DNA from: Candidatus Campbellbacteria bacterium
GTDB lineage: Bacteria > Patescibacteriota > Minisyncoccia > Phycocordibacterales > EsbW-18
DNA: 64,000 nucleotides
Reading direction: 5' to 3'
Assembly (NCBI GenBank): GCA_024653945.1
Contig: JANLIT010000001.1
Span: forward strand, 20,641-84,640
The position numbers and the translations under genes were made by a program. Numbering within the stretch: the stretch's first letter is position 1; each line of letters starts with the position of its first letter. This document shows positions 1 through 64,000 of this stretch, in pieces. The notes beneath the pieces are model-generated. The model saw nothing but the letters and a program-made list of their open reading frames with translations, was not told the origin of the DNA and did not search any database.

Positions 1-565
<565 letters not shown>

Positions 566-3500
566 TTATTCGTTTTCTTCTTTTAATTCAACATCAAGCG
601 CGAGACCACGAAGGTAGTGCAAGAGCACGCTGAAGGATGCTGGTGTGTTTGGCTGTGTCAGTCGAGACCCGCGAACAATAGAATCAAACGCGGCTGAACG
701 GCCCATAATGTCATCCGATTTAATCGTAAGCATTTCACGTAGCGTGTATGCTGCACCATAACCCAAGAGCGCCCACACTTCCATTTCTCCAAATCGCTGT
801 CCTCCGTTTTGTGCACGTCCACCAAGTGGCTGTTGTGTAATAAGGGAGTACGGACCAATTGAGCGCATGTGAATCTTGTCTTCAACCATGTGTTCAAGTT
901 TGAGAATGTACATGTATCCAACCGCAATGTCGTTTTCAAACTGCTCACCTGTGCGTCCGTCAGTGAGTTTCATTTTTCCGTTTTCTGAAAAACCGGCTGC
1001 TTTCAATTCAGATTTTATTTCGTCTTCAGATGCTCCCACAAACGGTGGCACAACCGCTTGGTAGCCAAGTGTTTTTGCAGCCATACCGAGGTGCAGTTCA
1101 AGAATCTGACCCAAGTTCATACGGCTCGGCACGCCAAGTGGAGTCAAAATAACATCAACAGGTGTTCCATCTGCCATGTGTGGCATGTCCTCAATAGGAA
1201 CTACGCGTGAAATAACACCCTTATTTCCATGTCGCCCAGCAAGTTTGTCACCAACAGTGATGTTTCGAAGCTGTGCGATTTCAATATAAATTTTCTTGAT
1301 GATTCCAGATTCAAGTTGATCTCCCTTTTCTCGTGAAAAGACTTTGATACCAATAACACGCCCGCGCTTTCCTCCTTCCATGCGAAGTGACGTGTCTTTC
1401 ACATCGCGAGCCTTGTCACCAAAGATGGAACGCAACAGACGTTCTTCTGGAGTTAGTTGTGATTCTCCTTTTGGTGTAATTTTTCCAACAAGAATATCAC
1501 CTGGTTGTACCTCTGAACCAATGCGAATAATTCCTTCTTCATCAAGATTGCGGAGCTTCAGTTCCCCAACGTTTGGAATATCGTTTGTGGTTACTTCTGG
1601 TCCAAGTTTTGTATCGCGTACGTTGGAAGAAAATTCCTCGATGTGAATAGAAGTGAGATAGTTATCACGGACAAGTCGTTCCGACAAAATAATAGCGTCT
1701 TCAAAGTTATTTCCTGACCATGGCATAAACGCAACGAGAAGGTTTTGTCCAAGAGCAATCTGACCATCGGCACTCGTTGATGTGTCGGCAAGCAACTCTC
1801 CACGCTTGACGCTGTCGCCGAGAGATACTGCTGGACGCTGGTGAAACACTGTAAATCCGTTTGTTCGAGAGAAGGTAATGAGTTTGTATTCGTCGTCTTT
1901 TCCTTTTGCATTTTTCACTACAATCTTTTTTGCATCAACGTAGGTTACCTTTCCAGCTTCTCGTGCATAGACCAGTCGTCCCGAATCACGTGCAGCGCGT
2001 TCCTCAATACCTGTTGCAACGAGAGGTACTTCGGGTCGAATACAAGGAACCGCCTGCTTCTGCATGTTTGATGCCATGAGCGCACGGTTTGCTTCGTTGT
2101 GATTCAAAAATGGGACGAGAGCTGTTGCAATTGAGTATGCTTGGTTTGTTGCAACATCAATATACTCAACTTCTTTTGCAGATACTGAAACTGGTCGTCC
2201 CTTCACACGGATGTCAACACGTTCATCAGTTATGACACCTTTATCACTGCGCGCAATAGCAGCATGGGCGATTTTGTAGTTTTGTTCATCTTGCGCATTG
2301 AGATATACCACCTCACCGGAAACAACGCCATTCGTTACTTTCATGTACGGTGTTTCAATAATACCAAAATCGTTGATTCGAGCGTACGTCGCTAGGTGTA
2401 GAATAAGACCTATGTTTGGACCTTCCGGGGTGTGGATAGGACACAAGCGTCCGTAGTGCGATACATGTACATCACGAACTTCAAATCCTGCCCGCTCACG
2501 TGAAAGGCCCCCCGGGCCGAGAGCCGACAGTGTTCGAAGGTGTTCCAATTCAGAAAGGATGTTCTCCTGGGCCATGAATTGAGAAAGTTGGTTTGTGCTG
2601 AAAAACTCCCTAATTTGGCCCTGAAGTGGTCGTGGATTGATGACCTGTGTAGGCATTGTTGTCTCCGTATCAATAATAGACATACGGTCCTGAATGTTTC
2701 GCTTCATACGAGCGAATCCAACACGCATTTTTTGTTGCATCATTTCACCAACATATCGAACGCGACGTGATGCAAGGTCGTCAACGTCGTCCGCCTGTGC
2801 GTCTGGTGTAATATTCAAAGAAACAATGTAATTAATAATGGTGAGTACATCATCCAATGAAAGAGTTCTTTCACCCATTACTTTTTTGTCCATTGACTTG
2901 CCAAAACGTTGATTGAAACGAAAACGTCCAACTTCAGAAAGATCATATCGTTCCGTATTAAATATTGAATTAACAAAATCACGCGCATTTTCTGCAGTTG
3001 CAAGTTCACCGTCACGAAGTTTTTTGTGAATCTCAATAAATGAATCGTCAACCGTTTGAGCGGTGTCATGTGCAAATGTCTTTTCAATAAAAGGGAGTGC
3101 GGGGGTGCCAGCAAACAATTCCAAAATGTCTTCTTTTGTTTGAACACCAAAAACACGCAAGAGGTGTGTTACAGGGAACTTTCTTTTTCTATCAATACGA
3201 ACCTGTAGTGATGCGTTTGGTTCTGTTTCAATTTCAATCCATGCCCCGCGAGATGGAATAATTTTTGCACCAAAATATTCTTTTCCTCGAAATTCCTGTG
3301 ATGTGAACAAAACTCCAAACGAACGGATAAGTTGCGGAACAATGACACGCTCAACACCGTTAATAATGAATGTTCCGTGATCTGTCTGAATAGGAAGGTC
3401 TGAGAGGAAAATTTCTTGCTCTTTCTCAGTACCAAGCGTTTTATTGAGAAGCTTCGCAGTTACTTTCAACTGAACCTCATAACTCAACTTGTTCTCCTTT

Positions 3501-3772
3501 GCGTGGTGTTCGTCATACATGCTCTCAGTACACATTGGATTACTGATGTGTAATTCAAATTTTTTCCCTGAGTAGTCAGAAATAGGTGAAAATTCTTTCA
3601 ACAATTCCTTCACGCCTTTTTCCATCAACCACCTAAAAGATACTATTTGAGCCTCTGAAAGATTCGGAAGTTCAAGGAGTGGCTTTTGATACTTCGCGAA
3701 GACTTTTTGTTGCATATAATTACGTAAAAAGGGACGCACGAAGCCAAACCTTGGATAAAGGTTTGTCAACAC
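566..3772 (-). CDS. rpoB: DNA-directed RNA polymerase subunit beta
   Basis: 1068-aa ORF with conserved RpoB blocks throughout (e.g. GGQRFGEMEVWALLGYGAAYTLREMLTIKSDD near the C-terminus). rpoC follows immediately. Confidence 0.95.
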   Translation of the reverse strand: MLTNLYPRFGFVRPFLRNYMQQKVFAKYQKPLLELPNLSEAQIVSFRWLMEKGVKELLKEFSPISDYSGKKFELHISNPMCTESMYDEHHAKENKLSYEVQLKVTAKLLNKTLGTEKEQEIFLSDLPIQTDHGTFIINGVERVIVPQLIRSFGVLFTSQEFRGKEYFGAKIIPSRGAWIEIETEPNASLQVRIDRKRKFPVTHLLRVFGVQTKEDILELFAGTPALPFIEKTFAHDTAQTVDDSFIEIHKKLRDGELATAENARDFVNSIFNTERYDLSEVGRFRFNQRFGKSMDKKVMGERTLSLDDVLTIINYIVSLNITPDAQADDVDDLASRRVRYVGEMMQQKMRVGFARMKRNIQDRMSIIDTETTMPTQVINPRPLQGQIREFFSTNQLSQFMAQENILSELEHLRTLSALGPGGLSRERAGFEVRDVHVSHYGRLCPIHTPEGPNIGLILHLATYARINDFGIIETPYMKVTNGVVSGEVVYLNAQDEQNYKIAHAAIARSDKGVITDERVDIRVKGRPVSVSAKEVEYIDVATNQAYSIATALVPFLNHNEANRALMASNMQKQAVPCIRPEVPLVATGIEERAARDSGRLVYAREAGKVTYVDAKKIVVKNAKGKDDEYKLITFSRTNGFTVFHQRPAVSLGDSVKRGELLADTSTSADGQIALGQNLLVAFMPWSGNNFEDAIILSERLVRDNYLTSIHIEEFSSNVRDTKLGPEVTTNDIPNVGELKLRNLDEEGIIRIGSEVQPGDILVGKITPKGESQLTPEERLLRSIFGDKARDVKDTSLRMEGGKRGRVIGIKVFSREKGDQLESGIIKKIYIEIAQLRNITVGDKLAGRHGNKGVISRVVPIEDMPHMADGTPVDVILTPLGVPSRMNLGQILELHLGMAAKTLGYQAVVPPFVGASEDEIKSELKAAGFSENGKMKLTDGRTGEQFENDIAVGYMYILKLEHMVEDKIHMRSIGPYSLITQQPLGGRAQNGGQRFGEMEVWALLGYGAAYTLREMLTIKSDDIMGRSAAFDSIVRGSRLTQPNTPASFSVLLHYLRGLALDVELKEENE

Positions 3773-3930
3773 AAGTCACAAAAAGTTATCTGCTAGCTAG
3801 GTCTAGCAAAATATGTGTTTAATCTATAAAAATCCGAGAGTGCCCCATAACTCACTCTACCCCCTGATTAGACGCCATTCTAAATTAAATATCGTTTGCA
3901 GTCAAGCCTTTTTTGTGGTGTGTGGATAAC

Positions 3931-4587
3931 TTACTTTTTGTGCGTATTCTTTCTCCAATTGTCAATGTTTTTGTGATGTCCGGATGAGAGAACTGCGGGT
4001 ACACGGCGCGACTTCCCTTTCCAGACGAATGCGTCGGGTCGTGTGTATACATCTCTTGACGCAATACGTTTCTCTTCAAGGGATTCGTAAGCACCGAGAA
4101 CTCCTTTAATGTGTCGTGCAACCGAATCAATAACAACAAGTGCCGGAATTTCTCCTCCGGTAAGCACATACGGACCGATTGATATGTCTTCTGCTTTCAA
4201 AATTCGTCTGACACGCGCATCAACACCTTCATATCGTCCTGCGATACAAATAATGTGGTCATATCGTTTTGCAAGCGTGCGAGCGAATACATTTGTAAAT
4301 TGTTTTCCAGTTGGAGAAAAGAAAATAATTTTTGTACGTTCTTTTTTATTTTTTCTTTTCTTCTGTACAGATTCTATCGCCTTCAAAATAGGTTCTGCTT
4401 TCATGACCATGCCCGGACCACCACCGTATGGTTTATCATCAGTTTTGTGGTGTTTGTCTGTCGTAAACGTTCGTGGATTTATAAAAGAAACGGAAAGGAG
4501 TTTTTTCTCTTGTGCCCGCTTCAAAATAGAGCTCTGTACGTAGGACTCAATTGATTCTGGAAAAAGAGTAATGACGGTGCATTTCAT
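3931..4587 (-). CDS. trmD: tRNA (guanine37-N1)-methyltransferase
   Basis: ITLFPE...NPRTFTTDKHHKTDDKPYGGGPGMVMKAEP matches TrmD motifs. It sits in the operon position after rpsP-KH. Confidence 0.9.
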   Translation of the reverse strand: MKCTVITLFPESIESYVQSSILKRAQEKKLLSVSFINPRTFTTDKHHKTDDKPYGGGPGMVMKAEPILKAIESVQKKRKNKKERTKIIFFSPTGKQFTNVFARTLAKRYDHIICIAGRYEGVDARVRRILKAEDISIGPYVLTGGEIPALVVIDSVARHIKGVLGAYESLEEKRIASRDVYTRPDAFVWKGKSRRVPAVLSSGHHKNIDNWRKNTHKK

Positions 4588-4666
4588 GCCGACATCCTAA
4601 CACACAACCCGCTTTTGTGGCGGGTTGTGTTTTGATACATGTTTTGTGTTACATGCTGCGTGTCTT

Positions 4667-4978
4667 CTATTCTTTCAATGCTGCCATCGCATCGTCAATA
4701 TTTGCTGCGGCCATTCGTGTTGAACCTTCTGGTTCAAGAATTTTCAAATTAACACGTGCATTGTTTCGCATGCCGACAACTCGGAGCAAAGTGCGAATTG
4801 CTTTTGCTGTGTTGCCTGAACGGCCGACGACAGTACCCATGTCTTTTTGATTAACCTTCAATGTAATAAGCACGCCCATCTCATCGACGGTGCGAACGAC
4901 TTTCACATCAGCCGGAACTTCTACAAGCGCCTTAACAACTGCTTCAAGAAATACTGCGTCTTGATACTCTTGTGTCAT
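4667..4978 (-). CDS. KH-domain RNA-binding protein (YlqC/UPF0109-like)
   Basis: 103 aa with a GRSGNTAKAIRTLL KH-type GXXG loop. Conserved position between rpsP and trmD. Confidence 0.7.
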   Translation of the reverse strand: MTQEYQDAVFLEAVVKALVEVPADVKVVRTVDEMGVLITLKVNQKDMGTVVGRSGNTAKAIRTLLRVVGMRNNARVNLKILEPEGSTRMAAANIDDAMAALKE

Positions 4979-5127
4979 GGTATGTGACTAAGTTCTAGTA
5001 AACCTGTTTAACTTTCAAACAGAGCCCCCTCGGCGATTACCGACGGTTTGAGTATGAGTATACTGTTTGAATAAAAAAATGTCCACGGCTTTTGAGGGCC
5101 GTGAATATTTTTAAAATTGTATGAAAG

Positions 5128-5619
5128 TTAGGCTGTTGGGGTCTCTTCTGGAGCTAGTACTGGTACTTCTTCTGCTAGGGTTGCTGGAGTTTCTTCAACA
5201 GAAACCACTGGAACTTCTTCTGCGACAGGCGTTGGTACCTCCTCAACAGGAGCTACTGGAACTTCTTCTGCAACAGATGCCTCAACTATGGCCTCCGCTT
5301 GAACTGGTGCTGGAGCTACTGTTACTTCGGGCTCATCCTTCTTGATAGGACTTTTCTTAGGAAGAGCGTTTCGCTTTTTGCCCTCAACTGCTCCAGCTGT
5401 TACGAGCATGTTGTATACCGTGTCTGATGGTTGTGCTCCTTTAGACATCCAGTACTTTGCTTTTTCAGAGTCAAGTGTTTTTTGCTTTGTCACTGCATTA
5501 TAAAAACCAATTTGGTCAACGTGTTTGCCCGCCTTTGGACCCTGTGTTGACTCAAGAACAACCACTCGGAATGAGGGGTCATTTTTTCGTCCAACGCGTT
5601 GTAGTCGTATTTTTAGCAT
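5128..5619 (-). CDS. rpsP: 30S ribosomal protein S16 with a low-complexity C-terminal extension (EEVP/APV repeats)
   Basis: N-terminus MLKIRLQRVGRKNDPSFRVVV...GFYN is canonical S16. About 60 C-terminal residues are Pro/Glu/Val-rich repeats. Confidence 0.85.
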   Translation of the reverse strand: MLKIRLQRVGRKNDPSFRVVVLESTQGPKAGKHVDQIGFYNAVTKQKTLDSEKAKYWMSKGAQPSDTVYNMLVTAGAVEGKKRNALPKKSPIKKDEPEVTVAPAPVQAEAIVEASVAEEVPVAPVEEVPTPVAEEVPVVSVEETPATLAEEVPVLAPEETPTA

Positions 5620-5735
5620 GTGAAATGAAAACTGCCATCTGGCAGTTGTGATACTGTACCAAATACTCGCATAAAAGACAATCCCACCCTGAGCTTAGGG
5701 TGGGATTGAAAGAACAAACAGAAAGGAGAACCCAT

Positions 5736-6398
5736 CTAGTTTCCCGACCACGTGAACTTGTGCGTCCAGTTACTTGAGCTGGTGTTGGTGTAGCTGTTGC
5801 AGTTGACGCCCGGTGTACAATAATCACCGCTCGGAAACCGCGACGTGTTTTTGGAACGAGAAGCCGAGCCTGTGGTGGTGTAACCTGCATGCACGTGTGT
5901 TCCATTCCACGCACCACATCCTGTGTCTTGAATCATGCTTCCGAGAGTTCGTGAGTTGAGTTCCCCACTACCAGACGTGGCAATGGAAAAATCTGCAGTT
6001 GAATTCATTGACGCGTGAAGGTATCGCATCGTGCCTCGAATTTGCAGAGCAGCAGTATCCACAATGTATGCTCTCTGCTCTTCGCATCTGTCACCACCGC
6101 CACTAATACGAACGCGTTTTCCTATGAGTCGATTGGTTTCGCGCGGAGAACCGCCTCTCGTAAAAATACCTCGGAAATAAACAGAGGAGGTACTCGTGTT
6201 GTCCCAATCAAGAAAGTCCCCACTTCCAGCTCCACACGAACCACCATGGAAACCGCAGGTGAGAGTTGGTGCTTGTCCGGAAGAACCAGACGCTGGGAGC
6301 ATCTTCACAAGATACGTGACGAGCGGGGCACTCTCGGTGGGCACGGAAAAACCCAACAGCACACCAAGAAAAATCGGGAACATCCATCGGAATCTCAT
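5736..6398 (-). CDS. secreted hypothetical protein (signal peptide; Gly/Ser/Thr/Cys-rich)
   Basis: N-terminal hydrophobic signal MRFRWMFPIFLGVLLGF. I recognise no family. GC about 52%. Confidence 0.45.
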   Translation of the reverse strand: MRFRWMFPIFLGVLLGFSVPTESAPLVTYLVKMLPASGSSGQAPTLTCGFHGGSCGAGSGDFLDWDNTSTSSVYFRGIFTRGGSPRETNRLIGKRVRISGGGDRCEEQRAYIVDTAALQIRGTMRYLHASMNSTADFSIATSGSGELNSRTLGSMIQDTGCGAWNGTHVHAGYTTTGSASRSKNTSRFPSGDYCTPGVNCNSYTNTSSSNWTHKFTWSGN

Positions 6399-6412
6399 CC
6401 CATTCTCCTTTT

Positions 6413-7114
6413 CTACTGCGTACGCGTTGTTGACGCGACGAGTTCAACAAGTTTCATAAACTCATCACGAGACAGGTTTGCTGTGCCGATAAATGTCTTT
6501 CCGAACGATTCGGAAATCCACGCATTTCCGTTTTCCAAAAAACCTTCTTTGGTCAACGGTTCAATAACAACCACATCTCTTCCTGCAATCTTCATGAGCT
6601 TTGGACGTTCCGAAGAAACACTCACTTCGTCGTATTCAAGAATACTTCGCCCGATGATAATGTTTGCGTTGTCATAGGGCGACTTGAAGGAATACACTCT
6701 GCGAGCTGCGTAGACAATGTCGTTATCCGCACATGCAATAACTCCATTGTTTATGTCGTCTTCCTGCAAAACATAACCCTCAGAAAGATCCAGCGTAAGT
6801 TCAAGTGCTCCTGCACGATCCCAAGAGACGTCCACAGACCCAGAATCGGGTGACCCGCAGACATCTTCATACGAGGTGAACTTCTCTGGTACGGGTGTGC
6901 CTTGTGGTGCAAGAAAGATACCACCGATTTCACCCTCGAAACGTGGTTTAGCGCGCTCCTGCGCTTCCAGAGCACTGTTGTCGGGAATACGCTGAAGACG
7001 AACCTCATCATCAGCAACGAGTGTGGTGCGCAGGTAGAGAGCCCCAACAAAACCAGACACGATGAGAAGTGCGAAAAGAAAAATGGCGCGAAACGACAAC
7101 ATACGAATGTTCAT
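6413..7114 (-). CDS. membrane-anchored hypothetical protein (N-terminal TM helix)
   Basis: The internal ATG at 7114 is preceded by AAGGAG. The N-terminus MNIRMLSFRAIFLFALLIVSGFVGALYL is a TM/signal anchor. Confidence 0.45.
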   Translation of the reverse strand: MNIRMLSFRAIFLFALLIVSGFVGALYLRTTLVADDEVRLQRIPDNSALEAQERAKPRFEGEIGGIFLAPQGTPVPEKFTSYEDVCGSPDSGSVDVSWDRAGALELTLDLSEGYVLQEDDINNGVIACADNDIVYAARRVYSFKSPYDNANIIIGRSILEYDEVSVSSERPKLMKIAGRDVVVIEPLTKEGFLENGNAWISESFGKTFIGTANLSRDEFMKLVELVASTTRTQ

Positions 7115-7360
7115 TGTGTGCTCCTTGTGGTTAGTGATAGTTAATAAACAACTGCCCTTTGCTACACGATAGAAAACTTTTTTCCTCCTTTCTGTTGTCA
7201 AAGATCTGTCTGAGCATGAGTATATGTATGAGAGGTGAAGGAAAAATAAAGTGTTACATACAGTATAAAACACTCTCATGAAGGATAAAAATTAAAATAA
7301 CCAAACGCATAGTAGTGCAAAAAGTGCCTAAAATATGGTATTCTTATCCCCACACAAGAC

Positions 7361-9337
7361 ATGAAAGGCAAGAAACACCCCCATCACGACCGCCGTGCCC
7401 ACAAAAAAAAGGACGCACCAAAGCGATCAACACAACGATTTGAAAACACCATCCGCACGATTGCTCGAGGTGTTGGTTTTGTTCCACACCCGAGCATAGA
7501 AAAAGAGGATGTTCGTATTGAAAATGACAACCTCAACACCGCACTCAATAACGACCTCGTTGAGGTAGAACTTCTCGGAAAAAAATTGCGTGACCAACAC
7601 CTGGGCTGTGTAATTCGTGTGGTCCATCGTTCACGAACAAAATTTGTGGGAAACGTTGTTGAGGAAGACGATATGACATTTCTCATTCCCGACGACCGAA
7701 AAAGCTACATTAAAATACTACTTTCAAAAGATGAAAAACTCTCTATTGCTGAAAAAGTATTTGTAGAGCTTTTACCGTGGACTGACCCAAAAGAGCTACC
7801 TCGTGGAAAAGTGATTGAACGACTCGGCACCAAAGGTGTACATGAAGTTGAAATTCGTTCCATTATTTTGGAAAAAGGAATTGATGATACGTTTCCAAAA
7901 GCGGTTGAGGATGAGGCGGAGAAAATACACTCCGCATATAAAACAGAAAACAACCTTGTGGGACGTAAAGATTTTCGCAATGTACCAACATTCACCATTG
8001 ACCCCGTTGATGCAAAAGATTTTGATGATGCAATTTCATTTCAATCTCTTCCCGATGGCACCTACGAAATTGGTGTGCACATTGCTGACGTATCGCACTT
8101 TGTCACACCCGGAAGTGCCCTTGACCAGGAATCCTACAAACGCGCGTTTTCTGCATACCTTGTTGACCGCACCATTCCGATGCTTCCTGAAATTCTTTCA
8201 AATGATTTGTGTAGCTTGAAAGCAGATGTTGACCGACTCACCTTCTCTGCATGGTTCACCCTTGTACAAGACGGCACTGTGCTCACCCGCAATTTTGGAA
8301 AATCAATCATTCACTCGGACAAACGCTTCACCTATGAAGAGGCGCAGGAGGTCTTAAACGCCGGCTCAGGGCTTTATTTTAAAGAACTCAATACACTCAA
8401 CACCATTGCAAAGAAATCACGCGATGAACGCATGGCGTCTGGCGCTATTGATTTTGAACAACACGAGGTGCGTTTTGAACTTGCCGATGATGGTGTTCCC
8501 TTGTCCGCATATTTGAAAGAACGTCTTGATACACACAAATTAATTGAGGAGTTCATGTTACTTGCCAACAGAGAAGTTGCTGAACATGTGCGAAATAAAT
8601 ATGGAAAAGCTCGCCACGCATTCATCTATCGCATCCATGACACACCAAATATGGAGAAAATTAAAGATCTCGCTGAGTTTGCACACGCGCTTGGTCACAC
8701 TCTTGAAATCTCTCCAAAAGGAACAGTGACCGGAAAAGCACTCAACAAACTTTTTAAAGATGTTGAAGGAACTCCCGAAGAAGACCTCATCGCGACAGCG
8801 GGTGTACGTTCTATGTCAAAAGCTATCTACTCAACGGCAAATATTGGACACTTTGGTCTTGCGCTTCCCGCCTATACACACTTTACGTCTCCTATTCGCC
8901 GATACGCTGATCTTATTGTGCACCGTCTTTTGGATTACATGAATACTAATGGCCAACTCCCCAATGAAGATTATGCGACATACGCAGCCATTGCCGACAG
9001 TATTTCAAACCGCGAGCTTTCCATTATTGAAGCCGAGCGCGAATCCATCAAACTTAAACAGGCAGAATACATGAACGCACGTATTGGAGAGGCTTTTGAT
9101 GCGGTTATTTCAGGCGTATCCGAATGGGGTATTTTTGTTGAAGAAATGAATACACACGCCGAAGGGCTGATTCGTCTCTCCGACATGCCAAATGATTTCT
9201 ACAAATACGAACAAAAAAAGTATCGCATCATTGGACAAAAAACACACAAGACGTATGCACTCGGAGACCAAGTACGCATAACCATCAAAGCGGTTGATGT
9301 GGACAAAAAATTGATTGAGTGTGCCCTCGTTGCGTAA
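7361..9337 (+). CDS. rnr: ribonuclease R (RNB-family 3'-5' exoribonuclease with C-terminal S1 domain)
   Basis: The RNB catalytic motif HFGLALPAYTHFTSPIRRYADLIVHR is present. A basic N-terminal tail and an S1-like C-terminus flank it. Confidence 0.9.
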   Translation: MKGKKHPHHDRRAHKKKDAPKRSTQRFENTIRTIARGVGFVPHPSIEKEDVRIENDNLNTALNNDLVEVELLGKKLRDQHLGCVIRVVHRSRTKFVGNVVEEDDMTFLIPDDRKSYIKILLSKDEKLSIAEKVFVELLPWTDPKELPRGKVIERLGTKGVHEVEIRSIILEKGIDDTFPKAVEDEAEKIHSAYKTENNLVGRKDFRNVPTFTIDPVDAKDFDDAISFQSLPDGTYEIGVHIADVSHFVTPGSALDQESYKRAFSAYLVDRTIPMLPEILSNDLCSLKADVDRLTFSAWFTLVQDGTVLTRNFGKSIIHSDKRFTYEEAQEVLNAGSGLYFKELNTLNTIAKKSRDERMASGAIDFEQHEVRFELADDGVPLSAYLKERLDTHKLIEEFMLLANREVAEHVRNKYGKARHAFIYRIHDTPNMEKIKDLAEFAHALGHTLEISPKGTVTGKALNKLFKDVEGTPEEDLIATAGVRSMSKAIYSTANIGHFGLALPAYTHFTSPIRRYADLIVHRLLDYMNTNGQLPNEDYATYAAIADSISNRELSIIEAERESIKLKQAEYMNARIGEAFDAVISGVSEWGIFVEEMNTHAEGLIRLSDMPNDFYKYEQKKYRIIGQKTHKTYALGDQVRITIKAVDVDKKLIECALVA

Positions 9338-9348
9338 AGATATGAGAA

Positions 9349-9380
9349 CGCCCCGCGTATCCGTTTGGATACGCGGGGCG
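9349..9380 (+). terminator. intrinsic terminator after rnr (possibly bidirectional)
   Basis: 12-bp GC-rich stem cgccccgcgtat / atacgcggggcg with an 8-nt loop. A T-rich tract follows on the + strand. Confidence 0.7.
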
Positions 9381-9421
9381 TTTGCTATTTGCTATTAGAT
9401 ATTTGATATTTCCCCCAAGAA

Positions 9422-11257
9422 CTACATCCCCGCCAACTGCTCAAGAAGAATCAAGAGAAGCTGACGCATGAGAGAAACGAGCTCTGTCCGGAGTTCAGCA
9501 ATAAGCTTTGTTTGTTCATCGAAGGTAAGTGGTTGTGGTGTTGGAGAAATAGGTGGTGGTGTCGATGGCGTACTGATGCGTGCTCCTCCTCCACTGCCAC
9601 CTCCAGCACTTGTGGAGTCATCATCGTTGGTGAGCGTACAGGTGTAGGTACCACCTGCAGACATAGTAATGGTACCGTCTGTCGCACAGTCACCTCCCCA
9701 TGTTGAGGTATAGGTGTAACCTGCGGGAGTACTGTGGGTAAGGGTATGTGACGCTGCAACGGTTGTTGTTGCAGTGCCACTCGTGATGGTGAGGCCGTCG
9801 AGATTGAGAGTGAAGTCGCTTATTGTGGCAGTGCCTTGGTCATCATTGGTGACCGTGGTGGTGACGGTGAGAGTGGGTGCGATGTCGTCGTTCGTGATGG
9901 TGCAGGTTGCCGTGTCTCCAAGCGCGAGCGTGATGGTGCCGTCAGCGGCACAATCACCTCCCCAGTCACCTGCAGTGTATGTCGCGTCTTCTGTTTCAGT
10001 GATGGTGTATGTGCCTGCGACAAGGGTTGTAGTTGCCACACCGCTTGTGATGCTCACGCCGTCAACGAACAGTGGAAAATCACCGACCACCGCAGTGCCT
10101 CCGTGGTCGTTCACGACCGTTTTGGTGACGGTGAGCTCTGGAGGAAAAGTTCCGTATGCGAATTTGAGATCGCTGTTGGTAGTGTCAAAATAACTTATAT
10201 ACGCCGAGCCATCTGCATCAAGCACGATTGAGAGGTAAGCCCCAACATCACCAGTAGAATCAATGACGGTAATCGTTTTCGTAGAACATGTTGCATTGGT
10301 ACATTGAGCAAATTTGAGATCGTCGTTGGTGTCGTCATAGTATGCAATGCGTGCAAAACCATCTGTACCAAGGGCTATAGAATTAAAGATCCCTATACCA
10401 GTCTCCGTCGCATCAATGGTTGTATTGGTCTTTGTCGAACATGATGCGTTGGTACATTGAATAAAAAATAAAAGTGTCCCGGCACTCCCGTAGTAACTAA
10501 TCCGTCCAAGATCACCGGCCGTTAAGGCGAGAGAAGATACGACCAGACCAACATCGCCCGTTGGGTCAGGATACGTAATAACGCTTGCCGAACACGCCGC
10601 GTTTGTACACTGTACAAATTTTAAAGCGGCGTTTGAAGCATCATTATAGGTAATACGCGCAAAGCCATCACTACCAAGAACAAGAGATGTGTTTTCTCCA
10701 ACCATATCCGCAGAATCTACAGTAGTGATGACGCTGGTCGAACAAGCAGCATTGGTACATTGAACAAATTTGAGATCTTTATTGGTAGTATCGTAGTATG
10801 AAATTCTCGCAAAACCATCAGAATCAAGAATAGCCAGAGAGGTATACTTTCCAACAATACCCACTGAATCAATCGTTGTGATAACGCTTGTTGAACACGC
10901 GTCATTAGTACATTGAACAAATTTAAGGGCACTGTTAGTAATGTCATAGTATGAAATCCGCGCAAAGCCATCTGAACTAATAGCGATGGAGGTAAATTGT
11001 CCGACGTCACCCGTTGAATCAATAGTCGTAACAACATTTGTCGTACAATCAATGTTCGTACACTGAATAAATTTTAAATTTGCATTTGTAACGTCATAGT
11101 AGGCAACGCGCGCAAAACCATCAAGACCAAGTATTGTGGATGTATATGATCCAACATTTCCTGTTGAATCAATCGCCGTTTTTGTCCATGTTGCCGCAGA
11201 AACAACTGACGGAACGCTGATAATTAAAAACGCAACGATAAATAAAAGTTTTTTCAT
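9422..11257 (-). CDS. secreted surface protein: signal peptide, then 7 tandem ~47-aa beta-propeller-like blades each with a conserved Cys pair, then 2 Ig/prealbumin-like domains and a Gly/Pro linker
   Basis: Signal peptide MKKLLFIVAFLIISVPSVVSA. Seven repeats of the TIDSTGDVG-YTSIA--SDGFARISYYD-TN--LKFVQCTN--CST pattern. Two repeats of the D..GGTA.V.DF.L.VDG..ITSG.ATT.....TYT..E.....YT...WGGDC..DGTIT...G.T.TCT.TNDD pattern. Confidence 0.7.
   Translation of the reverse strand: MKKLLFIVAFLIISVPSVVSAATWTKTAIDSTGNVGSYTSTILGLDGFARVAYYDVTNANLKFIQCTNIDCTTNVVTTIDSTGDVGQFTSIAISSDGFARISYYDITNSALKFVQCTNDACSTSVITTIDSVGIVGKYTSLAILDSDGFARISYYDTTNKDLKFVQCTNAACSTSVITTVDSADMVGENTSLVLGSDGFARITYNDASNAALKFVQCTNAACSASVITYPDPTGDVGLVVSSLALTAGDLGRISYYGSAGTLLFFIQCTNASCSTKTNTTIDATETGIGIFNSIALGTDGFARIAYYDDTNDDLKFAQCTNATCSTKTITVIDSTGDVGAYLSIVLDADGSAYISYFDTTNSDLKFAYGTFPPELTVTKTVVNDHGGTAVVGDFPLFVDGVSITSGVATTTLVAGTYTITETEDATYTAGDWGGDCAADGTITLALGDTATCTITNDDIAPTLTVTTTVTNDDQGTATISDFTLNLDGLTITSGTATTTVAASHTLTHSTPAGYTYTSTWGGDCATDGTITMSAGGTYTCTLTNDDDSTSAGGGSGGGARISTPSTPPPISPTPQPLTFDEQTKLIAELRTELVSLMRQLLLILLEQLAGM
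10205..11190 (-). repeat. 7 degenerate tandem copies of a ~141-bp unit inside the CDS (about 75% DNA identity between copies), encoding the propeller blades
   Basis: Periodicity is visible in the translation. Recurring DNA blocks such as gcattggtacattga(a/g)caaatttgagatc. Confidence 0.6.
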
Positions 11258-11465
11258 CCCGTTAGAAATGCCCGTTGAAGGTAGATACTGTTTCATAAAT
11301 ACTATGTAGCGAGGTGTAACCTCGCTCATGATTAGAGAATATGAGAACAGAATATCATTTTTACCCCCCCCCGCACATTTTTTGTGTATAACTTTTAAAA
11401 CGTAGAGACCGGACCCTTAGGAGGTCCGGTCTCTACAACCTCTTCCGAGGGTTACACCTCCAAAA

Positions 11466-13796
11466 CTATGGGGTCGATTCTGGAGCTGGATTAGGTGTGG
11501 GTTCAACAACTGGTTCGAGTATGGGTTCCGGAGCTTGCCCTTCAATAATTGGTTCACCTGCCTGCGCAGGCAGGTCTATAGCTGGTGGCTCCACAACTGG
11601 AGAAATTTCAGATGTGGAGGTTGGAGCTTCCAACGAAGGTTCAACTTCTGTGGCTGGTGGGGTTTCAACAACCGGTGGAGGCGTTGAAGAAACGTTCACA
11701 CTATCAAGAATCTCTTGAAGTTGTGACTCGTTTACACATGTTGTTCCAACGCACAGTTTATTTGTCGTGAGTTCATCCGTCGTCAACTTTTGGGCAACAA
11801 TATCAAAGAAGTTAGACACACCCGTCGCAGCGTTGGCGAGAGTTAGTTCAACTTTTATCGAGAGATCTTGAACCGTCTTAATCAAAAGTGGAATAATACT
11901 CGTGTAACGAACACTGTTCGGTCGTCCTTGGTCATCATACCCAATAAGACGACTGTCTACTTTTTCCACCTCTTCAGCAATTAATCCGTACCGCAATCCT
12001 GGAATTTGATTGTATTCAAACGACACGGGGCGAAGTGCAGAAAGCACCTGCTGAGATTCTTCCAACGAGAGTTCATTGATGTCGTGTTTGTAACGCAGTG
12101 ATGAGGTGATACATGTTTCGTTGTCGGTGTTGCGTGTCACTTCATTGTTTGCGTCAAGACACAACGATGCTGTGGCCGCACCAGTATTTGTGGTCAACCC
12201 AGCAAATCCAACAGTGCCAGTAACCGAGAGTGTCCGCCATGGAGATGTGGTGCCAACACCAACGTTACCTGCAAAATAGCTCTTTCCACCAGCTGAATAA
12301 ATTGAATAATTATTTGTCGACCCACTCGTTATCGATTCCAGATACAAACCATACGCATCTGTTATTGATCCTCCTAATACTCTTACTTTACCATAGTATC
12401 CATACGCGCTTCCAATCACTCCACTGGCGGCAGTAACCACATCAGAATATGTGCCGAAAGCGGAAGTAATGGATGCCCCCGACCCAACTGACGAAACTTG
12501 ATTGTATGCTCCATACGCCTGAAGTGTCGTACCCGATATCTGTGCAGTTCCCTCAGTTCCTGTTACATTATCTGTTGTTTGACCACTATCTACAATTCCC
12601 GCACCCTGTACACCAAGCACTGCTCCATGAGAAAACGCTCCAGAACTCCTCGTCGCACTACCGCGAATTCCAATCAAACTGTTTTCACTGTTTCCATTAC
12701 CCGCGAGTGAAAAGAAACCGCCGTATATTCCCCCACTTGTCGTATCGAGACCTGTCGCATTTACATACACATATTTTTTACTATCAATTGCAGTCCCTGC
12801 GGCGCTTATTGAACCAGAAACAAGTACACTTCCTCCTACAACGAGTTTTTGAGAAGGACTTGTTGTACTAATGCCAACATTTCCATTTTGCAATACCGTT
12901 AAACCAGATGATCCCGCAACAGAAAGTCCTCCAGAAAAAGTACTTGTCGCCGTTGTAGATGTGGCGTTAATAAAAAGCGTTTGCACATACTTACTTCCAT
13001 CTGGATAAATGTACGTGCCTGTATCAAGCCATTCTGATATTCCACCAATACCGAGTGTTGATGTTGCCACCCAATCCGTACCCGTTTCAGTGGATTGTAG
13101 TACATATCCGCTTGTCCCCACATCACCCGAACTATCAGCAAACGTACCCGCCACAGAAAGAGTATCTGAAAGTGTAAGTGTTGTTCCTGTGAGTCCGCCG
13201 GTGAGAGTGCCTCCAGAGAGCTCGAGAAAATTGTCGGGGAAATTGGTAATAGGCGAACGTGACGCACTCTTAATTTTTGGCAAAAGTTCTGCGCGAAGTG
13301 CGGCAACTGCGTTGGCAACAACATAAAACACTTCAGTTTGTTGTACTTTTTTATCTACAGCGGATGGCGCCTGAATAGTAAAATGAGGAGGAGGTACTTC
13401 TTGGATAACTGCCTCTGAAAGCACTGACCCTTGGGTGGAAATTGGCGTAAAAAAAGATTTTGCAACAGGTACAATCTGCTGTGTAGGTTCATTTTTTTGT
13501 ACAGAAATGACGGGTGGTTTTTCAGAAACACCGGTGGCACCGAACCACGAACGTATTTTTGCCTGTATGCGCTGAAAAAAAGTTGGAGCGGTGGTAAAAG
13601 TTTGAGGTACTTCGGTCGATATGGTTATTTTTTGGGAGATTGAGGTATCAGACGCTATAGCAAATGTTCCGAGGCTGTGGGTATATTTTTGTGCACCAAC
13701 ATTTAAAACAGTGTCATAACTACTATCCCCTGCAAAAACAAAAATGGGTACAACAAGTATGAGGGTAAGAAAAACGTTCTTCATGTAATATTTCAT
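11466..13796 (-). CDS. secreted tail-fibre-like surface protein with a peptidase-S74-like intramolecular chaperone domain and a Pro-rich C-terminus
   Basis: Signal peptide. A long Gly/Ser/Thr-rich beta-helix-like region. Then LRYKHDINELSLEESQQVLSALRPVSFEYNQIPGLRYGLIAEEVEKVDSRLIGYDDQGRPNSVRYTSIIPLLIKTVQDL, which resembles the C-terminal auto-cleaving chaperone domain of endosialidase and phage tail fibres. PPPVVETPPATEVEP... follows. Confidence 0.65.
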   Translation of the reverse strand: MKYYMKNVFLTLILVVPIFVFAGDSSYDTVLNVGAQKYTHSLGTFAIASDTSISQKITISTEVPQTFTTAPTFFQRIQAKIRSWFGATGVSEKPPVISVQKNEPTQQIVPVAKSFFTPISTQGSVLSEAVIQEVPPPHFTIQAPSAVDKKVQQTEVFYVVANAVAALRAELLPKIKSASRSPITNFPDNFLELSGGTLTGGLTGTTLTLSDTLSVAGTFADSSGDVGTSGYVLQSTETGTDWVATSTLGIGGISEWLDTGTYIYPDGSKYVQTLFINATSTTATSTFSGGLSVAGSSGLTVLQNGNVGISTTSPSQKLVVGGSVLVSGSISAAGTAIDSKKYVYVNATGLDTTSGGIYGGFFSLAGNGNSENSLIGIRGSATRSSGAFSHGAVLGVQGAGIVDSGQTTDNVTGTEGTAQISGTTLQAYGAYNQVSSVGSGASITSAFGTYSDVVTAASGVIGSAYGYYGKVRVLGGSITDAYGLYLESITSGSTNNYSIYSAGGKSYFAGNVGVGTTSPWRTLSVTGTVGFAGLTTNTGAATASLCLDANNEVTRNTDNETCITSSLRYKHDINELSLEESQQVLSALRPVSFEYNQIPGLRYGLIAEEVEKVDSRLIGYDDQGRPNSVRYTSIIPLLIKTVQDLSIKVELTLANAATGVSNFFDIVAQKLTTDELTTNKLCVGTTCVNESQLQEILDSVNVSSTPPPVVETPPATEVEPSLEAPTSTSEISPVVEPPAIDLPAQAGEPIIEGQAPEPILEPVVEPTPNPAPESTP

Positions 13797-13973
13797 CGGA
13801 TCAATAATCTATACGACCAAGATACCACGTTACACTTCAATGGTAAAATAGCCTGCACAAAAAAGGAGATTTTGTTGGTATCATTTACAATTGATTGAAT
13901 GTGCTCTTGTCTGAGAAAATGATTCGTCCAACTCACACCCTGACCTGAGGACCCAATCCCCAAGAGCTTCAAA

Positions 13974-14261
13974 TTGCATCGTAAAGATAACGTTGTACAC
14001 TATGTGGGTATGTTGAGTACATCATCTTCAGATTTTTTTAGCAAAACGTCATCCGTTCTTCCCGACACACTCTCCCCCACTGCGTTGTGGATATTTGTTG
14101 CGATTGCAGTTGTTGTTTGGGCACTATGTGCTGGTATTTTGTGGTATCACTGGAACGCATATGACGCAAAAAGTAAGCGCCTAAAACGTATTAAGCGAAT
14201 TTTCTTTACTGGCTCCGTTGTGATTTTACTCCTTGCGGTCACTTTTATTTTCTCCCTATGA
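13974..14261 (+). CDS. small membrane protein (2 TM helices)
   Basis: Hydrophobic segments. The stop overlaps the next ORF (ATGA coupling). Confidence 0.4.
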   Translation: MHRKDNVVHYVGMLSTSSSDFFSKTSSVLPDTLSPTALWIFVAIAVVVWALCAGILWYHWNAYDAKSKRLKRIKRIFFTGSVVILLLAVTFIFSL

Positions 14262-14821
14262 GCATTGAGCACCTTGTACAACTAGAGAATGACGAGCGTG
14301 TGTTGCTTGAGGTGCGACGACACATGTTTATACTCTATACAAAAATGGCGTTCTTGCTCATTTTATTTTTTATTCCACTTGGTCTTTCTCCCCTCCTCGC
14401 AACCCTTATAGATAAAGTGACGGGAGGTATGTATGGGAGTATTCTGATAGGTTTTCTTTTTATGTTGTGGTGTCTTTTTTTGTGGGTTCTCTTTTTCTTT
14501 TACTGGACCAACTATTATCTTGATGTGTGGGTTGTTACCAACAAACGTATTTTTGATATTGAACAAAAGTCAATTTTTCGTCGTGAAATTTCTGTTACTC
14601 GACTAGAGCAAGTGCAAGACGTAACGATTTCCATCAACGGCATTTTTGCAACATTTATGAAATTCGGAGATATCCACATCCACACCGCCGGAAGTGAAAT
14701 TGACTTCACTATAAAAAACGCAGCCGACCCACTTATGGTAAAAGAAACAATCATGAGAGCCCATGGTGAGACCTACCAACCCCTCCAAACGCAAGGTCTC
14801 CAGCAAACCCACACGGAATAG
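14258..14821 (+). CDS. membrane protein with a bacterial PH domain (YdbS/YdbT-like, DUF304)
   Basis: Two N-terminal TM helices, then a ~90-aa domain (RIFDIEQKSIFRREISVTRLEQVQDVTISINGIFATFMKFGDIHIHTAG) typical of the bPH_2 family. Confidence 0.6.
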   Translation: MSIEHLVQLENDERVLLEVRRHMFILYTKMAFLLILFFIPLGLSPLLATLIDKVTGGMYGSILIGFLFMLWCLFLWVLFFFYWTNYYLDVWVVTNKRIFDIEQKSIFRREISVTRLEQVQDVTISINGIFATFMKFGDIHIHTAGSEIDFTIKNAADPLMVKETIMRAHGETYQPLQTQGLQQTHTE

Positions 14822-14847
14822 AAAATAAAACCCCGATTATCGGGTTT

Positions 14848-17148
14848 TTATTTTGCCACGTGTACTGCCTCATCAAATGAAACAGAGAGCAGTTGGGAGA
14901 TAGCGTCTGCTCCCATCGTAATTCCGTAGAGAACTCCAGCTCGGGACATGGTCTCGCGATTGTGTGTAATCAAAATAAGTTGTGTTTTCTTTGAAAGATT
15001 TTCAATCATATCGCCGTAGCGTTTTGAGTTTGCTTCATCCAGTGCAGCGTCTGTTTCGTCTAAAATAATGAATGGTGGAGGATTCACCTGCGACATTGCA
15101 AAGATAAGTGCAATTGACGTCAGCGCACGTTCGCCACCTGAAAGCATTTCAAGACCGTGAATTTTTTTGCGCGGAAGCGCAACATGGATTTCAACACCTT
15201 CAAACACTTTTTCTTCACCCTCTGCCCCATCTTCAGTACCATCATCATCTTCAATATCTTCAATATCTGTGTCTCGTTTTATTTTGCGAACTTCGCGCAC
15301 TATTTCAAGAGATGCATTTCCACCATTAAACATGAGCGAGAAGAATTCGGAGAACTGCACATTTATTTTCTTTACACCTTCGGCAAATTCACGCGCGAGC
15401 GTTTCTTCAAGATCGGTGATGAGCGCGTGCAAGGACTCTGCTGATTGTTCCAAATCGGCAACTTCTTTTTCTAAAAACGCATCACGTTGTGAGACCTCTT
15501 CAAATTCTTTCATAATATCGTCTCCGCCACCGCTTCCCGCATCCTCAAGACGAACTTTCGTTCGCTCAATTTGTCGCTTGCGTTCGTGCTGTTCAGAACG
15601 TTCTTCAACAACACCACTCTCGGCAAGTGCACGAGATAGATCATCAAACCGAACTGCCTCAACGCCTACCAGTGCCCCTGCTTCAAGTAATTCCCGTTTG
15701 TATTCTTCTTCTTCAAGTTTGAGTGTGCTTTTTTCGCTCGTCAGTACCTGGATATGCATGCGAACTTCTTGTTGTTCGTTTGAGAGTGTGAAAATGCGTC
15801 GTTCCATTTCGCGTCCTGAGTGTATGTCAGATTCAATGGTGTGTTGGATTTTTTTGTATTCCTCCGCGTACTTTTTCTCTTCAGCATCTAGCGTGGCAAT
15901 TTCTCCTTCTCGTTTCTTTTTGTCATGTTCAAGTGAGGAAATATTTTCTCGCACCTCGGCGATATCATTGTCACGAGCCGTTTCACCACGCACCGTGTTC
16001 ATAAACTCAGACACGAGCGTCTTGATAGCACTGAGTGCGGCCTTAAACTCTGCTGGATCACCTTGAGACAATGCGCTGTCTATCAAACGTCCGAGAGAGG
16101 TCGTCATTGATGAGACGGACGTAAACGGGACGGTCTTGTGCGCTTCTTCGGTTTGTTTGCGTTCTTCTTTTGCAAGGAGTGTTCGCAGAGCGGAAATTTC
16201 TCCTTCAATGCGTCCAACCTCTCGAACGGCCAAATCTTTCTTCTCACGAATGCTTCTCATTTTTTCTTCCGAGGAAAGGAGTGCGTCTGATGTTACGTCT
16301 TTTTGAGAGAGTTTCTGTAATTCTTCTCGGGCGTGTGTGATATCTTTTTGCAGTTCAAGCATTCGTTTCTCCAACGGGTCCAGCTCGTACGTAATACGTT
16401 TGAGTGTCGCATCAAGGTACGCTTTTTCACGGGCGAAATAATCTCGGTACGCCTGTTTCAAATCAAGTGCCAGTTCGCGCGCCTTTTCAACTTTCGCGAC
16501 TTGTTTATGTAAAAATGCGAGGTGTGGTTTGAGTTCACGGCGAATACTTTCCACTTTGTCTAAATTCTCTTGTGTTTTTTCCAACTTACGCTCACTCTCA
16601 TCTTTTTTGTAGTGATAGATTTTCAATCCCAACGCGTCTTCAATCATTGCTTTGCGCTCACGCGTGTTCACCGACAAAATTCTGTCCGCTTCTCCTTGAG
16701 AAATAATGTGGTGACCAGATGCGCCGATGTGTGCGCCAGAGAGCAGTTCAATCGTGTCTTTCAATCGCACCACTGAATCATTGAGACGATACTCGCTCGT
16801 TGCGTCACGATGAATGACTCGCTCAAGGACTACTTCATCAAAATCAATGGCAAACAAACGTCCCGATTCGGAGACATTGCCACGAGCCGTATTATCAAAA
16901 GTAAGCTTGACATGAGCGCGGTTGCTTCGCGGGGAGGTTTTTGAACCATTCCAAATGAGGTCCTCAGTGCGCTTACCGCGCATTGATTTGATTGACTGCT
17001 CACCAAGAACAAACCGAAACGACTCGGCAATATTTGATTTACCAGAGCCGTTCGGGCCGACAATGGCCGTAATGGGTGTTTTAAATTCAAGCGACGCTTT
17101 TTTGGCGAACGATTTGAATCCGGAAAGTTCTAGAGATTTGAGGTACAT
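14848..17148 (-). CDS. smc: SMC-family chromosome-segregation ATPase, short form with no recognisable hinge
   Basis: N-terminus MYLKSLELSGFKSFAKK...ITAIVGPNGSGKSNIAESFRFVLGEQSIKSMRGKRTEDLIWNGS (Walker A). C-terminus LSGGERALTSIALIFAMSQVNPPPFIILDETDAALD (signature and Walker B). Only 766 aa. Confidence 0.85.
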   Translation of the reverse strand: MYLKSLELSGFKSFAKKASLEFKTPITAIVGPNGSGKSNIAESFRFVLGEQSIKSMRGKRTEDLIWNGSKTSPRSNRAHVKLTFDNTARGNVSESGRLFAIDFDEVVLERVIHRDATSEYRLNDSVVRLKDTIELLSGAHIGASGHHIISQGEADRILSVNTRERKAMIEDALGLKIYHYKKDESERKLEKTQENLDKVESIRRELKPHLAFLHKQVAKVEKARELALDLKQAYRDYFAREKAYLDATLKRITYELDPLEKRMLELQKDITHAREELQKLSQKDVTSDALLSSEEKMRSIREKKDLAVREVGRIEGEISALRTLLAKEERKQTEEAHKTVPFTSVSSMTTSLGRLIDSALSQGDPAEFKAALSAIKTLVSEFMNTVRGETARDNDIAEVRENISSLEHDKKKREGEIATLDAEEKKYAEEYKKIQHTIESDIHSGREMERRIFTLSNEQQEVRMHIQVLTSEKSTLKLEEEEYKRELLEAGALVGVEAVRFDDLSRALAESGVVEERSEQHERKRQIERTKVRLEDAGSGGGDDIMKEFEEVSQRDAFLEKEVADLEQSAESLHALITDLEETLAREFAEGVKKINVQFSEFFSLMFNGGNASLEIVREVRKIKRDTDIEDIEDDDGTEDGAEGEEKVFEGVEIHVALPRKKIHGLEMLSGGERALTSIALIFAMSQVNPPPFIILDETDAALDEANSKRYGDMIENLSKKTQLILITHNRETMSRAGVLYGITMGADAISQLLSVSFDEAVHVAK

Positions 17149-17194
17149 GATGTCATCTTCATAAAAATTCTTACTGCTCTAGTATGACAAAAAA

Positions 17195-17237
17195 ACGGAC
17201 AAATAGAAACTGCCGGAGCGCGCAAACGCTCCGGCAG
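17195..17237 (-). terminator. intrinsic terminator of the GC-rich cassette gene
   Basis: Perfect 11-bp stem ctgccggagcg / cgctccggcag, followed on the minus strand by a T-rich tract. Confidence 0.7.
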
Positions 17238-17243
17238 GAAAAC

Positions 17244-17750
17244 TTACGGCCGTGACCTGTTGCCCAACAGAGAGAGATCCCAAGGATGAATCTTGTCTCC
17301 ATGTTTTGTGCACCCCCAGCACGGTGACCCCACACGTGACAATCCCCTGAGCTCCGCTAGGACAACACCTTGCCGCACAAGATTAAGAACTTTGATGCTC
17401 CAACCCGAGGGAACAAACACATCAAGAAGAGATGCTGATTGGTGGTAGATGGTGTCAATGTCCAGAATCCTTCGCTTGTAGTCAATGCCTTCACGGATTT
17501 CCATTCGACCCCAACATCCACTCGGGTCTTCGGAAGCAGGGAGAAATCGCCTCAGGAGATCCTTTTGGGAGATGGGAGAGAGCTGCTGATCTTTCCTGGT
17601 CTCGTTGACCCCCTGAAGAAGGTCCTTGAGCTTGTTCCAACCCCATGTGGAGTCTGCAAAATTGAAAATTGCAGGGGCTACCAACTTCGGCTCCTCTATC
17701 ACGGTCTTTCTCCTTTGTCGCCTTTTGGCGGCGGTTGTTGTGGAGAACAA
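17244..17750 (-). CDS. hypothetical protein encoded in a GC-rich (~52%) insert
   Basis: 168-aa ORF whose only full-length start is TTG with no obvious SD (first internal ATG about 80 codons in). Composition differs from its neighbours. It has its own terminator. Confidence 0.3.
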   Translation of the reverse strand: MFSTTTAAKRRQRRKTVIEEPKLVAPAIFNFADSTWGWNKLKDLLQGVNETRKDQQLSPISQKDLLRRFLPASEDPSGCWGRMEIREGIDYKRRILDIDTIYHQSASLLDVFVPSGWSIKVLNLVRQGVVLAELRGLSRVGSPCWGCTKHGDKIHPWDLSLLGNRSRP

Positions 17751-17822
17751 ACTGGTCGCAATAACCAGTTTTCCGTGTATATAATAAAACAGTGAAATAG
17801 AAATGTCAACTTACTACTATCC

Positions 17823-18518
17823 CTACCGTGCCCATCCTTTTGCGGTGAGAGCATTCACTGCAGCTTCCTGTTCAGCTTCTTGTTTTGATTTACCATCACC
17901 TTCTGCAATTTTGACACCTTTAAGAAACACACCGACAGTAAATTGTTTATCGTGGTCAGGACCTTCTTCTTGCATCGTTTCATACGATGGCGTCACACCT
18001 GTTTTATCTTGTGCCAACTCCTGAAAACGACTCTTCGCATCTCGCCACAAATGTTTACCCACAATATCGTCCGTCAAAGGAAGGAGGGAGCGTTCCACAA
18101 ATTGTTGAGCGGCGGCATACCCACCATCAAGAAAAAGAGCACCCACAAGCGCTTCAAACGCATTTGCAAGAATATACTGTCGCGCACGTCCAATATCTTT
18201 TGATTCACCTTTGGAAAGAAGTAAAAACTCATTCACACCCAATTCCATTGCAACCGTTGCAAGCGTTGAGGTGTTTACCAATCCTGCACGATATGATGTT
18301 AAATCCCCTTCTGTTTTTTTTGGATATTTTGCAAACAAAAATTCAGTACTTATAAGTTCCAGTACCGCATCGCCTAAAAACTCTAAGCGTTCATTGTGTT
18401 GTCCTGTATGTGCATGCGATTCGTTGATGTATGAACGGTGTGTCAGCGCAGTTAACAATATTTTGTCATCGGTAAATGTGTGACCAAGTTTTTCTTCTAG
18501 AGGTTTCAGGTTTTTCAT
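17823..18518 (-). CDS. rnc: ribonuclease III
   Basis: From the internal Met: MKNLKPLEEKLGHTFTDDKILLTALTHRSYINE...ERLEFLGDAVLE (RNase III signature), with a C-terminal dsRBD. The ORF-track start at 18578 lies in the repeat region. Confidence 0.85.
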   Translation of the reverse strand: MKNLKPLEEKLGHTFTDDKILLTALTHRSYINESHAHTGQHNERLEFLGDAVLELISTEFLFAKYPKKTEGDLTSYRAGLVNTSTLATVAMELGVNEFLLLSKGESKDIGRARQYILANAFEALVGALFLDGGYAAAQQFVERSLLPLTDDIVGKHLWRDAKSRFQELAQDKTGVTPSYETMQEEGPDHDKQFTVGVFLKGVKIAEGDGKSKQEAEQEAAVNALTAKGWAR

Positions 18519-18581
18519 AAAAAGTGGAAGTTGGAAGTTAGAGGTGGGAAGTTGGTGATTAGTTTTGGTGATTCGCATTTT

Positions 18582-18677
18582 GTTACATGCTTCATGCTAT
18601 ATGTTTTCTGTTACATGCTTCATGCTATATGTTTTCTGTTACATGCTACACGTTACATGCTACATGCTACATACTAC
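18582..18677. repeat. tandem CATG-rich repeat: 2 perfect copies of a 28-bp unit (gttacatgcttcatgctatatgttttct) plus about 1.4 degenerate copies (gttacatgctaca / gctacat)
   Basis: Read directly from the sequence. Intergenic between the nusB-NUDIX stop and the rnc start. Related copies occur at 42790-42885 and 4640-4655. Confidence 0.8.
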
Positions 18678-19564
18678 TTTTGTGATATGAGTGTAATTGC
18701 TTTCGTGATAAGTGGCAAAATATCATCGTAAATATTGAGATTGAGAATTTCTGAAATACGAAACCATCGTCCATCATCAAGTCCACCAGATGTGCCGAGT
18801 GTTATTTCATGGAATGGTGCTTCGGCTAAAAAGTACATCACTCGCTTGCGTACTTTTCCTCGTTCAGGATGTGATGCAACATATTCATTTGAACCAAGTT
18901 CATCTTGAATCGTGACCGGAAGACCGAGCTCCTCTTGAATTTCACGCGCGGTTCCCGCTTTCACATCCTCATTTTTTTCAATCTTTCCTTTTGAAAGTGT
19001 CCAGTGCCCGAACACGTCATGCACAAAGGCGACGTAAATATCCTTTTCGTGCTTTGCGTAGACCACGGCACCACCGAGCATCTCCAATGGTAATTCATCG
19101 TACGGAACGTCTTTCTTTTTCTTTGACTGTTCGTCTTTGCCTGGCTCGCCCATTTCTTTATATACAGAACCAAGCACGCCGTTCACAAAACGACTCGACG
19201 TGTCTCCACCAAATGTTTTGGCAAGTTCAATAGCTTCGTTGATGGCAACTTTTGCAGGAACATGCGCACGGTCACCAAACAATAATTCGTACAGCCCGAG
19301 GCGCAGAACACTTCGGTCAACAAGAGAAATTTTATCTATGGGCCACTCGGGAGCTGCTTTTTGGATAATAGTATCAAGGTCGGTTTGTCGTTCAATAACA
19401 CCATGCATCAGTGCGCGCATAAAATCACGCTCGCCAATACCAGGCGCATATTCCTCAATAGTATTTTGGAGAATCGAATCAACCTCTTTCAGATTAACAG
19501 TAGAAAAATCTATCTGAAAAAGAGTTTGAAGAACAACTGATCGTGCGAGATGTCGATTACTCAT
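18674..19564 (-). CDS. nusB: NusB transcription antitermination factor fused to a C-terminal NUDIX hydrolase domain
   Basis: N-terminal half (RHLARSVVLQTLFQIDF...INEAIELAKTFGGDTSSRFVNGVLGSVYKE) is NusB. C-terminal half carries a Nudix box (GKIEKNEDVKAGTAREIQEELGLP). Confidence 0.8.
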   Translation of the reverse strand: MSNRHLARSVVLQTLFQIDFSTVNLKEVDSILQNTIEEYAPGIGERDFMRALMHGVIERQTDLDTIIQKAAPEWPIDKISLVDRSVLRLGLYELLFGDRAHVPAKVAINEAIELAKTFGGDTSSRFVNGVLGSVYKEMGEPGKDEQSKKKKDVPYDELPLEMLGGAVVYAKHEKDIYVAFVHDVFGHWTLSKGKIEKNEDVKAGTAREIQEELGLPVTIQDELGSNEYVASHPERGKVRKRVMYFLAEAPFHEITLGTSGGLDDGRWFRISEILNLNIYDDILPLITKAITLISQK

Positions 19565-19610
19565 GTGGTGTGCAACGCTTTTTCAAACGCTGACGATTTT
19601 TTCGATGAAA

Positions 19611-19895
19611 CTATTTTACTGTTTTCTTAGTCTCCTCTTTGTCTGCTTTTGGTGTTTTGGCTACAGCTTCTCCACGTGCTCGAATTTTTACTTGTTTGCG
19701 ACGAAGGGAGCGTTCTTGCTTGCCCTTTGCGTCAAGGACTGTCCGCCCTCGGTAGATACCACACACAGAACACGCTTGGTGTCGGATATGTTTTGAGCCA
19801 CAAGATGAACACGTTGAAAGACGTGGCTCTGTGAGCGCGTGGTGGGAACGTCGGCTTCCCGTCTGTCCTACTGTATGTCGCATTCGAACGGTCAT
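19611..19895 (-). CDS. rpmF: 50S ribosomal protein L32 with a Lys-rich C-terminal extension
   Basis: RRSHHALT...CSSCGSKHIRHQACSVCGIYRGR matches the L32 zinc-ribbon core. Confidence 0.7.
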   Translation of the reverse strand: MTVRMRHTVGQTGSRRSHHALTEPRLSTCSSCGSKHIRHQACSVCGIYRGRTVLDAKGKQERSLRRKQVKIRARGEAVAKTPKADKEETKKTVK

Positions 19896-19930
19896 ATGAA
19901 AAATACTATAGCACGTCAGATAATTTCATG

Positions 19931-19970
19931 CAAAAAGAAAAAGCCCGGTGCGGTTTGAACGCACGCGGGC
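19931..19970 (-). terminator. intrinsic terminator of the GC-rich NUDIX cassette
   Basis: Stem gcccggtgcg / cgcacgcgggc, followed on the minus strand by tttttcttttt. Confidence 0.7.
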
Positions 19971-19991
19971 TTCGGCGAAGGACTGTTCGGG

Positions 19992-20468
19992 TCAGATGAG
20001 ACCCTCGTTCTGGGCGAGGTAGTAGAAAGCCGGAAGCTTGTTCACCCCCCATGCGATGACCTTCTTGAGTGCCTCCCGATGAGAGTAGACCACCATCTCC
20101 CTACTGAGAAGAGAGTGGTCGATCTTGGTCCAGACAGGAGGTGGGAGTGTGTCTCCGTTGTCCTGCTTGACCTCGGTTCGAATATCTCCCTTCCACTTCG
20201 TGGCACCCCAGAAATCTCTGAGGGACAAGGGATTGTTGGGGTCTTCACAGCTGACCACTCGCTCTGCATTGAGCGGGGTAATGCCCAGCTCTTCGAGGGA
20301 TTCACGGCTCACAGCGGAACTCGGAGTTCCGTCGGTATCTTCCTCCATGCCACCCGGGATTTTGGCCTGCGTCCGCCGACCAAATGGAGGAAGAAGAAGA
20401 ACAAACGGTTCCCCGTTTTCCTCCTTGATGTACGCGATTCCGCAGAACCGAACTGTTTTTCCGCTCAT
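19992..20468 (-). CDS. NUDIX hydrolase (GC-rich, ~55%)
   Basis: Nudix box GGMEEDTDGTPSSAVSRESLEELGI. Strong SD AAGGAGG before the ATG. Confidence 0.7.
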   Translation of the reverse strand: MSGKTVRFCGIAYIKEENGEPFVLLLPPFGRRTQAKIPGGMEEDTDGTPSSAVSRESLEELGITPLNAERVVSCEDPNNPLSLRDFWGATKWKGDIRTEVKQDNGDTLPPPVWTKIDHSLLSREMVVYSHREALKKVIAWGVNKLPAFYYLAQNEGLI

Positions 20469-20571
20469 GGCGGCCTCCTTAGAAAAAAGAAGACGCCTGA
20501 TTAATTCAGGATTCGTCCGAATATATTATATGCTATTTAATATATTTGTCAATACATCGTAAGGTTCGACC

Positions 20572-21189
20572 TTACGGGCGAGTGTTTTCCGTAAGGTCGA
20601 ACCTTGAGGACACGAACCTCCTGCAAAACGTCTTTCGGTGTATGGGCGAAAGTCCCCTTTTAAGCAGTACCTGTATGTGTTTTTTGGTGCCATAGCCTTT
20701 GTGAACTTCAAATCCGTACTCCGGATACTTTTGGGCAAGTTCCACCATGTATTTATCACGTGTTACCTTCGCCACAATTGAAGCAAGTGCAATTGCAAGT
20801 TCTTTCTCATCCCCTTTGATGATAGTTTTTTGATGTATGAACTCTTGTGGTGCTTTTAATCCCCCATCAAGAAGAATCTGTGTGTCCTTGGGCATGTTCA
20901 CCGATTTCAGAGCGTCAAAAATTCCCTGAGCAATGGCGTGGGTAATTCCCTTTAAGTCTATTGTCCGCTCGCTTACCAATTGTGATGTATACGAGAGTGC
21001 GCCTTCTTTTTGTAAGCGCACAATTTCAGAAAACCATACTTCTCGTTTTTTAGGAGAGAGTTTTTTGGAATCGCGCACAATCGGAAATGCTTCTTGAACA
21101 TCAAGAGAGTGAATTGCGACACACGCCACAGACACTGGCCCCGCCAACGGCCCCCTTCCCGCCTCATCAATTCCAATAACAGTTTGCAT
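20572..21189 (-). CDS. rnhB: ribonuclease HII
   Basis: MQTVIGIDEAGRGPLAGPV...DSKKLS...HKGYGT matches RNase HII. Confidence 0.85.
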   Translation of the reverse strand: MQTVIGIDEAGRGPLAGPVSVACVAIHSLDVQEAFPIVRDSKKLSPKKREVWFSEIVRLQKEGALSYTSQLVSERTIDLKGITHAIAQGIFDALKSVNMPKDTQILLDGGLKAPQEFIHQKTIIKGDEKELAIALASIVAKVTRDKYMVELAQKYPEYGFEVHKGYGTKKHIQVLLKRGLSPIHRKTFCRRFVSSRFDLTENTRP

Positions 21190-21292
21190 CTCGAAATTGT
21201 ACCACTCTCTAAGTCTCAAGACGTTGCCTTGAGGAGATTTTGACATTTGTCATTTGGATTTTGAAATCTCTCTCCACAGGAAACTTTTCTGA

Positions 21293-24200
21293 ATGGGCGT
21301 GTACAATAGGAATATGTCTGCACCCTTCGTCCATTTGCACACACACTCCCACTATTCTCTTCTTTCTGCGCTTCCAAAAATAAAAGCGCTTATTGCGAAA
21401 GCGGTTGAATTGAAAATGCCCGCACTCGCACTCACCGATAATGGCAACATGTATGGTGCGATTGAATTTTACAAAGCATGCATTAAAGCAGAAATTAATC
21501 CAATTCTTGGTGTTGATTTTTATGTTGCATCTCGCACACGTTTTGACAAAGAAGCGGGCATAGACGCCAAGCGCGATCGGCTCGTTCTTTTGGCAATAAA
21601 TGATGTGGGATACAAAAATCTCATCAAACTTGTTACCTATTCGCACACCGAGGGATTTTACTATCGCCCGCGCGTTGACCGAGAACTATTGCAGAAATAT
21701 CATGAGGGACTTATTGCCATTCTCCCCATTTTCAATGGCCCACTTTCAAACGCACTTCGCAACAATGACACAGAGCGCCTGAACAGTGCATTTTCTTTTT
21801 ACCTTGAGACATTTGGAAAAGAAAATCTCTATCTGGAAATTACACACCATCCCGACGTTGATGGACATGAAGCACTTGTGCAAAAAGTAATTGCACTTGC
21901 ACGTGAAAAAAACACACCACTCATCGCCAGCAACGATGTCCACTACCTTTCTCCTGAAGATATGCCGGCACGAAAAACACTCCTCTCCATACAATCTGGT
22001 TCTGACTTCCGTGGTGGCGGTTTTACGTCTTCAGAGGCCGATTTTTCTTTTCTCACATCCGAGGAAATGTACAAACTCTTCAAGGACACGCCAGACGCAC
22101 TTGAAAACACGGTCAAAATTACACAGCGGTGCAAAGTAGAGATTCCGCTTGGCAATTGGCTTTTCCCAACCTTTAACATTCCCAAAGGCACCACGTATGG
22201 AAGTGAGTTGCGACTGCGCGTGGAGGAAGGAGTGGCACGACGCGAACTCACCAAGTCGGCAGAGGTAACAGAACGACTTGAATATGAACTTACTACCATT
22301 ATTTCAAAAGGATATGCGCCATATTTTCTCGTTGTGGCAGATCTTTTAGATTACGCGCGGGAACATACAATTTTGACCAACACTCGTGGTTCCGTTGCTG
22401 GCTCTCTGGTCTCGTACCTCCTCGGTATTACGACAGTGAACCCTCTTGAATATCAGTTACCGTTTGAACGCTTTCTCAACCCCCTACGTCCATCACCTCC
22501 TGATATTGATTTGGATATTGCAGATAACCGTAGGGACGAAATGATTGCCTATGCACGAGAGAAGTATGGGGAGGATAAAGTCGCACAAATTGGAACATTT
22601 GGAACCATGATGGCGCGTGGCGCGGTACGTGATACTGCGCGCGCTCTTGGTTTTGATTACGCGATTGGAGACCAAATTGCAAAACTTATTCCAATGGGCT
22701 CACAAGGTTTTCCTATGGGCCTGGATCGCGCGATGAAAGATGAGAAAGATTTGAAAGCGCTCTATGACCGTGACGAAGATGCCCATCGCATTATTGATAT
22801 GGCAAAAAAGATTGAAGGGTGTGCACGACATATCTCCGTGCACGCCGCGGGAGTAGTGATTTCCCCTATCCCGCTTATTGATATTGTGCCAACACAATTT
22901 GACCCAAAGGGCGAGGGTAAACTACTCACACAATATGACATGCATGCTGTGGAAGATATTGGCTTGCTGAAGCTTGACTTCCTCGGACTCAAAAACCTTG
23001 CCATACTTGCTGAAGCAATTCGCCGTGTGCGAAAGATTTATGATGTTGCTATTGATGTAGAAACACTGCCAATTGATGACACAAAAACATTTGAAATGCT
23101 TGCACGTGGAGATACCATGGCGGTCTTCCAGCTTTCAGGTCAGGCAATGACGCAATTTCTTAAAGAGCTCCGCCCCACAAGTATCCACGACATCAACGCT
23201 ATGGTTGCGCTCTACCGACCGGGTCCGATGAAAAACATTCCTGAATATATTGCACGCAAACACGGAAGGAGTCCTGTGCGGTATATGCATCCCAAGATGA
23301 AAGAGTTCCTTGAACGTTCATACGGTATTCTCGTATACCAAGACGACCTCATGACAACCGCTCTTGAAATTGCCGGCTACACGTGGGAAACGGTGGACAC
23401 GTTTCGTAAAGCAATCGGAAAGAAAATCCCCGTTGAAATGGCAAAACAACACATCATCTTCGTTGAGGGATGTGTTAAAAATTCTGGCATGACCACGGCG
23501 CAAGCAGAGGATATGTGGAAACTCTTTGAACCATTTCAAGGATACGGATTCAACAAAGCACACGCCGCAAGTTACGGACGTTTGGCATACCAAACCGCAT
23601 ACATGAAGGCGCACTACCCCACTGCGTACATGGCGGCCGTACTTTCGGCTGACGCGGGAGATGTTGAAAAAATCTCCGAGCTTATTGCTGGATGTGTCTC
23701 TATGGGAATTGAAGTACTTCCTCCAGATATTAATGAAAGTTATGGTGTTTTCTCCGTCGTTACAAAAGATCTTGCTGAAGATGGCACAGAGAAAATTCGT
23801 TTTGGCCTGCACTCAATTAAAAATCTTGGAGAAGGTATTTCTGACGTTATTATTGAAGAACGCAAGGAACACGGAGTATACGAGTCACTTGAAAATTTTC
23901 TTGAGCGTATTCATGACCGTAACCTCAATAAAAAATCTCTTGAGGCGCTTATTCAATCGGGTTCACTTGATCGTTTTGGCGAACGGGGTCACATGCTCGC
24001 AAACGTTGTAACGCTCTTGGCTTTTAATAAAGAATCATCTGAACGGGGCAAGGCACAGGAATCACTCTTCGGCGCAGGAACAGCTGGTCCGTTTGTATCA
24101 CACATACACCTTGCGGATGCAGAGAGCGCGACCCAGACACAAAAACTTGTCTGGGAAAAAGAACTTCTTGGTTTGTATGTCTCTGGCCATCCGCTGGATG

Positions 24201-24538
24201 TGCACAAAGTATTTCTAGAAAAAGTGCCAACAACTATTGAGAAAATAAAAGCACTTCCTAGTGGTATGACGACGGTTATCTATGGCCTCATTGAAGACGT
24301 GCGCCCTATTATGACAAAGAAAAATGAAAAGATGGCGTTTGTGCACATCAGTGATTTTACAGGAACACTTGAATTAGTACTTTTTCCAAAATCGTATGAT
24401 GAATTCAAAAATATTCTGATTCCTGGAGCGTGTATCGGTGCAAAGGGGAAAATTTCTGTACGCAACGGAGAAATGAGTATGCTCGCTGACAAAGTAAAAT
24501 TGCTTGGTAATGCGCCCGAAGTAGCGCCCGTTAAATAA
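21293..24538 (+). CDS. dnaE: DNA polymerase III alpha subunit (PHP, polymerase core and OB domains)
   Basis: PHP motif HLHTHSHYSLL, with DnaE-type conserved blocks throughout 1081 aa. Confidence 0.95.
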   Translation: MGVYNRNMSAPFVHLHTHSHYSLLSALPKIKALIAKAVELKMPALALTDNGNMYGAIEFYKACIKAEINPILGVDFYVASRTRFDKEAGIDAKRDRLVLLAINDVGYKNLIKLVTYSHTEGFYYRPRVDRELLQKYHEGLIAILPIFNGPLSNALRNNDTERLNSAFSFYLETFGKENLYLEITHHPDVDGHEALVQKVIALAREKNTPLIASNDVHYLSPEDMPARKTLLSIQSGSDFRGGGFTSSEADFSFLTSEEMYKLFKDTPDALENTVKITQRCKVEIPLGNWLFPTFNIPKGTTYGSELRLRVEEGVARRELTKSAEVTERLEYELTTIISKGYAPYFLVVADLLDYAREHTILTNTRGSVAGSLVSYLLGITTVNPLEYQLPFERFLNPLRPSPPDIDLDIADNRRDEMIAYAREKYGEDKVAQIGTFGTMMARGAVRDTARALGFDYAIGDQIAKLIPMGSQGFPMGLDRAMKDEKDLKALYDRDEDAHRIIDMAKKIEGCARHISVHAAGVVISPIPLIDIVPTQFDPKGEGKLLTQYDMHAVEDIGLLKLDFLGLKNLAILAEAIRRVRKIYDVAIDVETLPIDDTKTFEMLARGDTMAVFQLSGQAMTQFLKELRPTSIHDINAMVALYRPGPMKNIPEYIARKHGRSPVRYMHPKMKEFLERSYGILVYQDDLMTTALEIAGYTWETVDTFRKAIGKKIPVEMAKQHIIFVEGCVKNSGMTTAQAEDMWKLFEPFQGYGFNKAHAASYGRLAYQTAYMKAHYPTAYMAAVLSADAGDVEKISELIAGCVSMGIEVLPPDINESYGVFSVVTKDLAEDGTEKIRFGLHSIKNLGEGISDVIIEERKEHGVYESLENFLERIHDRNLNKKSLEALIQSGSLDRFGERGHMLANVVTLLAFNKESSERGKAQESLFGAGTAGPFVSHIHLADAESATQTQKLVWEKELLGLYVSGHPLDVHKVFLEKVPTTIEKIKALPSGMTTVIYGLIEDVRPIMTKKNEKMAFVHISDFTGTLELVLFPKSYDEFKNILIPGACIGAKGKISVRNGEMSMLADKVKLLGNAPEVAPVK

Positions 24539-24542
24539 AAAA

Positions 24543-24565
24543 CGCCTCAGCCGGTGGCCGAGGCG
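24543..24565 (-). terminator. GC-rich hairpin overlapping the stop of the 24547-25023 gene, with a T-tract on the minus strand
   Basis: cgcctcagcc ggt ggccgaggcg, preceded on the + strand by aaataaaaaa (a T-run after the hairpin on the minus strand). Confidence 0.55.
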
Positions 24566-25023
24566 CTCTGCAGGAAGGATGGTGGCACCAGTAGTGGCCA
24601 CGCATCCAGATAGAGAGACCAGTCAACAGCTGGTCGCTTTTTTCTTGTGTGGTAAACCCACGAGCATTGCACCGGCAGATAGAAGCGCTTGAAGGCAACG
24701 CCCTCAGGAAATCTTTGAAGGAACACGCTATTCGGAATAATGAGAAGCAACTCCTCCTCGCCATCATGCATACAAAACGACACGAAGGTGAAGTCAGAAT
24801 CCTCGAGCGCTGACCGCGAGACACCCAGCATCGCGTAGTACCTGTCTCCGACCTCACGCATGTTTGTGAGGTGGTGCAGGCGACAATGAAGACCGTTGAC
24901 GAGAAACCGAGTTCTACTCACGGTCTTCATGCGATTTCCGTATAGCAAGTTCACGCGCTCCACAAAGAACCCGCACGCTCTTGCCTCTGCAAAAACGCGA
25001 TCCATCAGTTCGCTGTTGACCAT
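24547..25023 (-). CDS. hypothetical protein (158 aa) in a GC-rich (~50%) cassette
   Basis: The ATG at 25023 is preceded by GGAGGAG. The protein is His/Cys-containing and I recognise no family. It is convergent with dnaE and overlaps the thrS 5' region on the opposite strand. Confidence 0.45.
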   Translation of the reverse strand: MVNSELMDRVFAEARACGFFVERVNLLYGNRMKTVSRTRFLVNGLHCRLHHLTNMREVGDRYYAMLGVSRSALEDSDFTFVSFCMHDGEEELLLIIPNSVFLQRFPEGVAFKRFYLPVQCSWVYHTRKKRPAVDWSLYLDAWPLLVPPSFLQSASATG

Positions 25024-25099
25024 GTTCTCCTCCCATAGTAAGAGCAGTTGAAGAGTCTGCCAGAAACTATATACTACAGAGGTAGTACAAGTAATTATT

Positions 25100-26842
25100 T
25101 TGATTATGAATAAACATACCCCAGAAGAACTTGCCCCGATGCGCCACACGCTCTCGCACCTCATGGCCGCGGCAGTTTTAGAAATATATCCAGATGCAAA
25201 GCCGACCCTGGGGCCTGCCGTGGACAATGGTTTTTACTACGACTTTGACTTTCCTACCCCAATTGTCGACACTGACCTCAAGGAAATTCAGAAGCGGATG
25301 AAAAAAATGCTGTCATCGTGGAAAGAGTTTACACATGAGGAGGTTTCAAAAGAAGATGCACTTAAACGATTTGCAGGGAACGAATACAAAGAAGAACTCA
25401 TCAATGAGATTGCTTCCCGTGGGGAAAAAATAACACTCTACACATGTGGAGGATTTACCGATTTATGTCGTGGGGGACATGTTGACCATCCATCACAAGA
25501 TATTGATGCCGACAGTTTCAAAATCTCACATCTTGCCGGTGCGTACTGGCGCGGAGATGAAAAAAATAAAATGCTCACACGCATCTATGGTTTTGCATTT
25601 GCAACAAAAGAAGACCTTGAAGCATACGAGACACAAATTGAAGAGGCAAAAAAACGTGACCATAAGAAACTTGGACGCGAACTAGGTTTGTTTATGTTTC
25701 ACGAGACGGCACCAGGTATGCCATATTGGCTCCCTAAAGGACTTATTGTCTATAACGAGCTAGTTAACTTTTGGCGAGAAGAACACACACGTTTAGGCTA
25801 CCAAGAAATTGCCAGTCCGCTTGTAAACAAAGCTGAACTCTGGCACACATCTGGGCACTGGGAACACTACAAGGAAGATATGTTTATTGCGGACATGGGA
25901 GAAAATGAAGTATATGGAATTAAACCAATGAACTGTCCAAACGCCATGATAGTGTTTCAGTCTATGCAAGTAAGTTACCGAGACCTTCCTCTTCGACTTT
26001 CAGACACTGACCGTTTACACCGATACGAGCGTTCAGGAACACTCAACGGTCTCTTGCGCGTTCGCTCCTTCCAACAGGACGATTCTCACAACTTTATCTC
26101 AGAGGACATGATTGCATCAGAGTACGAACATATTTTTGAAATATGTAAAAAATTCTATGGTATTTTTGGTCTCGACTACTCATTCCGTATGGGGACACGT
26201 CCAGAAAAGTTCCTTGGTGATAAAGAGACCTGGGATAAGGCAGAAGAGGCACTACGAGGTATTCTTGAAAAATCAGATAAAGAGTATGTTGTTGCCGAAG
26301 GTGATGGCGCATTTTACGGTCCAAAAATCGATATTATTATGAAAGATACACTTGGCCGTGATTGGCAGATGGGCACCATACAGCTGGACTTCCAACTTCC
26401 TCGTCGGTTTGATCTCTCCTATGCCGCTGCAGATGGTACCAAGAAAACACCCGTTGTTGTTCACCGAGTCATTTACGGTTCTCTAGAACGCTTCATTGGT
26501 ATTATCATTGAGCATTTTGCTGGCGCACTTCCAACATGGCTCTCACCGATACAAATCTCCATCTTGCCCATTTCTGAAAAACATCTCACAAAAGCACGAG
26601 AACTAACCACGGCTCTGCAATCAGAAAACATCCGTGTACATTGTGATGATTCAAACGAGACACTTGGCAAAAAGATTCGTACGTGGAAGATAGGAAAAAA
26701 CCCATACGCACTTGTTCTCGGTGATAAAGAGGTAGAGAGTGGTGAACTCACGCTTGAAAAACGCTCTGGTGAAAAGGAAACCATTTCTCTTGAGGCACTT
26801 ATTGCAAAACTAAAAACAGAAATCTCAACCCGAGCTCTCTAA
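25100..26842 (+). CDS. thrS: threonyl-tRNA synthetase (no N-terminal TGS domain)
   Basis: HLMAAAVLEIYPDAKPTLGPAVDNGFYYDFDF marks the start of the editing/second domain. Class II motifs and an anticodon-binding C-terminus are present. Confidence 0.9.
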   Translation: MIMNKHTPEELAPMRHTLSHLMAAAVLEIYPDAKPTLGPAVDNGFYYDFDFPTPIVDTDLKEIQKRMKKMLSSWKEFTHEEVSKEDALKRFAGNEYKEELINEIASRGEKITLYTCGGFTDLCRGGHVDHPSQDIDADSFKISHLAGAYWRGDEKNKMLTRIYGFAFATKEDLEAYETQIEEAKKRDHKKLGRELGLFMFHETAPGMPYWLPKGLIVYNELVNFWREEHTRLGYQEIASPLVNKAELWHTSGHWEHYKEDMFIADMGENEVYGIKPMNCPNAMIVFQSMQVSYRDLPLRLSDTDRLHRYERSGTLNGLLRVRSFQQDDSHNFISEDMIASEYEHIFEICKKFYGIFGLDYSFRMGTRPEKFLGDKETWDKAEEALRGILEKSDKEYVVAEGDGAFYGPKIDIIMKDTLGRDWQMGTIQLDFQLPRRFDLSYAAADGTKKTPVVVHRVIYGSLERFIGIIIEHFAGALPTWLSPIQISILPISEKHLTKARELTTALQSENIRVHCDDSNETLGKKIRTWKIGKNPYALVLGDKEVESGELTLEKRSGEKETISLEALIAKLKTEISTRAL

Positions 26843-26850
26843 ACATACAA

Positions 26851-26890
26851 AAAACCACCAGTTTTTTCGAACGGTGGTTTTTTGTATTTT
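26851..26890. terminator. bidirectional intrinsic terminator between thrS (+) and the DoxX gene (-)
   Basis: aaaaccacc / ggtggtttt stem with A/T tracts on both sides. Confidence 0.6.
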
Positions 26891-26899
26891 CGAAAATCT

Positions 26900-27268
26900 T
26901 TAGAAAAGTACCAGGGATCCACCTCCACCAAGAAGAAGTACGAGTGCTCCGGCAAGTAACACAATATCAAATTCCCATCCCATTTTATCCATAGCAGAGA
27001 AGGGTACGTGCCACTTTACTAACTTAAAGTAGAGAGCGCCAAGCATAACAATCGCAAGGCCGAGGGCGGATAGTTTAAAAAGAAGACCGGTGATAACACC
27101 GAGTCCACCAAGTATTTCAACTAACCCAACAAACAACACCATGCCGGCAGACATGCCCACCATCGGAGCAAGTTTTTTTGCGCTTCTCACTTTTGGAAGC
27201 CCGTGGTAGATAAAGACAACTCCCATTGCTAGGCGAAGTGCTAAAAGTCCTAAATTACTGTAGTCCAT
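26900..27268 (-). CDS. DoxX-family membrane protein
   Basis: 122 aa with 4 TM helices. The LALRLAMGVVFIYHGLPK motif is typical of DoxX. Confidence 0.65.
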   Translation of the reverse strand: MDYSNLGLLALRLAMGVVFIYHGLPKVRSAKKLAPMVGMSAGMVLFVGLVEILGGLGVITGLLFKLSALGLAIVMLGALYFKLVKWHVPFSAMDKMGWEFDIVLLAGALVLLLGGGGSLVLF

Positions 27269-27391
27269 AGTAAGAGATTAATATATAAAAGATACATCTA
27301 GTAGTATACCGCATAAAAGAAAACGCCCCGCATCTCTCTGAACAAATCCAGAAAGGTGTAGGGCGTGAGGTGCAACGGAGAAGAAGAAAAC

Positions 27392-28249
27392 CTACTGGGA
27401 GGGCCAGGTGGGCATGAAGCCCTTCGGTTCTGGGATTACTCGACCCGGCGCGAAGGGTGACTCCATCACCGCACCAGTCCACCGAGACATGTCTCCCGTT
27501 TCAAAGCCATCCCGAAAGATGTCAGGTGTCCAAAGAACAACGGTTGTCGTCCCGCTGTTCTGGTACCCGTTCACCGAGTACCCGCCAGAGATGATGATGT
27601 TCTCCGTACGAATGTACTCGGCGGTCTCGTCGAGAATCGCCTGATCCGGGGTCGTTCCCCCAGGCCAGTATCCGTTCCCGACACCAACGTAGTAGAGCGC
27701 ATCCAAAACCGTCGAGTCGGATTCGCCGGAATTGTAGACGATGTCGTCACCGCCACCGAGTACCCGGTCGGGACCGTAGTTCACCCCTACACGCGTCGTT
27801 CCGTTGAGGGTTGTACCGACGAGGCTACCGATGTAGTTGAGCTGGCCGTCCGAGCTCAGAATGGCGAACTGAACGTTCGCCAAGGTGAACCACTCCAAAC
27901 CGTCGCCCAAGGCGACGAGCCCGAAGTGCATCCTGTTGCCATACTCGCCGTTGAATGGTGCTGGAGGTTCCGAGATGCCGCGCCACGAGCTGAAGCTCGT
28001 GACCATGACGTCGCCCGGGAAGTACCGGACGAGCGCCGAGTACGCTGTTGGGTCCGTCTCGCGGTCTCCAACGACCGAAAGACCGTTTTGAAGCGCGTTC
28101 ATGGCGTTCGCCAGGTAACCGCTCCAGCTCGGCGAGCCGAAGCCATTCGGCGCCGGCGAAGCATAGACATTGACCAAGATGTCGGCCGATACTGCCGTCG
28201 GCAAAGCGACGACGAACAGAACTGCGAGGACTACGACGAATCTCTTCAT
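27392..28249 (-). CDS. secreted hypothetical protein, GC-rich (~58%)
   Basis: ATG at 28249 with an AAGGAG SD. Signal peptide MKRFVVVLAVLFVVALPTAVSA. Gly/Asn/Thr-rich, beta-rich-looking. Confidence 0.5.
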   Translation of the reverse strand: MKRFVVVLAVLFVVALPTAVSADILVNVYASPAPNGFGSPSWSGYLANAMNALQNGLSVVGDRETDPTAYSALVRYFPGDVMVTSFSSWRGISEPPAPFNGEYGNRMHFGLVALGDGLEWFTLANVQFAILSSDGQLNYIGSLVGTTLNGTTRVGVNYGPDRVLGGGDDIVYNSGESDSTVLDALYYVGVGNGYWPGGTTPDQAILDETAEYIRTENIIISGGYSVNGYQNSGTTTVVLWTPDIFRDGFETGDMSRWTGAVMESPFAPGRVIPEPKGFMPTWPSQ

Positions 28250-28353
28250 CTTTCTTCTCCTTGTTGTTAGAGAACAAAAAAGAGGCACGATGCCTCCTCA
28301 TAACCACAAGAATTCTACATTATTCTCATGTTCTTGTCTAGACCACCCTTCTC

Positions 28354-28755
28354 TCACCCACGCTCATTTTTAAACTTCTCTCGTTCACGCTTCCGTACTC
28401 CTTTTTCGTCAAGACCAAAGTGGTGACCGATTTCGTGCCACAGTGTTTCGTATATAACGTCGGGAAGTGTTTTGCCTAACTCCTGTGCATGCCTTTCCAA
28501 GGGTGTTTTGTACAATGTGATAACGTCGGGATACGCAAAACCAGCGTCGTTACTTCGTTTTGTTCTTGGAACGCCGGTGTACAGTCCGAGAAGATCTGAC
28601 TGAGGAGAAAGCTTCAGTTTTTTCCTCGTTTTTTCATCAACACTTTCTTCAACAAGTATGGCAACATTTTTCACAAGCATGCGAAATTTCTCCGGAAGAC
28701 GCACAAACGCTTCCTGTACCATGGCTTCAAATTCTTCACGTGAGATTGCTGTCAT
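28354..28755 (-). CDS. zincin-like metallopeptidase (HExxH; DUF1025/Zincin_1-like)
   Basis: WHEIGHHFGL motif in a ~130-aa protein. Likely start is the Met at 28755. Confidence 0.55.
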   Translation of the reverse strand: MTAISREEFEAMVQEAFVRLPEKFRMLVKNVAILVEESVDEKTRKKLKLSPQSDLLGLYTGVPRTKRSNDAGFAYPDVITLYKTPLERHAQELGKTLPDVIYETLWHEIGHHFGLDEKGVRKREREKFKNERG

Positions 28756-28756
28756 A

Positions 28757-28900
28757 TGATTTTCCAAAATCACGTCGCGCAAGTGTTGATTCTGCAGAAT
28801 CATGTCACGTACTGTCCATTAAAACGTGACCAAAAGCGCGACGTAATGAGCGAAATTGTGTCACGTACCTGATTCTGCGGAATCATGTCGCGAGACCGAT
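28757..28900 (-). promoter_or_regulatory. upstream region of the zincin gene carrying palindromes (gattctgcagaatc twice) and a hairpin gtcacgt-N13-acgtgac
   Basis: Read directly. The hairpin has the same architecture and a near-identical loop (ctgtccatt) as the element upstream of the adjacent ATL gene. Confidence 0.5.
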
Positions 28901-28903
28901 TCA

Positions 28904-29233
28904 TTAAAATTCATACAACACATCCCAGAAATATTTGATGCGGTCATTTTTTTCTATTTCTATTCCCTCTTGTTTGTAGAGTTTCATGCGTTGTGCCCTG
29001 TACTGCTCGTTTATCCAGATTCTCCCATCAGCATATACAATTCTATGAAAAGGGATTGATGCGCCTTCACCCTCTGCTTTTCCAAGTATTGAGGTAATGC
29101 TTTGTGCTGACATTGCACCACCACCTGCACTACGTGCAATACGCCCGTACGTCGTCACACGTCCGCTTGGGATTTTTTGTGCAAGGCGTACAACACGTTC
29201 GCTAAATGTTGGCCCAAGTACTTTTTTCTTCAT
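28904..29233 (-). CDS. alkyltransferase-like protein (MGMT DNA-binding domain with Phe in place of the catalytic Cys)
   Basis: YGRIARSAGGGAMSAQSITSILGKAEGEGASIPFHRIVYADGRI. The MGMT fold motif PCHRV reads PFHRI here. Confidence 0.6.
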   Translation of the reverse strand: MKKKVLGPTFSERVVRLAQKIPSGRVTTYGRIARSAGGGAMSAQSITSILGKAEGEGASIPFHRIVYADGRIWINEQYRAQRMKLYKQEGIEIEKNDRIKYFWDVLYEF

Positions 29234-29234
29234 A

Positions 29235-29283
29235 CGATTTCACAAAATCGCGTCGCGTAACTGTCCATTGAAACGCGACACCC
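29235..29283 (-). promoter_or_regulatory. operator/5'-UTR hairpin gtcgcgt-N14-acgcgac upstream of the ATL gene
   Basis: cgatttcacaaaatcgcgtcgcgt aactgtccattgaa acgcgac. The stem shows compensatory A/G-T/C changes relative to the 28804-28830 copy, while the loop is conserved. Confidence 0.5.
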
Positions 29284-29300
29284 TTATTCTACCATTCGCG

Positions 29301-29351
29301 CGCCTGCCTGCCCTGCCTGCCCTGCCTGCCGGCAGGCAGGCGGCAGGCAGG
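29301..29351. repeat. G/C-rich tandem-plus-inverted repeat (gcctgccct x3, then ggcaggcaggcggcaggcagg), a strong hairpin/cruciform
   Basis: Read directly. It marks the boundary between the ATL gene region and a GC-rich non-coding stretch. Confidence 0.7.
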
Positions 29352-30249
29352 AATTAGGGAATATAAAACGTAAAATATGGAAAATAATAATATGGAATAG
29401 AGAAAAGGCCCGAGCGCAAGCGTCGGACCTCTTCAGTAACTACCGGCGACCGGCAATGATACTGGAAAAAAGAACGGAATCTACGTCGACCTCTGGAGCG
29501 AACTCCTGAGGATAGATTAAGACGTTGGGAACAGAGCGGCCTATCGCTCTTGGATGATTTTGCGTGTCGCGACCGAAGTCGAGAGCACGTGTCCTGGGTT
29601 GGACATCATCCGTTCCCACGAGCCCTGTGTTTCACTGATGTGTCACACAGAACCATTACCGAGTTATTGCAGAAAGGGTGAGCTCCCTGCGATTTCTCGT
29701 TTGCCTCTGAGGCGATCGTGACCAATTCCTTTTAAGGGCGCTGGTCTCGTTCGTTGTGATGATGTCTGAAGGGTTTTGAGTCCTCCGAACACCCCACTGT
29801 AGAAGTTGTCGATTCTGCCGCAAGCGACAGAGTGCTAGGTCCGACATCTCCTCCTGGTGCAATGGAAACCGAGTTGCTCGCAAGATTGCTCCCGCGTGCT
29901 TCTCTCCCATAGTTTCCCTCGGCTCATTCCACGTTGTCTCACATCGACATTCCCTTTGAGGAGAAGCAAACCGAAGTTCGCAGTCATCCCAACTGGACTA
30001 TCGCGTCTGATGCTAGGCACCGGACTGAAGTGGTTTCAGAGAGAACATTGCACTGTTCTCCTTACCGTGTAACCAATCACTCTCGGTTTGTTGTGGTCCT
30101 CTTGCGAGAGCCGTAACGTACCGCATGCTTGGTATGTGAGAAGTATACGGATAGTGAAGTTGTTGTCAATCACATATCTCGTTTCTCAATAAAAAATACC
30201 TTTCGTCAAATTTTTTGTTTAAATGCATCCCTGTACCGAAAACAGCACG

Positions 30250-30278
30250 TTGACATACAGGAGATACCTGTATACTAT
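30250..30278 (+). promoter_or_regulatory. sigma70-type promoter TTGACA-N17-TACTAT whose spacer is a perfect palindrome (tacagg agat acctgta), a candidate operator
   Basis: -35 at 30250-30255, -10 at 30273-30278, exact 17-bp spacer. The inverted repeat spans 30256-30272. Confidence 0.6.
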
Positions 30279-30558
30279 CCATTTTGGTTCAGGCAAACAC
30301 TCGGTGGCTTGCTGGTCTTTCTGGGGGCGGGGATGAGCCCAAACCTAGAGAGTTTAAAGGGCGATGAGCCCGAACAGCCAATAGTAGACAGGAAACTGCT
30401 ACTGTTTCGAGGGTTCAATTCCCTTGGGGTGGCGGAGAGATGATCTTGAGTAGCGTAGACTAGGCGGGAGACGGAGAAGCTTTGGCTCTGGCCAAGGTGG
30501 AGTCGCCACTGAAAAACCGCCCTCTCAGGAAATATGCTCGAAGTCGCTTGAACCACAG

Positions 30559-30592
30559 TGTCACTCTTTCGGGGGTGACATTTTATTTTTTT
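30559..30592 (+). terminator. intrinsic terminator on the + strand (tgtcac...gtgaca followed by ttttattttttt)
   Basis: Hairpin followed by a 12-nt T-rich run. It closes a ~300-nt transcription unit that starts at the 30250 promoter. Confidence 0.5.
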
Positions 30593-30595
30593 ACA

Positions 30596-31162
30596 TTACT
30601 TTTCTCGCCGAAAACAATCAACGGAGTGGTCATTCACCATTCCCGTTGCCTGCATGTGTGCATACACCGTTGTTGAGCCAAGAAACTTAAATCCACGTTT
30701 TTTTAAGTCCAATGCAAGCGCATCCGATTCTTTTATTGTTGGTTTGTAGTCCTTGAGTGTTTTTATTTTGTGTTGGATTGGTTTTCCGCCAACAAAACTC
30801 CATATATATTTTGAAAACGTGCCAAATTCTTTCTGTACTTCAAGAAAACGCCGTGCATTGTTAATTGCCGCTTCAATTTTTGCACGGTTGCGAATGATGC
30901 CCTCATTTGTAAGAAGCTGACGTACTTCCCTTTTTCCAAAAAGTGCTACTCTCGAGGGATTAAACTGCGAAAATGCTTTTCTATAGTTTTCTCTTTTGCG
31001 CAACACCGTGAGCCACGAAAGACCGGCTTGTGCACTTTCAAGCACGAGAAATTCAAAAATCTTTTTGTCGTCATATACAGGAACACCCCACTCTTCGTCG
31101 TGGTACTTCTCATAGAGTTCGTCACCAATTTTGATCCACGGACAACGTTTTTTCATACACAC
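30596..31162 (-). CDS. tag: DNA-3-methyladenine glycosylase I
   Basis: YHDEEWGVPVYDDKKIFEFLVLESAQAGLSWLTVLRKRENYRKAF...IIRNRAKIEAAINNA matches the Tag family. Confidence 0.85.
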   Translation of the reverse strand: MCMKKRCPWIKIGDELYEKYHDEEWGVPVYDDKKIFEFLVLESAQAGLSWLTVLRKRENYRKAFSQFNPSRVALFGKREVRQLLTNEGIIRNRAKIEAAINNARRFLEVQKEFGTFSKYIWSFVGGKPIQHKIKTLKDYKPTIKESDALALDLKKRGFKFLGSTTVYAHMQATGMVNDHSVDCFRREK

Positions 31163-31308
31163 ATTCTACCACTGTAAAAAGAGCCCTAATATAATATAAA
31201 AAAGAAAAGATGCCCGACACCATTTTTCATTTTTACTGGCGTTTTAATATATTAGATTGACTCTTCTCGTGCCTCGATAATTTATCTTAATTAATTTTAG
31301 AGTTGTAA

Positions 31309-32535
31309 TTATTTAATATTTTTAATTATAGATTTGAATTCAGGCTTATTCTTATAAAAAGTGAAAATTTCCCATTCGTCTATTTCTTTTTTTCCTACGG
31401 TTTTTGCCTTGATTAATTTACTTAAATATTTATAAAAATCTTTGTGTTTTTCCAATAAAGCAAATTTACACATCTCAAAATCATCTCTAGTTAAGCTCCA
31501 ATCTTCTAACAGTAAAACTTTTTCTATATCTTCCAATTTTTTCCCTTGTTTTTTTAATCCAATACAGTAGTTAATAGCTATGTATTTTTTCTCAGAAGCA
31601 TCTATTTTGAGATTTGAAATAAAATTATATATGGATTTTGTATAATTATATTGTTCATGTTTGACTAAATAATGTAATGGATTGGTTAATAAAAAATTTT
31701 TATTTTTTATTTCTTCAGAAAAGTTAAGTTGAGCTTCTTGAATGATATAAGTTCCTATAAAATACAATAAGTAAAGTGAATCGGTAAGATATTTGTCTGT
31801 TATAGTTATAGTTTTGTTTGAATTATTTTTTTCGTCTCCATATCTTTTAATATACTCTCGATCCTTTTTTCCTTCATTGTGAACAATAAGATTTCTTATT
31901 TTAATTAATTTTTTTAAATCTTCCAAATTTTTACTAATTGGATCTAAATTAAGAGCCATGTCCTTTTTTAAAACTTTTAGTTTTCGATCTAATCCTTTTT
32001 CAATCAAAAGAGCTTCAATTTCTCTGTCAATTAGAAATTTTTGGGCCTCTGCTATGTTTTCTATATTTTCTAGCTCTTTATAGTTGATTGACTGATTTTC
32101 TAATGATAATTTCTTGTAATTCTTTTTATAATAAAAACTAAATAATTTCGAAAGTAAAATATCTAAAGTTGAAACCATAGACACTATAGTATTTTGTGCA
32201 AATAAATGTCCTTGTAATGGTTGTGTCTTTAAAACATCAACAAGTATCTCAGAAACATTACTTAATTCTTTTTTTGAAAATTTAAGTTTTAACTTACCTT
32301 TGGCATGATTTTTATTTTCCTTGGCTTTTTTCTTTAATACTTCCAAAAAGGGTTTAAGCTTTTTATTGTCATATTCTTGCGCATGTTTCCCAATTTCTCT
32401 AATTGATATTTCTTGAAGAAAAATATTGTTTTCAAAAACATTCTGCATATGTCTAAAAGAATCAATGTTCGTATTTGCCTCCCCTTTGATTAACTTTGTT
32501 TGTTGTTTTATTTTTGGTATCTTTTTAGTCTTCAT
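31309..32535 (-). CDS. Lys-rich hypothetical protein with a HEPN-like Rx4H motif (putative abortive-infection/defence RNase); extremely AT-rich (~27% GC)
   Basis: The motif KIRNLIVHNEG (R-x4-H) sits mid-protein in a 408-aa protein. Composition is roughly 15-30 points below its neighbours. It is a single gene with no operon partners. Confidence 0.5.
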   Translation of the reverse strand: MKTKKIPKIKQQTKLIKGEANTNIDSFRHMQNVFENNIFLQEISIREIGKHAQEYDNKKLKPFLEVLKKKAKENKNHAKGKLKLKFSKKELSNVSEILVDVLKTQPLQGHLFAQNTIVSMVSTLDILLSKLFSFYYKKNYKKLSLENQSINYKELENIENIAEAQKFLIDREIEALLIEKGLDRKLKVLKKDMALNLDPISKNLEDLKKLIKIRNLIVHNEGKKDREYIKRYGDEKNNSNKTITITDKYLTDSLYLLYFIGTYIIQEAQLNFSEEIKNKNFLLTNPLHYLVKHEQYNYTKSIYNFISNLKIDASEKKYIAINYCIGLKKQGKKLEDIEKVLLLEDWSLTRDDFEMCKFALLEKHKDFYKYLSKLIKAKTVGKKEIDEWEIFTFYKNKPEFKSIIKNIK

Positions 32536-32737
32536 ATTTATATGATATATCTTAAGAAATAGGGTCAGGCACCTTTTAATATCCCCACCATACACCCGAA
32601 AAACGAAAAGACAATGTGCACGAACAGTGGCAAGATTAAACCTCGCTCACGTAAAACCAAAAAGCCAAGTAAAAGAAAAGCCGCGTCCCGGGAGTTGTAT
32701 CCGGAAACGCGGTCTCAAAAAAGTGGTCAAACAGAGT

Positions 32738-33232
32738 CTAGAACGGCAACTCATCCTCCAACTCATCGAGAAGGATTGGCACCAGTGAATTACTGCTTAC
32801 TTCGGCAATCGCTTGAACACCACCTTCCTCGAGTAGACCACTCCCGATGGCGATGGTTAGCACGATTACCTCATCACCGTGTTCAGGGAACCCAGAGAAT
32901 GCAATGACAAGATTGCCGGCTCTGATACCACCGCCGTAGTGCTTCGGCTCAGTGTTGAGGTCGCGGCTCTGCCAAGCACTCACGTGGCCACGATTCTCCA
33001 GGAGTCGCTTGCCCTTGTCGAGAGCATTGGCGAGACACCGGCCCCGCCGAGCAACGTCATTCATGTTGCCCACCAGAGCAGAAAGTACTGGTGATGCGTC
33101 CGGACCGGCGTCGTTATCAAAAACGCACAGATAACCGCCAAGATTCCCGTCCTCAACCATCTGGGAAAGAGTCCTGGAACCAAGCGCCCTTTCAGCGAGC
33201 CGGAGAATTTTACCCAAATTTGGATATATCAC
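32738..33232 (-). CDS. GlcG/HbpS-like (DUF336) protein, GC-rich (~55%)
   Basis: LCVFDNDAG ... YGGGIRAGNLVIAFSGFPEHGDEVIV resembles the GlcG-family blocks. Weak. Confidence 0.35.
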   Translation of the reverse strand: MIYPNLGKILRLAERALGSRTLSQMVEDGNLGGYLCVFDNDAGPDASPVLSALVGNMNDVARRGRCLANALDKGKRLLENRGHVSAWQSRDLNTEPKHYGGGIRAGNLVIAFSGFPEHGDEVIVLTIAIGSGLLEEGGVQAIAEVSSNSLVPILLDELEDELPF

Positions 33233-33332
33233 GTAGACCTCTCCTTCTTCGGTTTAATCCTAGGAACCGCCTAGTACGGGTTCACACCTGCCGTGAGTAT
33301 ACTCACAAGGACAAATTTGTAAAGAAAAGAAT

Positions 33333-33424
33333 CATGTGACCCTATCGGGATTCGCCTCTCGCCGTACTCGGCTCGAAACCTTCGGCGTCTCTTCGACGCC
33401 TGCGGCCCGCGGTTCGAATCCCTG
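33333..33424. other. tRNA-like remnant: a partial duplicate of the 3' end of tRNA-Glu (tgtgaccctatcgggattcgcc against tgtgacctcatcgggattcgaa), plus a GGTTCGAATCC T-loop-like motif with no foldable cloverleaf
   Basis: A 20-of-22-nt match to the 3' end of the adjacent tRNA. I could not fold a canonical tRNA. Confidence 0.35.
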
Positions 33425-33475
33425 GACTCACAAAAGAAAATACCCCAGATGAACTGAGATATTTTCTTTCGCGTG

Positions 33476-33550
33476 TGACCTCATCGGGATTCGAACCCGA
33501 GTTTACACCTTGAGAAGGTGACGTCCTGGACCAGGCTAGACGATGAGGCC
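33476..33550 (-). tRNA. tRNA-Glu (anticodon CUC)
   Basis: The reverse complement folds as a cloverleaf: acceptor GGCCTCA/TGAGGTC, D-arm with GG, anticodon loop TTCTCAA, T-arm TCGGG-TTCGAAT-CCCGA, discriminator A. CCA is not encoded. Confidence 0.8.
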
Positions 33551-33675
33551 GTGTTGCACAGGATAACGAAAATAAGAACATCAGGCAAGGAATATTCTTT
33601 TTGATTGACTAAAAAAAGTCTATGTATAGTATACCTATAGACACGTTCACAAAGTGCAACCAAGGGGGAGTCCAA

Positions 33676-33942
33676 ATGAACAGTCTCACCGCTCTGATGT
33701 TTGTGGTGTACTTCGGCTTCATCCTTGCCGTAGTGAACATCAAACCACTCTCAGATGCACTCATCGGCACCAACCAGGATACGGGAGAAAGTCATCCTGT
33801 GGCACTCCGGATCATCGGAGGCGCCGTCTACTTCCCGATCTGTAGCGTCGTGCTGTTCTGTCTGGGATGGTTGATGCTGAAGTTGGGGGGATTCATGCTT
33901 CTCCCCTTCCAGTACCTGTACAACCTACTCCCTACGACGTAG
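33676..33942 (+). CDS. small membrane protein (2-3 TM helices)
   Basis: The ATG is preceded by AAGGGGGAG. Hydrophobic helices. Confidence 0.45.
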   Translation: MNSLTALMFVVYFGFILAVVNIKPLSDALIGTNQDTGESHPVALRIIGGAVYFPICSVVLFCLGWLMLKLGGFMLLPFQYLYNLLPTT

Positions 33943-34090
33943 ACATCGCGAAGTTCTTGGGAGGCGGCAACCGAGCATGGTTGCCGCTTTTCTATTACAT
34001 TGATTTTGTTAGAGTTTTAAACTCTAACAGGATTGACAACTTCTGTTTCAGGTAGAGAATGGGTCTAGAAACAAAAGGAGGAGGTACCCA

Positions 34091-34303
34091 ATGCTTCCAA
34101 TGAAATTTCCTGTAGGAACGGTAGTTGAAGCAGTTCTCCATCACAGTATGGGTGATGTTGGCGTTGTAGTGAGTGCTGTAGAAAAAACATCACCTGGCTA
34201 CAAGAATGGTGAGCTCTTTCTCCAGTACACATTCAAACTCTTGGGCGACAACGGCACACGCGAAATGCCTGAGTTCTGGCTCAAGCAGTGCGAGAGAAAG
34301 TAA
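34091..34303 (+). CDS. small hypothetical protein (70 aa)
   Basis: Very strong SD (AAAGGAGGAGG) seven nt before the ATG. A hairpin at 34306-34340 follows the stop. Confidence 0.45.
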   Translation: MLPMKFPVGTVVEAVLHHSMGDVGVVVSAVEKTSPGYKNGELFLQYTFKLLGDNGTREMPEFWLKQCERK

Positions 34304-34393
34304 GGCCCGACACGATGGTTTGTGCCGGGTTTCTGTTTTTATCTTTCTGTCCACCTACAACCTGTTCGCGTAAGCGCTCACAACGGTTGTTGC

Positions 34394-34573
34394 TCGCCAA
34401 ATGGCGAGCACCAGATTAAAAGATAAGCAGTTATCTTTTAATCCACCTCCTTTCGGTCGGATATAAATCTCCACAGGAGATCTATATCCACCTACGGTCT
34501 ACTTCGCCTTGCTCAGTAACGACCGTTGCACTTCGTGCACCGGAGCAAACGCTAAGCAGTTAGCGTTTGCTCC
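34394..34573. repeat. three consecutive palindromes with 4-nt centres: ctcgccaaatggcgag; ttaaaagataa-gcag-ttatcttttaa; ggatataaatctcc-acag-ggagatctatatcc; ggagcaaacgctaa-gcag-ttagcgtttgctcc
   Basis: Read directly. Two of them share the core TAAGCAGTTA. The last overlaps the murF stop codon. Confidence 0.7.
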
Positions 34574-35843
34574 ATTCTGTCCCCTGTCGTACTAAAAGTG
34601 AATCTGCTTGCTCTGGGTGTGCAAGAAGTTCTTTGGTAACGTGTTCAACGCGCACCGATTGAGAACCTTTGAGTAATACAACATCACCCTCTTTTAAAAT
34701 ACTTTTTACAAAAAGCCCCGCCTCTTGAGAAGCATCAAAACTTTCAACTCGCATCACACCAGTATCTTTTGCACTTTGTACCGCACCTCGCATGCGACTA
34801 CCGACCGTCACCAACACATCAATACCCGAACACCACGTCCCAACATCCGCATGCGCACTTTCTGAAAATTTTCCAAGTTCCATCATGTCTCCCAAGACAG
34901 CGATTTTTCGTTTTCCTTTAATATCCTGCAGTGTTTTGAGAGCACTCTCTACGGCAACAGGAGATGCGTTGTACGTATCATCTATCAAGGTTGCATTGTG
35001 AAGCCCTTTGAGAAGACGCATGCGCCCCGGGGGAAGCACCACAGTACGTAAGGCATCCGTTACACCTACCAAGTTGAGTCCTTGAGAAAGTCCAAAAGCA
35101 CATGCAGCAAGACATGGATACATGAGATGTTGCCCCACAACACCACGTAGTTCAAAGGGAACGATGTTGCCCCCATGAATTATTTTAAATGCGCATCCTG
35201 TTGGTGCTCCTGTATCGTCATACACAACAGAATAGAAATCGCCCCGAACATCTGCGTTGTCATTGCGCCCGTAGGTGAGTGTTTTGTGTGTTGAAGCATC
35301 TTTCAAACCTAGCACCTGTTCGTCATCATAGGAGAGGACGAGTGTTCCTTTTTGGCACAGACCATCAATAATCTTCTTTTTTTCCTCAAACACTTCCTGC
35401 GGAGAAGAAAAAAATTCAACGTGTACGGGAGTAACGCCCACATGCGTGATAATCGCACTATCAAGGCGTACCCACGATACTGAACGCTTCATATCCCCTG
35501 GGTGATCTACCCCCATTTCAAGAACAAGCCACTTTGGATATGGTTTTGAAAAAATAATAAGACCTATACCATGAAAAAAAACCTGTAGCCACCCCGAAGC
35601 ACTCCCCCACGCAGTTTCGCATCCAAGTACCGTCAGAGGAATACCGAGTTCCGAGTTATAACTTTTTTCACTTGCGCGCACTGAACCAAAAAGTGTAGCA
35701 ACACTGGCAACAGCATCTTTGGTTGAGGTTTTACCAACACTTCCTGTGATACCAACGATGTACGGCGCATACTTCGCCAAAATAATTCGCGCCTCAAGTG
35801 TGAGGAGGATAACAACTATTTTTTTAAAAAAAGATTTAATCAT
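34560..35843 (-). CDS. murF: UDP-N-acetylmuramoyl-tripeptide--D-alanyl-D-alanine ligase
   Basis: IVGITGSVGKTSTKD P-loop, with Mur ligase middle and C-terminal domains. Confidence 0.85.
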   Translation of the reverse strand: MIKSFFKKIVVILLTLEARIILAKYAPYIVGITGSVGKTSTKDAVASVATLFGSVRASEKSYNSELGIPLTVLGCETAWGSASGWLQVFFHGIGLIIFSKPYPKWLVLEMGVDHPGDMKRSVSWVRLDSAIITHVGVTPVHVEFFSSPQEVFEEKKKIIDGLCQKGTLVLSYDDEQVLGLKDASTHKTLTYGRNDNADVRGDFYSVVYDDTGAPTGCAFKIIHGGNIVPFELRGVVGQHLMYPCLAACAFGLSQGLNLVGVTDALRTVVLPPGRMRLLKGLHNATLIDDTYNASPVAVESALKTLQDIKGKRKIAVLGDMMELGKFSESAHADVGTWCSGIDVLVTVGSRMRGAVQSAKDTGVMRVESFDASQEAGLFVKSILKEGDVVLLKGSQSVRVEHVTKELLAHPEQADSLLVRQGTEWSKR

Positions 35844-35847
35844 GTTT

Positions 35848-37584
35848 CTAGAGCTGTTGTCGGTCGGGTGGAATTTGATAGTAGTTTATGAGGAAATCAA
35901 CAGTATCCATGAATGGCAGAGTAAATGTTTGCGAAGCAAATGTAGTACCGTGCGGTTCTTCGGCAAAGAAGAACACGAGAAACCTCGGCTGGTATGCGGG
36001 AAAGTATCCGAAGAACGAGTGAAGGAATCTATCGTCATAGTAGCCACTACCACCCTTTTTTGCAATTTGAGCCGTTCCTGTCTTTGCAGCTATTGCATAG
36101 GTGTCTTTTTTGACTGTTCCGCCGAGTAAGTATGTATCAACAACCTCTACAAGCATTCGTGTGATTGTTTCACTTGTTTTTGGTTGTATAACTTGTTTCT
36201 CTTCTGGGTGTGTGGTCATTTTTGAAAAACCGAGATCATAGACAATCTCCTGAACCACGTGCGGAGAAATAAGTTTTCCTCCATTTGCGAGTGCAGAGAG
36301 CGCTCGTACCATAGCAATTGGTGTCACCGCAATTCCTTGTCCAAATCCTGCGGTAATGTGTTCTATATCACGAGATGTATCAAGCGGTTTTAAATTACCC
36401 GGAACTTCTCCAGGAAGATCAATTCCTGTTTCTATTCCTAAACCAAAATTGTTCATGTACTGCGTAAAGCGTTTGTTCCCCAATCGTGAAACGACATACG
36501 CCATACCAGTGTTGAGTGAATTACCAAGCACTTTTTGCATACTTGTGTTTGGCCCCCGACCTTTGAGGTCATAGTTCCAAATTGTGTATCCGTTTGCCTC
36601 CACAAATCCCTTATCGGTGTACGTTGTGTCTGGCGTTACCACACCAGCATCCAAACCTGCTGCCATGGTGATTGGTTTCATAATAGAACCCATTTCAAAT
36701 GTCCCTTCTACAATAGGATTTCCAAATACCATTGGATCTGTAACACCTGAAAAATCATTCGGATTAAACGTCGGCAAAATCGCAAGTGCATAGATAGCTC
36801 CTGTTACTGGATCAATGATGATTCCACCGAGCGTCTTTGGGGTAAGCTCTTTGTCTACTTTTACAAGAACATCTTCAAGAAACCCCTGCACATTAGGTTC
36901 AATCGTCGTAACCACATCACCTTCCCCTTCTTCGTTTTGCGTACGGGCAACATCTTGTACGGTGGAAAAAATTTCAACAAAAATATTTTTGTACAACTTT
37001 TTGTCGTTTCTCTGTAACAAACGTTCGTAATATTTTTCCAAACCATATCGTCCTGCAAATTCATCCCCATTAAATCCAACAAACCCGATGGTGTTTGCGG
37101 CACGTTCTTCACCTGGGTACAAACGCCATCGTTCTTTTTCAAGAGTTACTCCATCAATATCAAGTGCAAGTAGCACGTCGGCGGTTTTTTGGTCAAGACG
37201 ATGTGCGACAACCGCGTAGGTATCATCTGTTTTATCTGCGTATGACAAAAAGGTACCTTCATCTATATCAACAAGAGTGCTTATTTTTGTGTATGCATCT
37301 TCTGCATCTGTTATTTGTGATGGATTGAGCGTCAAAGCAAAACCAGAGCCAAGTGTTGCGGCAGAAACACGTTGACCATTTTTATCCTGAAAAAAGATTG
37401 ACCCTCTATTAAAAAGCCCGCCGCTCGGGCGTGTATATTGATGATTTGCCTCTTCCAAAAACTCATCTCCGTGTACCACCTGCACAAGATACAACTTAGT
37501 GGTAAGACCAAGCGCAAGAAAAAAAAATATAACAAAGAGAACCCGCCCTCGTTTGCGTAAAATATCACTAGTATGCGCGGTCAT
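35848..37584 (-). CDS. ftsI: penicillin-binding protein (FtsI-type transpeptidase)
   Basis: SIMKP (SxxK), SLN and KTGTA motifs, with an N-terminal TM helix. In the dcw cluster. Confidence 0.85.
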   Translation of the reverse strand: MTAHTSDILRKRGRVLFVIFFFLALGLTTKLYLVQVVHGDEFLEEANHQYTRPSGGLFNRGSIFFQDKNGQRVSAATLGSGFALTLNPSQITDAEDAYTKISTLVDIDEGTFLSYADKTDDTYAVVAHRLDQKTADVLLALDIDGVTLEKERWRLYPGEERAANTIGFVGFNGDEFAGRYGLEKYYERLLQRNDKKLYKNIFVEIFSTVQDVARTQNEEGEGDVVTTIEPNVQGFLEDVLVKVDKELTPKTLGGIIIDPVTGAIYALAILPTFNPNDFSGVTDPMVFGNPIVEGTFEMGSIMKPITMAAGLDAGVVTPDTTYTDKGFVEANGYTIWNYDLKGRGPNTSMQKVLGNSLNTGMAYVVSRLGNKRFTQYMNNFGLGIETGIDLPGEVPGNLKPLDTSRDIEHITAGFGQGIAVTPIAMVRALSALANGGKLISPHVVQEIVYDLGFSKMTTHPEEKQVIQPKTSETITRMLVEVVDTYLLGGTVKKDTYAIAAKTGTAQIAKKGGSGYYDDRFLHSFFGYFPAYQPRFLVFFFAEEPHGTTFASQTFTLPFMDTVDFLINYYQIPPDRQQL

Positions 37585-37885
37585 GCAAGGTTAGGGTTTG
37601 GGCTTGTCGGGAAACAAAGAAAGAAACATCTGTATCTATAAAGCCACGCAGGTGCGCTTCATCTAACGTCAACAGACCCATTCGACGCATATAATCACTT
37701 TCAAGCGTACTCACAGAAGCTGATACATCCACCATATTCTGTTCAAGAGTTTCTTGAGCAACAATTCGCGCATAGGTTTGAAATTCTAATACGCCATACA
37801 TTGCAATCATACCAACGAGTATCAGACATAACCCAGCGATGGTTTTTTTGTAGAACGTATTGAGTTGGAAGAGATCGCGGACCAT
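37568..37885 (-). CDS. ftsL: FtsL-like cell-division protein
   Basis: 105 aa, single TM helix plus coiled coil. Sits between rsmH and ftsI. Confidence 0.5.
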   Translation of the reverse strand: MVRDLFQLNTFYKKTIAGLCLILVGMIAMYGVLEFQTYARIVAQETLEQNMVDVSASVSTLESDYMRRMGLLTLDEAHLRGFIDTDVSFFVSRQAQTLTLHDRAY

Positions 37886-38017
37886 ATATGTGGGTAGAAA
37901 GTAGTAGGTAGTAAGTAGTAGGTAGAATGTTGGGAGTTGGGGGTTGGTAGATAGTAGTTGGTATGTGGGGAGTGGGTGTATGAGTTTGTTTCGTATTTCG
38001 AGATTCGAATTTCGTGC

Positions 38018-38899
38018 TTATTTCTCTAGTATTCTTAACTTTGCGCTGCGTGATCGTGGATTTCGTCGTACTTCGTCAAAATCTGGAGGAATGGGCTTCT
38101 TGGTTATTCGGGTACTTCCCTCTTTTTCTTTTTCTTTAAAAAACTCCTTTACCTTTCTGTCCTCTAAACTATGAAAACTGACAACTGCCATTCGCCCTCC
38201 TTTCTTTAAAACTGTGTACCCTTTCGCAAGACCCCCATCGAGTGCTCCGAGCTCATCGTTTACCGCAATTCGTAGTGCTTGAAATGTCTTTGTTGCTGGA
38301 TGAATAGGTCCTCCTTTGTATCCCAAGGCTTCCGTGATGATCTCAACCAATTGTGTTGTTGTCTCAATCGAACTCTTTCGTCGTGCCTCAACAATTGCTT
38401 TTGCAATTTTCTTAGCATTTCGTTCTTCGGCGTACCCAATGAGCACATTTGCAATCTCGTCTTCTTTCCAAGAGTTCACAATATCTTTCGCGGTGAAGTG
38501 TGATGAGTCCTGTTTTTCTTGAAACGTCATAAGAAGCGGTTCGTCGCGCATAAAACTGAATCCTCGTCCTGACTCTTCAAGCTGAAGCGAACTGAGTCCG
38601 ATATCAAATGCGATACCATCAACTTCAGAAATACCCAGTGTGGCAAGTGCTTCATCCACATCACGAAAGTTTGCGTGAACTAAGTGAAGTGTGCAGGCAA
38701 CATCGGCGAGTGTTTCTTTTGCCGCCCTCAGCGCTCCCTCATCTTGGTCCAATCCGATAACGACACCTTTTGGACCAACTACATCACACAGTGCTTTTGT
38801 GTATCCAGCGCCACCAACGGTTGCATCGACAACGGTCGCACCTTTACTCAAGGCCAATCCTTCAATCACGTGTTGTAAAAGAACAGGAACGTGGGTCAT
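38018..38899 (-). CDS. rsmH: 16S rRNA (cytosine1402-N4)-methyltransferase
   Basis: MTHVPVLLQHVIEGL...VVDATVGGAGYTKAL matches the MraW/RsmH family. Confidence 0.9.
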   Translation of the reverse strand: MTHVPVLLQHVIEGLALSKGATVVDATVGGAGYTKALCDVVGPKGVVIGLDQDEGALRAAKETLADVACTLHLVHANFRDVDEALATLGISEVDGIAFDIGLSSLQLEESGRGFSFMRDEPLLMTFQEKQDSSHFTAKDIVNSWKEDEIANVLIGYAEERNAKKIAKAIVEARRKSSIETTTQLVEIITEALGYKGGPIHPATKTFQALRIAVNDELGALDGGLAKGYTVLKKGGRMAVVSFHSLEDRKVKEFFKEKEKEGSTRITKKPIPPDFDEVRRNPRSRSAKLRILEK

Positions 38900-38902
38900 A
38901 GT

Positions 38903-38978
38903 TTCTCTAGCTTCGTTAGCCGTGCTAGCTTCATTAGCTTTGGAATCTCAAGCTAGCGAAGCTAATATAGCTAGTGAA
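38903..38978. repeat. four copies (2 direct, 2 inverted) of the ~13-nt motif TAGCTTCRTTAGC, able to form a long imperfect hairpin with G-U wobbles
   Basis: ctagcttcgttagc, ctagcttcattagc, gctagcgaagctaat, agctagtgaagct. Intergenic between mraZ and rsmH. Confidence 0.7.
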
Positions 38979-38983
38979 GCTCA

Positions 38984-39418
38984 TCATAGAGCTCCTATAC
39001 CACCGAGATGTTCAGCAAGCATATCTGCTTCCTTCTCGATGCGGTGCTTGTATGCATCCCACGCTTTCTCATTCCAAATCTCCGCTCGTGTCTGCACACC
39101 CGTTACCACGACCTTATTTTTCAAATCAGCGAAGTCCTTTAAAAAGTCGGGGATGAGCATGCGACCAGCACCATCAACATCAACCTCCACCGCACCAGAG
39201 AGCATGAATCGTGTGAACCCTCGCATACTTGCTTGACCCATACCAAGTTCACCAAGCCGTCCAGAAATGTTTTGCCACTCTTTGTGTGAATAAATAAATA
39301 AACATCCTTCCAACCCTCTCGTAATCACTAATTTTTTTCCAAGCTCCTGACGAAATTTCACCGGAAGCGAAAGTCGCTTCTTGTCGTCCAGTGTGTGAAT
39401 GTATTCGCCGATTAACAT
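38984..39418 (-). CDS. mraZ: transcriptional regulator MraZ
   Basis: Duplicated SpoVT/AbrB-like halves with the MraZ DxxxR motifs (LDDKKRLSLP... and DGAGRMLIP...). Confidence 0.9.
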   Translation of the reverse strand: MLIGEYIHTLDDKKRLSLPVKFRQELGKKLVITRGLEGCLFIYSHKEWQNISGRLGELGMGQASMRGFTRFMLSGAVEVDVDGAGRMLIPDFLKDFADLKNKVVVTGVQTRAEIWNEKAWDAYKHRIEKEADMLAEHLGGIGAL

Positions 39419-39518
39419 GGATTAGCTTATTAACTTGTAGCTTGTAAGAGGTTGGGGGGAAAAATAATTTGGAATTGGGAAAGACGAGACATTGGGGAAA
39501 CTCGATTATTTCGAGCTT

Positions 39519-39564
39519 CCCACTTTGTCCCACATGATTAGTATTGTATGCCATCCTTTCCCAC
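39519..39564 (-). promoter_or_regulatory. candidate MraZ operator: three GTGGG repeats on the mraZ sense strand (GTGGGaaag...GTGGGacaaaGTGGGaag)
   Basis: The second and third repeats are 10 bp apart. Located 100-145 bp upstream of mraZ. MraZ proteins characteristically bind GTGGG-type direct repeats. Confidence 0.45.
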
Positions 39565-39594
39565 ATGCAAACATAGTTATCCACTTTTGTAGAC

Positions 39595-39637
39595 GCGAAA
39601 AAGGGGCGTCCGGAGCTGATTGCTCTCTGGACGCCCC
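39595..39637 (-). terminator. intrinsic terminator of the GC-rich TM-protein gene
   Basis: 9-bp stem ggggcgtcc / ggacgcccc followed on the minus strand by ttttt. Confidence 0.7.
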
Positions 39638-39649
39638 CTGCGTTGAAAC

Positions 39650-40360
39650 CTACTTGTCGGAGTCGACTTGCAACACCCCGACCGAAAGAACCTCCCTCGC
39701 ACGGGCAATCTCCTCGTCGCGAGCGCGGACACGTTTGGCGTAATCCTGTGACCACTCCCTGAAGTTATCCGCCCTCCAGAACTCCTCTGTGAAGATGACG
39801 CCCGATGGACAGGACTTCTCGTCGGTGGCATCACCTTCATACTTGAGGTAGAAGGTATTCCAGATACGCTCTTCGAGGCCGAACGTCCTGGTCTGACTCT
39901 GGATGGCAACGATTGTTGCCGTTCCACCGACCTCGATGTAGCAGGAATCGCCGAAGGTGTAGGTGCGACCCCCATAGATGATGGGGTCGGGATTGGTGAC
40001 CTTGACGTCGTGCCGAACGGGCACCAACTGGTGTTCGCCAACCTTGAGCCCCTCGACCGCCGCCGCTTTCTCCTTGGCGATCTTCGCGAGTTGGTCCGCG
40101 TAGTCACTCGCTGTGCACCCCTTCCAGATGAGCAAAGCGAACAGGGCGAGACAAGTCACCGAAAGCTTCCAGAGCCGGGGCTTGTACTTCTTCTTCCACT
40201 CTTCGAGGCTCGAGATTGCGGTGGTGGCATTCCACCTATCCCCCTCAACCCGCCTCAGCTCTCCCTTGAGCCTGTTGTTCTCCCCCTCGAGGAGCTTGAT
40301 CTCCATCTCGGAAACGGAAAGCTTGGACTTCTCTTCCGGCGTCTTGTGAACTTCGTCCAT
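39650..40360 (-). CDS. hypothetical single-pass membrane protein with an N-terminal coiled coil, GC-rich (~57%)
   Basis: The ATG at 40360 has an AAGGGAG SD. TM segment LWKLSVTCLALFALLIW. The overlapping +ORF 40010-40414 reads as its antisense artefact. Confidence 0.45.
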   Translation of the reverse strand: MDEVHKTPEEKSKLSVSEMEIKLLEGENNRLKGELRRVEGDRWNATTAISSLEEWKKKYKPRLWKLSVTCLALFALLIWKGCTASDYADQLAKIAKEKAAAVEGLKVGEHQLVPVRHDVKVTNPDPIIYGGRTYTFGDSCYIEVGGTATIVAIQSQTRTFGLEERIWNTFYLKYEGDATDEKSCPSGVIFTEEFWRADNFREWSQDYAKRVRARDEEIARAREVLSVGVLQVDSDK

Positions 40361-40497
40361 TTGAATCTCCCTTCGGTTGTAGGTTTTGCGAGGAAACACT
40401 CCTCGAACTTCTGAGGTTTATTATAGCAAAAACAAAGTATTTGTCAAGTATATAGAAAAAGGGCCACCTTGCGGCAGCCCCTCAAATCCACCACTAC

Positions 40498-41154
40498 TCA
40501 GAGAACCGTCCACAGAATGGTAACCGCGAGCCAGCTCACCTCGTTCCCCATTTCACTGAGGACGAGACCGCGCAGTTCACGACTCCAGCCACGGCGCGCT
40601 GCCACGAAAAGCTGCGCCATTCTGGTTAGAATCGTCATGTGTCCGACGACAATCATGATGATTCCGATACCAGGAGCGCCACCGACGATGGCAATCTTGA
40701 TTGCTTGCCCAATCTGTGGGGTCACTTTGAACAGCAAGGACAGACACCCTCGCATAATACCATCGCTCGACGAGAGCTTCTTGATGTGGGCAAAAACCCA
40801 CAGCCCGAAGATTCCGAGACAAAGTGCGACGGCAATGGCCGAATCCACTCGTGACCACTCGTTCAAGCCACCCTTCGCGAAGAAAAGCGTGAGATTTGAA
40901 CTCCAGAGGATAACCCAGAGCGTGTAAACAAACACCACCTGCTTCTCGGCGCGTGACTTGTTACCTCGATGTGCACGAAGTGCAAGGATGAGATTGATCA
41001 CAAGAAACATCTCAACCCCGAGAAACATCGTGACGAGAACCCCATGCACCGAGTTCTTTGCCATGTGGAGAAACTGACCGATGTTGAAGAACATCGTGAG
41101 AACGACCTGCGCTACAAAGAACAGGTCCCCTACGAAATTCCTTTGGTTGTTCAC
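40498..41154 (-). CDS. hypothetical polytopic membrane protein, GC-rich
   Basis: GTG start preceded by AAGGAGG. Five or six hydrophobic helices. Confidence 0.45.
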   Translation of the reverse strand: MNNQRNFVGDLFFVAQVVLTMFFNIGQFLHMAKNSVHGVLVTMFLGVEMFLVINLILALRAHRGNKSRAEKQVVFVYTLWVILWSSNLTLFFAKGGLNEWSRVDSAIAVALCLGIFGLWVFAHIKKLSSSDGIMRGCLSLLFKVTPQIGQAIKIAIVGGAPGIGIIMIVVGHMTILTRMAQLFVAARRGWSRELRGLVLSEMGNEVSWLAVTILWTVL

Positions 41155-41300
41155 CCCTCTCCTCCTTACGCAGTTAATCCCGCAAAATGTTTTTTATCGT
41201 GACGAGCAAAATGCTCGATTGTTTTTTCTCTGAAATAAGTTGTCAATTGTACACACCCAAGGGCAAGTATAGCAGATATTAGGTATTTGTCAATACCCTT

Positions 41301-42779
41301 CTACTGCTCACTTCGTGGACGCATGAGTGGAAAAATTTGTCCTTCACGAACATTCAAATTCATAAGAAAACTAAAGAGTCGTTCAGAAACGCCAAAACCA
41401 AATGTTGGTGGCATACCGTATTCCATTGCTTCAACATATTCCATATCTGCCATTTGTGCTTCTTCATCACCTTTATCACGCAACGCCTGTTGTTGAACAA
41501 AACGTTCACGTTGATCAATTGGGTCATTGAGTTCACTAAATCCCTTCCCCATTTCAGAACCTGCAAGAATAACTTGGAATCGTTCAACTGTCGCATCATC
41601 ATCTCGTGAACGCTTTGCAAGAGGTTCAAGATATACAGGAACTCCGATAAGAAATGCTGGGCCACCAATTGTTTTTCGAATATTTTTCCACAACCCATCT
41701 ACCGCACGCTCTTTTGATTCAGGGGTTGGCATATGTGGGTTTGTTTTTTTGTAGAGTGCAATCGCATCTTCTTCGACGACTTTCCGTGGGTCAATTCCAT
41801 ACTCTTTTTGAATACGTTCGCAGAAATGTATGCGTGGCCACTCATTATTCAAATCAATCTCAAATTCTCCAATCGTAAACTTTGTCGTACTAAATGTTTT
41901 TTCTGCGACCGTTCGATACAAATCCTGCACTAACAGCATCCCTGTTTCAAAATCAGCATATGACTCATAACTTTCAAGTTGTGTGTAGTCCTGTAAATGT
42001 TCTGCGGACATTCCTTCGTTGCGGAAAATGCGTCCGATCTCAAATGTTTTTGGAATACCTGCAACCATCAACTTTTTCTGCCACAATTCTCCTGCTGAAA
42101 TACGCAAAAACACATCAATATCAAGAGCATTGTGGTGTGTGATAAACGGACGTGCTTCAGCACCTCCGGTAATTGTTTCAAGAACCGGTGTTTCTACTTC
42201 TGTATATCCACGTTCAAGATAAAACGTTCGCATGGCATTCCAAAAAATTGAACGCTTTTCAACAACTTGTCGCGCAGTATCGTTCGTTAGAATATCCAAA
42301 TAGCGACGGCGGAGTCGTTCTTCTGAGTCAGTAATACCAACCCATTTCTCAGGAAGTGAGCGGAGTGATTTTGAAAGCATTGCCCACGAAGACACGAGCA
42401 CACTTGGTTCGCCTCGTTTTGTTTTTGTTGGAACACCTGAGAGGTCAACAAAGTCACCGACATCAACGATATCAACAAAAAGTGCAAACGCATCGCCAAG
42501 CATATCCGCTTTGAAATATCCTTGAATTTTTCCTGTGCCGTCAAAAATATCCGCAAACAACATTTCCCCATGTTCGCGGATTGCCATCACTCGTCCTGCA
42601 ACCGTTGTTGGCGCTCCATCAACTTTTGAATCAAAATCAATCAGTAAATCACCGATGGTTGTTGTGCGCGAGGAAACGGCCGGATACGCTGGAATACCCT
42701 TTTCTTTCAAAAGGGCGAGTTTTTTGAGTCGGTCATTTCGAATATCTTCAAGGGACATAAGTCGCATAACATGTAACAC
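41301..42779 (-). CDS. lysS: lysyl-tRNA synthetase (class II)
   Basis: N-terminal OB anticodon-binding domain and class II motifs (FRNEG). Confidence 0.9.
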   Translation of the reverse strand: MLHVMRLMSLEDIRNDRLKKLALLKEKGIPAYPAVSSRTTTIGDLLIDFDSKVDGAPTTVAGRVMAIREHGEMLFADIFDGTGKIQGYFKADMLGDAFALFVDIVDVGDFVDLSGVPTKTKRGEPSVLVSSWAMLSKSLRSLPEKWVGITDSEERLRRRYLDILTNDTARQVVEKRSIFWNAMRTFYLERGYTEVETPVLETITGGAEARPFITHHNALDIDVFLRISAGELWQKKLMVAGIPKTFEIGRIFRNEGMSAEHLQDYTQLESYESYADFETGMLLVQDLYRTVAEKTFSTTKFTIGEFEIDLNNEWPRIHFCERIQKEYGIDPRKVVEEDAIALYKKTNPHMPTPESKERAVDGLWKNIRKTIGGPAFLIGVPVYLEPLAKRSRDDDATVERFQVILAGSEMGKGFSELNDPIDQRERFVQQQALRDKGDEEAQMADMEYVEAMEYGMPPTFGFGVSERLFSFLMNLNVREGQIFPLMRPRSEQ

Positions 42780-42789
42780 GCAACATGTA

Positions 42790-42885
42790 ACACACTATTA
42801 CATACTTCACGGTTCATGTTTTTTGCTACATGCTTCATGATTCATGATACATGCTGCATGCTACATGTTACATGATTCATAAACC
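42790..42885. repeat. CATG-rich intergenic repeats related to the 18582-18677 family (gctacatgcttcatg, catgctacatg, acatgtaacac)
   Basis: Shares the 13-mer tacatgcttcatg and catgctacatg with the rnc-upstream tandem repeat. Lies between the greA stop and the lysS start. Confidence 0.7.
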
Positions 42886-43356
42886 CTAGTCGATAGAGAC
42901 AATGGTGTACTCTATCTTCTTTCCTGTTGGTGTAGAGAACATGAAGATTTCACCTTTTTCTTTTCCCATAAGAGATGAGCCCAGTGGGGACAAAAAAGAA
43001 ATACGTCCCAATGATGTATCAGCTTCTTCTGAACCAACAACAAGAAGTTCTTTTTTCTCTTTTTCTCCCTTTTTCTGAATAGTAACCGTTGAACCAATCT
43101 CCACAACACTGCTGTGGTGTTTTTTTACAATTTCAGCCGAATCCAATAGTCCTACGAGATATTTGATACGTGATTCAATCTGCCCTTGTGTTTGGCGAGC
43201 TTGTTGATATTCTGCGTTTTCGGAAAGATCGCCTAAAGAACGCGCATACTCAAGCTGTCGGGCGATTTCGTTTCGCTGAGTTGTAATTAAAAAATCAAGC
43301 TCATTTTTGAGCTCGTCGTGTTTCTCTTTTGTTAAATATTGTTTTCCGTCATCCAT
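42886..43356 (-). CDS. greA: transcription elongation factor GreA
   Basis: LTKEKHDELKNELDFL...RSLGDLSENAEY matches the GreA family. Confidence 0.9.
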   Translation of the reverse strand: MDDGKQYLTKEKHDELKNELDFLITTQRNEIARQLEYARSLGDLSENAEYQQARQTQGQIESRIKYLVGLLDSAEIVKKHHSSVVEIGSTVTIQKKGEKEKKELLVVGSEEADTSLGRISFLSPLGSSLMGKEKGEIFMFSTPTGKKIEYTIVSID

Positions 43357-43419
43357 ACCCTTGTGCCTACTATATGGGGGAGTATTTTACCTGTTGTGGA
43401 AACAAAAGACAAGGACCCC

Positions 43420-45201
43420 CTAAAGACCCCTTTGTTCTGCATCAAAATATTCAGGGGTATTGGTGTGCATCCAATCAAACAAGCGTCGCATCACCGAGGC
43501 CGAGCCGACAAGATTCGTTACTGGACCGTGTTCCATAACCATCACAAATGCGTACCGTGGTGATTCATAGGGCCAGAATCCCTCAATCCATGAGTTCACG
43601 CGCTCCTTGGAAACACCGAGTTCCGCGGTCCCTGTTTTTCCAGCAAACTCTGTGTATGCCACATTAAGTGCTTTTGCCGTTCCTTCCGTGGCACCTCGAC
43701 GCATTCCTTCTCGTACCACGGCAAGAACATCACTATCAATTGGAATGGTATCAACTGGCGATATCCCTGCATCGCTACGCAAATGAGGAACGACAAGGAG
43801 ACCGTCGTTTGCAATCGCTGCAATACCGCGAACCATTTGCAGTGGTGTTACCTGAAATCCATACTGGCCAATACTCGTGTTATAGGTGTCGCCCACTCGC
43901 CACGGGTCGTCAGGAAAATGTTCTTGCTTCCACGCAATACTTGGAATAAGACCATCAACTTCTCCTGAAATATCAATACCCGTTTTTGTGCCAATACCAA
44001 ACAAACGTGTATACGTTCCTATGTTTTCAATTCCCAATCCTTTCTGATCTCCAAATCCTCCTCCGATGGTCATGAAGTACACATTTGATGATACGGCAAT
44101 CGCTTGACGCATATCCACCCACCCGTGCGCTTTCCAATCCTTAAAGACGGTTGGTTTGTCGGGATTATATGGATTCGGGACACGCAATGAGCCGTCACTG
44201 AAAATTTGTTTTTCAGGAGTAATCACCTTTTCTGCAAGCGCCCCAATGGCAATGAATGGTTTTATAATTGACCCTGGCGTGTATCGCCCACCTATTGCTC
44301 GATTGAGAAACGGGTTTTGCGTATCAGCACTATACGCCGCGATTGCTTGTACGTCAGACCCACTTGAGAGAATATTTGGATCAAACCCAGGAATACTGAC
44401 GAGTGCAATAATTTCACCGGTTGTTACATCCATAATAATGCCGGCGCCTCCAGTGAACCCCTTTTCATCCATCAAATCCTGCGCATACTCATATAACTCT
44501 TTTTGTATACGACTATCTATGGTGAGCCGAAGTGGTTCGCCGTCTTTAGGTTTGGTAATCGTCGAACCGGCTATTCTTTTTCCAAGCGCATCTTGCTCCA
44601 CAATTTTTCGTCCCTGCTCACCCGCAAGAAGAGAATCATACATTTCTTCAACTCCTTCAACGCCAGTAATAGCATTTTGAATATAATATCCATTGGGATC
44701 CATCTTTGGATATCGCACATACCCTACAATATGCGATAGCGCCAGGTGCGGGTCATACTTTCGTAACGAGAACGTTTCGCTGTCCGTATCGCTTGTTGTT
44801 GCTGTTGATGATGTGGCTTCCTGTGACTCGTTCCATGCGAGTACAAGACCGTTTCTATCATATATTGGACCCCGCTGAGAAAAGATAAGTGTGTGATTCA
44901 ATCGGTTAGATTCAGCGAGTGACGCATACTGTTCTCCTGACATAATTTGTAGAAAAAAAACACGTCCCACAATAAGCACACCCACACAGGTAAGAAAGAG
45001 CCCGAATAGAAAAAGTTCTCGTCGTGCTATTGGCTTTTCAATTTTTCCTTCAAATTGGTTCGTATCAAATTGAGGAATGTTGCGCGCGTCTAAAAATATC
45101 TCATCTGGACTTATATCGTGGACAGGAATACTTTTTTTACGACGAAAAAGCATCATAGCGAACGGAGCGACGAATAAAAAATATTCCAAAACACACCACA
45201 A
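43420..45201 (-). CDS. mrdA: penicillin-binding protein 2 (elongasome transpeptidase)
   Basis: SIIKP (SxxK), SSN and KTGTA motifs. Adjacent to mreBCD. Confidence 0.85.
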   Translation of the reverse strand: MWCVLEYFLFVAPFAMMLFRRKKSIPVHDISPDEIFLDARNIPQFDTNQFEGKIEKPIARRELFLFGLFLTCVGVLIVGRVFFLQIMSGEQYASLAESNRLNHTLIFSQRGPIYDRNGLVLAWNESQEATSSTATTSDTDSETFSLRKYDPHLALSHIVGYVRYPKMDPNGYYIQNAITGVEGVEEMYDSLLAGEQGRKIVEQDALGKRIAGSTITKPKDGEPLRLTIDSRIQKELYEYAQDLMDEKGFTGGAGIIMDVTTGEIIALVSIPGFDPNILSSGSDVQAIAAYSADTQNPFLNRAIGGRYTPGSIIKPFIAIGALAEKVITPEKQIFSDGSLRVPNPYNPDKPTVFKDWKAHGWVDMRQAIAVSSNVYFMTIGGGFGDQKGLGIENIGTYTRLFGIGTKTGIDISGEVDGLIPSIAWKQEHFPDDPWRVGDTYNTSIGQYGFQVTPLQMVRGIAAIANDGLLVVPHLRSDAGISPVDTIPIDSDVLAVVREGMRRGATEGTAKALNVAYTEFAGKTGTAELGVSKERVNSWIEGFWPYESPRYAFVMVMEHGPVTNLVGSASVMRRLFDWMHTNTPEYFDAEQRGL

Positions 45202-45400
45202 GTGCTACTGCTGTTACAAAAAAACGAATACCAAAAAGTTCGTGTGTCGCATAGAGCATGTCGTACAACGCAGCAATAATGACCCCCTCAAGAAAAAGCG
45301 GGAATCGAAATGATACACCGGCGATTGCAACCATAAAAACCCACCATGGAAATAGTACCGAGAGAAGAAAAATGCCAAGAACTAGTGCGGGGCGTTCCAT
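45137..45400 (-). CDS. mreD: rod shape-determining protein MreD
   Basis: 87-aa polytopic membrane protein in the canonical position. Confidence 0.5.
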   Translation of the reverse strand: MERPALVLGIFLLSVLFPWWVFMVAIAGVSFRFPLFLEGVIIAALYDMLYATHELFGIRFFVTAVALVVCFGIFFIRRSVRYDAFSS

Positions 45401-45405
45401 AGACG

Positions 45406-46191
45406 TTATTCAAGATTTTTTTGAGGATGTACAACAACCGTACGTACTTCAAATATGTTTTGTGGCATCACTACCTGGGCGATGACAAAGGCCTCAGCAT
45501 CACTTTCTTTCAATTGTTTAACAATACCCAAAAGCTCTCCGCTCCCAAGAAACACATTATCATTTCTGGCAACAACACTCTCTTTAGGAATGGAAATTTC
45601 AAAAACACCCCCTCCTTGACCACGGGCGAGCAGCAAAAAATCATTCGTCCCTACGCGCACCTCTTGCTCGTATCCAGGAGATGAAAAGAGTCGTACGCGC
45701 GAAGCATTTTTTGAAACACTATCAATAACTCCGAGAGCAACCGTTGAGTCAAAAGAAACCCTATCTCCAACAGAAACACCTTGTGCTGTGCCTATAGTAA
45801 TAATGAGTGTGTCGTAGGGAGAAAAAGGAGGTGTAGCAAGAATAAATCCTGGAATAGTATTTATGCTTGACGTAGCAGTATCGGAAATTCCTGAATATTT
45901 TTTTCGTAATGAGTCATATAAATCGGCTTTTATTTTTGCACGAGCAAGTTCTTCTTTGAGTGTTTTATTTTCGTCCACAAGAGATTGACGTGATTCAAAT
46001 CCACCTAAAAATGATTCTGCATTTGCAGCAACGTTTTCACGAGCACTGTGAAAGGGAGATGTTATAAAAAGTAACGTCCTTGTTATGAACGACGGCTGTA
46101 TGCTCACAATACCAACGAGTACCACACATACACAAATAGAAACAAGAAGTGCGATATTTTTTCTTTGTTTATATGGTCGGGGGAAGTGCAT
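45406..46191 (-). CDS. mreC: rod shape-determining protein MreC
   Basis: Internal Met start. TM helix plus coiled coil plus beta-rich domain. Canonical position. Confidence 0.75.
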   Translation of the reverse strand: MHFPRPYKQRKNIALLVSICVCVVLVGIVSIQPSFITRTLLFITSPFHSARENVAANAESFLGGFESRQSLVDENKTLKEELARAKIKADLYDSLRKKYSGISDTATSSINTIPGFILATPPFSPYDTLIITIGTAQGVSVGDRVSFDSTVALGVIDSVSKNASRVRLFSSPGYEQEVRVGTNDFLLLARGQGGGVFEISIPKESVVARNDNVFLGSGELLGIVKQLKESDAEAFVIAQVVMPQNIFEVRTVVVHPQKNLE

Positions 46192-47233
46192 GTTCTTCGT
46201 CAATAATAATTTCTTTAAATCGAATAAGGTCTTCAAGCACCACTCCTGTACCACGTGCAACTGACGTCAGTGGGTCATCTGCAACATACACAGGAATTTT
46301 GAGCCACTCAGCTAAGAAAACATCAAAACCCCGGATAAGCGCACCCCCACCTACAAGGTACATACCACGGCGCATCACATCAGACAAAATTTCTGGCGGT
46401 GTTGTTTCAAGTACTTCTTTGATTGCCTCAACAAGCATATCAATTGATGGAGCAATTGCCTCGCGCACATCAGAATCAGTCACAATTACCTCTCGGGGCA
46501 AGCCAGTCACCAAATCACGCCCACGAACAGTTACCTCAATTGGGGTTGGGCCGGGAATGATTGAGCCGGCCTGAATCTTCAAGTCCTCTGCCGTACGTTC
46601 ACCAATAAGAATCTTAAATTCATCACGAATATAGGAAGAAATGTCACTATTGAGCCTATCACCCCCTATTTTGGTGTTTTTACCGTTAACCACGCCGTTA
46701 AGCGAAATAATGGTGATATCTGTGGTTCCTCCTCCAATATCCACAATCATGCTTCCACTTGCATCCTCAACGGGAAGTCGGATGCCAATTGCTGCCGCCA
46801 TGGGTTGCTCAACAATATGTACTTCGCGCGCGCCTGCATTGAGTGAAGCATCTCGTACCGCACGACGTTCAACGTTCGTTGTACCATACGGAACACCAAC
46901 CACAATACGTGGTCCAAATAATTTTCTTTTTCCTTGTTGTGCACGACGAATCAAGTGCGCAAGAAATTCTTCGGTTACTTCAAAATCAGAAATAACACCG
47001 TCAACAAGTGGGCGTACTGCGTTGATGTGTCCAGGTGTTCGTCCAAGCATACGCTTGGCTTCAGTTCCAACAGCAACCACTTGTCCTGTTTTTTGGTTGA
47101 CCGCAACAACGGTCGGCTCATTAATGACAATTCCCCTACCGCGAACATACACGAGCGTGTTCGCTGTTCCAAGATCAATACCGATATCATCGGACATAAA
47201 ACTGCCGAATCGTTTCTTTAGTTTTTCCCACAT
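46169..47233 (-). CDS. mreB: rod shape-determining protein MreB
   Basis: Actin-like ATPase motifs DIGIDLGTANT and VDIGGGTTD. Confidence 0.9.
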   Translation of the reverse strand: MWEKLKKRFGSFMSDDIGIDLGTANTLVYVRGRGIVINEPTVVAVNQKTGQVVAVGTEAKRMLGRTPGHINAVRPLVDGVISDFEVTEEFLAHLIRRAQQGKRKLFGPRIVVGVPYGTTNVERRAVRDASLNAGAREVHIVEQPMAAAIGIRLPVEDASGSMIVDIGGGTTDITIISLNGVVNGKNTKIGGDRLNSDISSYIRDEFKILIGERTAEDLKIQAGSIIPGPTPIEVTVRGRDLVTGLPREVIVTDSDVREAIAPSIDMLVEAIKEVLETTPPEILSDVMRRGMYLVGGGALIRGFDVFLAEWLKIPVYVADDPLTSVARGTGVVLEDLIRFKEIIIDEEHALPPTI

Positions 47234-47308
47234 ACAAATATATACACGTAGTATATACGCGTTGTCTCAGTGCTCAAAATGGACACTCTTAGTATTTCAA
47301 ATACGCGT

Positions 47309-48565
47309 CTATGATGACAAGAGGCCAACCACTTCTGAAGAGGTCACCACACGCGCGTCTGCCTCTGTACGACCCTTCATCTCAACGGTGTTGTTACGCA
47401 TATGTTTATCAGAAATGACAAGACGCATAGGAATACCAATAAGGTCGGCATCCGCAAATTTTGCTCCAGCGGTCATACCACGGTCGTCGTAGAGCACCTC
47501 ATATCCAGCTTTCTCAATATCGGTGGTTATTTTTTCCGTATACGCGTGTACATCGGCTCCCTCTTTGCTTTCAAGCACAAGCACATGCACATCAAACGGC
47601 GCAACACTCTTTGGCCACACCAACCCTTTGTCGTCTCCATATACCTCAGCAATAACTCCCATAGTGCGGGTCGGGCCAATACCGTAACTTCCCATAACAA
47701 CACTTTGTTGCGTACCTGTTGCATCAAGAAAGTTAAGACCAAACGCATCAGAAAAACGCGTACCGAGAGAGAAAATATTTCCCACTTCAACGGCCATTTT
47801 TTCAACGAGATCGTCGCGCGACACACCAAGATCTTTCAATACTTCATCATTCAATACTTCTTTATTGATAGCAATATGTTTTTTCTCGTCAACATAGATG
47901 GTGTCTTCTCCCGTATCACACAATGTTTGAAACTCATGAGAGTATTTTGAGAACGTACCACCTGATGCAAAGGTCATGAATGTTCTGTCGCCAAGACCTA
48001 CGCGTTTAAACACGTTGGTATATGCTTGCTTTGCTTGTTCATAAAACGCATCTTGTTCTTCTGGCGTTTTACAAAATGAGTACAAATCTTTCATCAAAAA
48101 CTCTCGTCCTCGAAGGACCCCACTTTTTGCACGCACTTCATTTCTAAACTTTGTTTGAATTTGGTACACATATTTCGGCAAATCCTTATACGAAGAAATG
48201 TGGTTCTTCATAAGATTTGTGAGCGGTTCTTCGTGCGTAAAACCGAGACCAAGTTCCCCACCATTTCCTAAATGTGTCTTAAACCAAATATCTTTTGCGT
48301 CCCCTTCCCAGCGGTCTGTTTTCTTCCATGTTTCAGGATCTTGCAATGCAGACATAAACACCTCCTGTCCTCCAATTGCGTTCATTTCTTCTCGAATAAT
48401 CGTATTGATTTTATCTACCACGCGGAGTCCTAGTGGCAATAATGAGTACACACCCGCCATTTCTTTATGGACAAAACCTCCACGAATAAGGAGTTGCGCA
48501 TTTTTTGATACCTCATCACTTGGTACCTCTTTGCGAGTTTTTGTAAAAAGCTGTGACTGTTTCAT
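47309..48565 (-). CDS. proS: prolyl-tRNA synthetase (short form with no insertion editing domain)
   Basis: Class II motifs and an anticodon-binding C-terminus. 418 aa. Confidence 0.85.
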   Translation of the reverse strand: MKQSQLFTKTRKEVPSDEVSKNAQLLIRGGFVHKEMAGVYSLLPLGLRVVDKINTIIREEMNAIGGQEVFMSALQDPETWKKTDRWEGDAKDIWFKTHLGNGGELGLGFTHEEPLTNLMKNHISSYKDLPKYVYQIQTKFRNEVRAKSGVLRGREFLMKDLYSFCKTPEEQDAFYEQAKQAYTNVFKRVGLGDRTFMTFASGGTFSKYSHEFQTLCDTGEDTIYVDEKKHIAINKEVLNDEVLKDLGVSRDDLVEKMAVEVGNIFSLGTRFSDAFGLNFLDATGTQQSVVMGSYGIGPTRTMGVIAEVYGDDKGLVWPKSVAPFDVHVLVLESKEGADVHAYTEKITTDIEKAGYEVLYDDRGMTAGAKFADADLIGIPMRLVISDKHMRNNTVEMKGRTEADARVVTSSEVVGLLSS

Positions 48566-48657
48566 CCCGATAGTAAATTATTCTGGCAAATGAGCCCCGT
48601 AGTTTTGAAAATATCACTATCGGGATTCATACGAAGTATTGTACGGTGCACGCGGTC

Positions 48658-49764
48658 TTAAAACAACTTCACGACGTCATGTATCGTCACAACAACCATT
48701 AGTAGAATCAGCAGACCAAAACCAACAATGTTGAATGTGTTTGCAACTACTGGTTTAATTGGTGAACGTTTAATTGCCTCAATAATCACAAACAAAATAC
48801 GTCCGCCATCCAGTGCTGGAAACGGAACCATATTAATAACTGCCAAATTAAGTGACAGCATTGCTGCAAACGAAAGAAGTGTCACCAAACCCATGCGCGC
48901 AGCATCTCCCGCAAGCCCAACGATACCAACTGGCCCAACCACTTGTGAAAAATCAGCCGCTCCGGTTACTGCTTGATATAAAAACTGCCACAACCCCACA
49001 GCAATATTTTGTGTTGCATAGTATGTCGTTTTTGCTCCTTCAATAACCGCAAGCCAAAGTGGTAATCTCACCACGGCAATGTAATCAAGCGCAACACCAA
49101 TCACTCCGCGTGTTTCTTGTCCAATGACACGAACCTCTGGAACAACGGTCGTACTTTTGAGTTCTTTTTCTCTTGTGTAAGCAATCGTCAATGTCTCTTC
49201 GCCGTGTCGTGCAATAAAATCCTGAACCGAAACAATAGAAAGTTGTCCTTCGAGCGTTTCTGTTGTACCAGCAATAGACACCAATTCATCACCTGGTAAA
49301 AATCCCGCATCACGCGCTGGGCTCGTTTCGTCAATGTGTATCAAAACTACAGATGGTACCCCCACAATCCCCTGCGTCTCCGGTGTCACCGACATAGGAA
49401 AACCGAGTGTTATACCTATTGAAATAAGACCCCATGCAAGAAGCACATTGAAAAGTACACCAGCAATGAGCACCCACACTTTTGCATACCACGGCTTTGC
49501 ATCAAGGGTTTTTTCTTTTTCTTCTTGTGTGAGCCCTGTTATGTCCTCATCTTCTTTAAAAATTTTTACAAAACCACCAAATGGAATCCAATTGATTGAA
49601 TAGAGTGTTTCACTTCCTGTTGGTCGCCAACTATACAAACGAGGCGGAAATCCAATGCCAAATTCATCAACGCGCACACCAACAGATTTTGCTGCAAGAA
49701 AATGCCCCACTTCGTGGGCAAGAATAAGTATTGCTAAAACAACAATAAAAAGGATAACAGTCAT
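48658..49764 (-). CDS. rseP: site-2 protease RseP-like (M50 zinc metalloprotease with a PDZ domain)
   Basis: HEVGHFLAAK near the N-terminus. Polytopic, with a PDZ domain in the middle. Confidence 0.85.
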   Translation of the reverse strand: MTVILFIVVLAILILAHEVGHFLAAKSVGVRVDEFGIGFPPRLYSWRPTGSETLYSINWIPFGGFVKIFKEDEDITGLTQEEKEKTLDAKPWYAKVWVLIAGVLFNVLLAWGLISIGITLGFPMSVTPETQGIVGVPSVVLIHIDETSPARDAGFLPGDELVSIAGTTETLEGQLSIVSVQDFIARHGEETLTIAYTREKELKSTTVVPEVRVIGQETRGVIGVALDYIAVVRLPLWLAVIEGAKTTYYATQNIAVGLWQFLYQAVTGAADFSQVVGPVGIVGLAGDAARMGLVTLLSFAAMLSLNLAVINMVPFPALDGGRILFVIIEAIKRSPIKPVVANTFNIVGFGLLILLMVVVTIHDVVKLF

Positions 49765-49769
49765 GAGTA

Positions 49770-50321
49770 TTATGTTCGTATGCTTTCTTCTTTTTGTCGA
49801 GCTGTTTCTTCAAGTTTCTTGTTTGCCTCCGTGATTATTTTTTCCATTTCCTCCTTCGCACGGAATTTATCGTCCTCGCCTAGTGCCCCACTTTTTTCTT
49901 TCACTTGAATATCATTCCACACTTCGTCGCGCACACTGCGAATAGAAATACGAGCTTCCTCCATTTTCTTTCCAACAAGTTTTACATATTTCTCACGAGT
50001 TTCGGTCGTCAGGTCTGGAAAAGAGACGCGGAGTCCTTTCTCATCGGTCGCAACTGACACGCCGAGATTTGCTTCACGAAGTGCTTTGTCTATTGCACCC
50101 AATACTGATGAATCCCACGGAGTAATACGTATTGTTCGTGCATCTTCAATAGACATGTTTGCCACCTGTGCAATAGGCATAAAACTGCCGTACACATTCG
50201 CACGAACTGTATCAAGAAGCGAGACTGACGCACGCCCCGTGTGAACCGCAGAGAGTTCTTTGGTGAGCCATTCTTGAATTTCAGCGGTTTTCTTTTTTAA
50301 TTCAGCAAAAGCGTATGACAT
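49770..50321 (-). CDS. frr: ribosome recycling factor
   Basis: 183 aa with typical RRF sequence (VRANVYG...RISIRSVRDE). Confidence 0.9.
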   Translation of the reverse strand: MSYAFAELKKKTAEIQEWLTKELSAVHTGRASVSLLDTVRANVYGSFMPIAQVANMSIEDARTIRITPWDSSVLGAIDKALREANLGVSVATDEKGLRVSFPDLTTETREKYVKLVGKKMEEARISIRSVRDEVWNDIQVKEKSGALGEDDKFRAKEEMEKIITEANKKLEETARQKEESIRT

Positions 50322-50348
50322 ATGTACAGCAACAGTATACCTGTTGCA

Positions 50349-50390
50349 AGTTCAAAATCCAAAGTTCAAATTTCAAAGTTCAAATTTCAA
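50349..50390. repeat. three tandem 14-bp units (agttcaaa(t/a)t(c/t)caa) 30-70 bp upstream of frr
   Basis: Read directly. Confidence 0.7.
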
Positions 50391-50448
50391 AAAATAGATA
50401 CAAAAAGCTGATAGTTTGTAGCTAACAGGAAAATGGAGAAAGAAGAAA

Positions 50449-50471
50449 CCCGCCCTTGTTGAAGGGGCGGG
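50449..50471 (-). terminator. GC-rich hairpin terminator of the GC-rich cassette gene
   Basis: cccgccctt gttg aaggggcggg, followed on the minus strand by a T-rich tract. Confidence 0.5.
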
Positions 50472-50512
50472 GTCTCGGTTCACACTACCGAGCAGTGTTT
50501 GTAGAACGAAAG

Positions 50513-51139
50513 CTAACTTGCGGACGAGGCAGCGGGATCGCTGCCGTGCCAGTTGCTGCCGAGCCAACGGCGGACCGAGACGACCGTGCCTTCGTCCCAA
50601 GACGCGTAGCGGACGCACAGGTCGACGCTCGCCGGGTAGCGGAAAATGTCGTCCCAGAAGAACACGTAGACCGTGTTGCCCTGAGCGTCCTTCTTCCACG
50701 ACTCCGGCCAGAGCTCGGGATGCGCGACCAAGTGGTCGAGCACCTTCGCGCTGACGTTGTTGCCCCGCTTCTCGAGCTCCTTGCGGAGGTCGTAGCCGCC
50801 GATCACTCCCCCGTTCTTCTGCTTACGCGAGAGGAACAAGTTGAGCGGCTTGCCGTCGAGGTAGAGGTCGTCACCGCGACGCTCGAGCTTCACGACGCCT
50901 TCGCCACGGTGAACCTCCAGCACAGCTCCGTCGAACGGGAGCTTGGCTGGGGAACCGAGGTCGATGACGTGGTCGATGGGCTTCACCTCGTGCGTACCGC
51001 GAAGCACGCCGAGGATGCCCGCCATCTTGTCCTCGCTGTGTGCGAGGGTCGCGAAGTCCTTCGGCTCGAAGCCGACCTTCGTCGCAGTGATGGCGAGCTC
51101 ATGAGAAACGCCGACGCTGATTTCGGACGCGGTTGCCAT
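50513..51139 (-). CDS. hypothetical protein, strongly GC-rich (~62%)
   Basis: 208 aa with protein-like composition. The overlapping +ORF 50456-51175 is Arg/Ala/Leu-rich, typical of an antisense artefact of a GC-rich gene. Confidence 0.45.
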   Translation of the reverse strand: MATASEISVGVSHELAITATKVGFEPKDFATLAHSEDKMAGILGVLRGTHEVKPIDHVIDLGSPAKLPFDGAVLEVHRGEGVVKLERRGDDLYLDGKPLNLFLSRKQKNGGVIGGYDLRKELEKRGNNVSAKVLDHLVAHPELWPESWKKDAQGNTVYVFFWDDIFRYPASVDLCVRYASWDEGTVVSVRRWLGSNWHGSDPAASSAS

Positions 51140-51367
51140 GTGGCACATCCTTTCGTTGGTGACACATCCCGTTAGAGACGCATCAGGTTTGTGCTATCTG
51201 ACCACCACGCGCTGGTAGTCATAGCTATAAAAATCCGATCGTTCGGGTGCTTATAGCTATGACTACTCGCAAGTTAACTGTGAAAGAACTTACATATGCA
51301 GTATAACATCATTATTACTGTTTTGTCAACTCCCCTCAAAGCATTGCCTCGATACTTTCTCTATAAG

Positions 51368-51673
51368 CTAGTTCAACGCTCCTTCCCTCTTTAATAGTGC
51401 ACGCTTTTTTGAAATACCACCAAATGCATATCCACCCACCGAACCATCACTTCGAATAACCCGATGGCATGGTACGCGCGGGTTTTTGTTTTTATTAAGA
51501 ATGTTACCAACGGCACGATATGCACGAGGACTTCCTGCTAAATGTGCCACTTCTTTGTATGTGTGTGTTTGTCCTTTTGGAATACGCGCAACAACACCAT
51601 ACACTTTTTGTGCAAATGAAGACACAAGAGTACTACTGTGTTTAGAAAAGTGTTTCTTTTTCTTTTGGAGCAT
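51368..51673 (-). CDS. ogt: methylated-DNA--protein-cysteine methyltransferase (catalytic domain only)
   Basis: VPCHRVIRSDGSVGGYAFG active-site motif and a helix-turn-helix. Confidence 0.75.
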   Translation of the reverse strand: MLQKKKKHFSKHSSTLVSSFAQKVYGVVARIPKGQTHTYKEVAHLAGSPRAYRAVGNILNKNKNPRVPCHRVIRSDGSVGGYAFGGISKKRALLKREGALN

Positions 51674-52448
51674 CTTCTTTTTTTCGTTGTGCCACAACAA
51701 CATTTCGAATTGCCGTCCCTGCCCCATCACGATATGGACAGTATTCGCAACGCTCTCCTATTTCAGGCACCGTGTCACTCATAAGTGTTTTTCGTGCTTT
51801 CACAAGAATGCTGTCAATCCACGACGCATCTCCGTCGTATGGAATAACATCAACATCAAATTCAAGTTTTGCATCGAACGCTTCAACATCTTTTTTACCG
51901 TTCACGTACACAAAATATCCGCGCGGGGATACTTTGAATCCGTTGTTTCGCAAAAGCCACTGGTACACTTCCATTTGTCGTTTATATCCCTGTTGCCAAA
52001 TACCATCAAGGTTTGGTTTCTCTGCTTTACTCGTGGCTTTATAATCAACAACGTGAAGTTCGCCGGAAGGCGTCACCCACACGTCATCAACTGCGCCGGT
52101 AACTAAAAAGTTACTTTCTGGGTGCACGTACTGCACGCCTTTAAAGTTTTCTCGCCATATATCTAAATCCTTATGTTCAAATGGCACTGCATCAATACCA
52201 TACGCCGTCATAAGCGGATGTGGCTCACCTTTTGCACGGTGTATATCAAATTCTTTTTTGAGCAAGTGGTCAACGGCAACATTGAGTGTAAACCCCGGCA
52301 TTGAGGGGCGCCCCACACCAAGACGTCGGTCCAAATAAAAACAACGTGGACACTCATGAAAGAGATCTATTTTTGAACGAGAGAGCTTAAACGGTTCGCT
52401 CGATGTTGGGTCAAATAGTTTTGCTTTGTAGCTTTTTGTAAATGCCAT
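51642..52448 (-). CDS. PD-(D/E)xK nuclease, Cas4/RecB-like, with N- and C-terminal CxxC pairs
   Basis: VVDYKATSK (D-x-K), QMEVYQWLL, CPRCF and CEYCPYRD. Its 3' end overlaps the ogt start. Confidence 0.55.
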   Translation of the reverse strand: MAFTKSYKAKLFDPTSSEPFKLSRSKIDLFHECPRCFYLDRRLGVGRPSMPGFTLNVAVDHLLKKEFDIHRAKGEPHPLMTAYGIDAVPFEHKDLDIWRENFKGVQYVHPESNFLVTGAVDDVWVTPSGELHVVDYKATSKAEKPNLDGIWQQGYKRQMEVYQWLLRNNGFKVSPRGYFVYVNGKKDVEAFDAKLEFDVDVIPYDGDASWIDSILVKARKTLMSDTVPEIGERCEYCPYRDGAGTAIRNVVVAQRKKEDAPKEKETLF

Positions 52449-52537
52449 GATGAAATTGTACCACAGACGAAAAGAAGACCTGTCCCAGTCACGGGTCAGG
52501 TCTTCGGTATACCGCGCGAACGCGGTTGGTTGTACCG

Positions 52538-52783
52538 TCACCAACGTGGCGTATGACCGAATCGGTTCCTCAACTCTGCAAGTTGGCCAGCGGCTTGCAT
52601 ACGCCGATACCCCTCGCTCTTCACCTTCTTTTTCTGAGCCGGCGGTGGCGGGGTTGTCGACACCTCTTCAGAGAGCCGACAGCACTCAAAGCACGTCCGC
52701 CCCTCCCTCTCTTCGCGGTCCTTATCCCACCCACAGGAGGGACAGAAACCCTTCTCAACAAATTCTTCTTTTCGGGTATACAT
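52538..52783 (-). CDS. small zinc-ribbon protein
   Basis: CPSCG ... CFECC. GGAGG SD eight nt upstream of the ATG. Confidence 0.4.
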   Translation of the reverse strand: MYTRKEEFVEKGFCPSCGWDKDREEREGRTCFECCRLSEEVSTTPPPPAQKKKVKSEGYRRMQAAGQLAELRNRFGHTPRW

Positions 52784-52890
52784 TGGAGAACCTCCGGTTC
52801 CGAAAAAGTTAGATGAAATGAACCACTATTCCGAGATAGATAATACCACAGTTTTTATAGAAAAGTCAAGTAGTTATCCCCATCTTCCCA

Positions 52891-53352
52891 TTACACGTTA
52901 TTTTGTGGCCCCATATGAGAAACCCCTCGTTCAATAAACCAAAAGACGGTAAACGTAAGGAGTGTGAGAAATGTTGTATAGAAAGCAATTTCGTAGAGCT
53001 TAAAACCAATAGCAACGCCAATACCAGATGCAACCCATAAACCTGCGGCAGTCGTTAGACCGACAAGCGTTTGGTCACGAAGAATAATAACGCCCGCTCC
53101 CAAGAAACCAATACCCGTGATAATGCCAGCAACAACACGCATAACATCAGCACCTGATACACCGAGAGAATCTTTAAGTCCGAGTGAAACAACTATAAAT
53201 AGACATGAGCCCATCGCAACCAGTCCGTATGTTCGCAGACCTGCCGTTTTTCCTGCAAGTGTTCGTTCTGCACCAATGAGCATGCCAAGTACGAGTGCGG
53301 TTAGTAACTGAACAAAAAAAGTTCCTCCGAGTGTTGTGATATCCATATACAT
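52891..53352 (-). CDS. mgtC: MgtC/SapB-family membrane protein
   Basis: GAERTLAGKTAGLRTY motif. Four TM helices. Confidence 0.75.
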   Translation of the reverse strand: MYMDITTLGGTFFVQLLTALVLGMLIGAERTLAGKTAGLRTYGLVAMGSCLFIVVSLGLKDSLGVSGADVMRVVAGIITGIGFLGAGVIILRDQTLVGLTTAAGLWVASGIGVAIGFKLYEIAFYTTFLTLLTFTVFWFIERGVSHMGPQNNV

Positions 53353-53367
53353 TTCAAATTATAATTT

Positions 53368-54198
53368 TTAAGGTGTGCACAATTGGTGCGCTTCATATAA
53401 AACCTCATCAACTTTTTTCCCAGTAATACCGGCTGTTTCCAAAATATTTGGATTATCAATAATGTTTTTACACAACACAATGTTTTGTTGATAGAGCATA
53501 TCCCGTTCTTTCTTTGAAAGCGTGGTAAGACATGAGAGCGGATGTAGTTTCGTTTCCTCAATAAGGTCTTGTACATTTCCTTTGCGTGGATATCCCCATC
53601 CAATCATCGTAATACCAACACACTTTCCATGCATAATGGCATTCTCAGTAAACTTTGTATTCGTCACCAGCCACTGCGTGCACGTACCACCTGGAGGGCA
53701 TAACCCGTCGTAGTTCCCCGCCTGCAGGTCAAGTGTTCGGGCATGAATATAGAGCGACACCTTCACATCGGTTTTAAATCCCTGTGCGTTGTGAAATTTT
53801 GCTTCAACCAGAATAAGCTCTTTTTCTTTTTGTGCAATAACATCAATCTCGTGTGATACACACTTTCCTTGCATCATGGCACCAACACGTACGGTGTACC
53901 CTTTTTTCTTAAATACCTCACCAAGAAGTTGCTCGAATGGAAAACCTGACGGACCAAGCTCAAGTACAGCACGTCGGAGAGAGTATCGGGCCGCAATAGG
54001 GTGGTGTTCCTTTTTCTGGAGCAATCTGAGCGCGTGATTATAGATGTGCGACGTAGTAATACCTTCGTGCAACTCTTTTTCAATATGGGTAAGGATTGTT
54101 GTGGCAACATCATCTGATGCCCCTGCATTTTTAAGCGAACGGATAAGTTTTCCTGGAGAAAACTCTTCCCGAGTTCCATCTAGTTTTGAAATAAGCAT
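53368..54198 (-). CDS. ATP-cone domain fused to a Mrr-like (PD-(D/E)xK) restriction-endonuclease domain
   Basis: N-terminus MLISKLDGTREEFSPGKLIRSL is ATP-cone-like. HEIDVIA...LILVEAK is an Mrr-type catalytic core. Confidence 0.55.
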   Translation of the reverse strand: MLISKLDGTREEFSPGKLIRSLKNAGASDDVATTILTHIEKELHEGITTSHIYNHALRLLQKKEHHPIAARYSLRRAVLELGPSGFPFEQLLGEVFKKKGYTVRVGAMMQGKCVSHEIDVIAQKEKELILVEAKFHNAQGFKTDVKVSLYIHARTLDLQAGNYDGLCPPGGTCTQWLVTNTKFTENAIMHGKCVGITMIGWGYPRKGNVQDLIEETKLHPLSCLTTLSKKERDMLYQQNIVLCKNIIDNPNILETAGITGKKVDEVLYEAHQLCTP

Positions 54199-54225
54199 AT
54201 CTAAAGTATATCGTGAGAAAGGATG

Positions 54226-55314
54226 CTATGCCACAGAGAACACCACACCCCCACCCACGCACACCTCGCCGTCATACACAACGAGTGACTGTCCTAACGC
54301 CACAGAACGCTGTCCTTTAGAAAAATGAACATGAGCTCCCTGTTCAAAAACTTCTATCACGCACTCTTGCAATGCTTGACGGTATCGAAACCGTGCTGAA
54401 TATTTTTTTCCTTGTTTTGGAGTATCTGAAATCCAATTGGTGTGTTCAAGCACAATATCTGTATGATTAAAACCGTCCGCTGTTTGAAGGTGTTGTGAGA
54501 CGGTGAGTGTGTTTGCCAAGACATCTTTTGAAACAACATACAACGGTCCGTCTGTTGGTGTTTTTTTTGTAACGGTAAATCCGTGTCGTTGACCAAGTGT
54601 ATAAAGCCAAGCCCCCTCATGTGTGCCAATAACACTACCCTGTTCGTCAAGAATGTCTCCACTAGAAACATCAATAAACCTTTTTAAAAACTCCTTCATA
54701 TCAACCTGACCAAGAAAACACACACCTTGACTATCTTTTTTATCTGCAACAGAAAGTCCAAACCGATGCGCTTCTGTGCGCACTTCAGGTTTTTCTAGTT
54801 CTCCCACAGGAAAGAGTACTTTTTCAAAAACGTCGCGAGGAACTCGCCACAAGAAATATGACTGATCTTTCTGCACATCCACCCCCGCCAGTAATTCTAT
54901 TTTTTGAACTTTGTGCTTTGTGCTTTGTGCTTTTACTCTTGCATAATGTCCCGTCGCAATGTACTGTGCCCCCTCTTGTTGTGCTTTTGTAAAAAAAGCA
55001 CCGAACTTTATTTTTTCATTACACATGACATCTGGGTTTGGTGTTCGTCCTGATGCATATTCGGAAATCATGTAGTCAACAACTTCTTTTTTGTATTCCT
55101 CTTCCAAATCAAATGTCTTGAATGGAATACCGAGGTGCGCGCACACATCCATAGCGTCAGATCTCTCTTCTTTCCACGTACACTCCAAAAAAGGCGGGTG
55201 CCATGTCTTGATAAAGACACCCGTGACATCATAACCCTGCTCGCGGAGAAGTGCGGCAGAAACCGAGCTATCCACACCCCCACTCATTGCAACGTATACT
55301 TTCTCCATAGACAC
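54226..55314 (-). CDS. mnmA: tRNA-specific 2-thiouridylase
   Basis: VYVAMSGGVDSSV PP-loop and a C...C pair. Confidence 0.9.
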   Translation of the reverse strand: MSMEKVYVAMSGGVDSSVSAALLREQGYDVTGVFIKTWHPPFLECTWKEERSDAMDVCAHLGIPFKTFDLEEEYKKEVVDYMISEYASGRTPNPDVMCNEKIKFGAFFTKAQQEGAQYIATGHYARVKAQSTKHKVQKIELLAGVDVQKDQSYFLWRVPRDVFEKVLFPVGELEKPEVRTEAHRFGLSVADKKDSQGVCFLGQVDMKEFLKRFIDVSSGDILDEQGSVIGTHEGAWLYTLGQRHGFTVTKKTPTDGPLYVVSKDVLANTLTVSQHLQTADGFNHTDIVLEHTNWISDTPKQGKKYSARFRYRQALQECVIEVFEQGAHVHFSKGQRSVALGQSLVVYDGEVCVGGGVVFSVA

Positions 55315-55477
55315 AGCGTACTATACTACAAATAATTGACTTTTCATAAAAAACGTGTATTATCAGCGTGGGAATGTGTGGGTGGCGCGTGTTCACCTCG
55401 CATATCTCAGCCTCAGCAGAGTTGCCCTTCATCTGCCGGGGCTTTTTTTATACACAAAGAAATCGTACACTATATGC

Positions 55478-56005
55478 ATGACAGTGAAAATTGTTCAAAA
55501 CAAAAACCCCGTGCTTCGAGGAAAAGCCCACGCTGTTTCAAAATCGGATGTTGGTGGTAAAAAACTTGCATCTATTGTTGCTGATATGAAAAAGGCGCTC
55601 GCCACACAAAAAGATGGTGTTGCTCTTGCTGCGCCCCAAATAGATATTCCGTTGCAAATATTTATTGTTGCAGGAGCCATCTTTAAAAAAGAAACGGATG
55701 AAAAAACACCCGACGATATGGTGTTTATAAATCCTGCAATTGTCAAAAAATCACGAACAAAAAAATGGCTGGAGGAAGGATGTCTTTCTGTTCGTTGGAA
55801 ATATGGAGAAGTACACCGACATACAAAAGCAACGGTGCGCGCTCTTGGTTTGGATGGAAAACCTTTTGAGGTCGGTGCCAGTGGACTCTTGGCACAAATT
55901 TTTCAGCACGAAACAGACCACCTCAACGGTGTCCTGTTTATTGATACCGCCCGCAATGTCCACGATATGCCACCAGAGAAACCTGAGAAACCTGAAAAAA
56001 AATAA
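55478..56005 (+). CDS. def: peptide deformylase
   Basis: EGCLS and HETDHLNG motifs. Start taken at the internal Met. Confidence 0.85.
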   Translation: MTVKIVQNKNPVLRGKAHAVSKSDVGGKKLASIVADMKKALATQKDGVALAAPQIDIPLQIFIVAGAIFKKETDEKTPDDMVFINPAIVKKSRTKKWLEEGCLSVRWKYGEVHRHTKATVRALGLDGKPFEVGASGLLAQIFQHETDHLNGVLFIDTARNVHDMPPEKPEKPEKK

Positions 56006-56007
56006 GT

Positions 56008-56862
56008 ATGAAACCTTCGTTCGTCTTTTTTGGCTCACCCGACATTGCGGTCACAGCTCTTGAAACACTGCTCCATGCGGGGTTTATTCCGCATACCATT
56101 GTCACCGCGCCTGACGCGCCTCAAGGACGCGGGTTAATTCTCACTCCTCCACCAGTAAAGGTGTGGGCTCAAAAACATGCCATACCAATCCTTCAACCGG
56201 AAAAGCTTTCGGAGGAACGTGTCGTGTCAACACTACAAAGTTGTACTCCTGAGTTTTTTGTTGTTGTTGCCTATGGAAAAATTATCCCACAGGTTATTCT
56301 CAACATCCCACACAGAGGAACACTGAATCTACACCCATCTCTTCTTCCCCGACATCGTGGACCCTCACCAATTGAATCTCAGATTTTACATGAACAAAGT
56401 TCAACAGGTGTTGGTGTTTCCATTATGCTTTTGGATGAAAAAATGGATCATGGACCAATTCTGGCACAACGCTCCCTTGAACCAGGGGCACCGTGGCCTG
56501 TTGCAACAAGCATTTTGCGACCCCACCTTGCGCGGATTGGAGCACAACTCTTGTGTGACGTACTGCCAAAGTATCTTGACGGGACACTCTTACCTATTGA
56601 ACAGAATCATGAACAAGCAACGTATTGCAAACTGATTAAAAAAGAAGATGCATTGCTGGATATGAATAGTGCTCCATATATTGAGTACTTAAAAATACTG
56701 GCATATGATATGTGGCCTCGAGCATTTTTCTTTATAGAAAAGAGTGGAAAAAATATTCGAGTCATTGTCACTCGTGCGCGATTTGAAGATACCATGCTCA
56801 CTATTGAAAAAGTTATTCCCGAGGGACGGAAGGAAATGACCTATGCGGAGTTTCTTTCTTAG
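56008..56862 (+). CDS. fmt: methionyl-tRNA formyltransferase
   Basis: VVFFGSPDIAV ... HPSLLPRHRG. Immediately downstream of def. Confidence 0.9.
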   Translation: MKPSFVFFGSPDIAVTALETLLHAGFIPHTIVTAPDAPQGRGLILTPPPVKVWAQKHAIPILQPEKLSEERVVSTLQSCTPEFFVVVAYGKIIPQVILNIPHRGTLNLHPSLLPRHRGPSPIESQILHEQSSTGVGVSIMLLDEKMDHGPILAQRSLEPGAPWPVATSILRPHLARIGAQLLCDVLPKYLDGTLLPIEQNHEQATYCKLIKKEDALLDMNSAPYIEYLKILAYDMWPRAFFFIEKSGKNIRVIVTRARFEDTMLTIEKVIPEGRKEMTYAEFLS

Positions 56863-57242
56863 TTTTCATCCCCACCTCCAAGTCCCATCTTCTGCAAAAG
56901 TGATTTAAACATTCGAGCGCCTCGGCGAGAATCTCGTGTTTTTTTATTTTTTCGTTTTCGTACTTCATCAAGAAGTTCATCTTTTGCAACATCAATTGCC
57001 GCATACAAATCTTCTTTGTCTGAAACCACGCGTATAAGCTCACCCTCAACACGTAGGTTTATCTCGCAACGAAAAATACTACCTCCACTGTGGTGGCGTG
57101 TTGTCATACCCATTTCAACCTCAGCGTACGCTTCTTTTGAAGGGTCAATGAATTTTCCTACTGAAACAACCTTTTCCTGCGCATACGAACGAATCGCTGA
57201 TGTTAATTCCATACCTGTCGCCTTGAGGGAGATATTGAGCAT
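56859..57242 (-). CDS. hpf: ribosome hibernation promoting factor / RaiA (S30AE)
   Basis: MLNISLKATGMELTSAIRSYAQEKV matches the YfiA/HPF fold. Confidence 0.8.
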   Translation of the reverse strand: MLNISLKATGMELTSAIRSYAQEKVVSVGKFIDPSKEAYAEVEMGMTTRHHSGGSIFRCEINLRVEGELIRVVSDKEDLYAAIDVAKDELLDEVRKRKNKKTRDSRRGARMFKSLLQKMGLGGGDEN

Positions 57243-57270
57243 ACGAAATGACGATGAACGAGTAATACTC

Positions 57271-57501
57271 CTATTCTAACACTTCAACTACTTTATTTCT
57301 TGCATGATGTCCGGTACGGATACGGAGTTTTGAAACAGGAATGCCCAAACGCCTAGCCACGAGAGCCAGTGTACGTAGTGTTGCTTTGTTGTCCTGTGCC
57401 TTTTCTCGAACAGATATAACAAATCGCCCATCACCTTTATCTTCAATGGTTTCTTTTGGAGCGTTTGGAGTTACTTTTATTTTGAGATACGTGGTGTTCA
57501 T
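57271..57501 (-). CDS. DUF167 (YggU) family protein
   Basis: LKIKVTPNAPKETIEDKGDGRFVISVREKAQDNKATLRTLALVARRLGIPVSKLRIRTGHHARNKVVEV matches the UPF0235 pattern. Confidence 0.6.
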   Translation of the reverse strand: MNTTYLKIKVTPNAPKETIEDKGDGRFVISVREKAQDNKATLRTLALVARRLGIPVSKLRIRTGHHARNKVVEVLE

Positions 57502-57518
57502 ATATACATCATAACGTA

Positions 57519-57650
57519 CAAACGCCCCCACTTGCGTGGAGACGTCTGTTTGATACATGGTACAGAATTTTTTAAGAGGCGCAAGTGGTTATCCACCTTG
57601 CCAACATTCCCCCTAAAATGTAAACGCCCCCACTTGCGTGGAGACGTCTA
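57519..57650. repeat. 27-bp direct repeat (aacgcccccacttgcgtggagacgtct) present twice, about 100 bp apart
   Basis: Read directly. Each copy contains the palindromes ccac..gtgg and agacgtct. Confidence 0.75.
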
Positions 57651-57764
57651 CATCAGCAATCTTATACTACCCCTTTGTGGAGTGCAAATGAGTTATCCAC
57701 AGTGCTAAAATGCTCTCTGAAAGACCTTTTGTTTATTTGGGTTATACCCAGCTTACCTAAAAGT

Positions 57765-57929
57765 CTATGAGCTTATTTTAAGACCAAGATAGATACCGAG
57801 AAATCCACCGATGGCCGTGCAAATAACTGAAGAAAAACCAAACGGGCTTGCTCCCCACAACGTTGGCACATACCCACCGACAAATGAGCCGACAAAAAGC
57901 CCGAGCCAAATAAATTTCTTTGAATCCAC
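57765..57929 (-). CDS. candidate small membrane protein (GlsB/YeaQ/YmgE-like), GTG start; not in the ORF track
   Basis: Alternative frame: VDSKKFIWLGLFVGSFVGGYVPTLWGASPFGFSSVICTAIGGFLGIYLGLKISS. The Gly-zipper pattern is typical of this family. The track ORF 57773-57976 in another frame looks random. Confidence 0.3.
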   Translation of the reverse strand: MDSKKFIWLGLFVGSFVGGYVPTLWGASPFGFSSVICTAIGGFLGIYLGLKISS

Positions 57930-58020
57930 GGTGTGTAGTTTACCCCGTTAGATACAAACCCGCTATACCAACTCATGTCTATATATAAACAAGATATCTA
58001 ACGGGGTGTATCACCCAAAC

Positions 58021-58051
58021 AAAAAGCCACCGATGGTTTGGTGGCTTTTTG
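58021..58051. terminator. bidirectional intrinsic terminator (aagccacc / ggtggctt flanked by A- and T-runs)
   Basis: Read directly. Downstream of the DUF4870 gene. Confidence 0.65.
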
Positions 58052-58067
58052 TACTACGCCGTCTACG

Positions 58068-58436
58068 CTAGAACGTAAAGTATTTTGAGAAACCTCCAAC
58101 GAGTGGAAGCGCCTTTTCTCTCTTTTCTACAACGTTCACAATTCCGATAATGGAAAGAATGAGTGTTGCGATATTGACAATGTTCAATAGCATCCAGAGT
58201 TGCCACATAAACATGCCCAAAATCCATACAATAACTTCAATGCTCAATACTACAAGTCCTTGTTTAATGTGGAACTTCACAAATGGTTGTTCTTTGTTTG
58301 TAAAAAACGGAATTAAAACCAATGGGCCGATGTATGAAAGAATACCCATGAGTGTATTCTTACTTGCAGCATCGTCTGCGTGTGTTCCTTGTGGTGCGCT
58401 GTTTTGTTGTGACGCGTTATTGTTTACTTGATCCAT
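58068..58436 (-). CDS. DUF4870-family membrane protein
   Basis: GILSYIGPLVLIPFFTNKEQPFVKFHIKQGLVVLSI matches the DUF4870 signature. Confidence 0.55.
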   Translation of the reverse strand: MDQVNNNASQQNSAPQGTHADDAASKNTLMGILSYIGPLVLIPFFTNKEQPFVKFHIKQGLVVLSIEVIVWILGMFMWQLWMLLNIVNIATLILSIIGIVNVVEKREKALPLVGGFSKYFTF

Positions 58437-58540
58437 ACTTTTTATATATACTACTAGTAATAATAGTTGTCTTCTTAGTGTATCACTCTCCCCATATCTC
58501 AAAAACAAGACGGTGGATTACGTGTGATTACTGTTGTTTT

Positions 58541-59431
58541 TTAATCAAAAATACTGATGAGATATTTGTCGATTTCCCTCTGATCCATATCATAAAAGTT
58601 AATTTTCTTTCGGTGCAATATACGGGCCAAGTCTGTGCCCACAAATCGCCAATGCCACGGTTCAAATTGATAAAACGTATTTCCCTGTGGATACGAGAGA
58701 ACAAAACCATATTTATACGCATTATCATCAAGCCATGTATATGCAGATGTTGCCCCAAAACCATCTAACCCACCGTTCAAACCAGTCGTCGTAAAATCAA
58801 TCGTCGTTCCGAGTTGGTGTTCTGAGTATCCTTGGTCTGCAGAAAAAGCATTCGCGCCCGACCCATAGCTCACTGTGTATCCAGTTTTAAGAGCAGTTTG
58901 GGTACCAAATGAACGATATGCAGAAACAATAAAAAGCTCTACATCATCATCCTCTGCGTCTTGTATGAGGTTTTCAAGGAAACTTCTTACTTGTCGGTGA
59001 ATTTGTTGTGCAACTTTTTCGTCATAGAGAAGATCCTTATCAATAGTAACGAGCCTTGGTGGCGTATAATTTTCATTCAAAAAGTATACTTTGGAATATT
59101 TTTGCAATAATTCAGGATCTAGTTTACTCAACTTTTCAAATTCTCCCACTGTGCCACTAAGCTCTTCTATTTGATCTTCAAGATTATTCACACGTGACTC
59201 TTGTAAATTAAGTTCATCACGCAAATTTGTCTTTTCTTCTTCTGCTTGTAACAACTCACCTTGAAGTGACACGACCGAGCTTGATGCTGACAAATAAAGA
59301 CCGTTGATTGTATAAAAACGATATCCTCCGTATCCGAGAATAATAAGAAGGACAACAACAATAATGCTCAAGAGTGTGTCTGCTATTTTGTGTGAAGGTT
59401 CCATATGTGTAATGTGGCTTGATTGTAGCAC
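58541..59431 (-). CDS. D-alanyl-D-alanine carboxypeptidase (VanY/M15B) with an N-terminal TM helix and coiled coil
   Basis: SAYRSFGTQ ... SEHQLGTTIDF ... EPWHWRFVG matches VanY zinc-binding motifs. Confidence 0.75.
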   Translation of the reverse strand: MLQSSHITHMEPSHKIADTLLSIIVVVLLIILGYGGYRFYTINGLYLSASSSVVSLQGELLQAEEEKTNLRDELNLQESRVNNLEDQIEELSGTVGEFEKLSKLDPELLQKYSKVYFLNENYTPPRLVTIDKDLLYDEKVAQQIHRQVRSFLENLIQDAEDDDVELFIVSAYRSFGTQTALKTGYTVSYGSGANAFSADQGYSEHQLGTTIDFTTTGLNGGLDGFGATSAYTWLDDNAYKYGFVLSYPQGNTFYQFEPWHWRFVGTDLARILHRKKINFYDMDQREIDKYLISIFD

Positions 59432-59501
59432 CTTTTACTCTAGAGAAATAGAAAAGCACCCTGTATCTCTACAAGGTGCTTCGGGTTGCCCCAAGGAAGT
59501 C

Positions 59502-59723
59502 CTAGAAGGACTGGCTCGGGAGGAGAAAGATGACAGGCTGGCGCGGGTTCATGTGAATCACCCCGCAGAAAACCAGCATTCGGTTCGGCTTCGCTCCGGT
59601 GGGGGCGCTGATGCGCACCTTGCGCATCGTCCCCAACTTCCTCGGGGTGCTGGGATCGAGGTCGTTCTCGACAGAGTGGAACGTCTTCTGCACACGCTCC
59701 CAGCGGTTCTTACGGTCAGCCAT
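59502..59723 (-). CDS. small hypothetical protein in a GC-rich (~60%) cassette
   Basis: ATG preceded by GGGAGAG. A hairpin plus T-tract follows on the minus strand. Alternative overlapping ORFs exist on both strands. Confidence 0.3.
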   Translation of the reverse strand: MADRKNRWERVQKTFHSVENDLDPSTPRKLGTMRKVRISAPTGAKPNRMLVFCGVIHMNPRQPVIFLLPSQSF

Positions 59724-59915
59724 GTACTCTCTCCCGCTAAGTCACGCGAAATTGCGTGACATATTTTCCGATACAACTGTATCATACTATATTATACATG
59801 TCAAGTACTATGAACGGTGCTCTATTTTTGTGCACATCACACTCGCCCACCACTAAAGCATCTAGAATCTAACCTATACACAGTTTAGTATAAAAATTTT
59901 TCAAAATTCCAGAGC

Positions 59916-60245
59916 ATGTATGGTAAACTATTGTGTATGGAAACACTTATCCACGCAGATATTTTTTTCTTTATCACAAGCATCTTTGTTGTTCTTCTTA
60001 TCATTACGTTTGGTGTATCAATGTATTACATCATTCCAATTTTTAGAGACCTGCGACACCTCTCAGAAGTCGCGCGAAAAGAAGGTGATAAACTTGTTGG
60101 TGATATTGATGAACTGCGCGGTGCGGTGAAAGAAGAAGGCACGAAGATAAAAACGATTTTTGATTATTTTATTGGATTATTCATTAAACGGCAGAAAATA
60201 AACAAAAAAAAGAAAGCGGGTATTAAAAAAGACAGTAACCAGTAG
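59916..60245 (+). CDS. small membrane protein (one TM helix, then a Lys-rich tail)
   Basis: Hydrophobic helix IFFFITSIFVVLLIITFGV. Confidence 0.35.
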   Translation: MYGKLLCMETLIHADIFFFITSIFVVLLIITFGVSMYYIIPIFRDLRHLSEVARKEGDKLVGDIDELRGAVKEEGTKIKTIFDYFIGLFIKRQKINKKKKAGIKKDSNQ

Positions 60246-60340
60246 AATTACATCGCGCTCTGTGTTACGTTTCTATTAACGGTACGTGACATGATCTCGT
60301 GAGATCAACAATTACGCGATGCGATTTTGTGAAATCGCAC

Positions 60341-60736
60341 ATGAAAAAAACAACAAAAAAGGTGGCGACGGGAGCAGGAATCGCAGTACTCGCAGCAGCG
60401 GCCGCAGGAACATATTTCTTTTACGGGTCAAAACATGCGAAGAAAAATCGTGCTACAGCCAAGGCGTGGTCACACAAAGCAAAAAACGAAGTTATACAAA
60501 AACTAAAGAAAGCGTCAACGATAACCGAAAAAGGATACCACGCAACAGTTAAAGAGGTTGCTGGACGTTACAAAAAACTACAGAAACTTGACCCTAAAGA
60601 AGTCGCCGTGTTTGTGTCAGAACTCAAAAGTCATTGGAAAAATATTTCAAAGGAATTAAAAGCTGGAACAAAAACTGTTCATCACACAAAGAAACCAACC
60701 GCAAAAAAGAAATCGGCCAAGAAAACAAGAAAATAG
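60341..60736 (+). CDS. Lys-rich basic protein with an N-terminal TM/signal anchor
   Basis: MKKTTKKVATGAGIAVLAAAAAGTYFFYG, then a Lys/Ala-rich helical region. Confidence 0.4.
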   Translation: MKKTTKKVATGAGIAVLAAAAAGTYFFYGSKHAKKNRATAKAWSHKAKNEVIQKLKKASTITEKGYHATVKEVAGRYKKLQKLDPKEVAVFVSELKSHWKNISKELKAGTKTVHHTKKPTAKKKSAKKTRK

Positions 60737-60790
60737 GCCCCTAAAGTAAAAAACACCCATTCGGGTGTTTTTTACTGCTATACTGGTTGT

Positions 60791-61996
60791 ATGAAAAAAA
60801 TCCACTCTCTTTCTTGGTTGGTGGTTCTGTTCTGTCTTCTATTGATTAGTATGACTGTGGCTCCCTCTTCCGTCCACGCAAACACTGATTTAAAAATATC
60901 AGGATGGATTCCCTACTGGGCAGTATCCAGTGGCACAAAAGATGCACGAAAAAATATTGATGCATTCTCGGCTATTTTTCCTTTTAACTATTCCGTAAAA
61001 AGTGACGGTTCCCTGCTTGATTTAGGAAAAATCAAACAAAGTGCATGGAAGAAGTTGTTCACTGTAGCAAAAAAGAAAGATGTGCTTGTCATTCCAACAG
61101 TTATGTGGAGCAACACGGGTGCCATATACACAGTATTGAACAACCCAAACCTTAGAGCAAAACATATTGGAGAGATTGTAACGATGGTGAAAAAGCAAAA
61201 GTTTGATGGTGTGGACATTGATTATGAAGGAAAGAGTGCCGAAACATATACTTCTTTTGCACTTTTTCTCAAAGAGCTCAAAAAGAAACTTGGAAAAAGA
61301 AAAGTTCTCTCGTGCACCATTGAAGCACGAACTCCACCAGATTCTCTCTACAAAACAATTCCCACCGACTTGCGCTATGCGAATGATTACAATGCAATTG
61401 CAAAATACTGTGATCGTGTGAACATCATGACCTATGACCAGCAACGCGCAGATCTCAAACTCAACGACGCACACGTTGGGGAAGCATATATCCCCATGTC
61501 AGACCCCGCGTGGGTCCGCAAGGTCATTGAGTTGACACTACAGACCATTCCTAAAGAAAAAATCTCACTTGGCGTTCCCACATATGGACATGAGTATGAG
61601 GTTATCGTACGCTCTGGAGCATATCAGGAGTATGGGAAGACTGGTGCGTTCAATCCTTCGTATGGAATCAAGACCGCGAAACAATACGGTATCACACCCG
61701 AGCGTAGTGACGCTGGCGAGTTGAGTTTTACGTTCTCTCTCCTCCCAACGGCGCCACAATTCCTATATAACGCACCCATCCCAACAAACACATCCAGCGC
61801 AAATCGAGTTGCAGCACAATCATTTGCATACACAAAGGCGACCGGGCTCGCGTCAGTGTTCTATTATGCAACGTGGAGTGATGCGGAAGCTATCAGACAA
61901 AAGATTGAGCTTGCGCGGGAATATGGACTTGCGGGTATTGCACTTTTTAAAATTGACGGTAACGAAGATTCCGCCATGTGGAAACTCTTTGATTAA
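60791..61996 (+). CDS. secreted glycoside hydrolase family 18 (chitinase-like)
   Basis: Signal peptide. GH18 catalytic motif FDGVDIDYEG. Confidence 0.8.
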   Translation: MKKIHSLSWLVVLFCLLLISMTVAPSSVHANTDLKISGWIPYWAVSSGTKDARKNIDAFSAIFPFNYSVKSDGSLLDLGKIKQSAWKKLFTVAKKKDVLVIPTVMWSNTGAIYTVLNNPNLRAKHIGEIVTMVKKQKFDGVDIDYEGKSAETYTSFALFLKELKKKLGKRKVLSCTIEARTPPDSLYKTIPTDLRYANDYNAIAKYCDRVNIMTYDQQRADLKLNDAHVGEAYIPMSDPAWVRKVIELTLQTIPKEKISLGVPTYGHEYEVIVRSGAYQEYGKTGAFNPSYGIKTAKQYGITPERSDAGELSFTFSLLPTAPQFLYNAPIPTNTSSANRVAAQSFAYTKATGLASVFYYATWSDAEAIRQKIELAREYGLAGIALFKIDGNEDSAMWKLFD

Positions 61997-62010
61997 AAAA
62001 TACCGCTAAA

Positions 62011-62727
62011 CTATTTATTATTTCGGAGATATGTAAGTGTTATTGCACGAAACCCAAAGAAAAGAAGTGGTACTGCAATAATCTGTAAAACTGATATCCA
62101 CGGCGACGAAATAACCGACAAATACCAAAAAGATTGTTGAGGTAAACCAACTTGAACAAAGATATAAAGCAGAGATGTTACCAAAAGTGTTAGTACCCCC
62201 GACATGACAAAAAAGATGCCTGATTTTGAAACGACAGAAAACGAAGACAGTTGTTGTTGTTTAATATCTCGGAGTTTAAAAAGTAAAAATATCTGCATTG
62301 GAATAAAGAAGAGTACGTGCGAAAGCCACACGGGAGCATAGTTTGTATCAAATGTAGGAATTAAAAAGCTTAGGGAAAAATACACACCCGAGAGAATGAG
62401 TACTATGGCCGACACAACAGTAAAAGCTTTATGGTGAGAAAACGGTTTCAGCATAGCAAGCACTTCTATAAATAAAAAGTATGCGAGAAGATGCAGAATA
62501 AGTGTTATGAAAAAAAATGGATATAAATCACGCTGAACAACGGTAATGTTTGCGTTTATAATAATGTTTGGCATTTTAAACAAAAGAAGAAATACAAATC
62601 CAAAAGTTAAATACAAATGAAATGCATGTTTTCTTCCGCTTAAAAACCACAGCACAAGAAAATAGAGGCCACTTACAATAGAGACCAAAAAAGCAATCCC
62701 TGCGAGGAGAAAATTTGTGGTAATCAT
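62011..62727 (-). CDS. polytopic membrane protein, hypothetical
   Basis: Seven or eight hydrophobic helices. No SD before the annotated ATG, so the start is uncertain. Confidence 0.45.
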   Translation of the reverse strand: MITTNFLLAGIAFLVSIVSGLYFLVLWFLSGRKHAFHLYLTFGFVFLLLFKMPNIIINANITVVQRDLYPFFFITLILHLLAYFLFIEVLAMLKPFSHHKAFTVVSAIVLILSGVYFSLSFLIPTFDTNYAPVWLSHVLFFIPMQIFLLFKLRDIKQQQLSSFSVVSKSGIFFVMSGVLTLLVTSLLYIFVQVGLPQQSFWYLSVISSPWISVLQIIAVPLLFFGFRAITLTYLRNNK

Positions 62728-62729
62728 GT

Positions 62730-62770
62730 ATAGTAAGAATAGTAACGCTTATAGTAAGAATAGTAACGCT
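62730..62770. repeat. two tandem copies of a 20-bp unit (atagtaagaatagtaacgct) with 21-bp period, directly upstream of the membrane-protein start
   Basis: Read directly. Confidence 0.75.
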
Positions 62771-62830
62771 ACACAAAAAAATTGCAAACAAGCACTGTCT
62801 TGATATACCATTATATACGTGAATATAACA

Positions 62831-62856
62831 AAAACCCGCCACCTGGCGGGTTTTTT
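62831..62856. terminator. bidirectional intrinsic terminator (cccgcc acct ggcggg flanked by A- and T-runs)
   Basis: Read directly. Downstream of the cupredoxin gene. Confidence 0.65.
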
Positions 62857-62863
62857 AAAATCG

Positions 62864-63277
62864 TTATTCTGTTACCACCACCGTTCCCTGCATTGAAGGA
62901 TGCAGTGAGCAGGTGTATTGGAATACTCCAACAGTATCAAAGGTAAAAGAGAATGTAGCGCCCGTGGCCAATGAGACGCTTGATGGGCCAGCACCTCCAA
63001 CCACACTTACCGTGTGTGGTGCACTATCCTTGTTCGTCCATGTAACCGATGTTCCTTTCTTCACCGTAACCGTCTTCGGAGAAAAGGCAAAATTTTCTAT
63101 TGCTACAGACGCCGTAGGCACTAAAAATTCTGCTGTTGGTGGCAGTGTTGTTGGTGTCACTGTTGTTGTGGTTGTTCCTGGGTCCGTGGGAGGAACGAGA
63201 ACGGCTGGTTTTCGTACCCACATAACACCGAGAACAACAAGAATAATAATAACAATCCAAATAATGAGTGATTTCAT
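62864..63277 (-). CDS. cupredoxin (plastocyanin/pseudoazurin-like blue-copper protein) with an N-terminal anchor and a Thr/Pro linker
   Basis: Copper ligands in type-1 spacing: H (APHTV) ... C-SLH-PSM (YTCSLHPSMQG). Confidence 0.7.
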   Translation of the reverse strand: MKSLIIWIVIIILVVLGVMWVRKPAVLVPPTDPGTTTTTVTPTTLPPTAEFLVPTASVAIENFAFSPKTVTVKKGTSVTWTNKDSAPHTVSVVGGAGPSSVSLATGATFSFTFDTVGVFQYTCSLHPSMQGTVVVTE

Positions 63278-63466
63278 ATGTATAAAATTTATTTGTAATA
63301 CTATGTTTTGCACGGAGAGTGTCTCATGGTCCGTGTTTAAATTTTATCGTACAATGTCTTTATACGATTTCATTGTATCAAAGTATGTATAAAACTTACA
63401 CAAAGAAAAGGCCGACCCTAGAAAAGGCCGGCTGTTACTACCCCCAACACCACGAGTGGCGCCAAT

Positions 63467-63862
63467 CTAGTGCTGTTGGCAGGCTTCAATAAAGCGATTT
63501 GTAACATGGAACACACCCCTATCATCCTGAACCAGCAGAACTTGGTCAGGAGACATCCACTGCGGTGAAGCCATGTCCAGCCACGAACACCAGAAGCCGA
63601 AGAACACCAGATTTGGGTCCCAGAGGTTCTCTTCATAGAACTTCATCAGTTCTTGAAGATGAAACCCTGCCCAGAGGTCGCCCTTTTTTCTCTGGAAAAA
63701 GAGAACCAACCTTCCCGCCGACACCTCAACCTCAAGCTTGCCGAACCTGCCGGTAGCTCCCGTTGGTCGGACGGAAATGTCACTTGGCCTGGTGGACTGT
63801 CTACCGTGCAGGTTCTCAGTAGATTCCCCAAGAACTCTGAACTCTGCTACTGAAAAGGACAT
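63467..63862 (-). CDS. hypothetical protein in a GC-rich (~55%) cassette
   Basis: ATG at 63862 preceded by GAGGAG. I recognise no family. Confidence 0.35.
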   Translation of the reverse strand: MSFSVAEFRVLGESTENLHGRQSTRPSDISVRPTGATGRFGKLEVEVSAGRLVLFFQRKKGDLWAGFHLQELMKFYEENLWDPNLVFFGFWCSWLDMASPQWMSPDQVLLVQDDRGVFHVTNRFIEACQQH

Positions 63863-64000
63863 TGGCACTCCTCTCTAGGTGTTTTTGATATCGTTCTGGG
63901 GAAACCTTAGCACACAAAAGAACGCAGGGAAATGCTTTACTTCAAATGCTACTTTCCGATACAATGAAAGAATATGAGATTCGGCATATTTGAATCAGGA

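What the first reader, a model, noticed from the sequence alone, without database searches (positions are those of the whole stretch)
9422..13796. Tandem pair of giant secreted surface proteins: a Cys-containing 7-blade propeller adhesin-like protein and a tail-fibre-like protein with a peptidase-S74 chaperone domain
Gene 1 (9422-11257) has a signal peptide and seven ~47-aa blades, each with a QCTNxxCS Cys pair. Two Ig-like DUF11-type domains follow, then a GGGSGGG/Pro linker and a C-terminal amphipathic helix. Gene 2 (11466-13796) has a Gly/Ser/Thr-rich beta-helix-like shaft followed by a domain matching the auto-cleaving intramolecular chaperone of phage tail spikes (LRYKHDINELS...GLIAEEVEKV...). 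In phage tail spikes the chaperone is cleaved off after folding; here a Pro-rich tail of about 70 aa follows it. In reduced-genome bacteria such architectures are candidates for host or cell-cell attachment organelles, and the pairing is unusual.
Basis: partly seen in the sequence, partly recalled or inferred. Interest (0 to 1): 0.6.

Follow-up and report, generated by a model that had tools for sequence, protein, structure and literature searches.

The report
Phage-like fibre and propeller adhesin genes
Two neighbouring but apparently independent genes of a tiny-genome Campbellbacteria (CPR) bacterium encode secreted surface proteins, one a phage-tail-fibre-like fibre with a self-cleaving folding domain and one a seven-bladed lectin-like propeller on a stalk; both are plausible host-attachment proteins and both belong to protein kinds already known.

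Summary
The sequence features are real, with corrections. Both genes lie on the minus strand, and the fibre gene (g2, 13796->11466, 776 aa) is upstream of the propeller gene (g1, 11257->9422, 611 aa). Neither protein is giant.

g1 has a Sec signal peptide and a seven-bladed propeller with a 50-51 aa period (AlphaFold pLDDT 95-99). Six of the seven blades carry a CX4C pair. Two SpaA_2 prealbumin-like domains follow (not DUF11), then a Gly/Pro linker and a C-terminal helix. The best solved structural matches are the Photorhabdus PLL/PHL lectins.

g2 has a signal peptide, an orphan N-terminal region, and a Gly/Thr/Ser-rich shaft whose profile matches the Bdellovibrio MAT fibre shafts. Its Peptidase_S74 chaperone keeps the Ser565/Lys570 dyad. 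A Cys hairpin and a 76-aa Pro/Glu-rich tail follow.

The pairing looks incidental. A strong hairpin separates the genes, no g1 relative lies near 66 loci that carry g2 relatives, and the flanks are housekeeping genes.

A paralogue on the same contig (NUW02_00010) reuses g1's stalk and tail under a PD40 propeller, which suggests modular head swapping. The window comes from a Candidatus Campbellbacteria MAG. NCBI already names g2 "tail fiber domain-containing protein".

Verdict: new members of known kinds, of moderate-to-low interest.

The parts
11466..13796 (-). g2 CDS, 776 aa (NCBI: 772 aa from Met5, 'tail fiber domain-containing protein', MCR4274446.1)
13731..13796 (-). g2 signal peptide, aa 1-22 (MKYYMKNVFLTLILVVPIFVFA|GD). 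No lipobox Cys.
   Evidence: Read from the sequence. It is the only strongly hydrophobic segment of the protein. 22 of 38 homologues also start with a hydrophobic leader.
13197..13730 (-). g2 N-terminal region, aa 23-200. Orphan sequence; inferred to be the cell-proximal attachment end.
   Evidence: No homologue was found. No BLAST alignment to any of the 49 relatives starts before aa 118. AlphaFold pLDDT is about 30-50.
12105..13196 (-). g2 fibre shaft, aa 201-564. It contains a GGTLTG motif and two GNVG(I/V)(S/G)TTSP...L capping-loop motifs (aa 307 and 512). A conserved Cys546/Cys562 loop sits just before the cleavage site.
   Evidence: The A2 profile matches Bdellovibrio MAT fibres (8ond at 5.4e-14; also 8ol4, 8ojn, 8oml, 8on4). 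Motifs. Cys conservation is 24/30 and 21/30.
11781..12104 (-). g2 Peptidase_S74 intramolecular chaperone, aa 565-672. The putative cleavage Ser565 and Lys570 form the motif S-S-L-R-Y-K. A long helix spans aa 631-672.
   Evidence: Pfam 31.7 bits against cut-off 22. Ser is conserved in 27/30 and Lys in 28/30 homologues. pLDDT is 88-96. Foldseek matches the MyRF ICA domain 7dc3 at 1.5e-5, with 4uw8 and 3gw6 below. The profile matches 8jov, 6f45 and 7dc3.
11697..11780 (-). g2 post-chaperone Cys hairpin plus helix, aa 673-700 (KLCVGTTCVNESQLQEIL; C682/C687)
   Evidence: AlphaFold models strands 680-683 and 686-689 and a helix 690-700. The motif recurs in about 10 homologues.
11469..11696 (-). g2 Pro/Glu-rich low-complexity tail, aa 701-776, with no terminal anchor motif
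   Evidence: no LPXTG
11402..11436 (-). Terminator-like hairpin after g2: a 14-bp perfect stem followed by GUUUU
   Evidence: Folding of the 86-nt stretch 11380-11465 that contains this hairpin gives -40.7 kcal/mol, z = -6.5, and 0 of 200 shuffles fold as well. The consensus scan did not list it because the tail has only 4 U.
11364..11372 (-). G9 homopolymer upstream of g1, the only G/C run of 7 or more in the window. Candidate phase-variation tract.
9422..11257 (-). g1 CDS, 611 aa from the ATG at 11257. Alternative starts are at 11296 (NCBI, 624 aa, MCR4274445.1, 'hypothetical protein') and 11329.
11195..11257 (-). g1 signal peptide, aa 1-21 (MKKLLFIVAFLIISVPSVVSA|AT)
   Evidence: Read from the sequence; hydropathy.
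10142..11194 (-). g1 seven-bladed beta-propeller, aa 22-372. Six CX4C pairs lie in the blade-to-blade connections: 66/71, 116/121, 167/172, 217/222, 268/273 and 319/324.
9614..10141 (-). g1 two SpaA_2 (PF19403) prealbumin-like stalk domains, aa 373-460 and 461-548, each with a Cys pair (436/452 and 524/540)
9527..9613 (-). g1 Gly-rich then Pro-rich linker, aa 549-577
9425..9526 (-). g1 C-terminal helix, aa 578-611 (...LMRQLLLILLEQLAGM). It is specific to this lineage and shared only with the paralogue NUW02_00010.
   Evidence: AlphaFold models a helix at 579-610 with pLDDT about 80-92. An exhaustive search of 1.84 billion representatives found only g1 itself and P0170. Hydrophobic moment is 0.3-0.5.
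9346..9383 (.). 17-bp GC-rich hairpin between the convergent genes g1 and RNase R; likely a bidirectional terminator

Best explanation
These are two independently transcribed genes for Sec-exported surface proteins of a Candidatus Campbellbacteria (Patescibacteria/CPR) cell. Each is built from shuffled modules, and each most likely serves attachment to a partner cell or to surface glycans.

g2 is a cellular, phage-derived fibre of the S74-terminated kind. After export, the C-terminal intramolecular chaperone domain brings three chains together and nucleates folding of the Gly/Thr/Ser-rich beta-helical shaft. The Ser565/Lys570 dyad then cuts the chain in front of Ser565. This removes a 212-aa fragment made of the chaperone, the Cys hairpin and the Pro/Glu tail. 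The cut exposes a distal tip that ends in a disulfide-closed loop (Cys546-Cys562). The orphan N-terminal region (aa 23-200) holds the fibre on the cell.

g1 is a head-on-stalk protein. A seven-bladed, internally very regular, lectin-like propeller forms the head, stapled by six CX4C disulfides. It sits on two SpaA_2 Ig-like domains and a Gly/Pro linker. A lineage-specific C-terminal amphipathic or weakly hydrophobic helix tethers or oligomerises the protein. A paralogue on the same contig carries the same stalk and tail under a PD40 propeller, so the stalk is a reusable display cassette with exchangeable heads.

Shown here: the ORFs, leaders, domain identities, catalytic-residue conservation, propeller fold, head swap, hairpin between the genes, and lack of conserved pairing.
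Inferred: trimerisation, autocleavage, disulfides, surface location, the mode of anchoring, and the ligand or partner bound.
For: - Domain matches: S74 at 31.7 bits against cut-off 22, and SpaA_2 at 57.7 bits.
- In 30 homologues S565 is kept in 27, K570 in 28, C546 in 24 and C562 in 21.
- The motif corresponds to the SDxxxK catalytic motif. The self-cleavage shown for Bdellovibrio Bd3182 is blocked by S782A (PMC10769870).
- A profile of g2 and its relatives matches phage tail-fibre chaperones (8jov at 4e-14, 6f45 at 8e-10) and the MyRF ICA domain (7dc3). Its shaft positions match Bdellovibrio MAT fibre structures (8ond at 5e-14; also 8ol4, 8ojn, 8oml, 8on4).
- The confident part of the g2 model (pLDDT 88-96) matches MyRF ICA, the T5 tail fibre and the endoNF chaperone.
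- The g1 propeller has pLDDT 95-99 and 28 strands. Its best solved structural matches are the seven-bladed Photorhabdus lectins (E 4e-14, TM 0.73-0.81). PHL has up to seven fucose sites per monomer (PMC6797808).
- g1 relatives carry other carbohydrate- or wall-binding partner domains, including CBM96, CBM35, LysM and choline-binding repeats.
- The paralogue P0170 (NUW02_00010) is 74% identical over the stalk and tail but has PD40 repeats as its head.
- The flanks are housekeeping genes: rpoB, trmD, RNase R, SMC. PBPs and a Mur ligase further along show the cell makes a wall.
- The hairpin between the genes.
- Cultivated Patescibacteria are epibionts that need several adhesins (PMC10633639).
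Against: - There is no experimental or proteomic evidence for either protein.
- AlphaFold could not model the g2 shaft as a monomer (mean pLDDT 47), so the trimeric beta-helix is inferred from homology only.
- Position +1 of the catalytic motif is Ser rather than the usual Asp. This is the commonest residue among the relatives, 14 of 30.
- Neither protein has a recognised anchoring signal: no LPXTG, no lipobox, no clear TM helix. Retention on the cell is therefore assumed.
- The propeller resembles lectins only in fold (11-16% identity). Glycosidase and sialidase propellers also appear lower in the hit list.
- Campbellbacteria have not been shown to be epibionts.
Confidence: 0.6

Rival explanations
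1. The two genes form one functional device. The surface-anchored g1 propeller would be the dock that holds the orphan N-terminal domain of the g2 fibre, or the two would be co-regulated parts of a single attachment organelle.
For: - The genes are adjacent, on the same strand, and both encode exported proteins.
- The g2 N-terminal region has no known partner or homologue.
- For the Bdellovibrio MAT fibres the surface element that binds the N-terminal domain is also unknown (PMC10769870).
- The closest genome relatives of g2's C-terminal module are fused to a different propeller (LVIVD) in one chain.
Against: - A very stable terminator-like hairpin lies between the genes, and g1 has its own upstream region.
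- tblastn of g1 found nothing in 66 loci holding g2 relatives.
- The neighbourhoods of two g1 relatives have no S74 gene.
- The g1 paralogue lies about 21 genes away, not next to a fibre gene.
Confidence: 0.1
2. g2 is a remnant of a prophage, tailocin or other mobile element (a true tail fibre), not a cellular surface protein.
For: - The S74 domain and shaft motifs are typical of phage tail fibres.
- One relative (P0127) lies between an integrase, a relaxase and a DUF87 ATPase.
Against: - g2 has an N-terminal signal peptide, as do 22 of 38 relatives.
- The flanking genes are rpoB, trmD, RNase R, bPH and SMC, with no phage genes.
- GC content is unremarkable across the locus.
- Only three weak, S74-only matches were found in 50,697 phage records.
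Confidence: 0.05
3. g1 is not an adhesin. It would be an extracellular enzyme (a glycosidase, sialidase or lyase-like propeller) or a structural wall or S-layer component.
For: - Lower-ranked fold matches include GH145 hydrolases, sialidases and polysaccharide lyases.
- Some relatives weakly match BNR_4.
Against: - The top 16 solved matches are lectins.
- The seven blades are near-identical repeats with the same conserved residues in each. This fits multivalent binding better than a single asymmetric active site.
- The paralogue swaps the whole head while keeping the stalk.
Confidence: 0.15
4. After autocleavage the g2 fibre is released from the cell as a soluble trimer and is not displayed. 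The C-terminal fragment would be the part that stays wall- or membrane-associated.
For: - Four relatives end in a TM helix plus basic residues after the chaperone and also have N-terminal leaders. This gives a MyRF-like topology in which cleavage frees the N-terminal trimer.
- g2 itself has a Pro/Glu-rich extended tail after the chaperone.
- Mature g2 has no recognisable anchor.
Against: - The g2 tail has no TM helix or anchor motif.
- In the characterised Bdellovibrio S74 fibres the N-terminal domain is thought to sit on the producing cell (PMC10769870).
Confidence: 0.1

Closest known systems
Bdellovibrio bacteriovorus MAT (mosaic adhesive trimer) fibres, S74 subfamily, e.g. Bd3182 (PMC10769870)
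   Same: - Chromosomal, signal-peptide-bearing, phage-tail-fibre-like proteins.
- Beta-helical shafts with GNVGIGT..P...L capping loops.
- A C-terminal S74 chaperone/protease with a Ser-x4-Lys motif.
- The shaft profile matches the solved MAT structures.
- The producing organism depends on contact with other cells.
   Different: - The g2 N-terminal region is an orphan, not detectably the conserved ~130-aa MAT N-terminal domain.
- The motif reads SSxxxK rather than SDxxxK.
- A conserved disulfide loop precedes the cleavage site.
- A Cys hairpin and a Pro/Glu tail follow the chaperone.
- g2 is shorter (776 aa against about 1,000 aa).
- The host cell is inferred to be a wall-bearing monoderm CPR cell; only the wall genes were seen here (PBPs and a Mur ligase).
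Phage C-terminal intramolecular chaperone domains: K1F endosialidase (3GW6), T5 L-shaped tail fibre pb1 (4UW8), and the 8jov and 6f45 tail fibres
   Same: Pfam Peptidase_S74 membership, the Ser/Lys dyad, the fold, and the position directly after a trimeric beta-helical stalk.
   Different: - g2 has a signal peptide and a housekeeping genomic context.
- The chaperone is not the end of the protein; about 105 further residues follow its long helix.
- Only three weak matches were found in the phage collection.
Myelin regulatory factor (MyRF) ICA domain, 7DC3
   Same: - It is the best fold match to the confident part of the g2 model (E 1.5e-5).
- The S74-type domain is followed by further sequence rather than the C-terminus.
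- Four g2 relatives even carry a TM helix after it, as MyRF does.
   Different: MyRF is a eukaryotic transcription factor with an unrelated N-terminal cargo. g2 itself has no TM helix after the domain.
Photorhabdus seven-bladed propeller lectins, the PLL/PHL 'bangle lectin' family
   Same: A seven-bladed propeller of about 340-350 aa built from highly regular repeats of about 50 aa. TM-score is 0.73-0.81.
   Different: - Identity is only 11-16%, and the PDB sequence search gave no match.
- PLL/PHL are stand-alone soluble lectins without a stalk.
- The CX4C staple per blade is a feature of the g1 family.
- Sugar binding by g1 has not been tested.
Uncharacterised CX4C propeller family (more than 1,900 relatives in CPR, Nitrospiria, Altiarchaeota and others; mostly no Pfam domain)
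   Same: The same repeat consensus, D-x-x-G-x-V-G-x-Y-T-S-I-A-x-G-x-D-G-x-P-x-I-S-Y-Y-D-x-x-N-x-D-L-K-x-A-x-C-x-N-x-x-C-S, with 7 or about 14 blades.
   Different: - g1 combines the propeller with two SpaA_2 domains and a tail specific to this lineage.
- Many CPR relatives are about 965 aa and start with a pilin-like N-terminus instead.
SpaA-type prealbumin-like stalk domains (Pfam SpaA_2, PF19403), the domain kind named after Gram-positive pilins and adhesins (own knowledge)
   Same: Two tandem SpaA_2 domains placed between the functional head and the cell-proximal end, each with a Cys pair.
   Different: There is no sortase signal. Anchoring would be through a C-terminal helix instead.

Membership tests
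Peptidase_S74 / C-terminal intramolecular chaperone domain | Match to the Pfam PF13884 model above its gathering score | tested here: met
   31.7 bits against a cut-off of 22, at aa 565-614 and profile positions 1-53 of 58
Peptidase_S74 / C-terminal intramolecular chaperone domain | Catalytic Ser-x4-Lys dyad (SDxxxK) at the start of the domain | tested here: met
   S565-S-L-R-Y-K570. Ser is kept in 27/30 relatives and Lys in 28/30. Position +1 is Ser in 14/30 and Asp in 6/30. The motif definition comes from PMC10769870.
Peptidase_S74 / C-terminal intramolecular chaperone domain | Fold of solved chaperone domains | tested here: met
   The model has pLDDT 88-96 over aa ~565-650. Foldseek gives 7dc3 at E 1.5e-5, with 4uw8 and 3gw6 next but weak.
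Peptidase_S74 / C-terminal intramolecular chaperone domain | Autoproteolytic release after trimer folding | not testable with these tools
   Needs expression of wild type against S565A and K570A mutants.
Bdellovibrio MAT fibre superfamily | Beta-helical trimeric shaft with capping-loop motifs, homologous to solved MAT shafts | tested here: met
   The A2 profile matches 8ond (Bd2133) at 5.4e-14, 8ol4 at 4e-8, 8ojn at 2e-7 and 8oml at 1e-4. The motifs lie at aa 307 and 512. The trimeric state itself was not modelled.
Bdellovibrio MAT fibre superfamily | Conserved beta-rich N-terminal domain of about 130 aa directly after the signal peptide | tested here: inconclusive
   g2 aa 1-205 found no homologue, and no relative aligns before aa 118. 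No full-length Bdellovibrio MAT N-terminus was at hand for a direct comparison; the L056 ORF is truncated at its 5' end.
Phage or prophage tail fibre | Location among phage structural genes, and no secretion signal | tested here: not met
   The flanks are housekeeping genes. A signal peptide is present.
PLL/PHL seven-bladed propeller lectins | Seven-bladed propeller fold | tested here: met
PLL/PHL seven-bladed propeller lectins | Detectable sequence homology or conserved sugar-binding residues | tested here: not met
   Identity is 11-16% in the structural alignments. phmmer against PDB sequences found no lectin. Binding-site residues were not compared.
SpaA_2 prealbumin-like domain (PF19403) | Pfam match above the gathering score | tested here: met
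   57.7 bits for the whole protein and 68.4 bits for aa 373-611, two stretches, against a cut-off of 25
   DUF11 is not listed even at E<=1.
Ogr/Delta zinc finger (a database match to be explained) | A complete four-Cys zinc ribbon with an individually significant domain match | tested here: not met
   The 32.9 bits are summed over repeats, and no stretch is significant on its own. The NCBIfam equivalog scores 40.8 bits against a cut-off of 116. The match comes from the QCxNxxCS knuckle-like motif repeated six times in a secreted protein.

The most novel reading that the evidence does not exclude
The locus could be a two-part host-recognition device specific to CPR bacteria.
- g1 would be a wall-anchored propeller dock, possibly phase-variable through the G9 tract in its upstream region. 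It would hold the orphan N-terminal domain of the g2 fibre.
- g2 would mature through a MyRF-like switch. The chaperone fragment would stay tethered in the wall by its Pro/Glu tail (by a TM helix in some relatives) until autocleavage frees and activates the fibre tip.

This would give ultra-small episymbionts a phage-derived targeting system with exchangeable heads.
Probability: 0.08. Interest if true: 0.65.

Novelty: new member of a known kind. Interest (0 to 1): 0.33.

Why it matters
How CPR/Patescibacteria cells find and hold their partner cells is largely unknown beyond type IV pili and a few adhesins in cultivated Saccharibacteria (PMC10633639, PMC11623550).

This locus shows that a Campbellbacteria genome carries two modular surface-protein designs:
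- a phage-derived S74 fibre whose shaft resembles the prey-recognition fibres of the predator Bdellovibrio;
- a stalk-and-tail cassette that displays interchangeable propeller heads.

Both are concrete, clonable candidates for host-range determinants. The S74 cleavage and the propeller's glycan binding can be tested in E. coli without culturing the organism.

The finding does not reveal a new kind of system, and the gene pairing that made it look unusual is not supported.

Tried and rejected
- **Locus search with alignments failed.** The search for related loci with the full homologue alignment (A2) and with a trimmed S74 alignment (A3) failed because no stretch was conserved enough. I used the single g2 C-terminal fragment instead. 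The source genome itself was not in that collection.
- **Exact look-ups failed.** The look-up of encoding contigs had no record for P0121, P0126 or P0170. The position of the paralogue was inferred from its locus tag and contig length instead.
- **The g2 structure prediction was weak.** The monomer model is poor outside the S74 domain (mean pLDDT 47), so the trimeric beta-helix could not be checked. The SpaA_2 region of the g1 model was also low-confidence because the alignment was thin there.
- **The zinc-finger matches are rejected.** The Ogr/Delta, PRK09678 and PyrI_C matches are artefacts of the repeated CX4C motif.
- **Prophage origin is rejected**.
- **Sortase anchoring is rejected**, because neither protein has an LPXTG motif.
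- **The g1 C-terminal helix is not a clear TM helix.** It does not rank among the hydrophobic peaks of the protein. My hand calculation gives a mean Kyte-Doolittle value of about 1.5 over the last 19 residues, so a weak tail anchor is not excluded.
- **Literature.** Searches found no paper linking Patescibacteria with S74 or tail-fibre proteins.

Full report
**Source and layout.** The window is part of an 88-kb contig of a Candidatus Campbellbacteria (Patescibacteria, Parcubacteria group) metagenome-assembled genome. Both ORFs of the finding exist, but on the minus strand. The fibre-like gene g2 (13796->11466, 776 aa) therefore lies upstream of the propeller gene g1 (11257->9422, 611 aa; longer alternative starts at 11296 and 11329). 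NCBI already lists g2 as 'tail fiber domain-containing protein' (772 aa) and g1 as 'hypothetical protein' (624 aa). The flanks are housekeeping genes: rpoB, trmD, RNase R (convergent with g1), a small membrane protein, a bPH-domain protein and SMC. Further along are DNA polymerase III, aminoacyl-tRNA synthetases, two PBPs and a Mur ligase. GC content is even across the locus. This is core chromosome of a wall-bearing cell, not a prophage.

**g1: checking the observation.** The leader MKKLLFIVAFLIISVPSVVSA|A is a textbook Sec signal and the only strongly hydrophobic segment of the protein. Seven tandem repeats follow, with a period of 50-51 aa rather than about 47, and they are 37-72% identical to each other. 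Six repeats end in Q-C-T-N-x-x-C-(S/T). The seventh has no cysteine. AlphaFold2 with a 30-sequence alignment models aa 22-372 as 7 x 4 strands with pLDDT 95-99. The Cys pairs sit in the connection from the outer strand of one blade to the inner strand of the next. Because the protein is exported, each pair stands alone, and some relatives have no Cys at all (P0046, P0059), I read them as stabilising CX4C disulfides. That is an inference.

**g1: database artefacts and the rest of the protein.** The Pfam Ogr_Delta and NCBIfam PRK09678 matches are summed artefacts of this knuckle-like motif. After the propeller come two SpaA_2 (PF19403) prealbumin-like domains, not DUF11. Each has a Cys pair. Then come GGGSGGG, a Pro-rich stretch, and a C-terminal helix (aa 579-610, pLDDT about 80-92).

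**g1: what it resembles.** Foldseek against the PDB puts the Photorhabdus seven-bladed lectins PLL, PLL2-5 and PHL in the first 16 places (E down to 4e-14, TM 0.73-0.81, identity 11-16%). GH145 hydrolases, sialidases and lyases come below. PHL binds fucose at up to seven sites per monomer (PMC6797808). Sequence searches found more than 1,900 relatives of the propeller in CPR phyla, Nitrospiria, Altiarchaeota and others, with 7 or about 14 CX4C blades. Most have no Pfam domain. A few match DUF1936 or BNR_4. Partner domains include CBM96, CBM35, LysM, choline-binding repeats and a pilin N-methylation motif. So g1 belongs to a large, uncharacterised, extracellular propeller family, and it resembles lectins in fold only.

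**g1: a reusable stalk.** An exhaustive HMMER search of 1.84 billion representative proteins with the last 52 residues of g1 returned only g1 and P0170. P0170 is NUW02_00010, on the same contig about 21 genes away and outside the window. It is 74% identical to g1 over the two SpaA_2 domains, the linker and the helix, and the last 16 residues are identical. Its head, however, is made of PD40 (TolB-type) propeller repeats. The stalk plus tail is therefore a display cassette carrying exchangeable propeller heads. That is what one expects of surface recognition proteins. The tail is not a clear transmembrane segment: the hydrophobic moment is 0.3-0.5, and my hand calculation gives a mean Kyte-Doolittle value of about 1.5 over the last 19 residues. 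Its role as an in-plane membrane anchor, a weak tail anchor or an oligomerisation helix is open.

**g2: checking the observation.** The leader MKYYMKNVFLTLILVVPIFVFA|GD is signal-peptide-like, and 22 of 38 relatives also begin with a hydrophobic leader. Residues 23-200 have no detectable relative. Residues 200-564 are 17% Gly, 15% Thr and 14% Ser. They contain the GGTLTG motif and two GNVG(I/V)xTTSP...L motifs. Peptidase_S74 is matched above threshold at aa 565-614.

**g2: profile and fold evidence.** A profile of g2 and 29 relatives hits the chaperone domains of phage tail fibres (8jov at 4e-14, 6f45 at 8e-10) and of MyRF (7dc3). With its shaft positions it hits the solved Bdellovibrio 'mosaic adhesive trimer' fibres Bd2133 (8ond, 5e-14), 8ol4, 8ojn, 8oml and 8on4. 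The AlphaFold monomer model is poor overall (mean pLDDT 47), as expected for an obligate trimer with a thin alignment. It is confident (88-96) over the S74 domain, which Foldseek matches to the MyRF ICA domain, with weaker matches to the T5 tail fibre and the endoNF chaperone.

**g2: the cleavage site.** The Pfam match starts at S565, and the motif is S565-S-L-R-Y-K570. Ser is kept in 27/30 relatives and Lys in 28/30. The +1 residue is Ser in 14 and Asp in 6. This corresponds to the SDxxxK motif, whose Ser is the self-cleavage site in Bdellovibrio Bd3182, where S782A blocks processing (PMC10769870). Just upstream, Cys546 and Cys562 are conserved (24/30 and 21/30). The processed fibre would therefore end in a probably disulfide-closed loop (...C-x15-C-I-T).

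**g2: after the chaperone.** The long chaperone helix (aa 631-672) is followed by a C682/C687 hairpin, a short helix (KLCVGTTCVNESQLQEIL) and a 76-aa Pro/Glu-rich tail with no anchor motif. This is not peculiar to g2. About ten of the homologues examined have the same LCxGxxCxTExQ module followed by an acidic or Pro/Ser/Thr-rich tail. Five have a longer Cys hairpin variant, and four end in a short coiled coil. Four end in a transmembrane helix plus basic residues, a MyRF-like topology.

**Is the pair a unit?** The 208-nt spacer contains a perfect 14-bp hairpin followed by GUUUU. Folding the 86-nt stretch that contains it gives -40.7 kcal/mol, z = -6.5. g1 has its own terminator hairpin, shared with the convergent RNase R gene. 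A scan of one genome per species found 66 loci with relatives of g2's C-terminal module, about a dozen of them from Patescibacteria. tblastn with g1 found nothing in any of these loci, nor in one further contig (L001) fetched earlier for a g2 homologue. Two g1 relatives examined in their contigs have no S74 neighbour. I conclude that the adjacency is incidental or specific to this lineage. One caveat remains. The two closest genome relatives of g2's module (L002, 1,595 aa; L003, 1,112 aa) carry LVIVD propeller repeats in the same polypeptide. Propeller-plus-S74 combinations therefore do recur in CPR, though with a different propeller family and by fusion rather than as neighbours.

**Mechanism (inferred).** g2 is exported and trimerises from its C-terminal chaperone. 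It folds into a beta-helical fibre and cuts itself before Ser565. This sheds a 212-aa fragment and exposes the distal tip. The orphan N-terminal region holds the fibre on the cell. g1 displays a multivalent lectin-like head on an Ig-like stalk. Cultivated Patescibacteria are epibionts that need several adhesins (PMC10633639), and Bdellovibrio uses homologous fibres on prey (PMC10769870). The best reading is therefore partner-cell or glycan attachment. Domain identities are near certain. Function is about even odds.

**Rivals.**
- A two-part dock-and-fibre device: about 0.1.
- A prophage remnant: about 0.05.
- An enzymatic or purely structural role for g1: about 0.15.
- A released rather than displayed fibre: about 0.1.

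**Novelty.** S74-terminated cellular fibres and propeller-headed stalk adhesins are known kinds, and g2 is already named as such by NCBI. Three features are worth recording as variants: the SSxxxK motif with a conserved pre-cleavage disulfide loop, the post-chaperone Cys hairpin plus low-complexity tail (or TM helix), and the head-swapped paralogue pair. I found no paper linking Patescibacteria with S74 fibres. Interest is moderate to low.

Noticed in passing
window 11364-11372 (minus strand): A G9 run lies in the g2-g1 spacer and is the only G/C homopolymer of 7 or more in the 64-kb window. It sits just downstream of the g2 terminator hairpin, 35 nt upstream of the longest-ORF ATG of g1, and is directly followed by TAAAAAT. 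It is a candidate slipped-strand phase-variation tract for a surface protein.
   Followed up: no
outside the window, same contig: NUW02_00010 (P0170, MCR4274424.1): This 673-aa paralogue has the same two SpaA_2 domains, linker and C-terminal helix as g1 (74% identity). Its head is a PD40 propeller instead of the CX4C propeller.
   Followed up: yes
L002 4089-8876 and L003 5745-9083: The closest genome relatives of g2's C-terminal module are 1,595-aa and 1,112-aa proteins. LVIVD beta-propeller repeats are fused upstream of the S74 domain in the same polypeptide.
   Followed up: partly
homologues P0132, P0140, P0149, P0158: These S74 proteins have an N-terminal leader and, after the chaperone helix, a C-terminal transmembrane helix ending in basic residues. 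In this MyRF-like topology autocleavage would detach the fibre from the membrane.
   Followed up: partly
homologues P0005, P0008, P0009, P0012, P0016 and others (about 965 aa): Many CPR relatives of the g1 propeller begin with a pilin-like hydrophobic N-terminus (for example ERGFATIVGVIAVLSL) and end in a conserved ...SSGPxGGWxIxxWKE motif. One member of the alignment matches the N_methyl pilin motif. These may be propeller-bearing minor pilins.
   Followed up: no
L001 (contig of P0127): One g2 relative lies between a phage-type integrase, a DUF87 ATPase, a Replic_Relax relaxase and a second integrase. It is therefore on an integrative mobile element, unlike g2.
   Followed up: no
window 30001-32000: GC content drops to 0.358 against 0.41-0.50 elsewhere. 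The 428-aa ORF at 31309-32595 (minus strand) has no Pfam match.
   Followed up: no
window 60791-61996 (+): A glycoside hydrolase family 18 (chitinase-like) protein is encoded in this reduced genome.
   Followed up: no
window 6413-7279 (-) and 5736-6398 (-): Two ORFs next to RNase R have no Pfam match. The first has an internal hydrophobic segment (MLSFRAIFLFALLIVSGFVGALYL) that suggests a membrane or secreted protein.
   Followed up: no

Follow-up and report, generated by a model that had tools for sequence, protein, structure and literature searches.

Flexible genomic islets, of the replacement or additive kind, hold variable genes between conserved flanks at conserved junctions, and free-standing homing-endonuclease genes sit between the conserved genes of phage genomes. 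In groundwater Patescibacteria, up to 13% of genome length has been attributed to horizontal gene transfer (HGT), and 83% of single-gene transfers were within the phylum (PMC12455944). In addition, a clade of diversity-generating retroelements (DGRs) is restricted to Patescibacteria, and DGR targets in CPR bacteria lack a recognisable domain (Roux et al., 2021, PMC8144416).

We analyzed a 64-kb stretch of a Campbellbacteria MAG contig (the window; GC 44.4%), in which eleven small GC-rich units, here called cassettes, lie between core operons. The proteins encoded in the window match MCR42744xx proteins of a Candidatus Campbellbacteria MAG with full identity. These atypical single accessory genes make up 5.7 kb of the window (9%), compared with the share of up to 13% reported for groundwater Patescibacteria, and their partners are likewise mostly other Patescibacteria and occasionally other phyla. 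In contrast to that report, several units are conserved in position in a relative, high GC goes with the gene family from genome to genome, and no donor-recipient pair was identified for the window's cassettes. As in flexible islets, the content varies between smc/rnc, rpmF/rnhB, and dnaE/thrS, and divergent alleles share a slot, but the units are single genes of 0.3-0.9 kb and no recombination tracts were demonstrated. Like integron cassettes, they are short, single-ORF, and each followed by an inverted repeat; however, they lie scattered instead of forming an array, every one has a promoter of its own, and the hairpins are ordinary T-run terminators. Neither an integrase or transposase nor a shared flanking repeat or attC-like site was found. 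Like homing-endonuclease genes, they are small, carry their own promoter and terminator, and are wedged between conserved genes; a PD-(D/E)XK nuclease fold like that of I-Ssp6803I may be shared by one unit at most (24547).

Composition and Expression Signals of the GC-Rich Units

The cassettes (ORFs are named below by their first coordinate) and their atypical neighbors are as follows.

17210-17809, minus strand: cassette 1; promoter-like element 17809-17781, ORF 17244-17750, terminator 17237-17210; GC3 0.56
19944-20552, minus strand: cassette 2; promoter 20552-20525 (12/12 match), AAGGAGG Shine-Dalgarno site, ORF 19992-20468, terminator ~19971-19944; GC3 0.64
24539-25023, minus strand: cassette 3; ORF 24547-25023, terminator 24569-24539 overlapping the stop codon; GC3 0.64
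27316-28340, minus strand: cassette 4; promoter-like element 28340-28312, ORF 27392-28249; GC3 0.74
31309-32595, minus strand: AT-rich atypical gene, 24.8% GC, 428 aa, adjoining cassette 5
32672-33323, minus strand: cassette 5; promoter 33323-33296, ORF 32738-33232, terminator ~32714-32672; GC3 0.56
33335-33550, minus strand: tRNA-Glu(CTC) (33475-33550) and a copy of its 3' end
33622-33942, plus strand: cassette 6; GC3 0.68, codon-usage z -5.3, adjoining tRNA-Glu
39603-40447, minus strand: cassette 7; promoter 40447-40420 (12/12 match, TG-extended), ORF 39650-40360, terminator ~39637-39603; GC3 0.76-0.78
40458-41246, minus strand: cassette 8; promoter-like element 41246-41218, ORF 40498-41154, terminator 40483-40458; GC3 0.65
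50449-51329, minus strand: cassette 9; promoter-like element 51329-51300, ORF 50513-51139, terminator 50471-50449; GC 0.64, GC3 0.86
59453-59804, minus strand: cassette 10; promoter-like element 59804-59776, ORF 59502-59723 (73 aa), terminator 59482-59453; GC3 0.85
63411-63868, minus strand: cassette 11; ORF 63467-63862 (NCBI start), terminator 63432-63411; GC3 0.58

The original prediction described short GC-rich ORFs on a lower-GC background, and codon, tetranucleotide, and sliding-window comparisons, the last of which recovered the GC peaks, all agree with it. The ten ORFs that it listed have GC contents of 0.515-0.640; the unit at 33622-33942 (+) is an eleventh. GC3 is 0.56-0.86 in the eleven ORFs, compared with 0.369 ± 0.040 in the reference set of 39 core genes of the window, and a synonymous-codon likelihood test against core genes gave z = -4.0 to -6.1 for the ten listed ORFs. 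Their tetranucleotide distances (0.51-0.85) include most of the largest values in the window, while the two weakest cassettes, 24547 (0.533) and 40498 (0.508), fall inside the range of the null from 500-nt pieces (0.415 ± 0.036, maximum 0.535). Most listed ORFs have GC3 > GC1 > GC2 in the stated frame and thus read as coding; the exceptions are 17244-17750, with a weak signal, and 32738-33232, where GC1 exceeds GC3. The spacers flanking the units have an ordinary GC of 0.37-0.48, so the GC-rich tract consists of ORF plus terminator, and only two flanking gene ends have marginally raised GC3.

The GC-rich units are genuine accessory genes, each as a rule equipped with a separate promoter, ribosome-binding site, and intrinsic terminator. 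As predicted, nearly all listed ORFs (9 of 10) have a Shine-Dalgarno site, the sole exception being 17244, which has a TTG start. All five GC-rich terminators proposed originally, those of cassettes 1, 2, 3, 7, and 9, are present. Additional clear hairpins were found 3' of 32738, 40498, 59502, and 63467, and a weak one with a long loop and a T-run 3' of 27392 brings the units with a GC-rich intrinsic terminator to 10. About eight units have a sigma-70-like promoter. Secretion or membrane location was predicted for only 4 of the 11 products, and not for most of them.

Among the individual products, ORF 19992-20468 codes for a NUDIX domain (Pfam 27.3 bits, cut-off 21.1), and 27392 for a secreted protein with a predicted signal peptide, residues 26-238 of which share 48% identity with the N-terminal domain of P0001, a dockerin protein encoded on contig L016 (64% GC). 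Three, one, and five transmembrane segments were predicted for cassettes 6, 7, and 8, respectively, and the family of cassette 8 is large. For the 24547 protein, weak structural matches (TM 0.35-0.41) of a low-confidence model (pLDDT 59) hint at a PD-(D/E)XK-like nuclease fold; no catalytic motif was conserved in a three-sequence alignment. NCBI annotates only 17244-17504 (86 aa) in cassette 1, whose product is unassigned, and starts cassette 7 at 40360, where an alternative GTG at 40399 is possible. No informative homologues were found for 17244, 39650, 59502, and 63467: among the best 150 matches listed, 39650 and 63467 matched only themselves, and a low-sensitivity search found no homologue of 59502.

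The AT-rich gene, which has weak tblastn matches to hypothetical genes on cyanobacterial plasmids, shows that GC-rich genes are not the only atypical ones in flux. In addition, a 20-nt copy (18/20) of the tRNA-Glu(CTC) 3' end at 33335-33354, beside cassettes 5 and 6, is an att-like scar.

Slot Contents and Homologues in Relatives

Synteny was compared with L043, the closest relative available (DnaE 73% identical), and L001 (Paceibacterota, DnaE 59%). Both share the order smc-[slot]-rnc-nusB-rpmF-[slot]-rnhB-dnaE-[slot]-thrS, with slots that are empty, filled with unrelated genes, or homologous. The rnc-smc slot, which holds cassette 1 in the window, is empty (57 bp) in L043, the 27392 gene is absent from L043, and unrelated genes fill the window's cassette slots in L001. 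However, the rnhB-rpmF slot holds NUDIX genes in L043 (GC3 0.73) and L001, and the dnaE-thrS slot of L043 holds P0044, a 24547 homologue (44% identity; GC3 0.67). Both L043 genes exceed the background GC3 of 0.55. On the basis of position, simple vertical descent is the parsimonious reading for 24547, and probably for the NUDIX gene. Since the two stay GC3-rich in both genomes, plain HGT would be insufficient without repeated allele replacement. Between the window and L043, core orthologues flanking the cassettes differ in GC3 by 0.05-0.26 (most by >0.12), whereas the gap is 0.03 for 24547/P0044, the one confirmed cassette orthologue, and 0.09 for the slot NUDIX genes.

For 50513, 24547, 32738, and the slot NUDIX gene, the relatives belong to Patescibacteria. 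The 32738 homologue is 36% identical and lies in the Paceibacterota locus L001 (15739-16239), with GC3 0.47 vs 0.57 locally. Only 40498-41154 and 27392-28249 have relatives on contigs with 64-67% GC, and these are 35-48% identical. A relative of 40498, P0020 (44% identity), is on a 52% GC contig (L053), and another, P0054 (~35%), has native GC on a 67% GC contig (L051) with non-CPR-like genes such as luciferase-like monooxygenases and PHB depolymerase.

A DGR Variable-Protein Gene

ORF 50513-51139 is the variable-protein gene of a DGR.

50516-50645, minus strand: variable region (VR) of 50513; aligns with the VR/TR pairs of L050, L047, and L042

Of the family's 93 close relatives, every one with a taxon name is from Patescibacteria. 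Homologues in L050, L047, and L041/L042 have VR/TR pairs and RVT_1 or bAvd neighbors, and VR/TR mismatches fall at TR adenines (19/19 in L050, 18/18 in L047, 19/21 in L042). The 3' boundary of the window's VR, CCCGCTGCCTCGTCCGCAAGTTAG, is identical to the L042 VR end, and the VR differs from the TRs of L050, L047, and L042 at TR AAC codons. The gene thus resembles members of the Patescibacteria-restricted clade (PMC8144416) in having a C-terminal VR homologous to VRs paired with adenine-mismatched TRs in CPR contigs, and, like CPR targets, it lacks a recognisable domain; its model (pLDDT 93) gave no significant C-type lectin fold match in Foldseek. Unlike the DGRs in that report, the copy analyzed here is not accompanied by a TR, Avd, or reverse transcriptase anywhere in the 64-kb window. 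With an intact VR and no such partners nearby, diversification, if it takes place at all, would occur in trans.

Another difference from the reported DGRs is that the whole of 50513, not the VR alone, is GC-rich, while the reverse transcriptase adjoining its relatives is AT-rich (GC3 0.32-0.33). Five distinct loci of the family were compared with the window included (the window, L041/L042, L046, L047, and L050); GC3 is 0.70-0.81 in the others (five contigs, four distinct). Four of the backgrounds have ~40-44% GC, and the fifth, L041/L042, is a short contig with 54-55% GC. In all five loci the family is GC-rich whatever the background, while the reverse transcriptase next to its relatives is AT-rich. 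High GC thus goes with this family and does not mark a donor genome; no GC-rich reservoir genome was seen among the five loci. The 50513 protein shares 72-83% identity with its relatives in genomes where housekeeping identity is only ~44-53%, and the relatives occupy loci other than the window's. Transfer, here within Patescibacteria, is therefore needed, even if the gene is taken to be resident in the lineage.

Origin of the Cassettes

On balance, we favor, with some reserve, the explanation that the cassettes are flexible accessory genes at inter-operon slots, drawn mostly from a Patescibacteria pool and gained or replaced after the core's AT-ward drift. The junctions where conserved operons of this Campbellbacteria (Paceibacterota, CPR) chromosome meet would be permissive sites for them, and the set would be mixed, most of it circulating within Patescibacteria and a few families occurring also in other, GC-richer phyla. 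Core GC3 is 0.37 here vs ~0.55-0.58 in the two nearest syntenic relatives, suggesting that the core of this genome shifted AT-ward. The cassettes appear not to have shared the shift, so they most likely entered, or were replaced via recombination through conserved flanks, after most of it; their codon usage would still be that of their sources. In a simple decay model calculated from GC3 gaps, a core shift from 0.55 to 0.37 cannot leave a gene at 0.64-0.86. We infer this timing and route; the composition, signals, synteny, family distributions, and DGR anatomy of the homologues are observed.

The original prediction went further and proposed serial import from a high-GC donor. Its import part is supported to the extent that the composition of the units is foreign to the core, that they are transcribed separately, and that their slots vary in content among relatives. 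Repeated capture of single genes from one such donor, for example the host of a presumed epibiont, is improbable in our view. It could draw on the source GC of ~52-70% implied by cassette codon usage, on 27392 relatives found only on a 64% GC contig, on the 40498 family being native to L051 (67% GC), which carries genes unlike those of CPR bacteria, and on the four predicted membrane or secreted proteins. These two families keep a high-GC connection, but the similarities are just 35-48%, and no high-GC organism was found to carry a close homologue (>50% identity) of any cassette. There is thus no sign of a single high-GC donor or host. The GC3 spread of 0.56-0.86 does not suggest one donor, and no matches were found in phage or plasmid collections. 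By the test that the original prediction set for itself, several units speak against it: 50513, 24547, 32738, and the slot NUDIX gene have relatives in Patescibacteria, and 24547 and the NUDIX gene occupy positions identical to those in L043, where they are GC3-elevated too. At least four units already contradict the one-donor reading.

The genes might instead be fast-evolving residents of the lineage whose GC3 is held against AT bias by selection or GC-biased gene conversion, which we regard as a less probable but serious alternative. Selection might act on mRNA structure or stability or on expression tuning, and gene conversion at often-recombining loci. Residence would fit the two units conserved in position and the elevated GC3 of homologues elsewhere: the L043 NUDIX gene (0.73) and P0044 (0.67) against 0.55; 40498 homologues at 0.69 vs 0.52-0.65 (L053) and 0.89 vs 0.83-0.87 (L051); and the 50513 family at 0.70-0.81 vs 0.25-0.49 (L046, L047, L050) and ~0.59-0.63 (L041/L042). 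The 32738 homologue in L001, however, is below its local GC3 (0.47 vs 0.57). In favor of residence, no amelioration lag was seen, with an implied donor GC of 50%, 56%, and 60% from pooled codon positions 1, 2, and 3. ORF-only RNA folding gave a mean z of ~-2.3 (five ≤ -2.5) vs ~-0.4 in 12 core genes, but this may just mirror three-base GC periodicity lost on shuffling. Also against residence are the AT-rich atypical genes in the window, the slots that are empty or otherwise filled in relatives, and 50513, which exceeds housekeeping genes in cross-genome similarity at different loci. To our knowledge, GC3 gaps of 0.2-0.5 are far above those attributed to biased gene conversion. An artefact, either assembly or binning chimeras or non-coding structured RNA mistaken for genes, is very improbable. 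In its favor, the sequence comes from a MAG, the coding signal of 17244 is weak and its Shine-Dalgarno site missing, and a GC-rich, ORF-poor, strongly structured stretch lies at 29395-30140; yet there are eleven separate 0.3-1 kb inserts, each bounded by native-looking AT-rich promoters and spacers, and the surrounding gene order is conserved in two other assemblies. The GC3 far above GC2 in frame for most units, the Pfam NUDIX match, signal peptide, and transmembrane helices, and the large protein families with conserved columns (one model at pLDDT 93) likewise speak for genes.

Taken together, flexible accessory genes in inter-operon slots would make this phenomenon ordinary in kind, with the exception of one feature: GC-richness tracks the gene family, not the host genome.

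Composition and coding potential of the cassettes

The window has a GC content of 44.4%, and protein identities with a MAG named Candidatus Campbellbacteria bacterium assign the organism to the Paceibacterota (CPR/Patescibacteria). Proteins of this MAG deposited in GenBank as MCR4274450 to MCR4274503 (NUW02_*) match five of the cassette products, being identical in every case except one (99%), and NUW02_00315 from the same MAG is identical to the 50513 protein. The core genes of the window are listed below; core genes had a third-position GC content (GC3) of 0.369 +/- 0.040 (n = 39 genes).

Core genes of the window, identified by Pfam
rpoB, trmD, rpsP, RNase R, smc, rnc, nusB-NUDIX fusion, rpmF, rnhB
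dnaE, thrS, mraZ/mraW/PBP/mur cluster, lysS, greA, mreBC
proS-like, rseP, frr, mnmA, def, fmt, hpf

Cassettes of the window, named in the text by their first coordinates
17244-17750, gene in the rnc-smc slot
19992-20468, NUDIX gene in the rnhB-rpmF slot
24547-25023, gene in the dnaE-thrS slot
27392-28249, gene for a protein with a signal peptide
32738-33232, GC-rich gene near tRNA-Glu(CTC)
33622-33942, forward strand, GC-rich gene near tRNA-Glu(CTC)
39650-40360, GC-rich gene
40498-41154, gene for a predicted membrane protein
50513-51139, variable-protein gene of a diversity-generating retroelement (DGR)
59502-59723, GC-rich gene
63467-63862, GC-rich gene

The ten ORFs that the original prediction had singled out as GC-rich cassettes showed GC3 values of 0.56-0.86 and GC contents of 0.515-0.640. 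Their synonymous-codon likelihoods relative to core genes were low (z = -4.0 to -6.1), and their tetranucleotide distances of 0.51-0.85 made up most of the largest values in comparison with a length-matched null of 0.415 +/- 0.036 (maximum 0.535), the weakest two, 24547 and 40498, lying within the null range. The predicted atypical composition is thus borne out by GC3, codon likelihood and tetranucleotide distance. An eleventh unit, 33622 (GC3 0.68), was added, so that the 11 units total 5.7 kb and make up 9% of the window. GC3 greatly exceeded GC2 in the reading frames of the units, as in coding sequences, with 17244 alone giving a weak signal; this frame-specific GC3 points to coding and argues against the cassettes being structured RNAs.

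Expression signals of the cassettes

As predicted, a Shine-Dalgarno site was found upstream of every unit, with the exception of 17244. The five terminators proposed behind individual units all exist, and five further ones stand behind other units; these downstream hairpins are regarded as terminators since they differ in sequence and end in T-runs. Good sigma-70-like promoters precede about eight units, and those at 20552-20525 and 40447-40420 each scored 12/12. The spacers flanking the cassettes are of ordinary composition (0.37-0.48 GC), and high GC is thus confined in essence to each ORF and the terminator behind it. The original description of most products as secreted or membrane proteins was an overstatement, for a signal peptide or transmembrane segments were predicted in only 4 of the 11.

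In contrast to integron cassettes, the units each have their own promoter, their hairpins form no attC-like repeat family, and the window contains no integrase. Pfam scans of the ORFs in the window detected neither integrase nor transposase domains, and no repeats are common to the flanks of the cassettes, leaving integron- or MITE-like mobility without support.

Synteny and slot contents

Two relatives with conserved gene order were compared. The closest, L043, was found through its 24547 homologue (DnaE 73%, NusB-NUDIX 80%, and RNase III 77% identical), and L001, a Paceibacterota MAG (DnaE 59% identical), was the best contig when genome and metagenome collections were scanned with DnaE as the anchor. 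At 73% DnaE identity, even L043 is too distant to date any gain. In both relatives, as in the window, the genes run smc-[slot]-rnc-nusB-rpmF-[slot]-rnhB-dnaE-[slot]-thrS. The rnc-smc slot, occupied by 17244 in the window, is reduced to 57 bp in L043 and holds unrelated ORFs in L001. The dnaE-thrS slot contains 24547 in the window, a 44%-identical homologue in L043, and a gene of 34% GC, MazF-like by eye, in L001. The rnhB-rpmF slot is filled by a NUDIX gene in the window, L043 and L001 alike, although these genes are only 21-28% identical. In addition, a homologue of 32738 (36% identical) lies close to thrS in L001. Among the units whose slots are represented in these two relatives, presence is patchy for 17244, whose slot is empty in L043, and for 27392, which neither L043 nor L001 has in the stretches compared, and not for 24547 or the NUDIX slot.

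The cassettes had been read as repeated captures from a high-GC donor, a reading to be judged by whether relatives carry them at identical positions and with similar GC. On the first point the slot comparison goes against it, because at least two units occupy identical positions in a relative. On the second point the outcome was unexpected, the shared-slot genes differing much less than their flanks. GC3 is close for the genes of shared slots (24547, 0.64 in the window and 0.67 in L043; NUDIX gene, 0.64 and 0.73), and both genes also exceed the background GC3 of L043. The flanking core genes are mostly far apart: GC3 differs by 0.05-0.26 between the window and L043 orthologues, mostly by more than 0.12, and the core genes of L043 and L001 have GC3 values of 0.55-0.58 versus 0.37 in the window. 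A search for recombination tracts extending into the flanks gave marginally raised GC3 only at the 3' end of rnhB and the 5' end of thrS.

The 50513 cassette belongs to a family of DGR variable proteins

An exhaustive HMMER search showed that 50513 belongs to a large family, and a dedicated search returned 93 close relatives, of which those with names are all from Patescibacteria, Paceibacterota or Campbellbacteria. Homologues on three independent contigs are accompanied, within about 0.5 kb downstream, by a 124-135-nt copy of their own 3' end. The mismatches between these variable (VR) and template (TR) repeats fall at TR adenines in 19/19, 18/18, and 19/21 cases in L050, L047, and L042, respectively. 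In L047 and L050 the homologue adjoins an RVT_1 reverse transcriptase gene, and in L042 its neighbour is bAvd. These VR/TR pairs and neighbours constitute DGR anatomy, and therefore identify the 50513 family as DGR variable proteins.

The VR of the window (50516-50645) aligns with the VR/TR pairs of the homologues and has other codons at the TR AAC positions. Over its last 24 nt the gene matches the VR end of L042 exactly and diverges from the TR end of that locus. This conserved, IMH-like 3' boundary is followed by a GC hairpin (50471-50449), for which an IMH or cruciform role is putative. No TR for this VR was found within the 64-kb window, nor was RVT_1 or Avd detected there by Pfam scans of ORFs or by tblastx with DGR regions. 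The structure model of the protein is confident (pLDDT 93.2). Against PDB and BFVD it gave no significant match, with C-type lectins scoring only E = 1.6-4. The targets of a CPR-restricted DGR clade have been reported to lack recognisable domains (PMC8144416). Within the window, 50513 is an orphan DGR target, and it belongs to a large, uncharacterised, CPR-restricted variable-protein family.

The 50513 protein shares 72-83% identity with homologues from genomes that match the window at only about 44-53% in their housekeeping proteins. For example, its L047 homologue is 75% identical, while MnmA and MgtC of that contig are only 53% and 44% identical. The locus of the homologue also differs among L046, L047, and L050. 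Such incongruence of gene and genome similarity, assessed from identities for 50513 alone, is as expected of horizontal acquisition. Adenine depletion by the DGR was considered as a cause of GC-richness and rejected, as T is depleted at third positions as well as A and the level of GC3 is even over the length of the gene. A near-perfect 24-nt inverted repeat at 51215-51266 (88% complementary, 4-nt loop), between a promoter-like sequence at 51329-51300 and the start of 50513, may be a regulatory hairpin or operator.

Other cassette genes

The 19992 product matched PF00293 (NUDIX) with 27.3 bits (cut-off 21.1), and its NUDIX box, GG..E..REs.EElG, aligned with those of the slot genes in L043 and L001. 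NCBIfam MutT equivalogs scored far below their cut-offs on it, so no substrate is assigned. The 27392 product combines a signal peptide with a domain (about 215 residues) that matches the N-terminal domain of large dockerin/HYR/cohesin proteins at 45-48% identity. The 40498 product, a member of a large family, has five predicted transmembrane segments.

The 24547 protein has two detectable relatives and was negative by sequence against Pfam and PDB. The best Foldseek matches of its low-confidence model (pLDDT 59) were MepB, I-Ssp6803I, a SPARDA nuclease, Hjc, and restriction enzymes, all of them PD-(D/E)XK nucleases with weak scores (E = 0.004-0.6, TM 0.3-0.4); no acidic/Lys catalytic motif was evident as invariant in the three-sequence alignment. 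A word-index protein search with concatenated queries had suggested that eight cassettes were ORFans. This was an artefact of low sensitivity, since HMMER recovered the 50513 and 40498 families and the relatives of 24547. As the exhaustive HMMER search covered the best 150 matches (E below ~2e-20), 17244, 39650, 59502, and 63467 are considered unassigned rather than proven orphans.

Traces of mobility and other features of the window

The only mobility signature is a 20-nt duplicate of the 3' end of a tRNA-Glu gene. Other features were observed in the window as follows.

Additional features of the window
9422-11329 and 11466-13796, both reverse strand, large repetitive surface-type proteins
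29395-30140, reverse strand, candidate large structured non-coding RNA
31309-32595, reverse strand, AT-rich gene of 428 aa
33335-33354, copy (18/20) of the 3' end of tRNA-Glu
33411-33422, inverted T-arm-like fragment
33475-33550, tRNA-Glu(CTC)
33943-34559 and 57559-58067, strongly folding intergenic regions
34091-34303, small SD-preceded ORF within the first of these regions
18584-18677, 42824-42874, 50348-50391, 37893-37925, 9381-9411, 54909-54933 and 4633-4664, tandem arrays with a 7-nt period

The tRNA-Glu copy lies 139 nt downstream of the gene, with the T-arm-like fragment in between, and resembles an att-type scar left by an earlier integration. Its neighbours are the GC-rich units 32738 and 33622 and the 25% GC gene at 31309-32595. 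This gene (24.8% GC, GC3 0.21) was unmatched in Pfam, NCBIfam and PADLOC, and tblastn linked it, at 23-25% identity, only to hypothetical genes carried by Nostoc and Crinalium plasmids. An AT-rich foreign gene is thereby found next to GC-rich ones.

The candidate RNA is a stretch of 746 nt (about 53% GC) inside an ORF-poor gap (29234-30595), with a promoter-like TTGACA-16-TATACT at 30169-30142 and a terminator at 29421-29408. Its minimum free energy was -282 kcal/mol versus -237 +/- 8.7 for shuffled sequences (z = -5.15); it had no frame-specific GC signal, no Rfam match at E <= 1, and no similarity to the syntenic loci. The two intergenic regions fold far better than shuffled sequences on both strands (z = -5.5 to -9.6) and contain several perfect 13-14-nt hairpins; a 28-nt sequence is also repeated exactly in direct orientation (57520-57547 and 57622-57649). 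The 7-nt arrays include units of TACATGC (x13), TGCTACA (x7), AAGTTCA (x6), and GGTAGTA (x4.7), and several occupy short intergenic stretches immediately preceding core genes (rnc, lysS, frr, ftsL-like); the array at 54909-54933 lies within mnmA. Of the surface-type proteins, one has ~150-nt repeats and SpaA-like prealbumin domains and another a Peptidase_S74 (endosialidase chaperone) domain; a further gene, 5736-6398 (reverse strand), encodes a Ser/Thr/Gly-rich secreted protein of 220 aa with raised GC2. The products of 9422-11329, 11466-13796, and 5736-6398 are likely cell-surface or host-interaction proteins of an epibiont.

Composition of the cassette families in other genomes

In the 50513 family, GC3 is 0.86 in the window and 0.70, 0.78, and 0.75 in L046, L047, and L050, where backgrounds are 0.25-0.49. 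In L041 it reaches 0.80 next to a gene of 0.63. The DGR reverse transcriptases that adjoin homologues have only 0.32-0.33. The family thus spans five distinct loci with GC3 of 0.70-0.86, four on contigs of 40-44% GC and one on a contig of 54-55% GC. Members of the 40498 family are mildly elevated in L053 (GC3 0.69 versus 0.52-0.65) and native in composition in L051 (0.89 versus 0.83-0.87), the 67% GC contig whose luciferase-like, PHB-depolymerase, and aldo-keto-reductase genes look non-CPR. Relatives of 27392 were found on a contig of 64% GC (L016); the taxonomy of L016, L051, and L053 was deduced solely from GC and gene content. Runs of small hypothetical ORFs with GC3 of 0.57-0.62 versus a background of about 0.40 were also observed (L046, 18635-20385; L050, 15298-18495), as were small LAGLIDADG- and HNH-domain genes near the DGR of L050. 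From these runs and small genes, mosaic small-gene content seems to be general in CPR genomes.

Origin of the GC-rich composition

The original prediction attributed the cassettes to a single high-GC donor, for instance a host. This is not supported by our results: GC3 is spread over 0.56-0.86, the links to high-GC sequences amount to only 35-48% identity, and at least four units have Patescibacteria relatives. Phage and plasmid sources fare no better. No cassette had a tblastn match in 50,697 phage records, PHROGs matches were marginal, and IMG/VR gave one weak match to the 50513 DGR family; among plasmids only the AT-rich 31309-32595 was matched, and PADLOC found no defence systems. Nor can the cassettes simply have been resident through the whole AT-ward shift. 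By our own calculation, which assumes an ancestor like L043 and L001 (GC3 of about 0.55), the decay of core genes to 0.37 means that values of 0.64-0.86 today, in genes subject to the same decay, would need a starting GC3 of at least 1. Instead, with the AT-ward shift largely complete, units would have been gained, or their alleles exchanged by way of the conserved flanks, from GC-richer sources that may mostly have been other Patescibacteria. Late gain or allele replacement is the explanation we favour, at slightly better than even confidence, on the basis of the variable slots, the high similarity and differing loci of 50513, the atypical AT-rich genes, the att-like tRNA-Glu duplicate, and published transfer rates. 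In groundwater Patescibacteria, horizontal transfer is reported to account for up to 13% of genome length, and 83% of single-gene transfers to occur within the phylum (PMC12455944).

What simple transfer leaves unexplained is that GC-richness follows the family across genomes, above all in a DGR target beside an AT-rich reverse transcriptase. Amelioration lag is also absent in pooled codon positions. Several cassette ORFs, folded alone, are more stable than shuffled controls, a suggestive signal that is confounded by codon periodicity. These observations are consistent with active maintenance of cassette GC3, that is, with a GC-rich codon usage intrinsic to certain Patescibacteria accessory families and independent of host composition, a reading that we consider unlikely but give real weight. 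The DGR variable-protein family of 50513 would be its clearest case. If true, the apparently foreign signature would stem not from recent transfer but from selection or, where loci recombine at very high rates, from strong GC-biased conversion. Selection might act on the structure or stability of mRNA, on avoidance of adenines near DGR activity, or on evasion of AT-directed nucleases.

Implications

In kind, the cassettes are part of the known flexible genome of Patescibacteria, together with a known type of element. New as instances are the slot architecture, an orphan VR-bearing gene with a confident model and no structural match, and the background-independent GC-richness of the 50513 family. 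Deducing from high-GC genes that a CPR epibiont has a high-GC host is attractive and is unsupported here, and compositional outliers in CPR genomes are no naive guide to hosts. Flexible genes, each transcribed independently and placed in a fixed slot between operons, make up about 9% of this segment of a CPR chromosome, which fits the published estimates of horizontal transfer in Patescibacteria. A testable question is raised as to why the 50513 family and a few others stay GC-rich in any genome.

Follow-up and report, generated by a model that had tools for sequence, protein, structure and literature searches.

Conserved backbone genes and variable gaps between murF and thrS in a Campbellbacteria-like genome, with two candidate RNA genes among the cargo

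We analysed a 64,000-nt stretch of DNA (the window) from a tiny-genome CPR bacterium of a Campbellbacteria-like lineage, concentrating on the interval between murF and thrS. An item-by-item check recovered nearly all the elements listed in an initial annotation, and its interpretation of them as a mosaic island beside a tRNA-Glu gene was partly supported. The features discussed below are as follows (window coordinates, strand):

28354..28803, minus: zincin, a Zincin_1 metallopeptidase-like gene, backbone (Pfam PF06262 Zincin_1, E 2.9e-24)
28757..28892, minus: regulatory module at the zincin start, a hairpin and three palindromes
28904..29233, minus: ATL (alkyltransferase-like) gene, backbone (Pfam DNA_binding_1, PF01035, E 9.8e-14)
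29235..29279, minus: module upstream of ATL, a hairpin and the palindrome GCGATTTTGTGAAATCG
29300..29352, no strand: G/C-rich palindrome of ~51 bp (CCTGCC repeats/GGCAGG), from the sequence
29405..30135, minus: candidate 731-nt structured RNA ('big RNA'), from folding, tetraloops and lack of an ORF
29408-29421, minus: big RNA terminator, by sequence match
30142..30169, minus: promoter-like site of the big RNA, TTGACA-16-TATACT (11/12 consensus matches, the region's best)
30250..30278, plus: promoter-like site of the small RNA, TTGACA-17-TACTAT, whose spacer contains an ACAGG-N5-CCTGT palindrome
30285..30595, plus: candidate RNA of ~300 nt ('small RNA'), from promoter, terminator and fold
30409..30425, plus: T-arm-like hairpin GAGGGUUCAAUUCCCUU in the small RNA (counterpart at locus L019, GGGUUCGAAUCCC)
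30444..30530, plus: homologue of 23S rRNA helices 76-78 (L1 stalk) in the small RNA (Rfam, nhmmer)
30557-30582, plus: small RNA terminator, by sequence match
30596..31162, minus: tag, 3-methyladenine DNA glycosylase I, backbone (Pfam Adenine_glyco, E 2.8e-79), as initially annotated
31309..32595, minus: HEPN428, HEPN-domain protein of 428 aa, cargo between tRNA and tag
32738..33232, minus: near-orphan gene of 164 aa, cargo between tRNA and tag
33335..33354, minus: direct duplicate of the tRNA-Glu 3' end
33409..33430, plus: inverted tRNA-3'-end-like fragment GGTTCGAATCCCTGGACTCACA, read from the sequence
33433..33550, minus: tRNA-Glu(CTC) plus the hairpin downstream of it, which L064 also has (91% identity over 188 nt)
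33475-33550, minus: tRNA-Glu(CTC) itself (ARAGORN and Rfam, 55.2 bits)
33622-33942, plus: orf106, membrane protein, between murF and tRNA
34091-34303, plus: orf70, between murF and tRNA (with orf106, 33622..34303)

The gap between tag and ATL holds two divergent non-coding units, and a separate consensus promoter and terminator accompany each of them. The initial annotation had noted ~0.9 kb of 52% GC without a credible ORF, and 29405-30135 indeed has 52.7% GC and a longest ORF of at most 84 aa; recoding a single stop codon rescued no frame there, and Pfam gave no signal in any reading frame. Its composition had been taken as foreign, but it fits structured RNA genes instead, because the tRNA itself has 57% GC. 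The minus-strand (antisense-oriented) unit had been overlooked. This strand folds with an MFE of -282 kcal/mol (z -5.15, versus -1.33 for the plus strand), and 6 of its 16 hairpins carry GNRA, UNCG or CUUG loops, compared with 0.16+-0.39 in shuffles and 0 on the plus strand. Rfam yielded no match, nor did GOLLD, ROOL, OLE, HEARO or other large Rfam RNAs at E<=5 (~400-nt chunks, lax filters). Since no homologue was found anywhere searched, the big RNA is without covariation support. Folding and coding statistics together suggest that it is most likely a large structured minus-strand RNA of an undescribed class. The adjoining G/C palindrome, correctly reported as 51 bp, has a core to which 22-nt stretches in two CPR loci (L038, L039) are 91-95% identical.

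The plus-strand unit had been described as a sigma70 promoter with operator driving a ~300-nt terminator-bounded transcript: the promoter and terminator sites are present, while the transcript itself is a candidate. Folding again favours the annotated strand (z -3.5, versus -1.4 for the minus strand), with a closing stem at 30286-30294/30546-30554. Neither ARAGORN nor the Rfam models recognised the small or the big RNA as tmRNA, RNase P RNA or tRNA, and tRNA-like alignments of the T-arm-like hairpin were weak, a 15-bit tRNA-Sec-like alignment being the only one.

Downstream of this hairpin, the small RNA matches Rfam LSU_rRNA_bacteria positions 2119-2249 (43.8 bits, E 3.5e-12) and, by nhmmer, E. 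coli 23S 2108-2199. The segment agrees in sequence and secondary structure with the L1 stalk, H76-H78 (LSU ~2110-2190); no contiguous homology to 23S rRNA extends beyond E. coli 2108-2199, and no other LSU or SSU match was present. The initial annotation had missed this homology. In the ribosome, loop and junction residues of the L1 stalk make the contacts with uL1 and with the E-site tRNA elbow. These residues are conserved here and the stems covary: across the window, L019, a phage and E. coli, 98.4% of cells are paired and 9/16 pairs show double changes. The phage copy stands isolated within a tRNA cluster. The covariation might come from each host's 23S rRNA, without selection in the small RNA. 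The sole homologue of the small RNA, a partial one (L019, 11446-11683, minus strand), lies in a distant CPR genome, where it adjoins murF-tRNA-Glu and shows compensatory changes in helices outside the L1 domain; the composite of T-arm, AGAGAU, L1 stalk and tail is retained there at only 42% MurF identity. We infer that the small RNA would be a composite, in which a 5' domain and the T-arm-like hairpin precede a faithful copy of H76-H78.

The case for both candidate units comes from consensus matches at promoters and terminators together with folding statistics. Consensus scans do not count as evidence of function, and the 1.2-kb ORF-free stretch could instead be non-functional debris, in which a decayed foreign gene or element sits beside a piece of 23S rDNA and a tRNA T-arm, both left there by recombination, and the promoter and terminator matches are fortuitous. 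The lack of big RNA homologues fits such decay, as do the many tRNA fragments at the site and the absence of the ORF-free region from the closest relatives. We nevertheless regard it as unlikely. Folding is strong and strand-specific, with six stable tetraloops where 0.16 are expected; two near-consensus promoters stand back to back, and each has its terminator on the strand that folds well; the L1-stalk loops are conserved and its stems covary, the composite persists in so distant a lineage, and Pfam is silent in every frame.

We tentatively propose, as a possibility, that both units are functional RNAs, undescribed so far, which integrative DNA of CPR bacteria carries as cargo, one of a ~730-nt ornate class and the other a trans-acting L1-stalk RNA. 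If so, the latter would join a tRNA-elbow-like hairpin to a full L1 stalk acting in trans, its partners could include uL1, an E-site-type deacylated tRNA or an L1-stalk-targeting factor or toxin, and the phage tRNA-cluster copy would be its minimal relative. Our low-confidence conjecture is that the small RNA is most likely a free-standing L1-stalk mimic binding uL1 or the tRNA elbow. A uL1-binding role would be unlikely if the genome belongs to the Parcubacteria 'OD1-L1' group, which is reported to be without uL1 (PMC5220378).

Protein-coding cargo occupies other gaps. Between tRNA-Glu and tag lie tRNA 3'-end fragments in both orientations, the 164-aa gene and HEPN428; between zincin and thrS lie a GC-rich secreted gene and DoxX. 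HEPN428 corresponds to the gene initially described as ~27% GC with a HEPN-like Rx4H motif. It has 24.8% GC, and R234-x4-H239 is invariant in its family (n=52 members), in keeping with the R-x4-6-H motif and with the HEPN helical-bundle fold that the protein adopts in prediction. Although HEPN428 itself matched nothing in Pfam or PADLOC, 14/52 homologues match PF18735 HEPN_RiboL-PSP (best E 9.4e-7). We predict an RNase, most likely one acting in defence or as a toxin. Among 5.8 billion proteins the 164-aa gene has a single homologue (P0391, 61% identity), and its AF2 model (pLDDT 51) was too poor for a fold search. It had been called a 55% GC GlcG-like gene; the composition was right (54.3%), and the GlcG/DUF336 label found no support, with no Pfam match at E<=10 and no PDB match.

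What these genes are inserted into emerged from comparison with relatives whose MurF is 48-79% identical (L063, L064, L065, L146, L150-152 and L066). Along murF transcription, in descending window coordinates, the order is murF, tRNA-Glu(CTC), tag, ATL, zincin, with thrS facing them. The same order recurs from murF to thrS in the relatives; all share murF, tRNA-Glu, tag, zincin and thrS, and ATL is absent in some with the order of the others unchanged. Homologues of tag (65-89% identical) follow tRNA-Glu in all close relatives, those of ATL (81-84%) occur in L063, L064, L065 and L146, and zincin holds its position in L065, L146, L150 and L066. L150 is the minimal form: its murF and thrS stops lie ~1.4 kb apart, with only tRNA-Glu, tag and zincin in between. 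The tag gene of L063 begins 3 nt past the tRNA. The comparison shows tRNA-Glu, tag, ATL and zincin to be a conserved backbone of the murF-thrS interval.

Four gaps separate the backbone genes, and their fillers differ relative by relative in every relative examined. Uniform genes, order and composition among relatives, which the initial annotation had named as evidence against its reading, were not seen. HEPN428, the 164-aa gene, the two non-coding units, the secreted gene and DoxX occur only in this window among the relatives compared, and no homologue of the four proteins was found at any related locus. Between murF and the tRNA, orf106 has counterparts at the corresponding position in L063 (65% identity) and L064 (49%), and orf70 is 69% identical to one L065 gene. 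Cargo GC (0.25, 0.54 and 0.59) departs from the 0.44 of the window, and the presence/absence polymorphism is that expected of a tRNA-targeting integrative island. The comparison shows that, in this Campbellbacteria-like CPR lineage, the four gaps behave as a hot spot for recombination, and it supports the murF-thrS interval as a site of gene flux.

Two backbone genes share regulation. The covarying operator hairpins reported for zincin and ATL are present, as GTCACGT-13 nt-ACGTGAC (28803-28830) and GTCGCGT-14 nt-ACGCGAC (29252-29279), and a TGATTYY..RRAATCA-type palindrome follows each of them. The zincin module holds three such palindromes (28757-28779, 28787-28809 and 28870-28892), a pattern with a mean of 0.01 matches in shuffles. 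L063 keeps the ATL module as GTCGCGC...GCGCGAC, a further compensatory change. A third hairpin-plus-palindrome module lies 31 kb away (60235-60340), showing that a common module places ATL and zincin under joint regulation with a third gene; both belong to a host regulon with this distant operator copy. The 109-aa ATL protein has DNA_binding_1 as its sole domain and, read from the translation, PFHR where methyltransferases have PCHR; as in ATL proteins, the AGT DNA-binding domain is present and the catalytic cysteine is missing.

The degenerate tRNA-Glu 3'-end duplicate noted initially is real: it covers the 3' part of the T-loop, the T stem, the acceptor strand and the discriminator, matches 18/20 positions of its own tRNA and 20/20 of the L063 tRNA-Glu, and chance matches this good to the 20-mer are estimated at ~3e-5 in 8 kb. 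A blastn self-match of the tRNA region was found in inverted orientation, and tRNA-Glu itself is inverted in L065, L146 and L150. Cargo starts ~40 nt 3' of the tRNA, beyond the hairpin shared with L064. The duplicate lies on the proximal side of the cargo, 120 bp from the tRNA, and no further 3'-end copy was found. No ORF of the interval has a recombinase or integrase domain. In other Paceibacteria (L158/L159), a large serine-recombinase element abuts tRNA-Glu; no homologue of the L158 recombinase was found within the window.

The initial annotation's idea of integration at a tRNA hot spot is supported in part by the gene flux, tRNA fragments, flips and the L158/L159 element, but not by an integrase in the interval or a delimiting repeat. 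Its stronger claim, that 28.3-34.3 kb is throughout a single mosaic integrative island at tRNA-Glu, with zincin, ATL and tag as cargo and tRNA 3'-end repeats as bounds, could draw on the adjacent tRNA, the genuine duplicate and the patchy GC. It is very unlikely, and synteny has already largely refuted it: tag, ATL and zincin keep their order down to 48% MurF identity, the ATL and zincin operator is common to a gene 31 kb off, and the duplicate lies too near the tRNA to be a far boundary. That the small RNA is a piece of fragmented 23S rRNA, its L1 stalk encoded apart and joining the ribosome in trans, is highly improbable despite high-fidelity H76-78 homology with conserved tertiary residues and the known oddity of CPR rRNA genes and ribosomes (PMC5220378), since it is absent from the locus in relatives of 58-79% MurF identity, sporadic and island-like in distribution, and endowed with extra non-rRNA domains.

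The interval is thus probably not a single island; we favour a conserved backbone with variable gaps that hold cargo, two candidate RNA genes included. Because none of the gaps within the window is flanked by an integrase or a clear att pair, the integration history is drawn from relatives and short tRNA fragments, from which we infer that the cargo arrived by repeated recombination at the tRNA-Glu 3' end. Integrative elements would have recombined there again and again, then decayed or become rearranged; the tRNA gene itself is flipped in some relatives.

Several known systems bear comparison. Like tRNA-linked islands, which arise by integrase-mediated insertion at tRNA 3' ends, the locus has compositionally atypical cargo directly 3' of a tRNA, a partial 3'-end duplication, presence/absence variation and, in related genomes, an element with a recombinase at this tRNA; unlike them, its interval lacks an integrase, its repeat does not delimit the cargo, and its variable DNA, partly candidate non-coding RNA genes, spreads over four gaps among backbone genes. 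Among HEPN-superfamily RNases, namely the RiboL-PSP-HEPN family and the HEPN toxins of HEPN-MNT pairs, HEPN428 differs from the toxin-antitoxin type in its much larger size and in having no recognisable MNT or other antitoxin partner, and from known families in that its own sequence reaches no Pfam model, its RNase activity being predicted. The big RNA resembles GOLLD, ROOL and OLE, ornate bacterial and phage RNAs often found near tRNA genes in prophages, in its several hundred nucleotides, high structure, lack of an ORF, accessory distribution and neighbourhood of tRNA or tRNA-like sequences and mobile DNA; it matches none of their Rfam models, and its single known copy precludes a consensus structure. 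Classically, the L1 stalk of rRNA is mimicked by the uL1-binding operator of the L11/L1 (rplKA) mRNA, and the small RNA likewise reproduces, outside the ribosome, the uL1-binding part of 23S H77-H78. Unlike that operator, it carries the full H76(distal)-H77-H78 module at rRNA-level sequence identity, with a T-arm-like hairpin attached, in a promoter- and terminator-bounded stand-alone candidate transcript rather than a ribosomal protein operon leader.

The interval between thrS and murF had been read as a mosaic variable island inserted next to tRNA-Glu. We compared it with the murF neighbourhoods of related genomes from the Candidate Phyla Radiation (CPR), at MurF identities of 79% (locus L063), 78% (L064), 73% (L065), 62% (L146 and L147), 60% (L148 and L149) and 58% (L150-L152); L066 (48% identity) was added via Tag. 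The MurF of the window is 100% identical to a protein of a Candidatus Campbellbacteria MAG (P0001), and the best species-representative genomes reach a MurF identity to the window of only 48%; the window thus belongs to a CPR/Patescibacteria (Paceibacteria) bacterium. The window, with an overall GC content of 44.4%, has the following gene map, which also includes pbp2:

25100-26842, plus strand: thrS
26900-27268, minus strand: DoxX
27392-28288, minus strand: secreted protein, 59% GC, signal peptide MKRFVVVLAVLFVVALPTAVSA
28354-28803, minus strand: zincin (Pfam Zincin_1)
28904-29233, minus strand: ATL (Pfam DNA_binding_1 only)
29234-30595: stretch without ORF
30596-31162, minus strand: tag (Pfam)
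31309-32595, minus strand: 428-aa gene, 24.8% GC (HEPN gene)
32738-33232, minus strand: 164-aa gene, 54% GC
33475-33550, minus strand: tRNA-Glu(CTC)
between tRNA-Glu and murF, plus strand: two small genes
34560-35843, minus strand: murF

Pfam bore out the proposed zincin, ATL and tag identities, and the ATL protein has PFHR in place of the methyltransferase PCHR. All loci that reach far enough share the order murF, tRNA-Glu(CTC), tag, (ATL), zincin, convergent thrS and dnaE. The shortest form, L150, has a murF-thrS interval of about 1.4 kb with tRNA-Glu, tag and zincin only, and in L063 the tRNA lies 3 nt from the tag start. Because this order is kept across relatives, tag, ATL and zincin are backbone genes, not cargo. 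The gaps between them are filled differently from locus to locus. Between murF and the tRNA we found homologues of orf106 or orf70, or PhoH-PIN. The tag-ATL gap holds DUF4406 in L063, DUF4406 with a metallo-beta-lactamase and LigT in L064, seven genes in L065, and BipA with unknown genes in L146. The zincin-thrS gap (ATL-thrS where zincin is missing) holds NT5C and a ParB-like gene, as in L063 and L065, or is empty. Homologues of the HEPN gene, the 164-aa gene, the GC-rich secreted gene and DoxX were found at none of the related loci; DoxX and the secreted protein (26900-28288), lacking a counterpart in relatives, thus count as further cargo in the zincin-thrS gap, just beyond the coordinates given for the island. 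Aligning the regions upstream of tag did not locate the left edge of the tRNA-tag insertion. Since the relatives compared for presence and absence do not carry the same genes in the same order and composition, the locus is truly variable.

We then considered the tRNA gene itself. The degenerate duplicate of its 3' end is present at 33335-33354, and 18 of its 20 positions equal the window's own tRNA-Glu. All 20 match the 3' end of the L063 tRNA-Glu, whose acceptor stem differs from that of the window in two compensated pairs. This argues that the duplicate came from the tRNA-Glu of another lineage or an older allele, not from slippage. The stretch from the duplicate to tRNA-Glu contains, in inverted orientation, a fragment (33409-33430) similar to a tRNA 3' end. 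The tRNA-Glu(CTC) gene runs in the direction of murF in the window, L063, L064, L148 and L066, and inverted relative to murF in L065 (13958-14033), L146 (11934-12011) and L150 (11402-11477); L146 has an additional fragment of the tRNA 5' part at 12103-12146. In two more distant Paceibacteria loci, L158 and L159 (11326-17025), the gene for a 573-aa large serine recombinase (Resolvase and Recombinase domains) adjoins or overlaps the tRNA-Glu(CTC) 3' end right after murF, with five to six unknown genes behind it in the same orientation. We regard this as a probable element integrated at this tRNA; within 10 kb of it we found no long direct repeat of the tRNA. The window contains no homologue of the L158 recombinase, and its murF-thrS interval has no recombinase domain. 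These observations are consistent with repeated integration at tRNA-Glu and later decay, events that for the window itself we can only infer.

Nearly every element listed by the initial annotation is present, and its observations are confirmed. Its interpretation as one integrative island between tRNA repeats is right in part only: variable gaps and tRNA scars fit it, while the tag, ATL and zincin backbone and the interval's lack of recombinase domains do not. We see the locus as a conserved frame whose gaps are prone to recombination, next to a tRNA that integrative elements use in the clade, and not as one island.

The covarying hairpins proposed for ATL and zincin were found. The zincin hairpin (GTCACGT/ACGTGAC) and the ATL hairpin (GTCGCGT/ACGCGAC) are one compensated base pair apart and have the loop AATGGACAGT in common, and in both cases a TGATTYY..RRAATCA-type palindrome comes next. 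The module occurs a third time at 60235-60340 (plus strand), with TAGAAT as a -10-like element, GTTACGT...ACGTGAC as the hairpin and TGATCTCGTGAGATCA and GCGATTTTGTGAAATCGC as palindromes, immediately before the gene of a Lys-rich membrane-anchored protein whose ATG is at 60342. L063 keeps the ATL module with an additional compensatory stem change (GTCGCGC/GCGCGAC), and in the other relatives neither ATL nor zincin is preceded by the module. The module resembles a small regulon specific to the lineage, with palindromic operator sites preceded by a hairpin of RNA or DNA, and is a further sign that ATL and zincin are host genes. Near the end of murF we observed two other hairpins with 13-bp stems (34405-34445 and 34534-34574, minus sense), the only two copies in the window. 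They have in common a CUGC loop, UAA/UUA closing and the 3' flank GGUGCWCG, and their stems are completely different and fully compensated; the 5' arm of the second consists of the last murF codons and the stop codon.

Among the protein genes, those truly deviant in GC are the HEPN gene (25%), the 164-aa gene (54%) and the secreted protein (59%). An exhaustive HMMER search placed the 428-aa protein in a family of 1399 cluster representatives, mostly of 400-450 aa. The HEPN-like Rx4H motif noticed earlier holds up in this family: all 52 aligned members have R234 and H239 (RNxxVHN), and 14 of them match Pfam HEPN_RiboL-PSP. These results support its prediction as a HEPN-domain protein, plausibly a defence- or toxin-type RNase. 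It has no recognisable partner gene and no PADLOC hit. The 164-aa protein had been called GlcG-like, a label that found no Pfam hit at E<=10 and no PDB hit; it has a single homologue among 5.8 billion proteins, and its AlphaFold model has a pLDDT of 51.

The tag-ATL gap of the window carries, in 1.2 kb without an ORF, two predicted divergent units with promoter-like sites and terminators, a candidate 731-nt 'big RNA' and a candidate 'small RNA' of about 300 nt. The promoter-like sites of the two lie 80 bp apart:

29300-29352: G/C palindrome
29421-29408, minus strand: big-RNA terminator
29405-30135, minus strand: big RNA
30169-30142, minus strand: big-RNA promoter-like site TTGACA-16-TATACT (11/12, strongest of the whole region)
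30250-30278, plus strand: small-RNA promoter TTGACA-17-TACTAT
30285-30595, plus strand: small RNA
30557-30582: small-RNA terminator

The palindrome and the small-RNA promoter and terminator had all been described and are present. The stretch of 0.9 kb at 52% GC reported without a credible ORF indeed yielded no rescuable frame and no Pfam match, but its composition does not mark it as foreign: both RNA units have a GC content of 52-53%, resembling the tRNA (57%), as structured RNAs do in a 44%-GC genome. Two other CPR genomes, a Moranbacteria and a Parcubacteria MAG (L038 12804-12825 and 5379-5400; L039 1365-1386), contain 22-nt sequences 91-95% identical to the core (CCTGCCTGCC/GGCAGGCAGG-like) of the G/C palindrome, which may be a widespread terminator or REP-like element.

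The fold of the big RNA has an energy of -282 kcal/mol and a z-score of -5.15 (minus strand), compared with -1.33 for the plus strand. Of the 16 hairpins in this minimum-energy structure, 6 are capped by GNRA, UNCG or CUUG tetraloops, vs none on the plus strand and a mean of 0.16 (maximum 2) in 100 dinucleotide shuffles. A pseudogene found no backing, as ORF fragments gave no match to Pfam, and the mixed stop codons in every frame rule out an ORF concealed by stop-codon recoding. No Rfam family matched, even with 400-nt chunks and lax filters, and blastn and nhmmer found no similar sequence in 152 loci. Two 16-mers from its loops gave 13 chance hits in viral sequences, with no extended similarity by nhmmer of the loci. 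Given its folding, its tetraloops and the lack of an ORF, the big RNA is a good candidate for a large structured RNA, from a single sequence without comparative support. Base-pairing between big and small RNA was not above shuffles (24 of 200), and phage and plasmid collections gave no match to the big RNA.

The small RNA folds with z = -3.5 on the plus strand vs -1.4 on the opposite strand. Its promoter spacer (30255-30275) contains a palindrome, ACAGG-AGATA-CCTGT, which is distinct from the ATL and zincin palindromes and may be an operator. A scan of the small RNA alone against Rfam returned LSU_rRNA_bacteria 2119-2249 at 30444-30530 (43.8 bits, E 3.5e-12), a match absent from the first, 1.5-kb scan. 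The region corresponds to E. coli 23S 2108-2199, with no other 16S or 23S match by nhmmer. We found one weak homologue by nhmmer, in CPR genome L019 (MurF identity 42%), on the opposite strand directly after murF-tRNA-Glu and with its 5' part truncated by the contig end. Both RNAs have a T-arm-like hairpin (GGGUUCRAWUCCC), AGAGAU, CGUAGA.UA...GGGAGAC and UGGAGUCG..A.UGAAA.ACC, and several helices show changes on both sides. A pattern built from these blocks matched two IMG/VR phage contigs, L153 (119 kb) and L154 (70 kb), which carry isolated L1-stalk copies:

L153 2484-2566: L1-stalk copy
L154 478-573: L1-stalk copy

Both copies (Rfam LSU 2129-2212, about 83-85 nt, 55 bits) lie in a tRNA gene cluster after a small ORF, followed by a U-run and promoter, with no other rRNA near. 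When the window, L019, phage and E. coli sequences were aligned, 98.4% of the H76(distal)/H77/H78 pairs were formed, 9 of 16 H76-H78 pairs showed double changes, and the unpaired blocks forming the L1-stalk tertiary fold were invariant. The Rfam and nhmmer matches, the formed pairs and the invariant blocks argue that the candidate small RNA holds a faithful L1-stalk module inside a larger RNA that is otherwise not rRNA-like.

An identity as tmRNA (including permuted forms), RNase P, SRP or 6S RNA was rejected: neither ARAGORN nor Rfam backed any of them, and the small RNA shows neither a conserved CCA nor conserved acceptor pairing. In 152 loci, blastn and nhmmer found L019 alone, and later loci were screened with a covariance model of the small RNA, which found no further member in 1.67 Mb of CPR loci; the RNA is thus sporadic, as expected of cargo. 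The closest relatives of L019 (L156-L160) lack it, and a viral scan for the T-arm, AGAGAT and GTAGA pattern returned ordinary tRNAs only. We also noticed that the T-arm of the L019 homologue (GGGUUCGAAUCCCGAU, 11587-11602) is identical over 16 nt to that of the window tRNA-Glu (33482-33497) and differs from L019's own tRNA-Glu (GCGGUUCGAUUCCGCG), which could be the trace of an att site or coincidence.

CPR mobile DNA is poorly known, and the island, an ordinary tRNA-linked hot spot of gene flux, is yet a clean CPR example. The pair of candidate RNA genes, above all the free-standing L1-stalk RNA, appears to be its most interesting content. We know of no large structured RNA in this lineage, and the 731-nt RNA, if real, would be a new one. 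The L1-stalk copy is found again beside tRNA-Glu in a CPR lineage only distantly related to this one, and a phage tRNA cluster contains a minimal form of it. Our literature search returned no L1-stalk mimic or 'L1 stalk-like' RNA and nothing relevant on CPR non-coding RNAs, so a stand-alone, apparently expressed copy is without description there; a large Parcubacteria group, 'OD1-L1', has been reported to lack uL1 (PMC5220378). We conjecture that a stand-alone copy beside a T-arm-like hairpin might sequester uL1, dock onto tRNA elbows or act as a decoy against a stalk-targeting factor. In the ribosome, the L1 stalk binds uL1 and stacks on and grips the elbow of the E-site tRNA, and one extra-ribosomal mimic of it is known, the uL1 operator on the rplKA mRNA. 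If functional, the small RNA would suggest that mobile elements make use of rRNA mimics acting in trans, possibly as decoys, for sequestration, or in an interplay with translation or defence alongside the predicted HEPN RNase.
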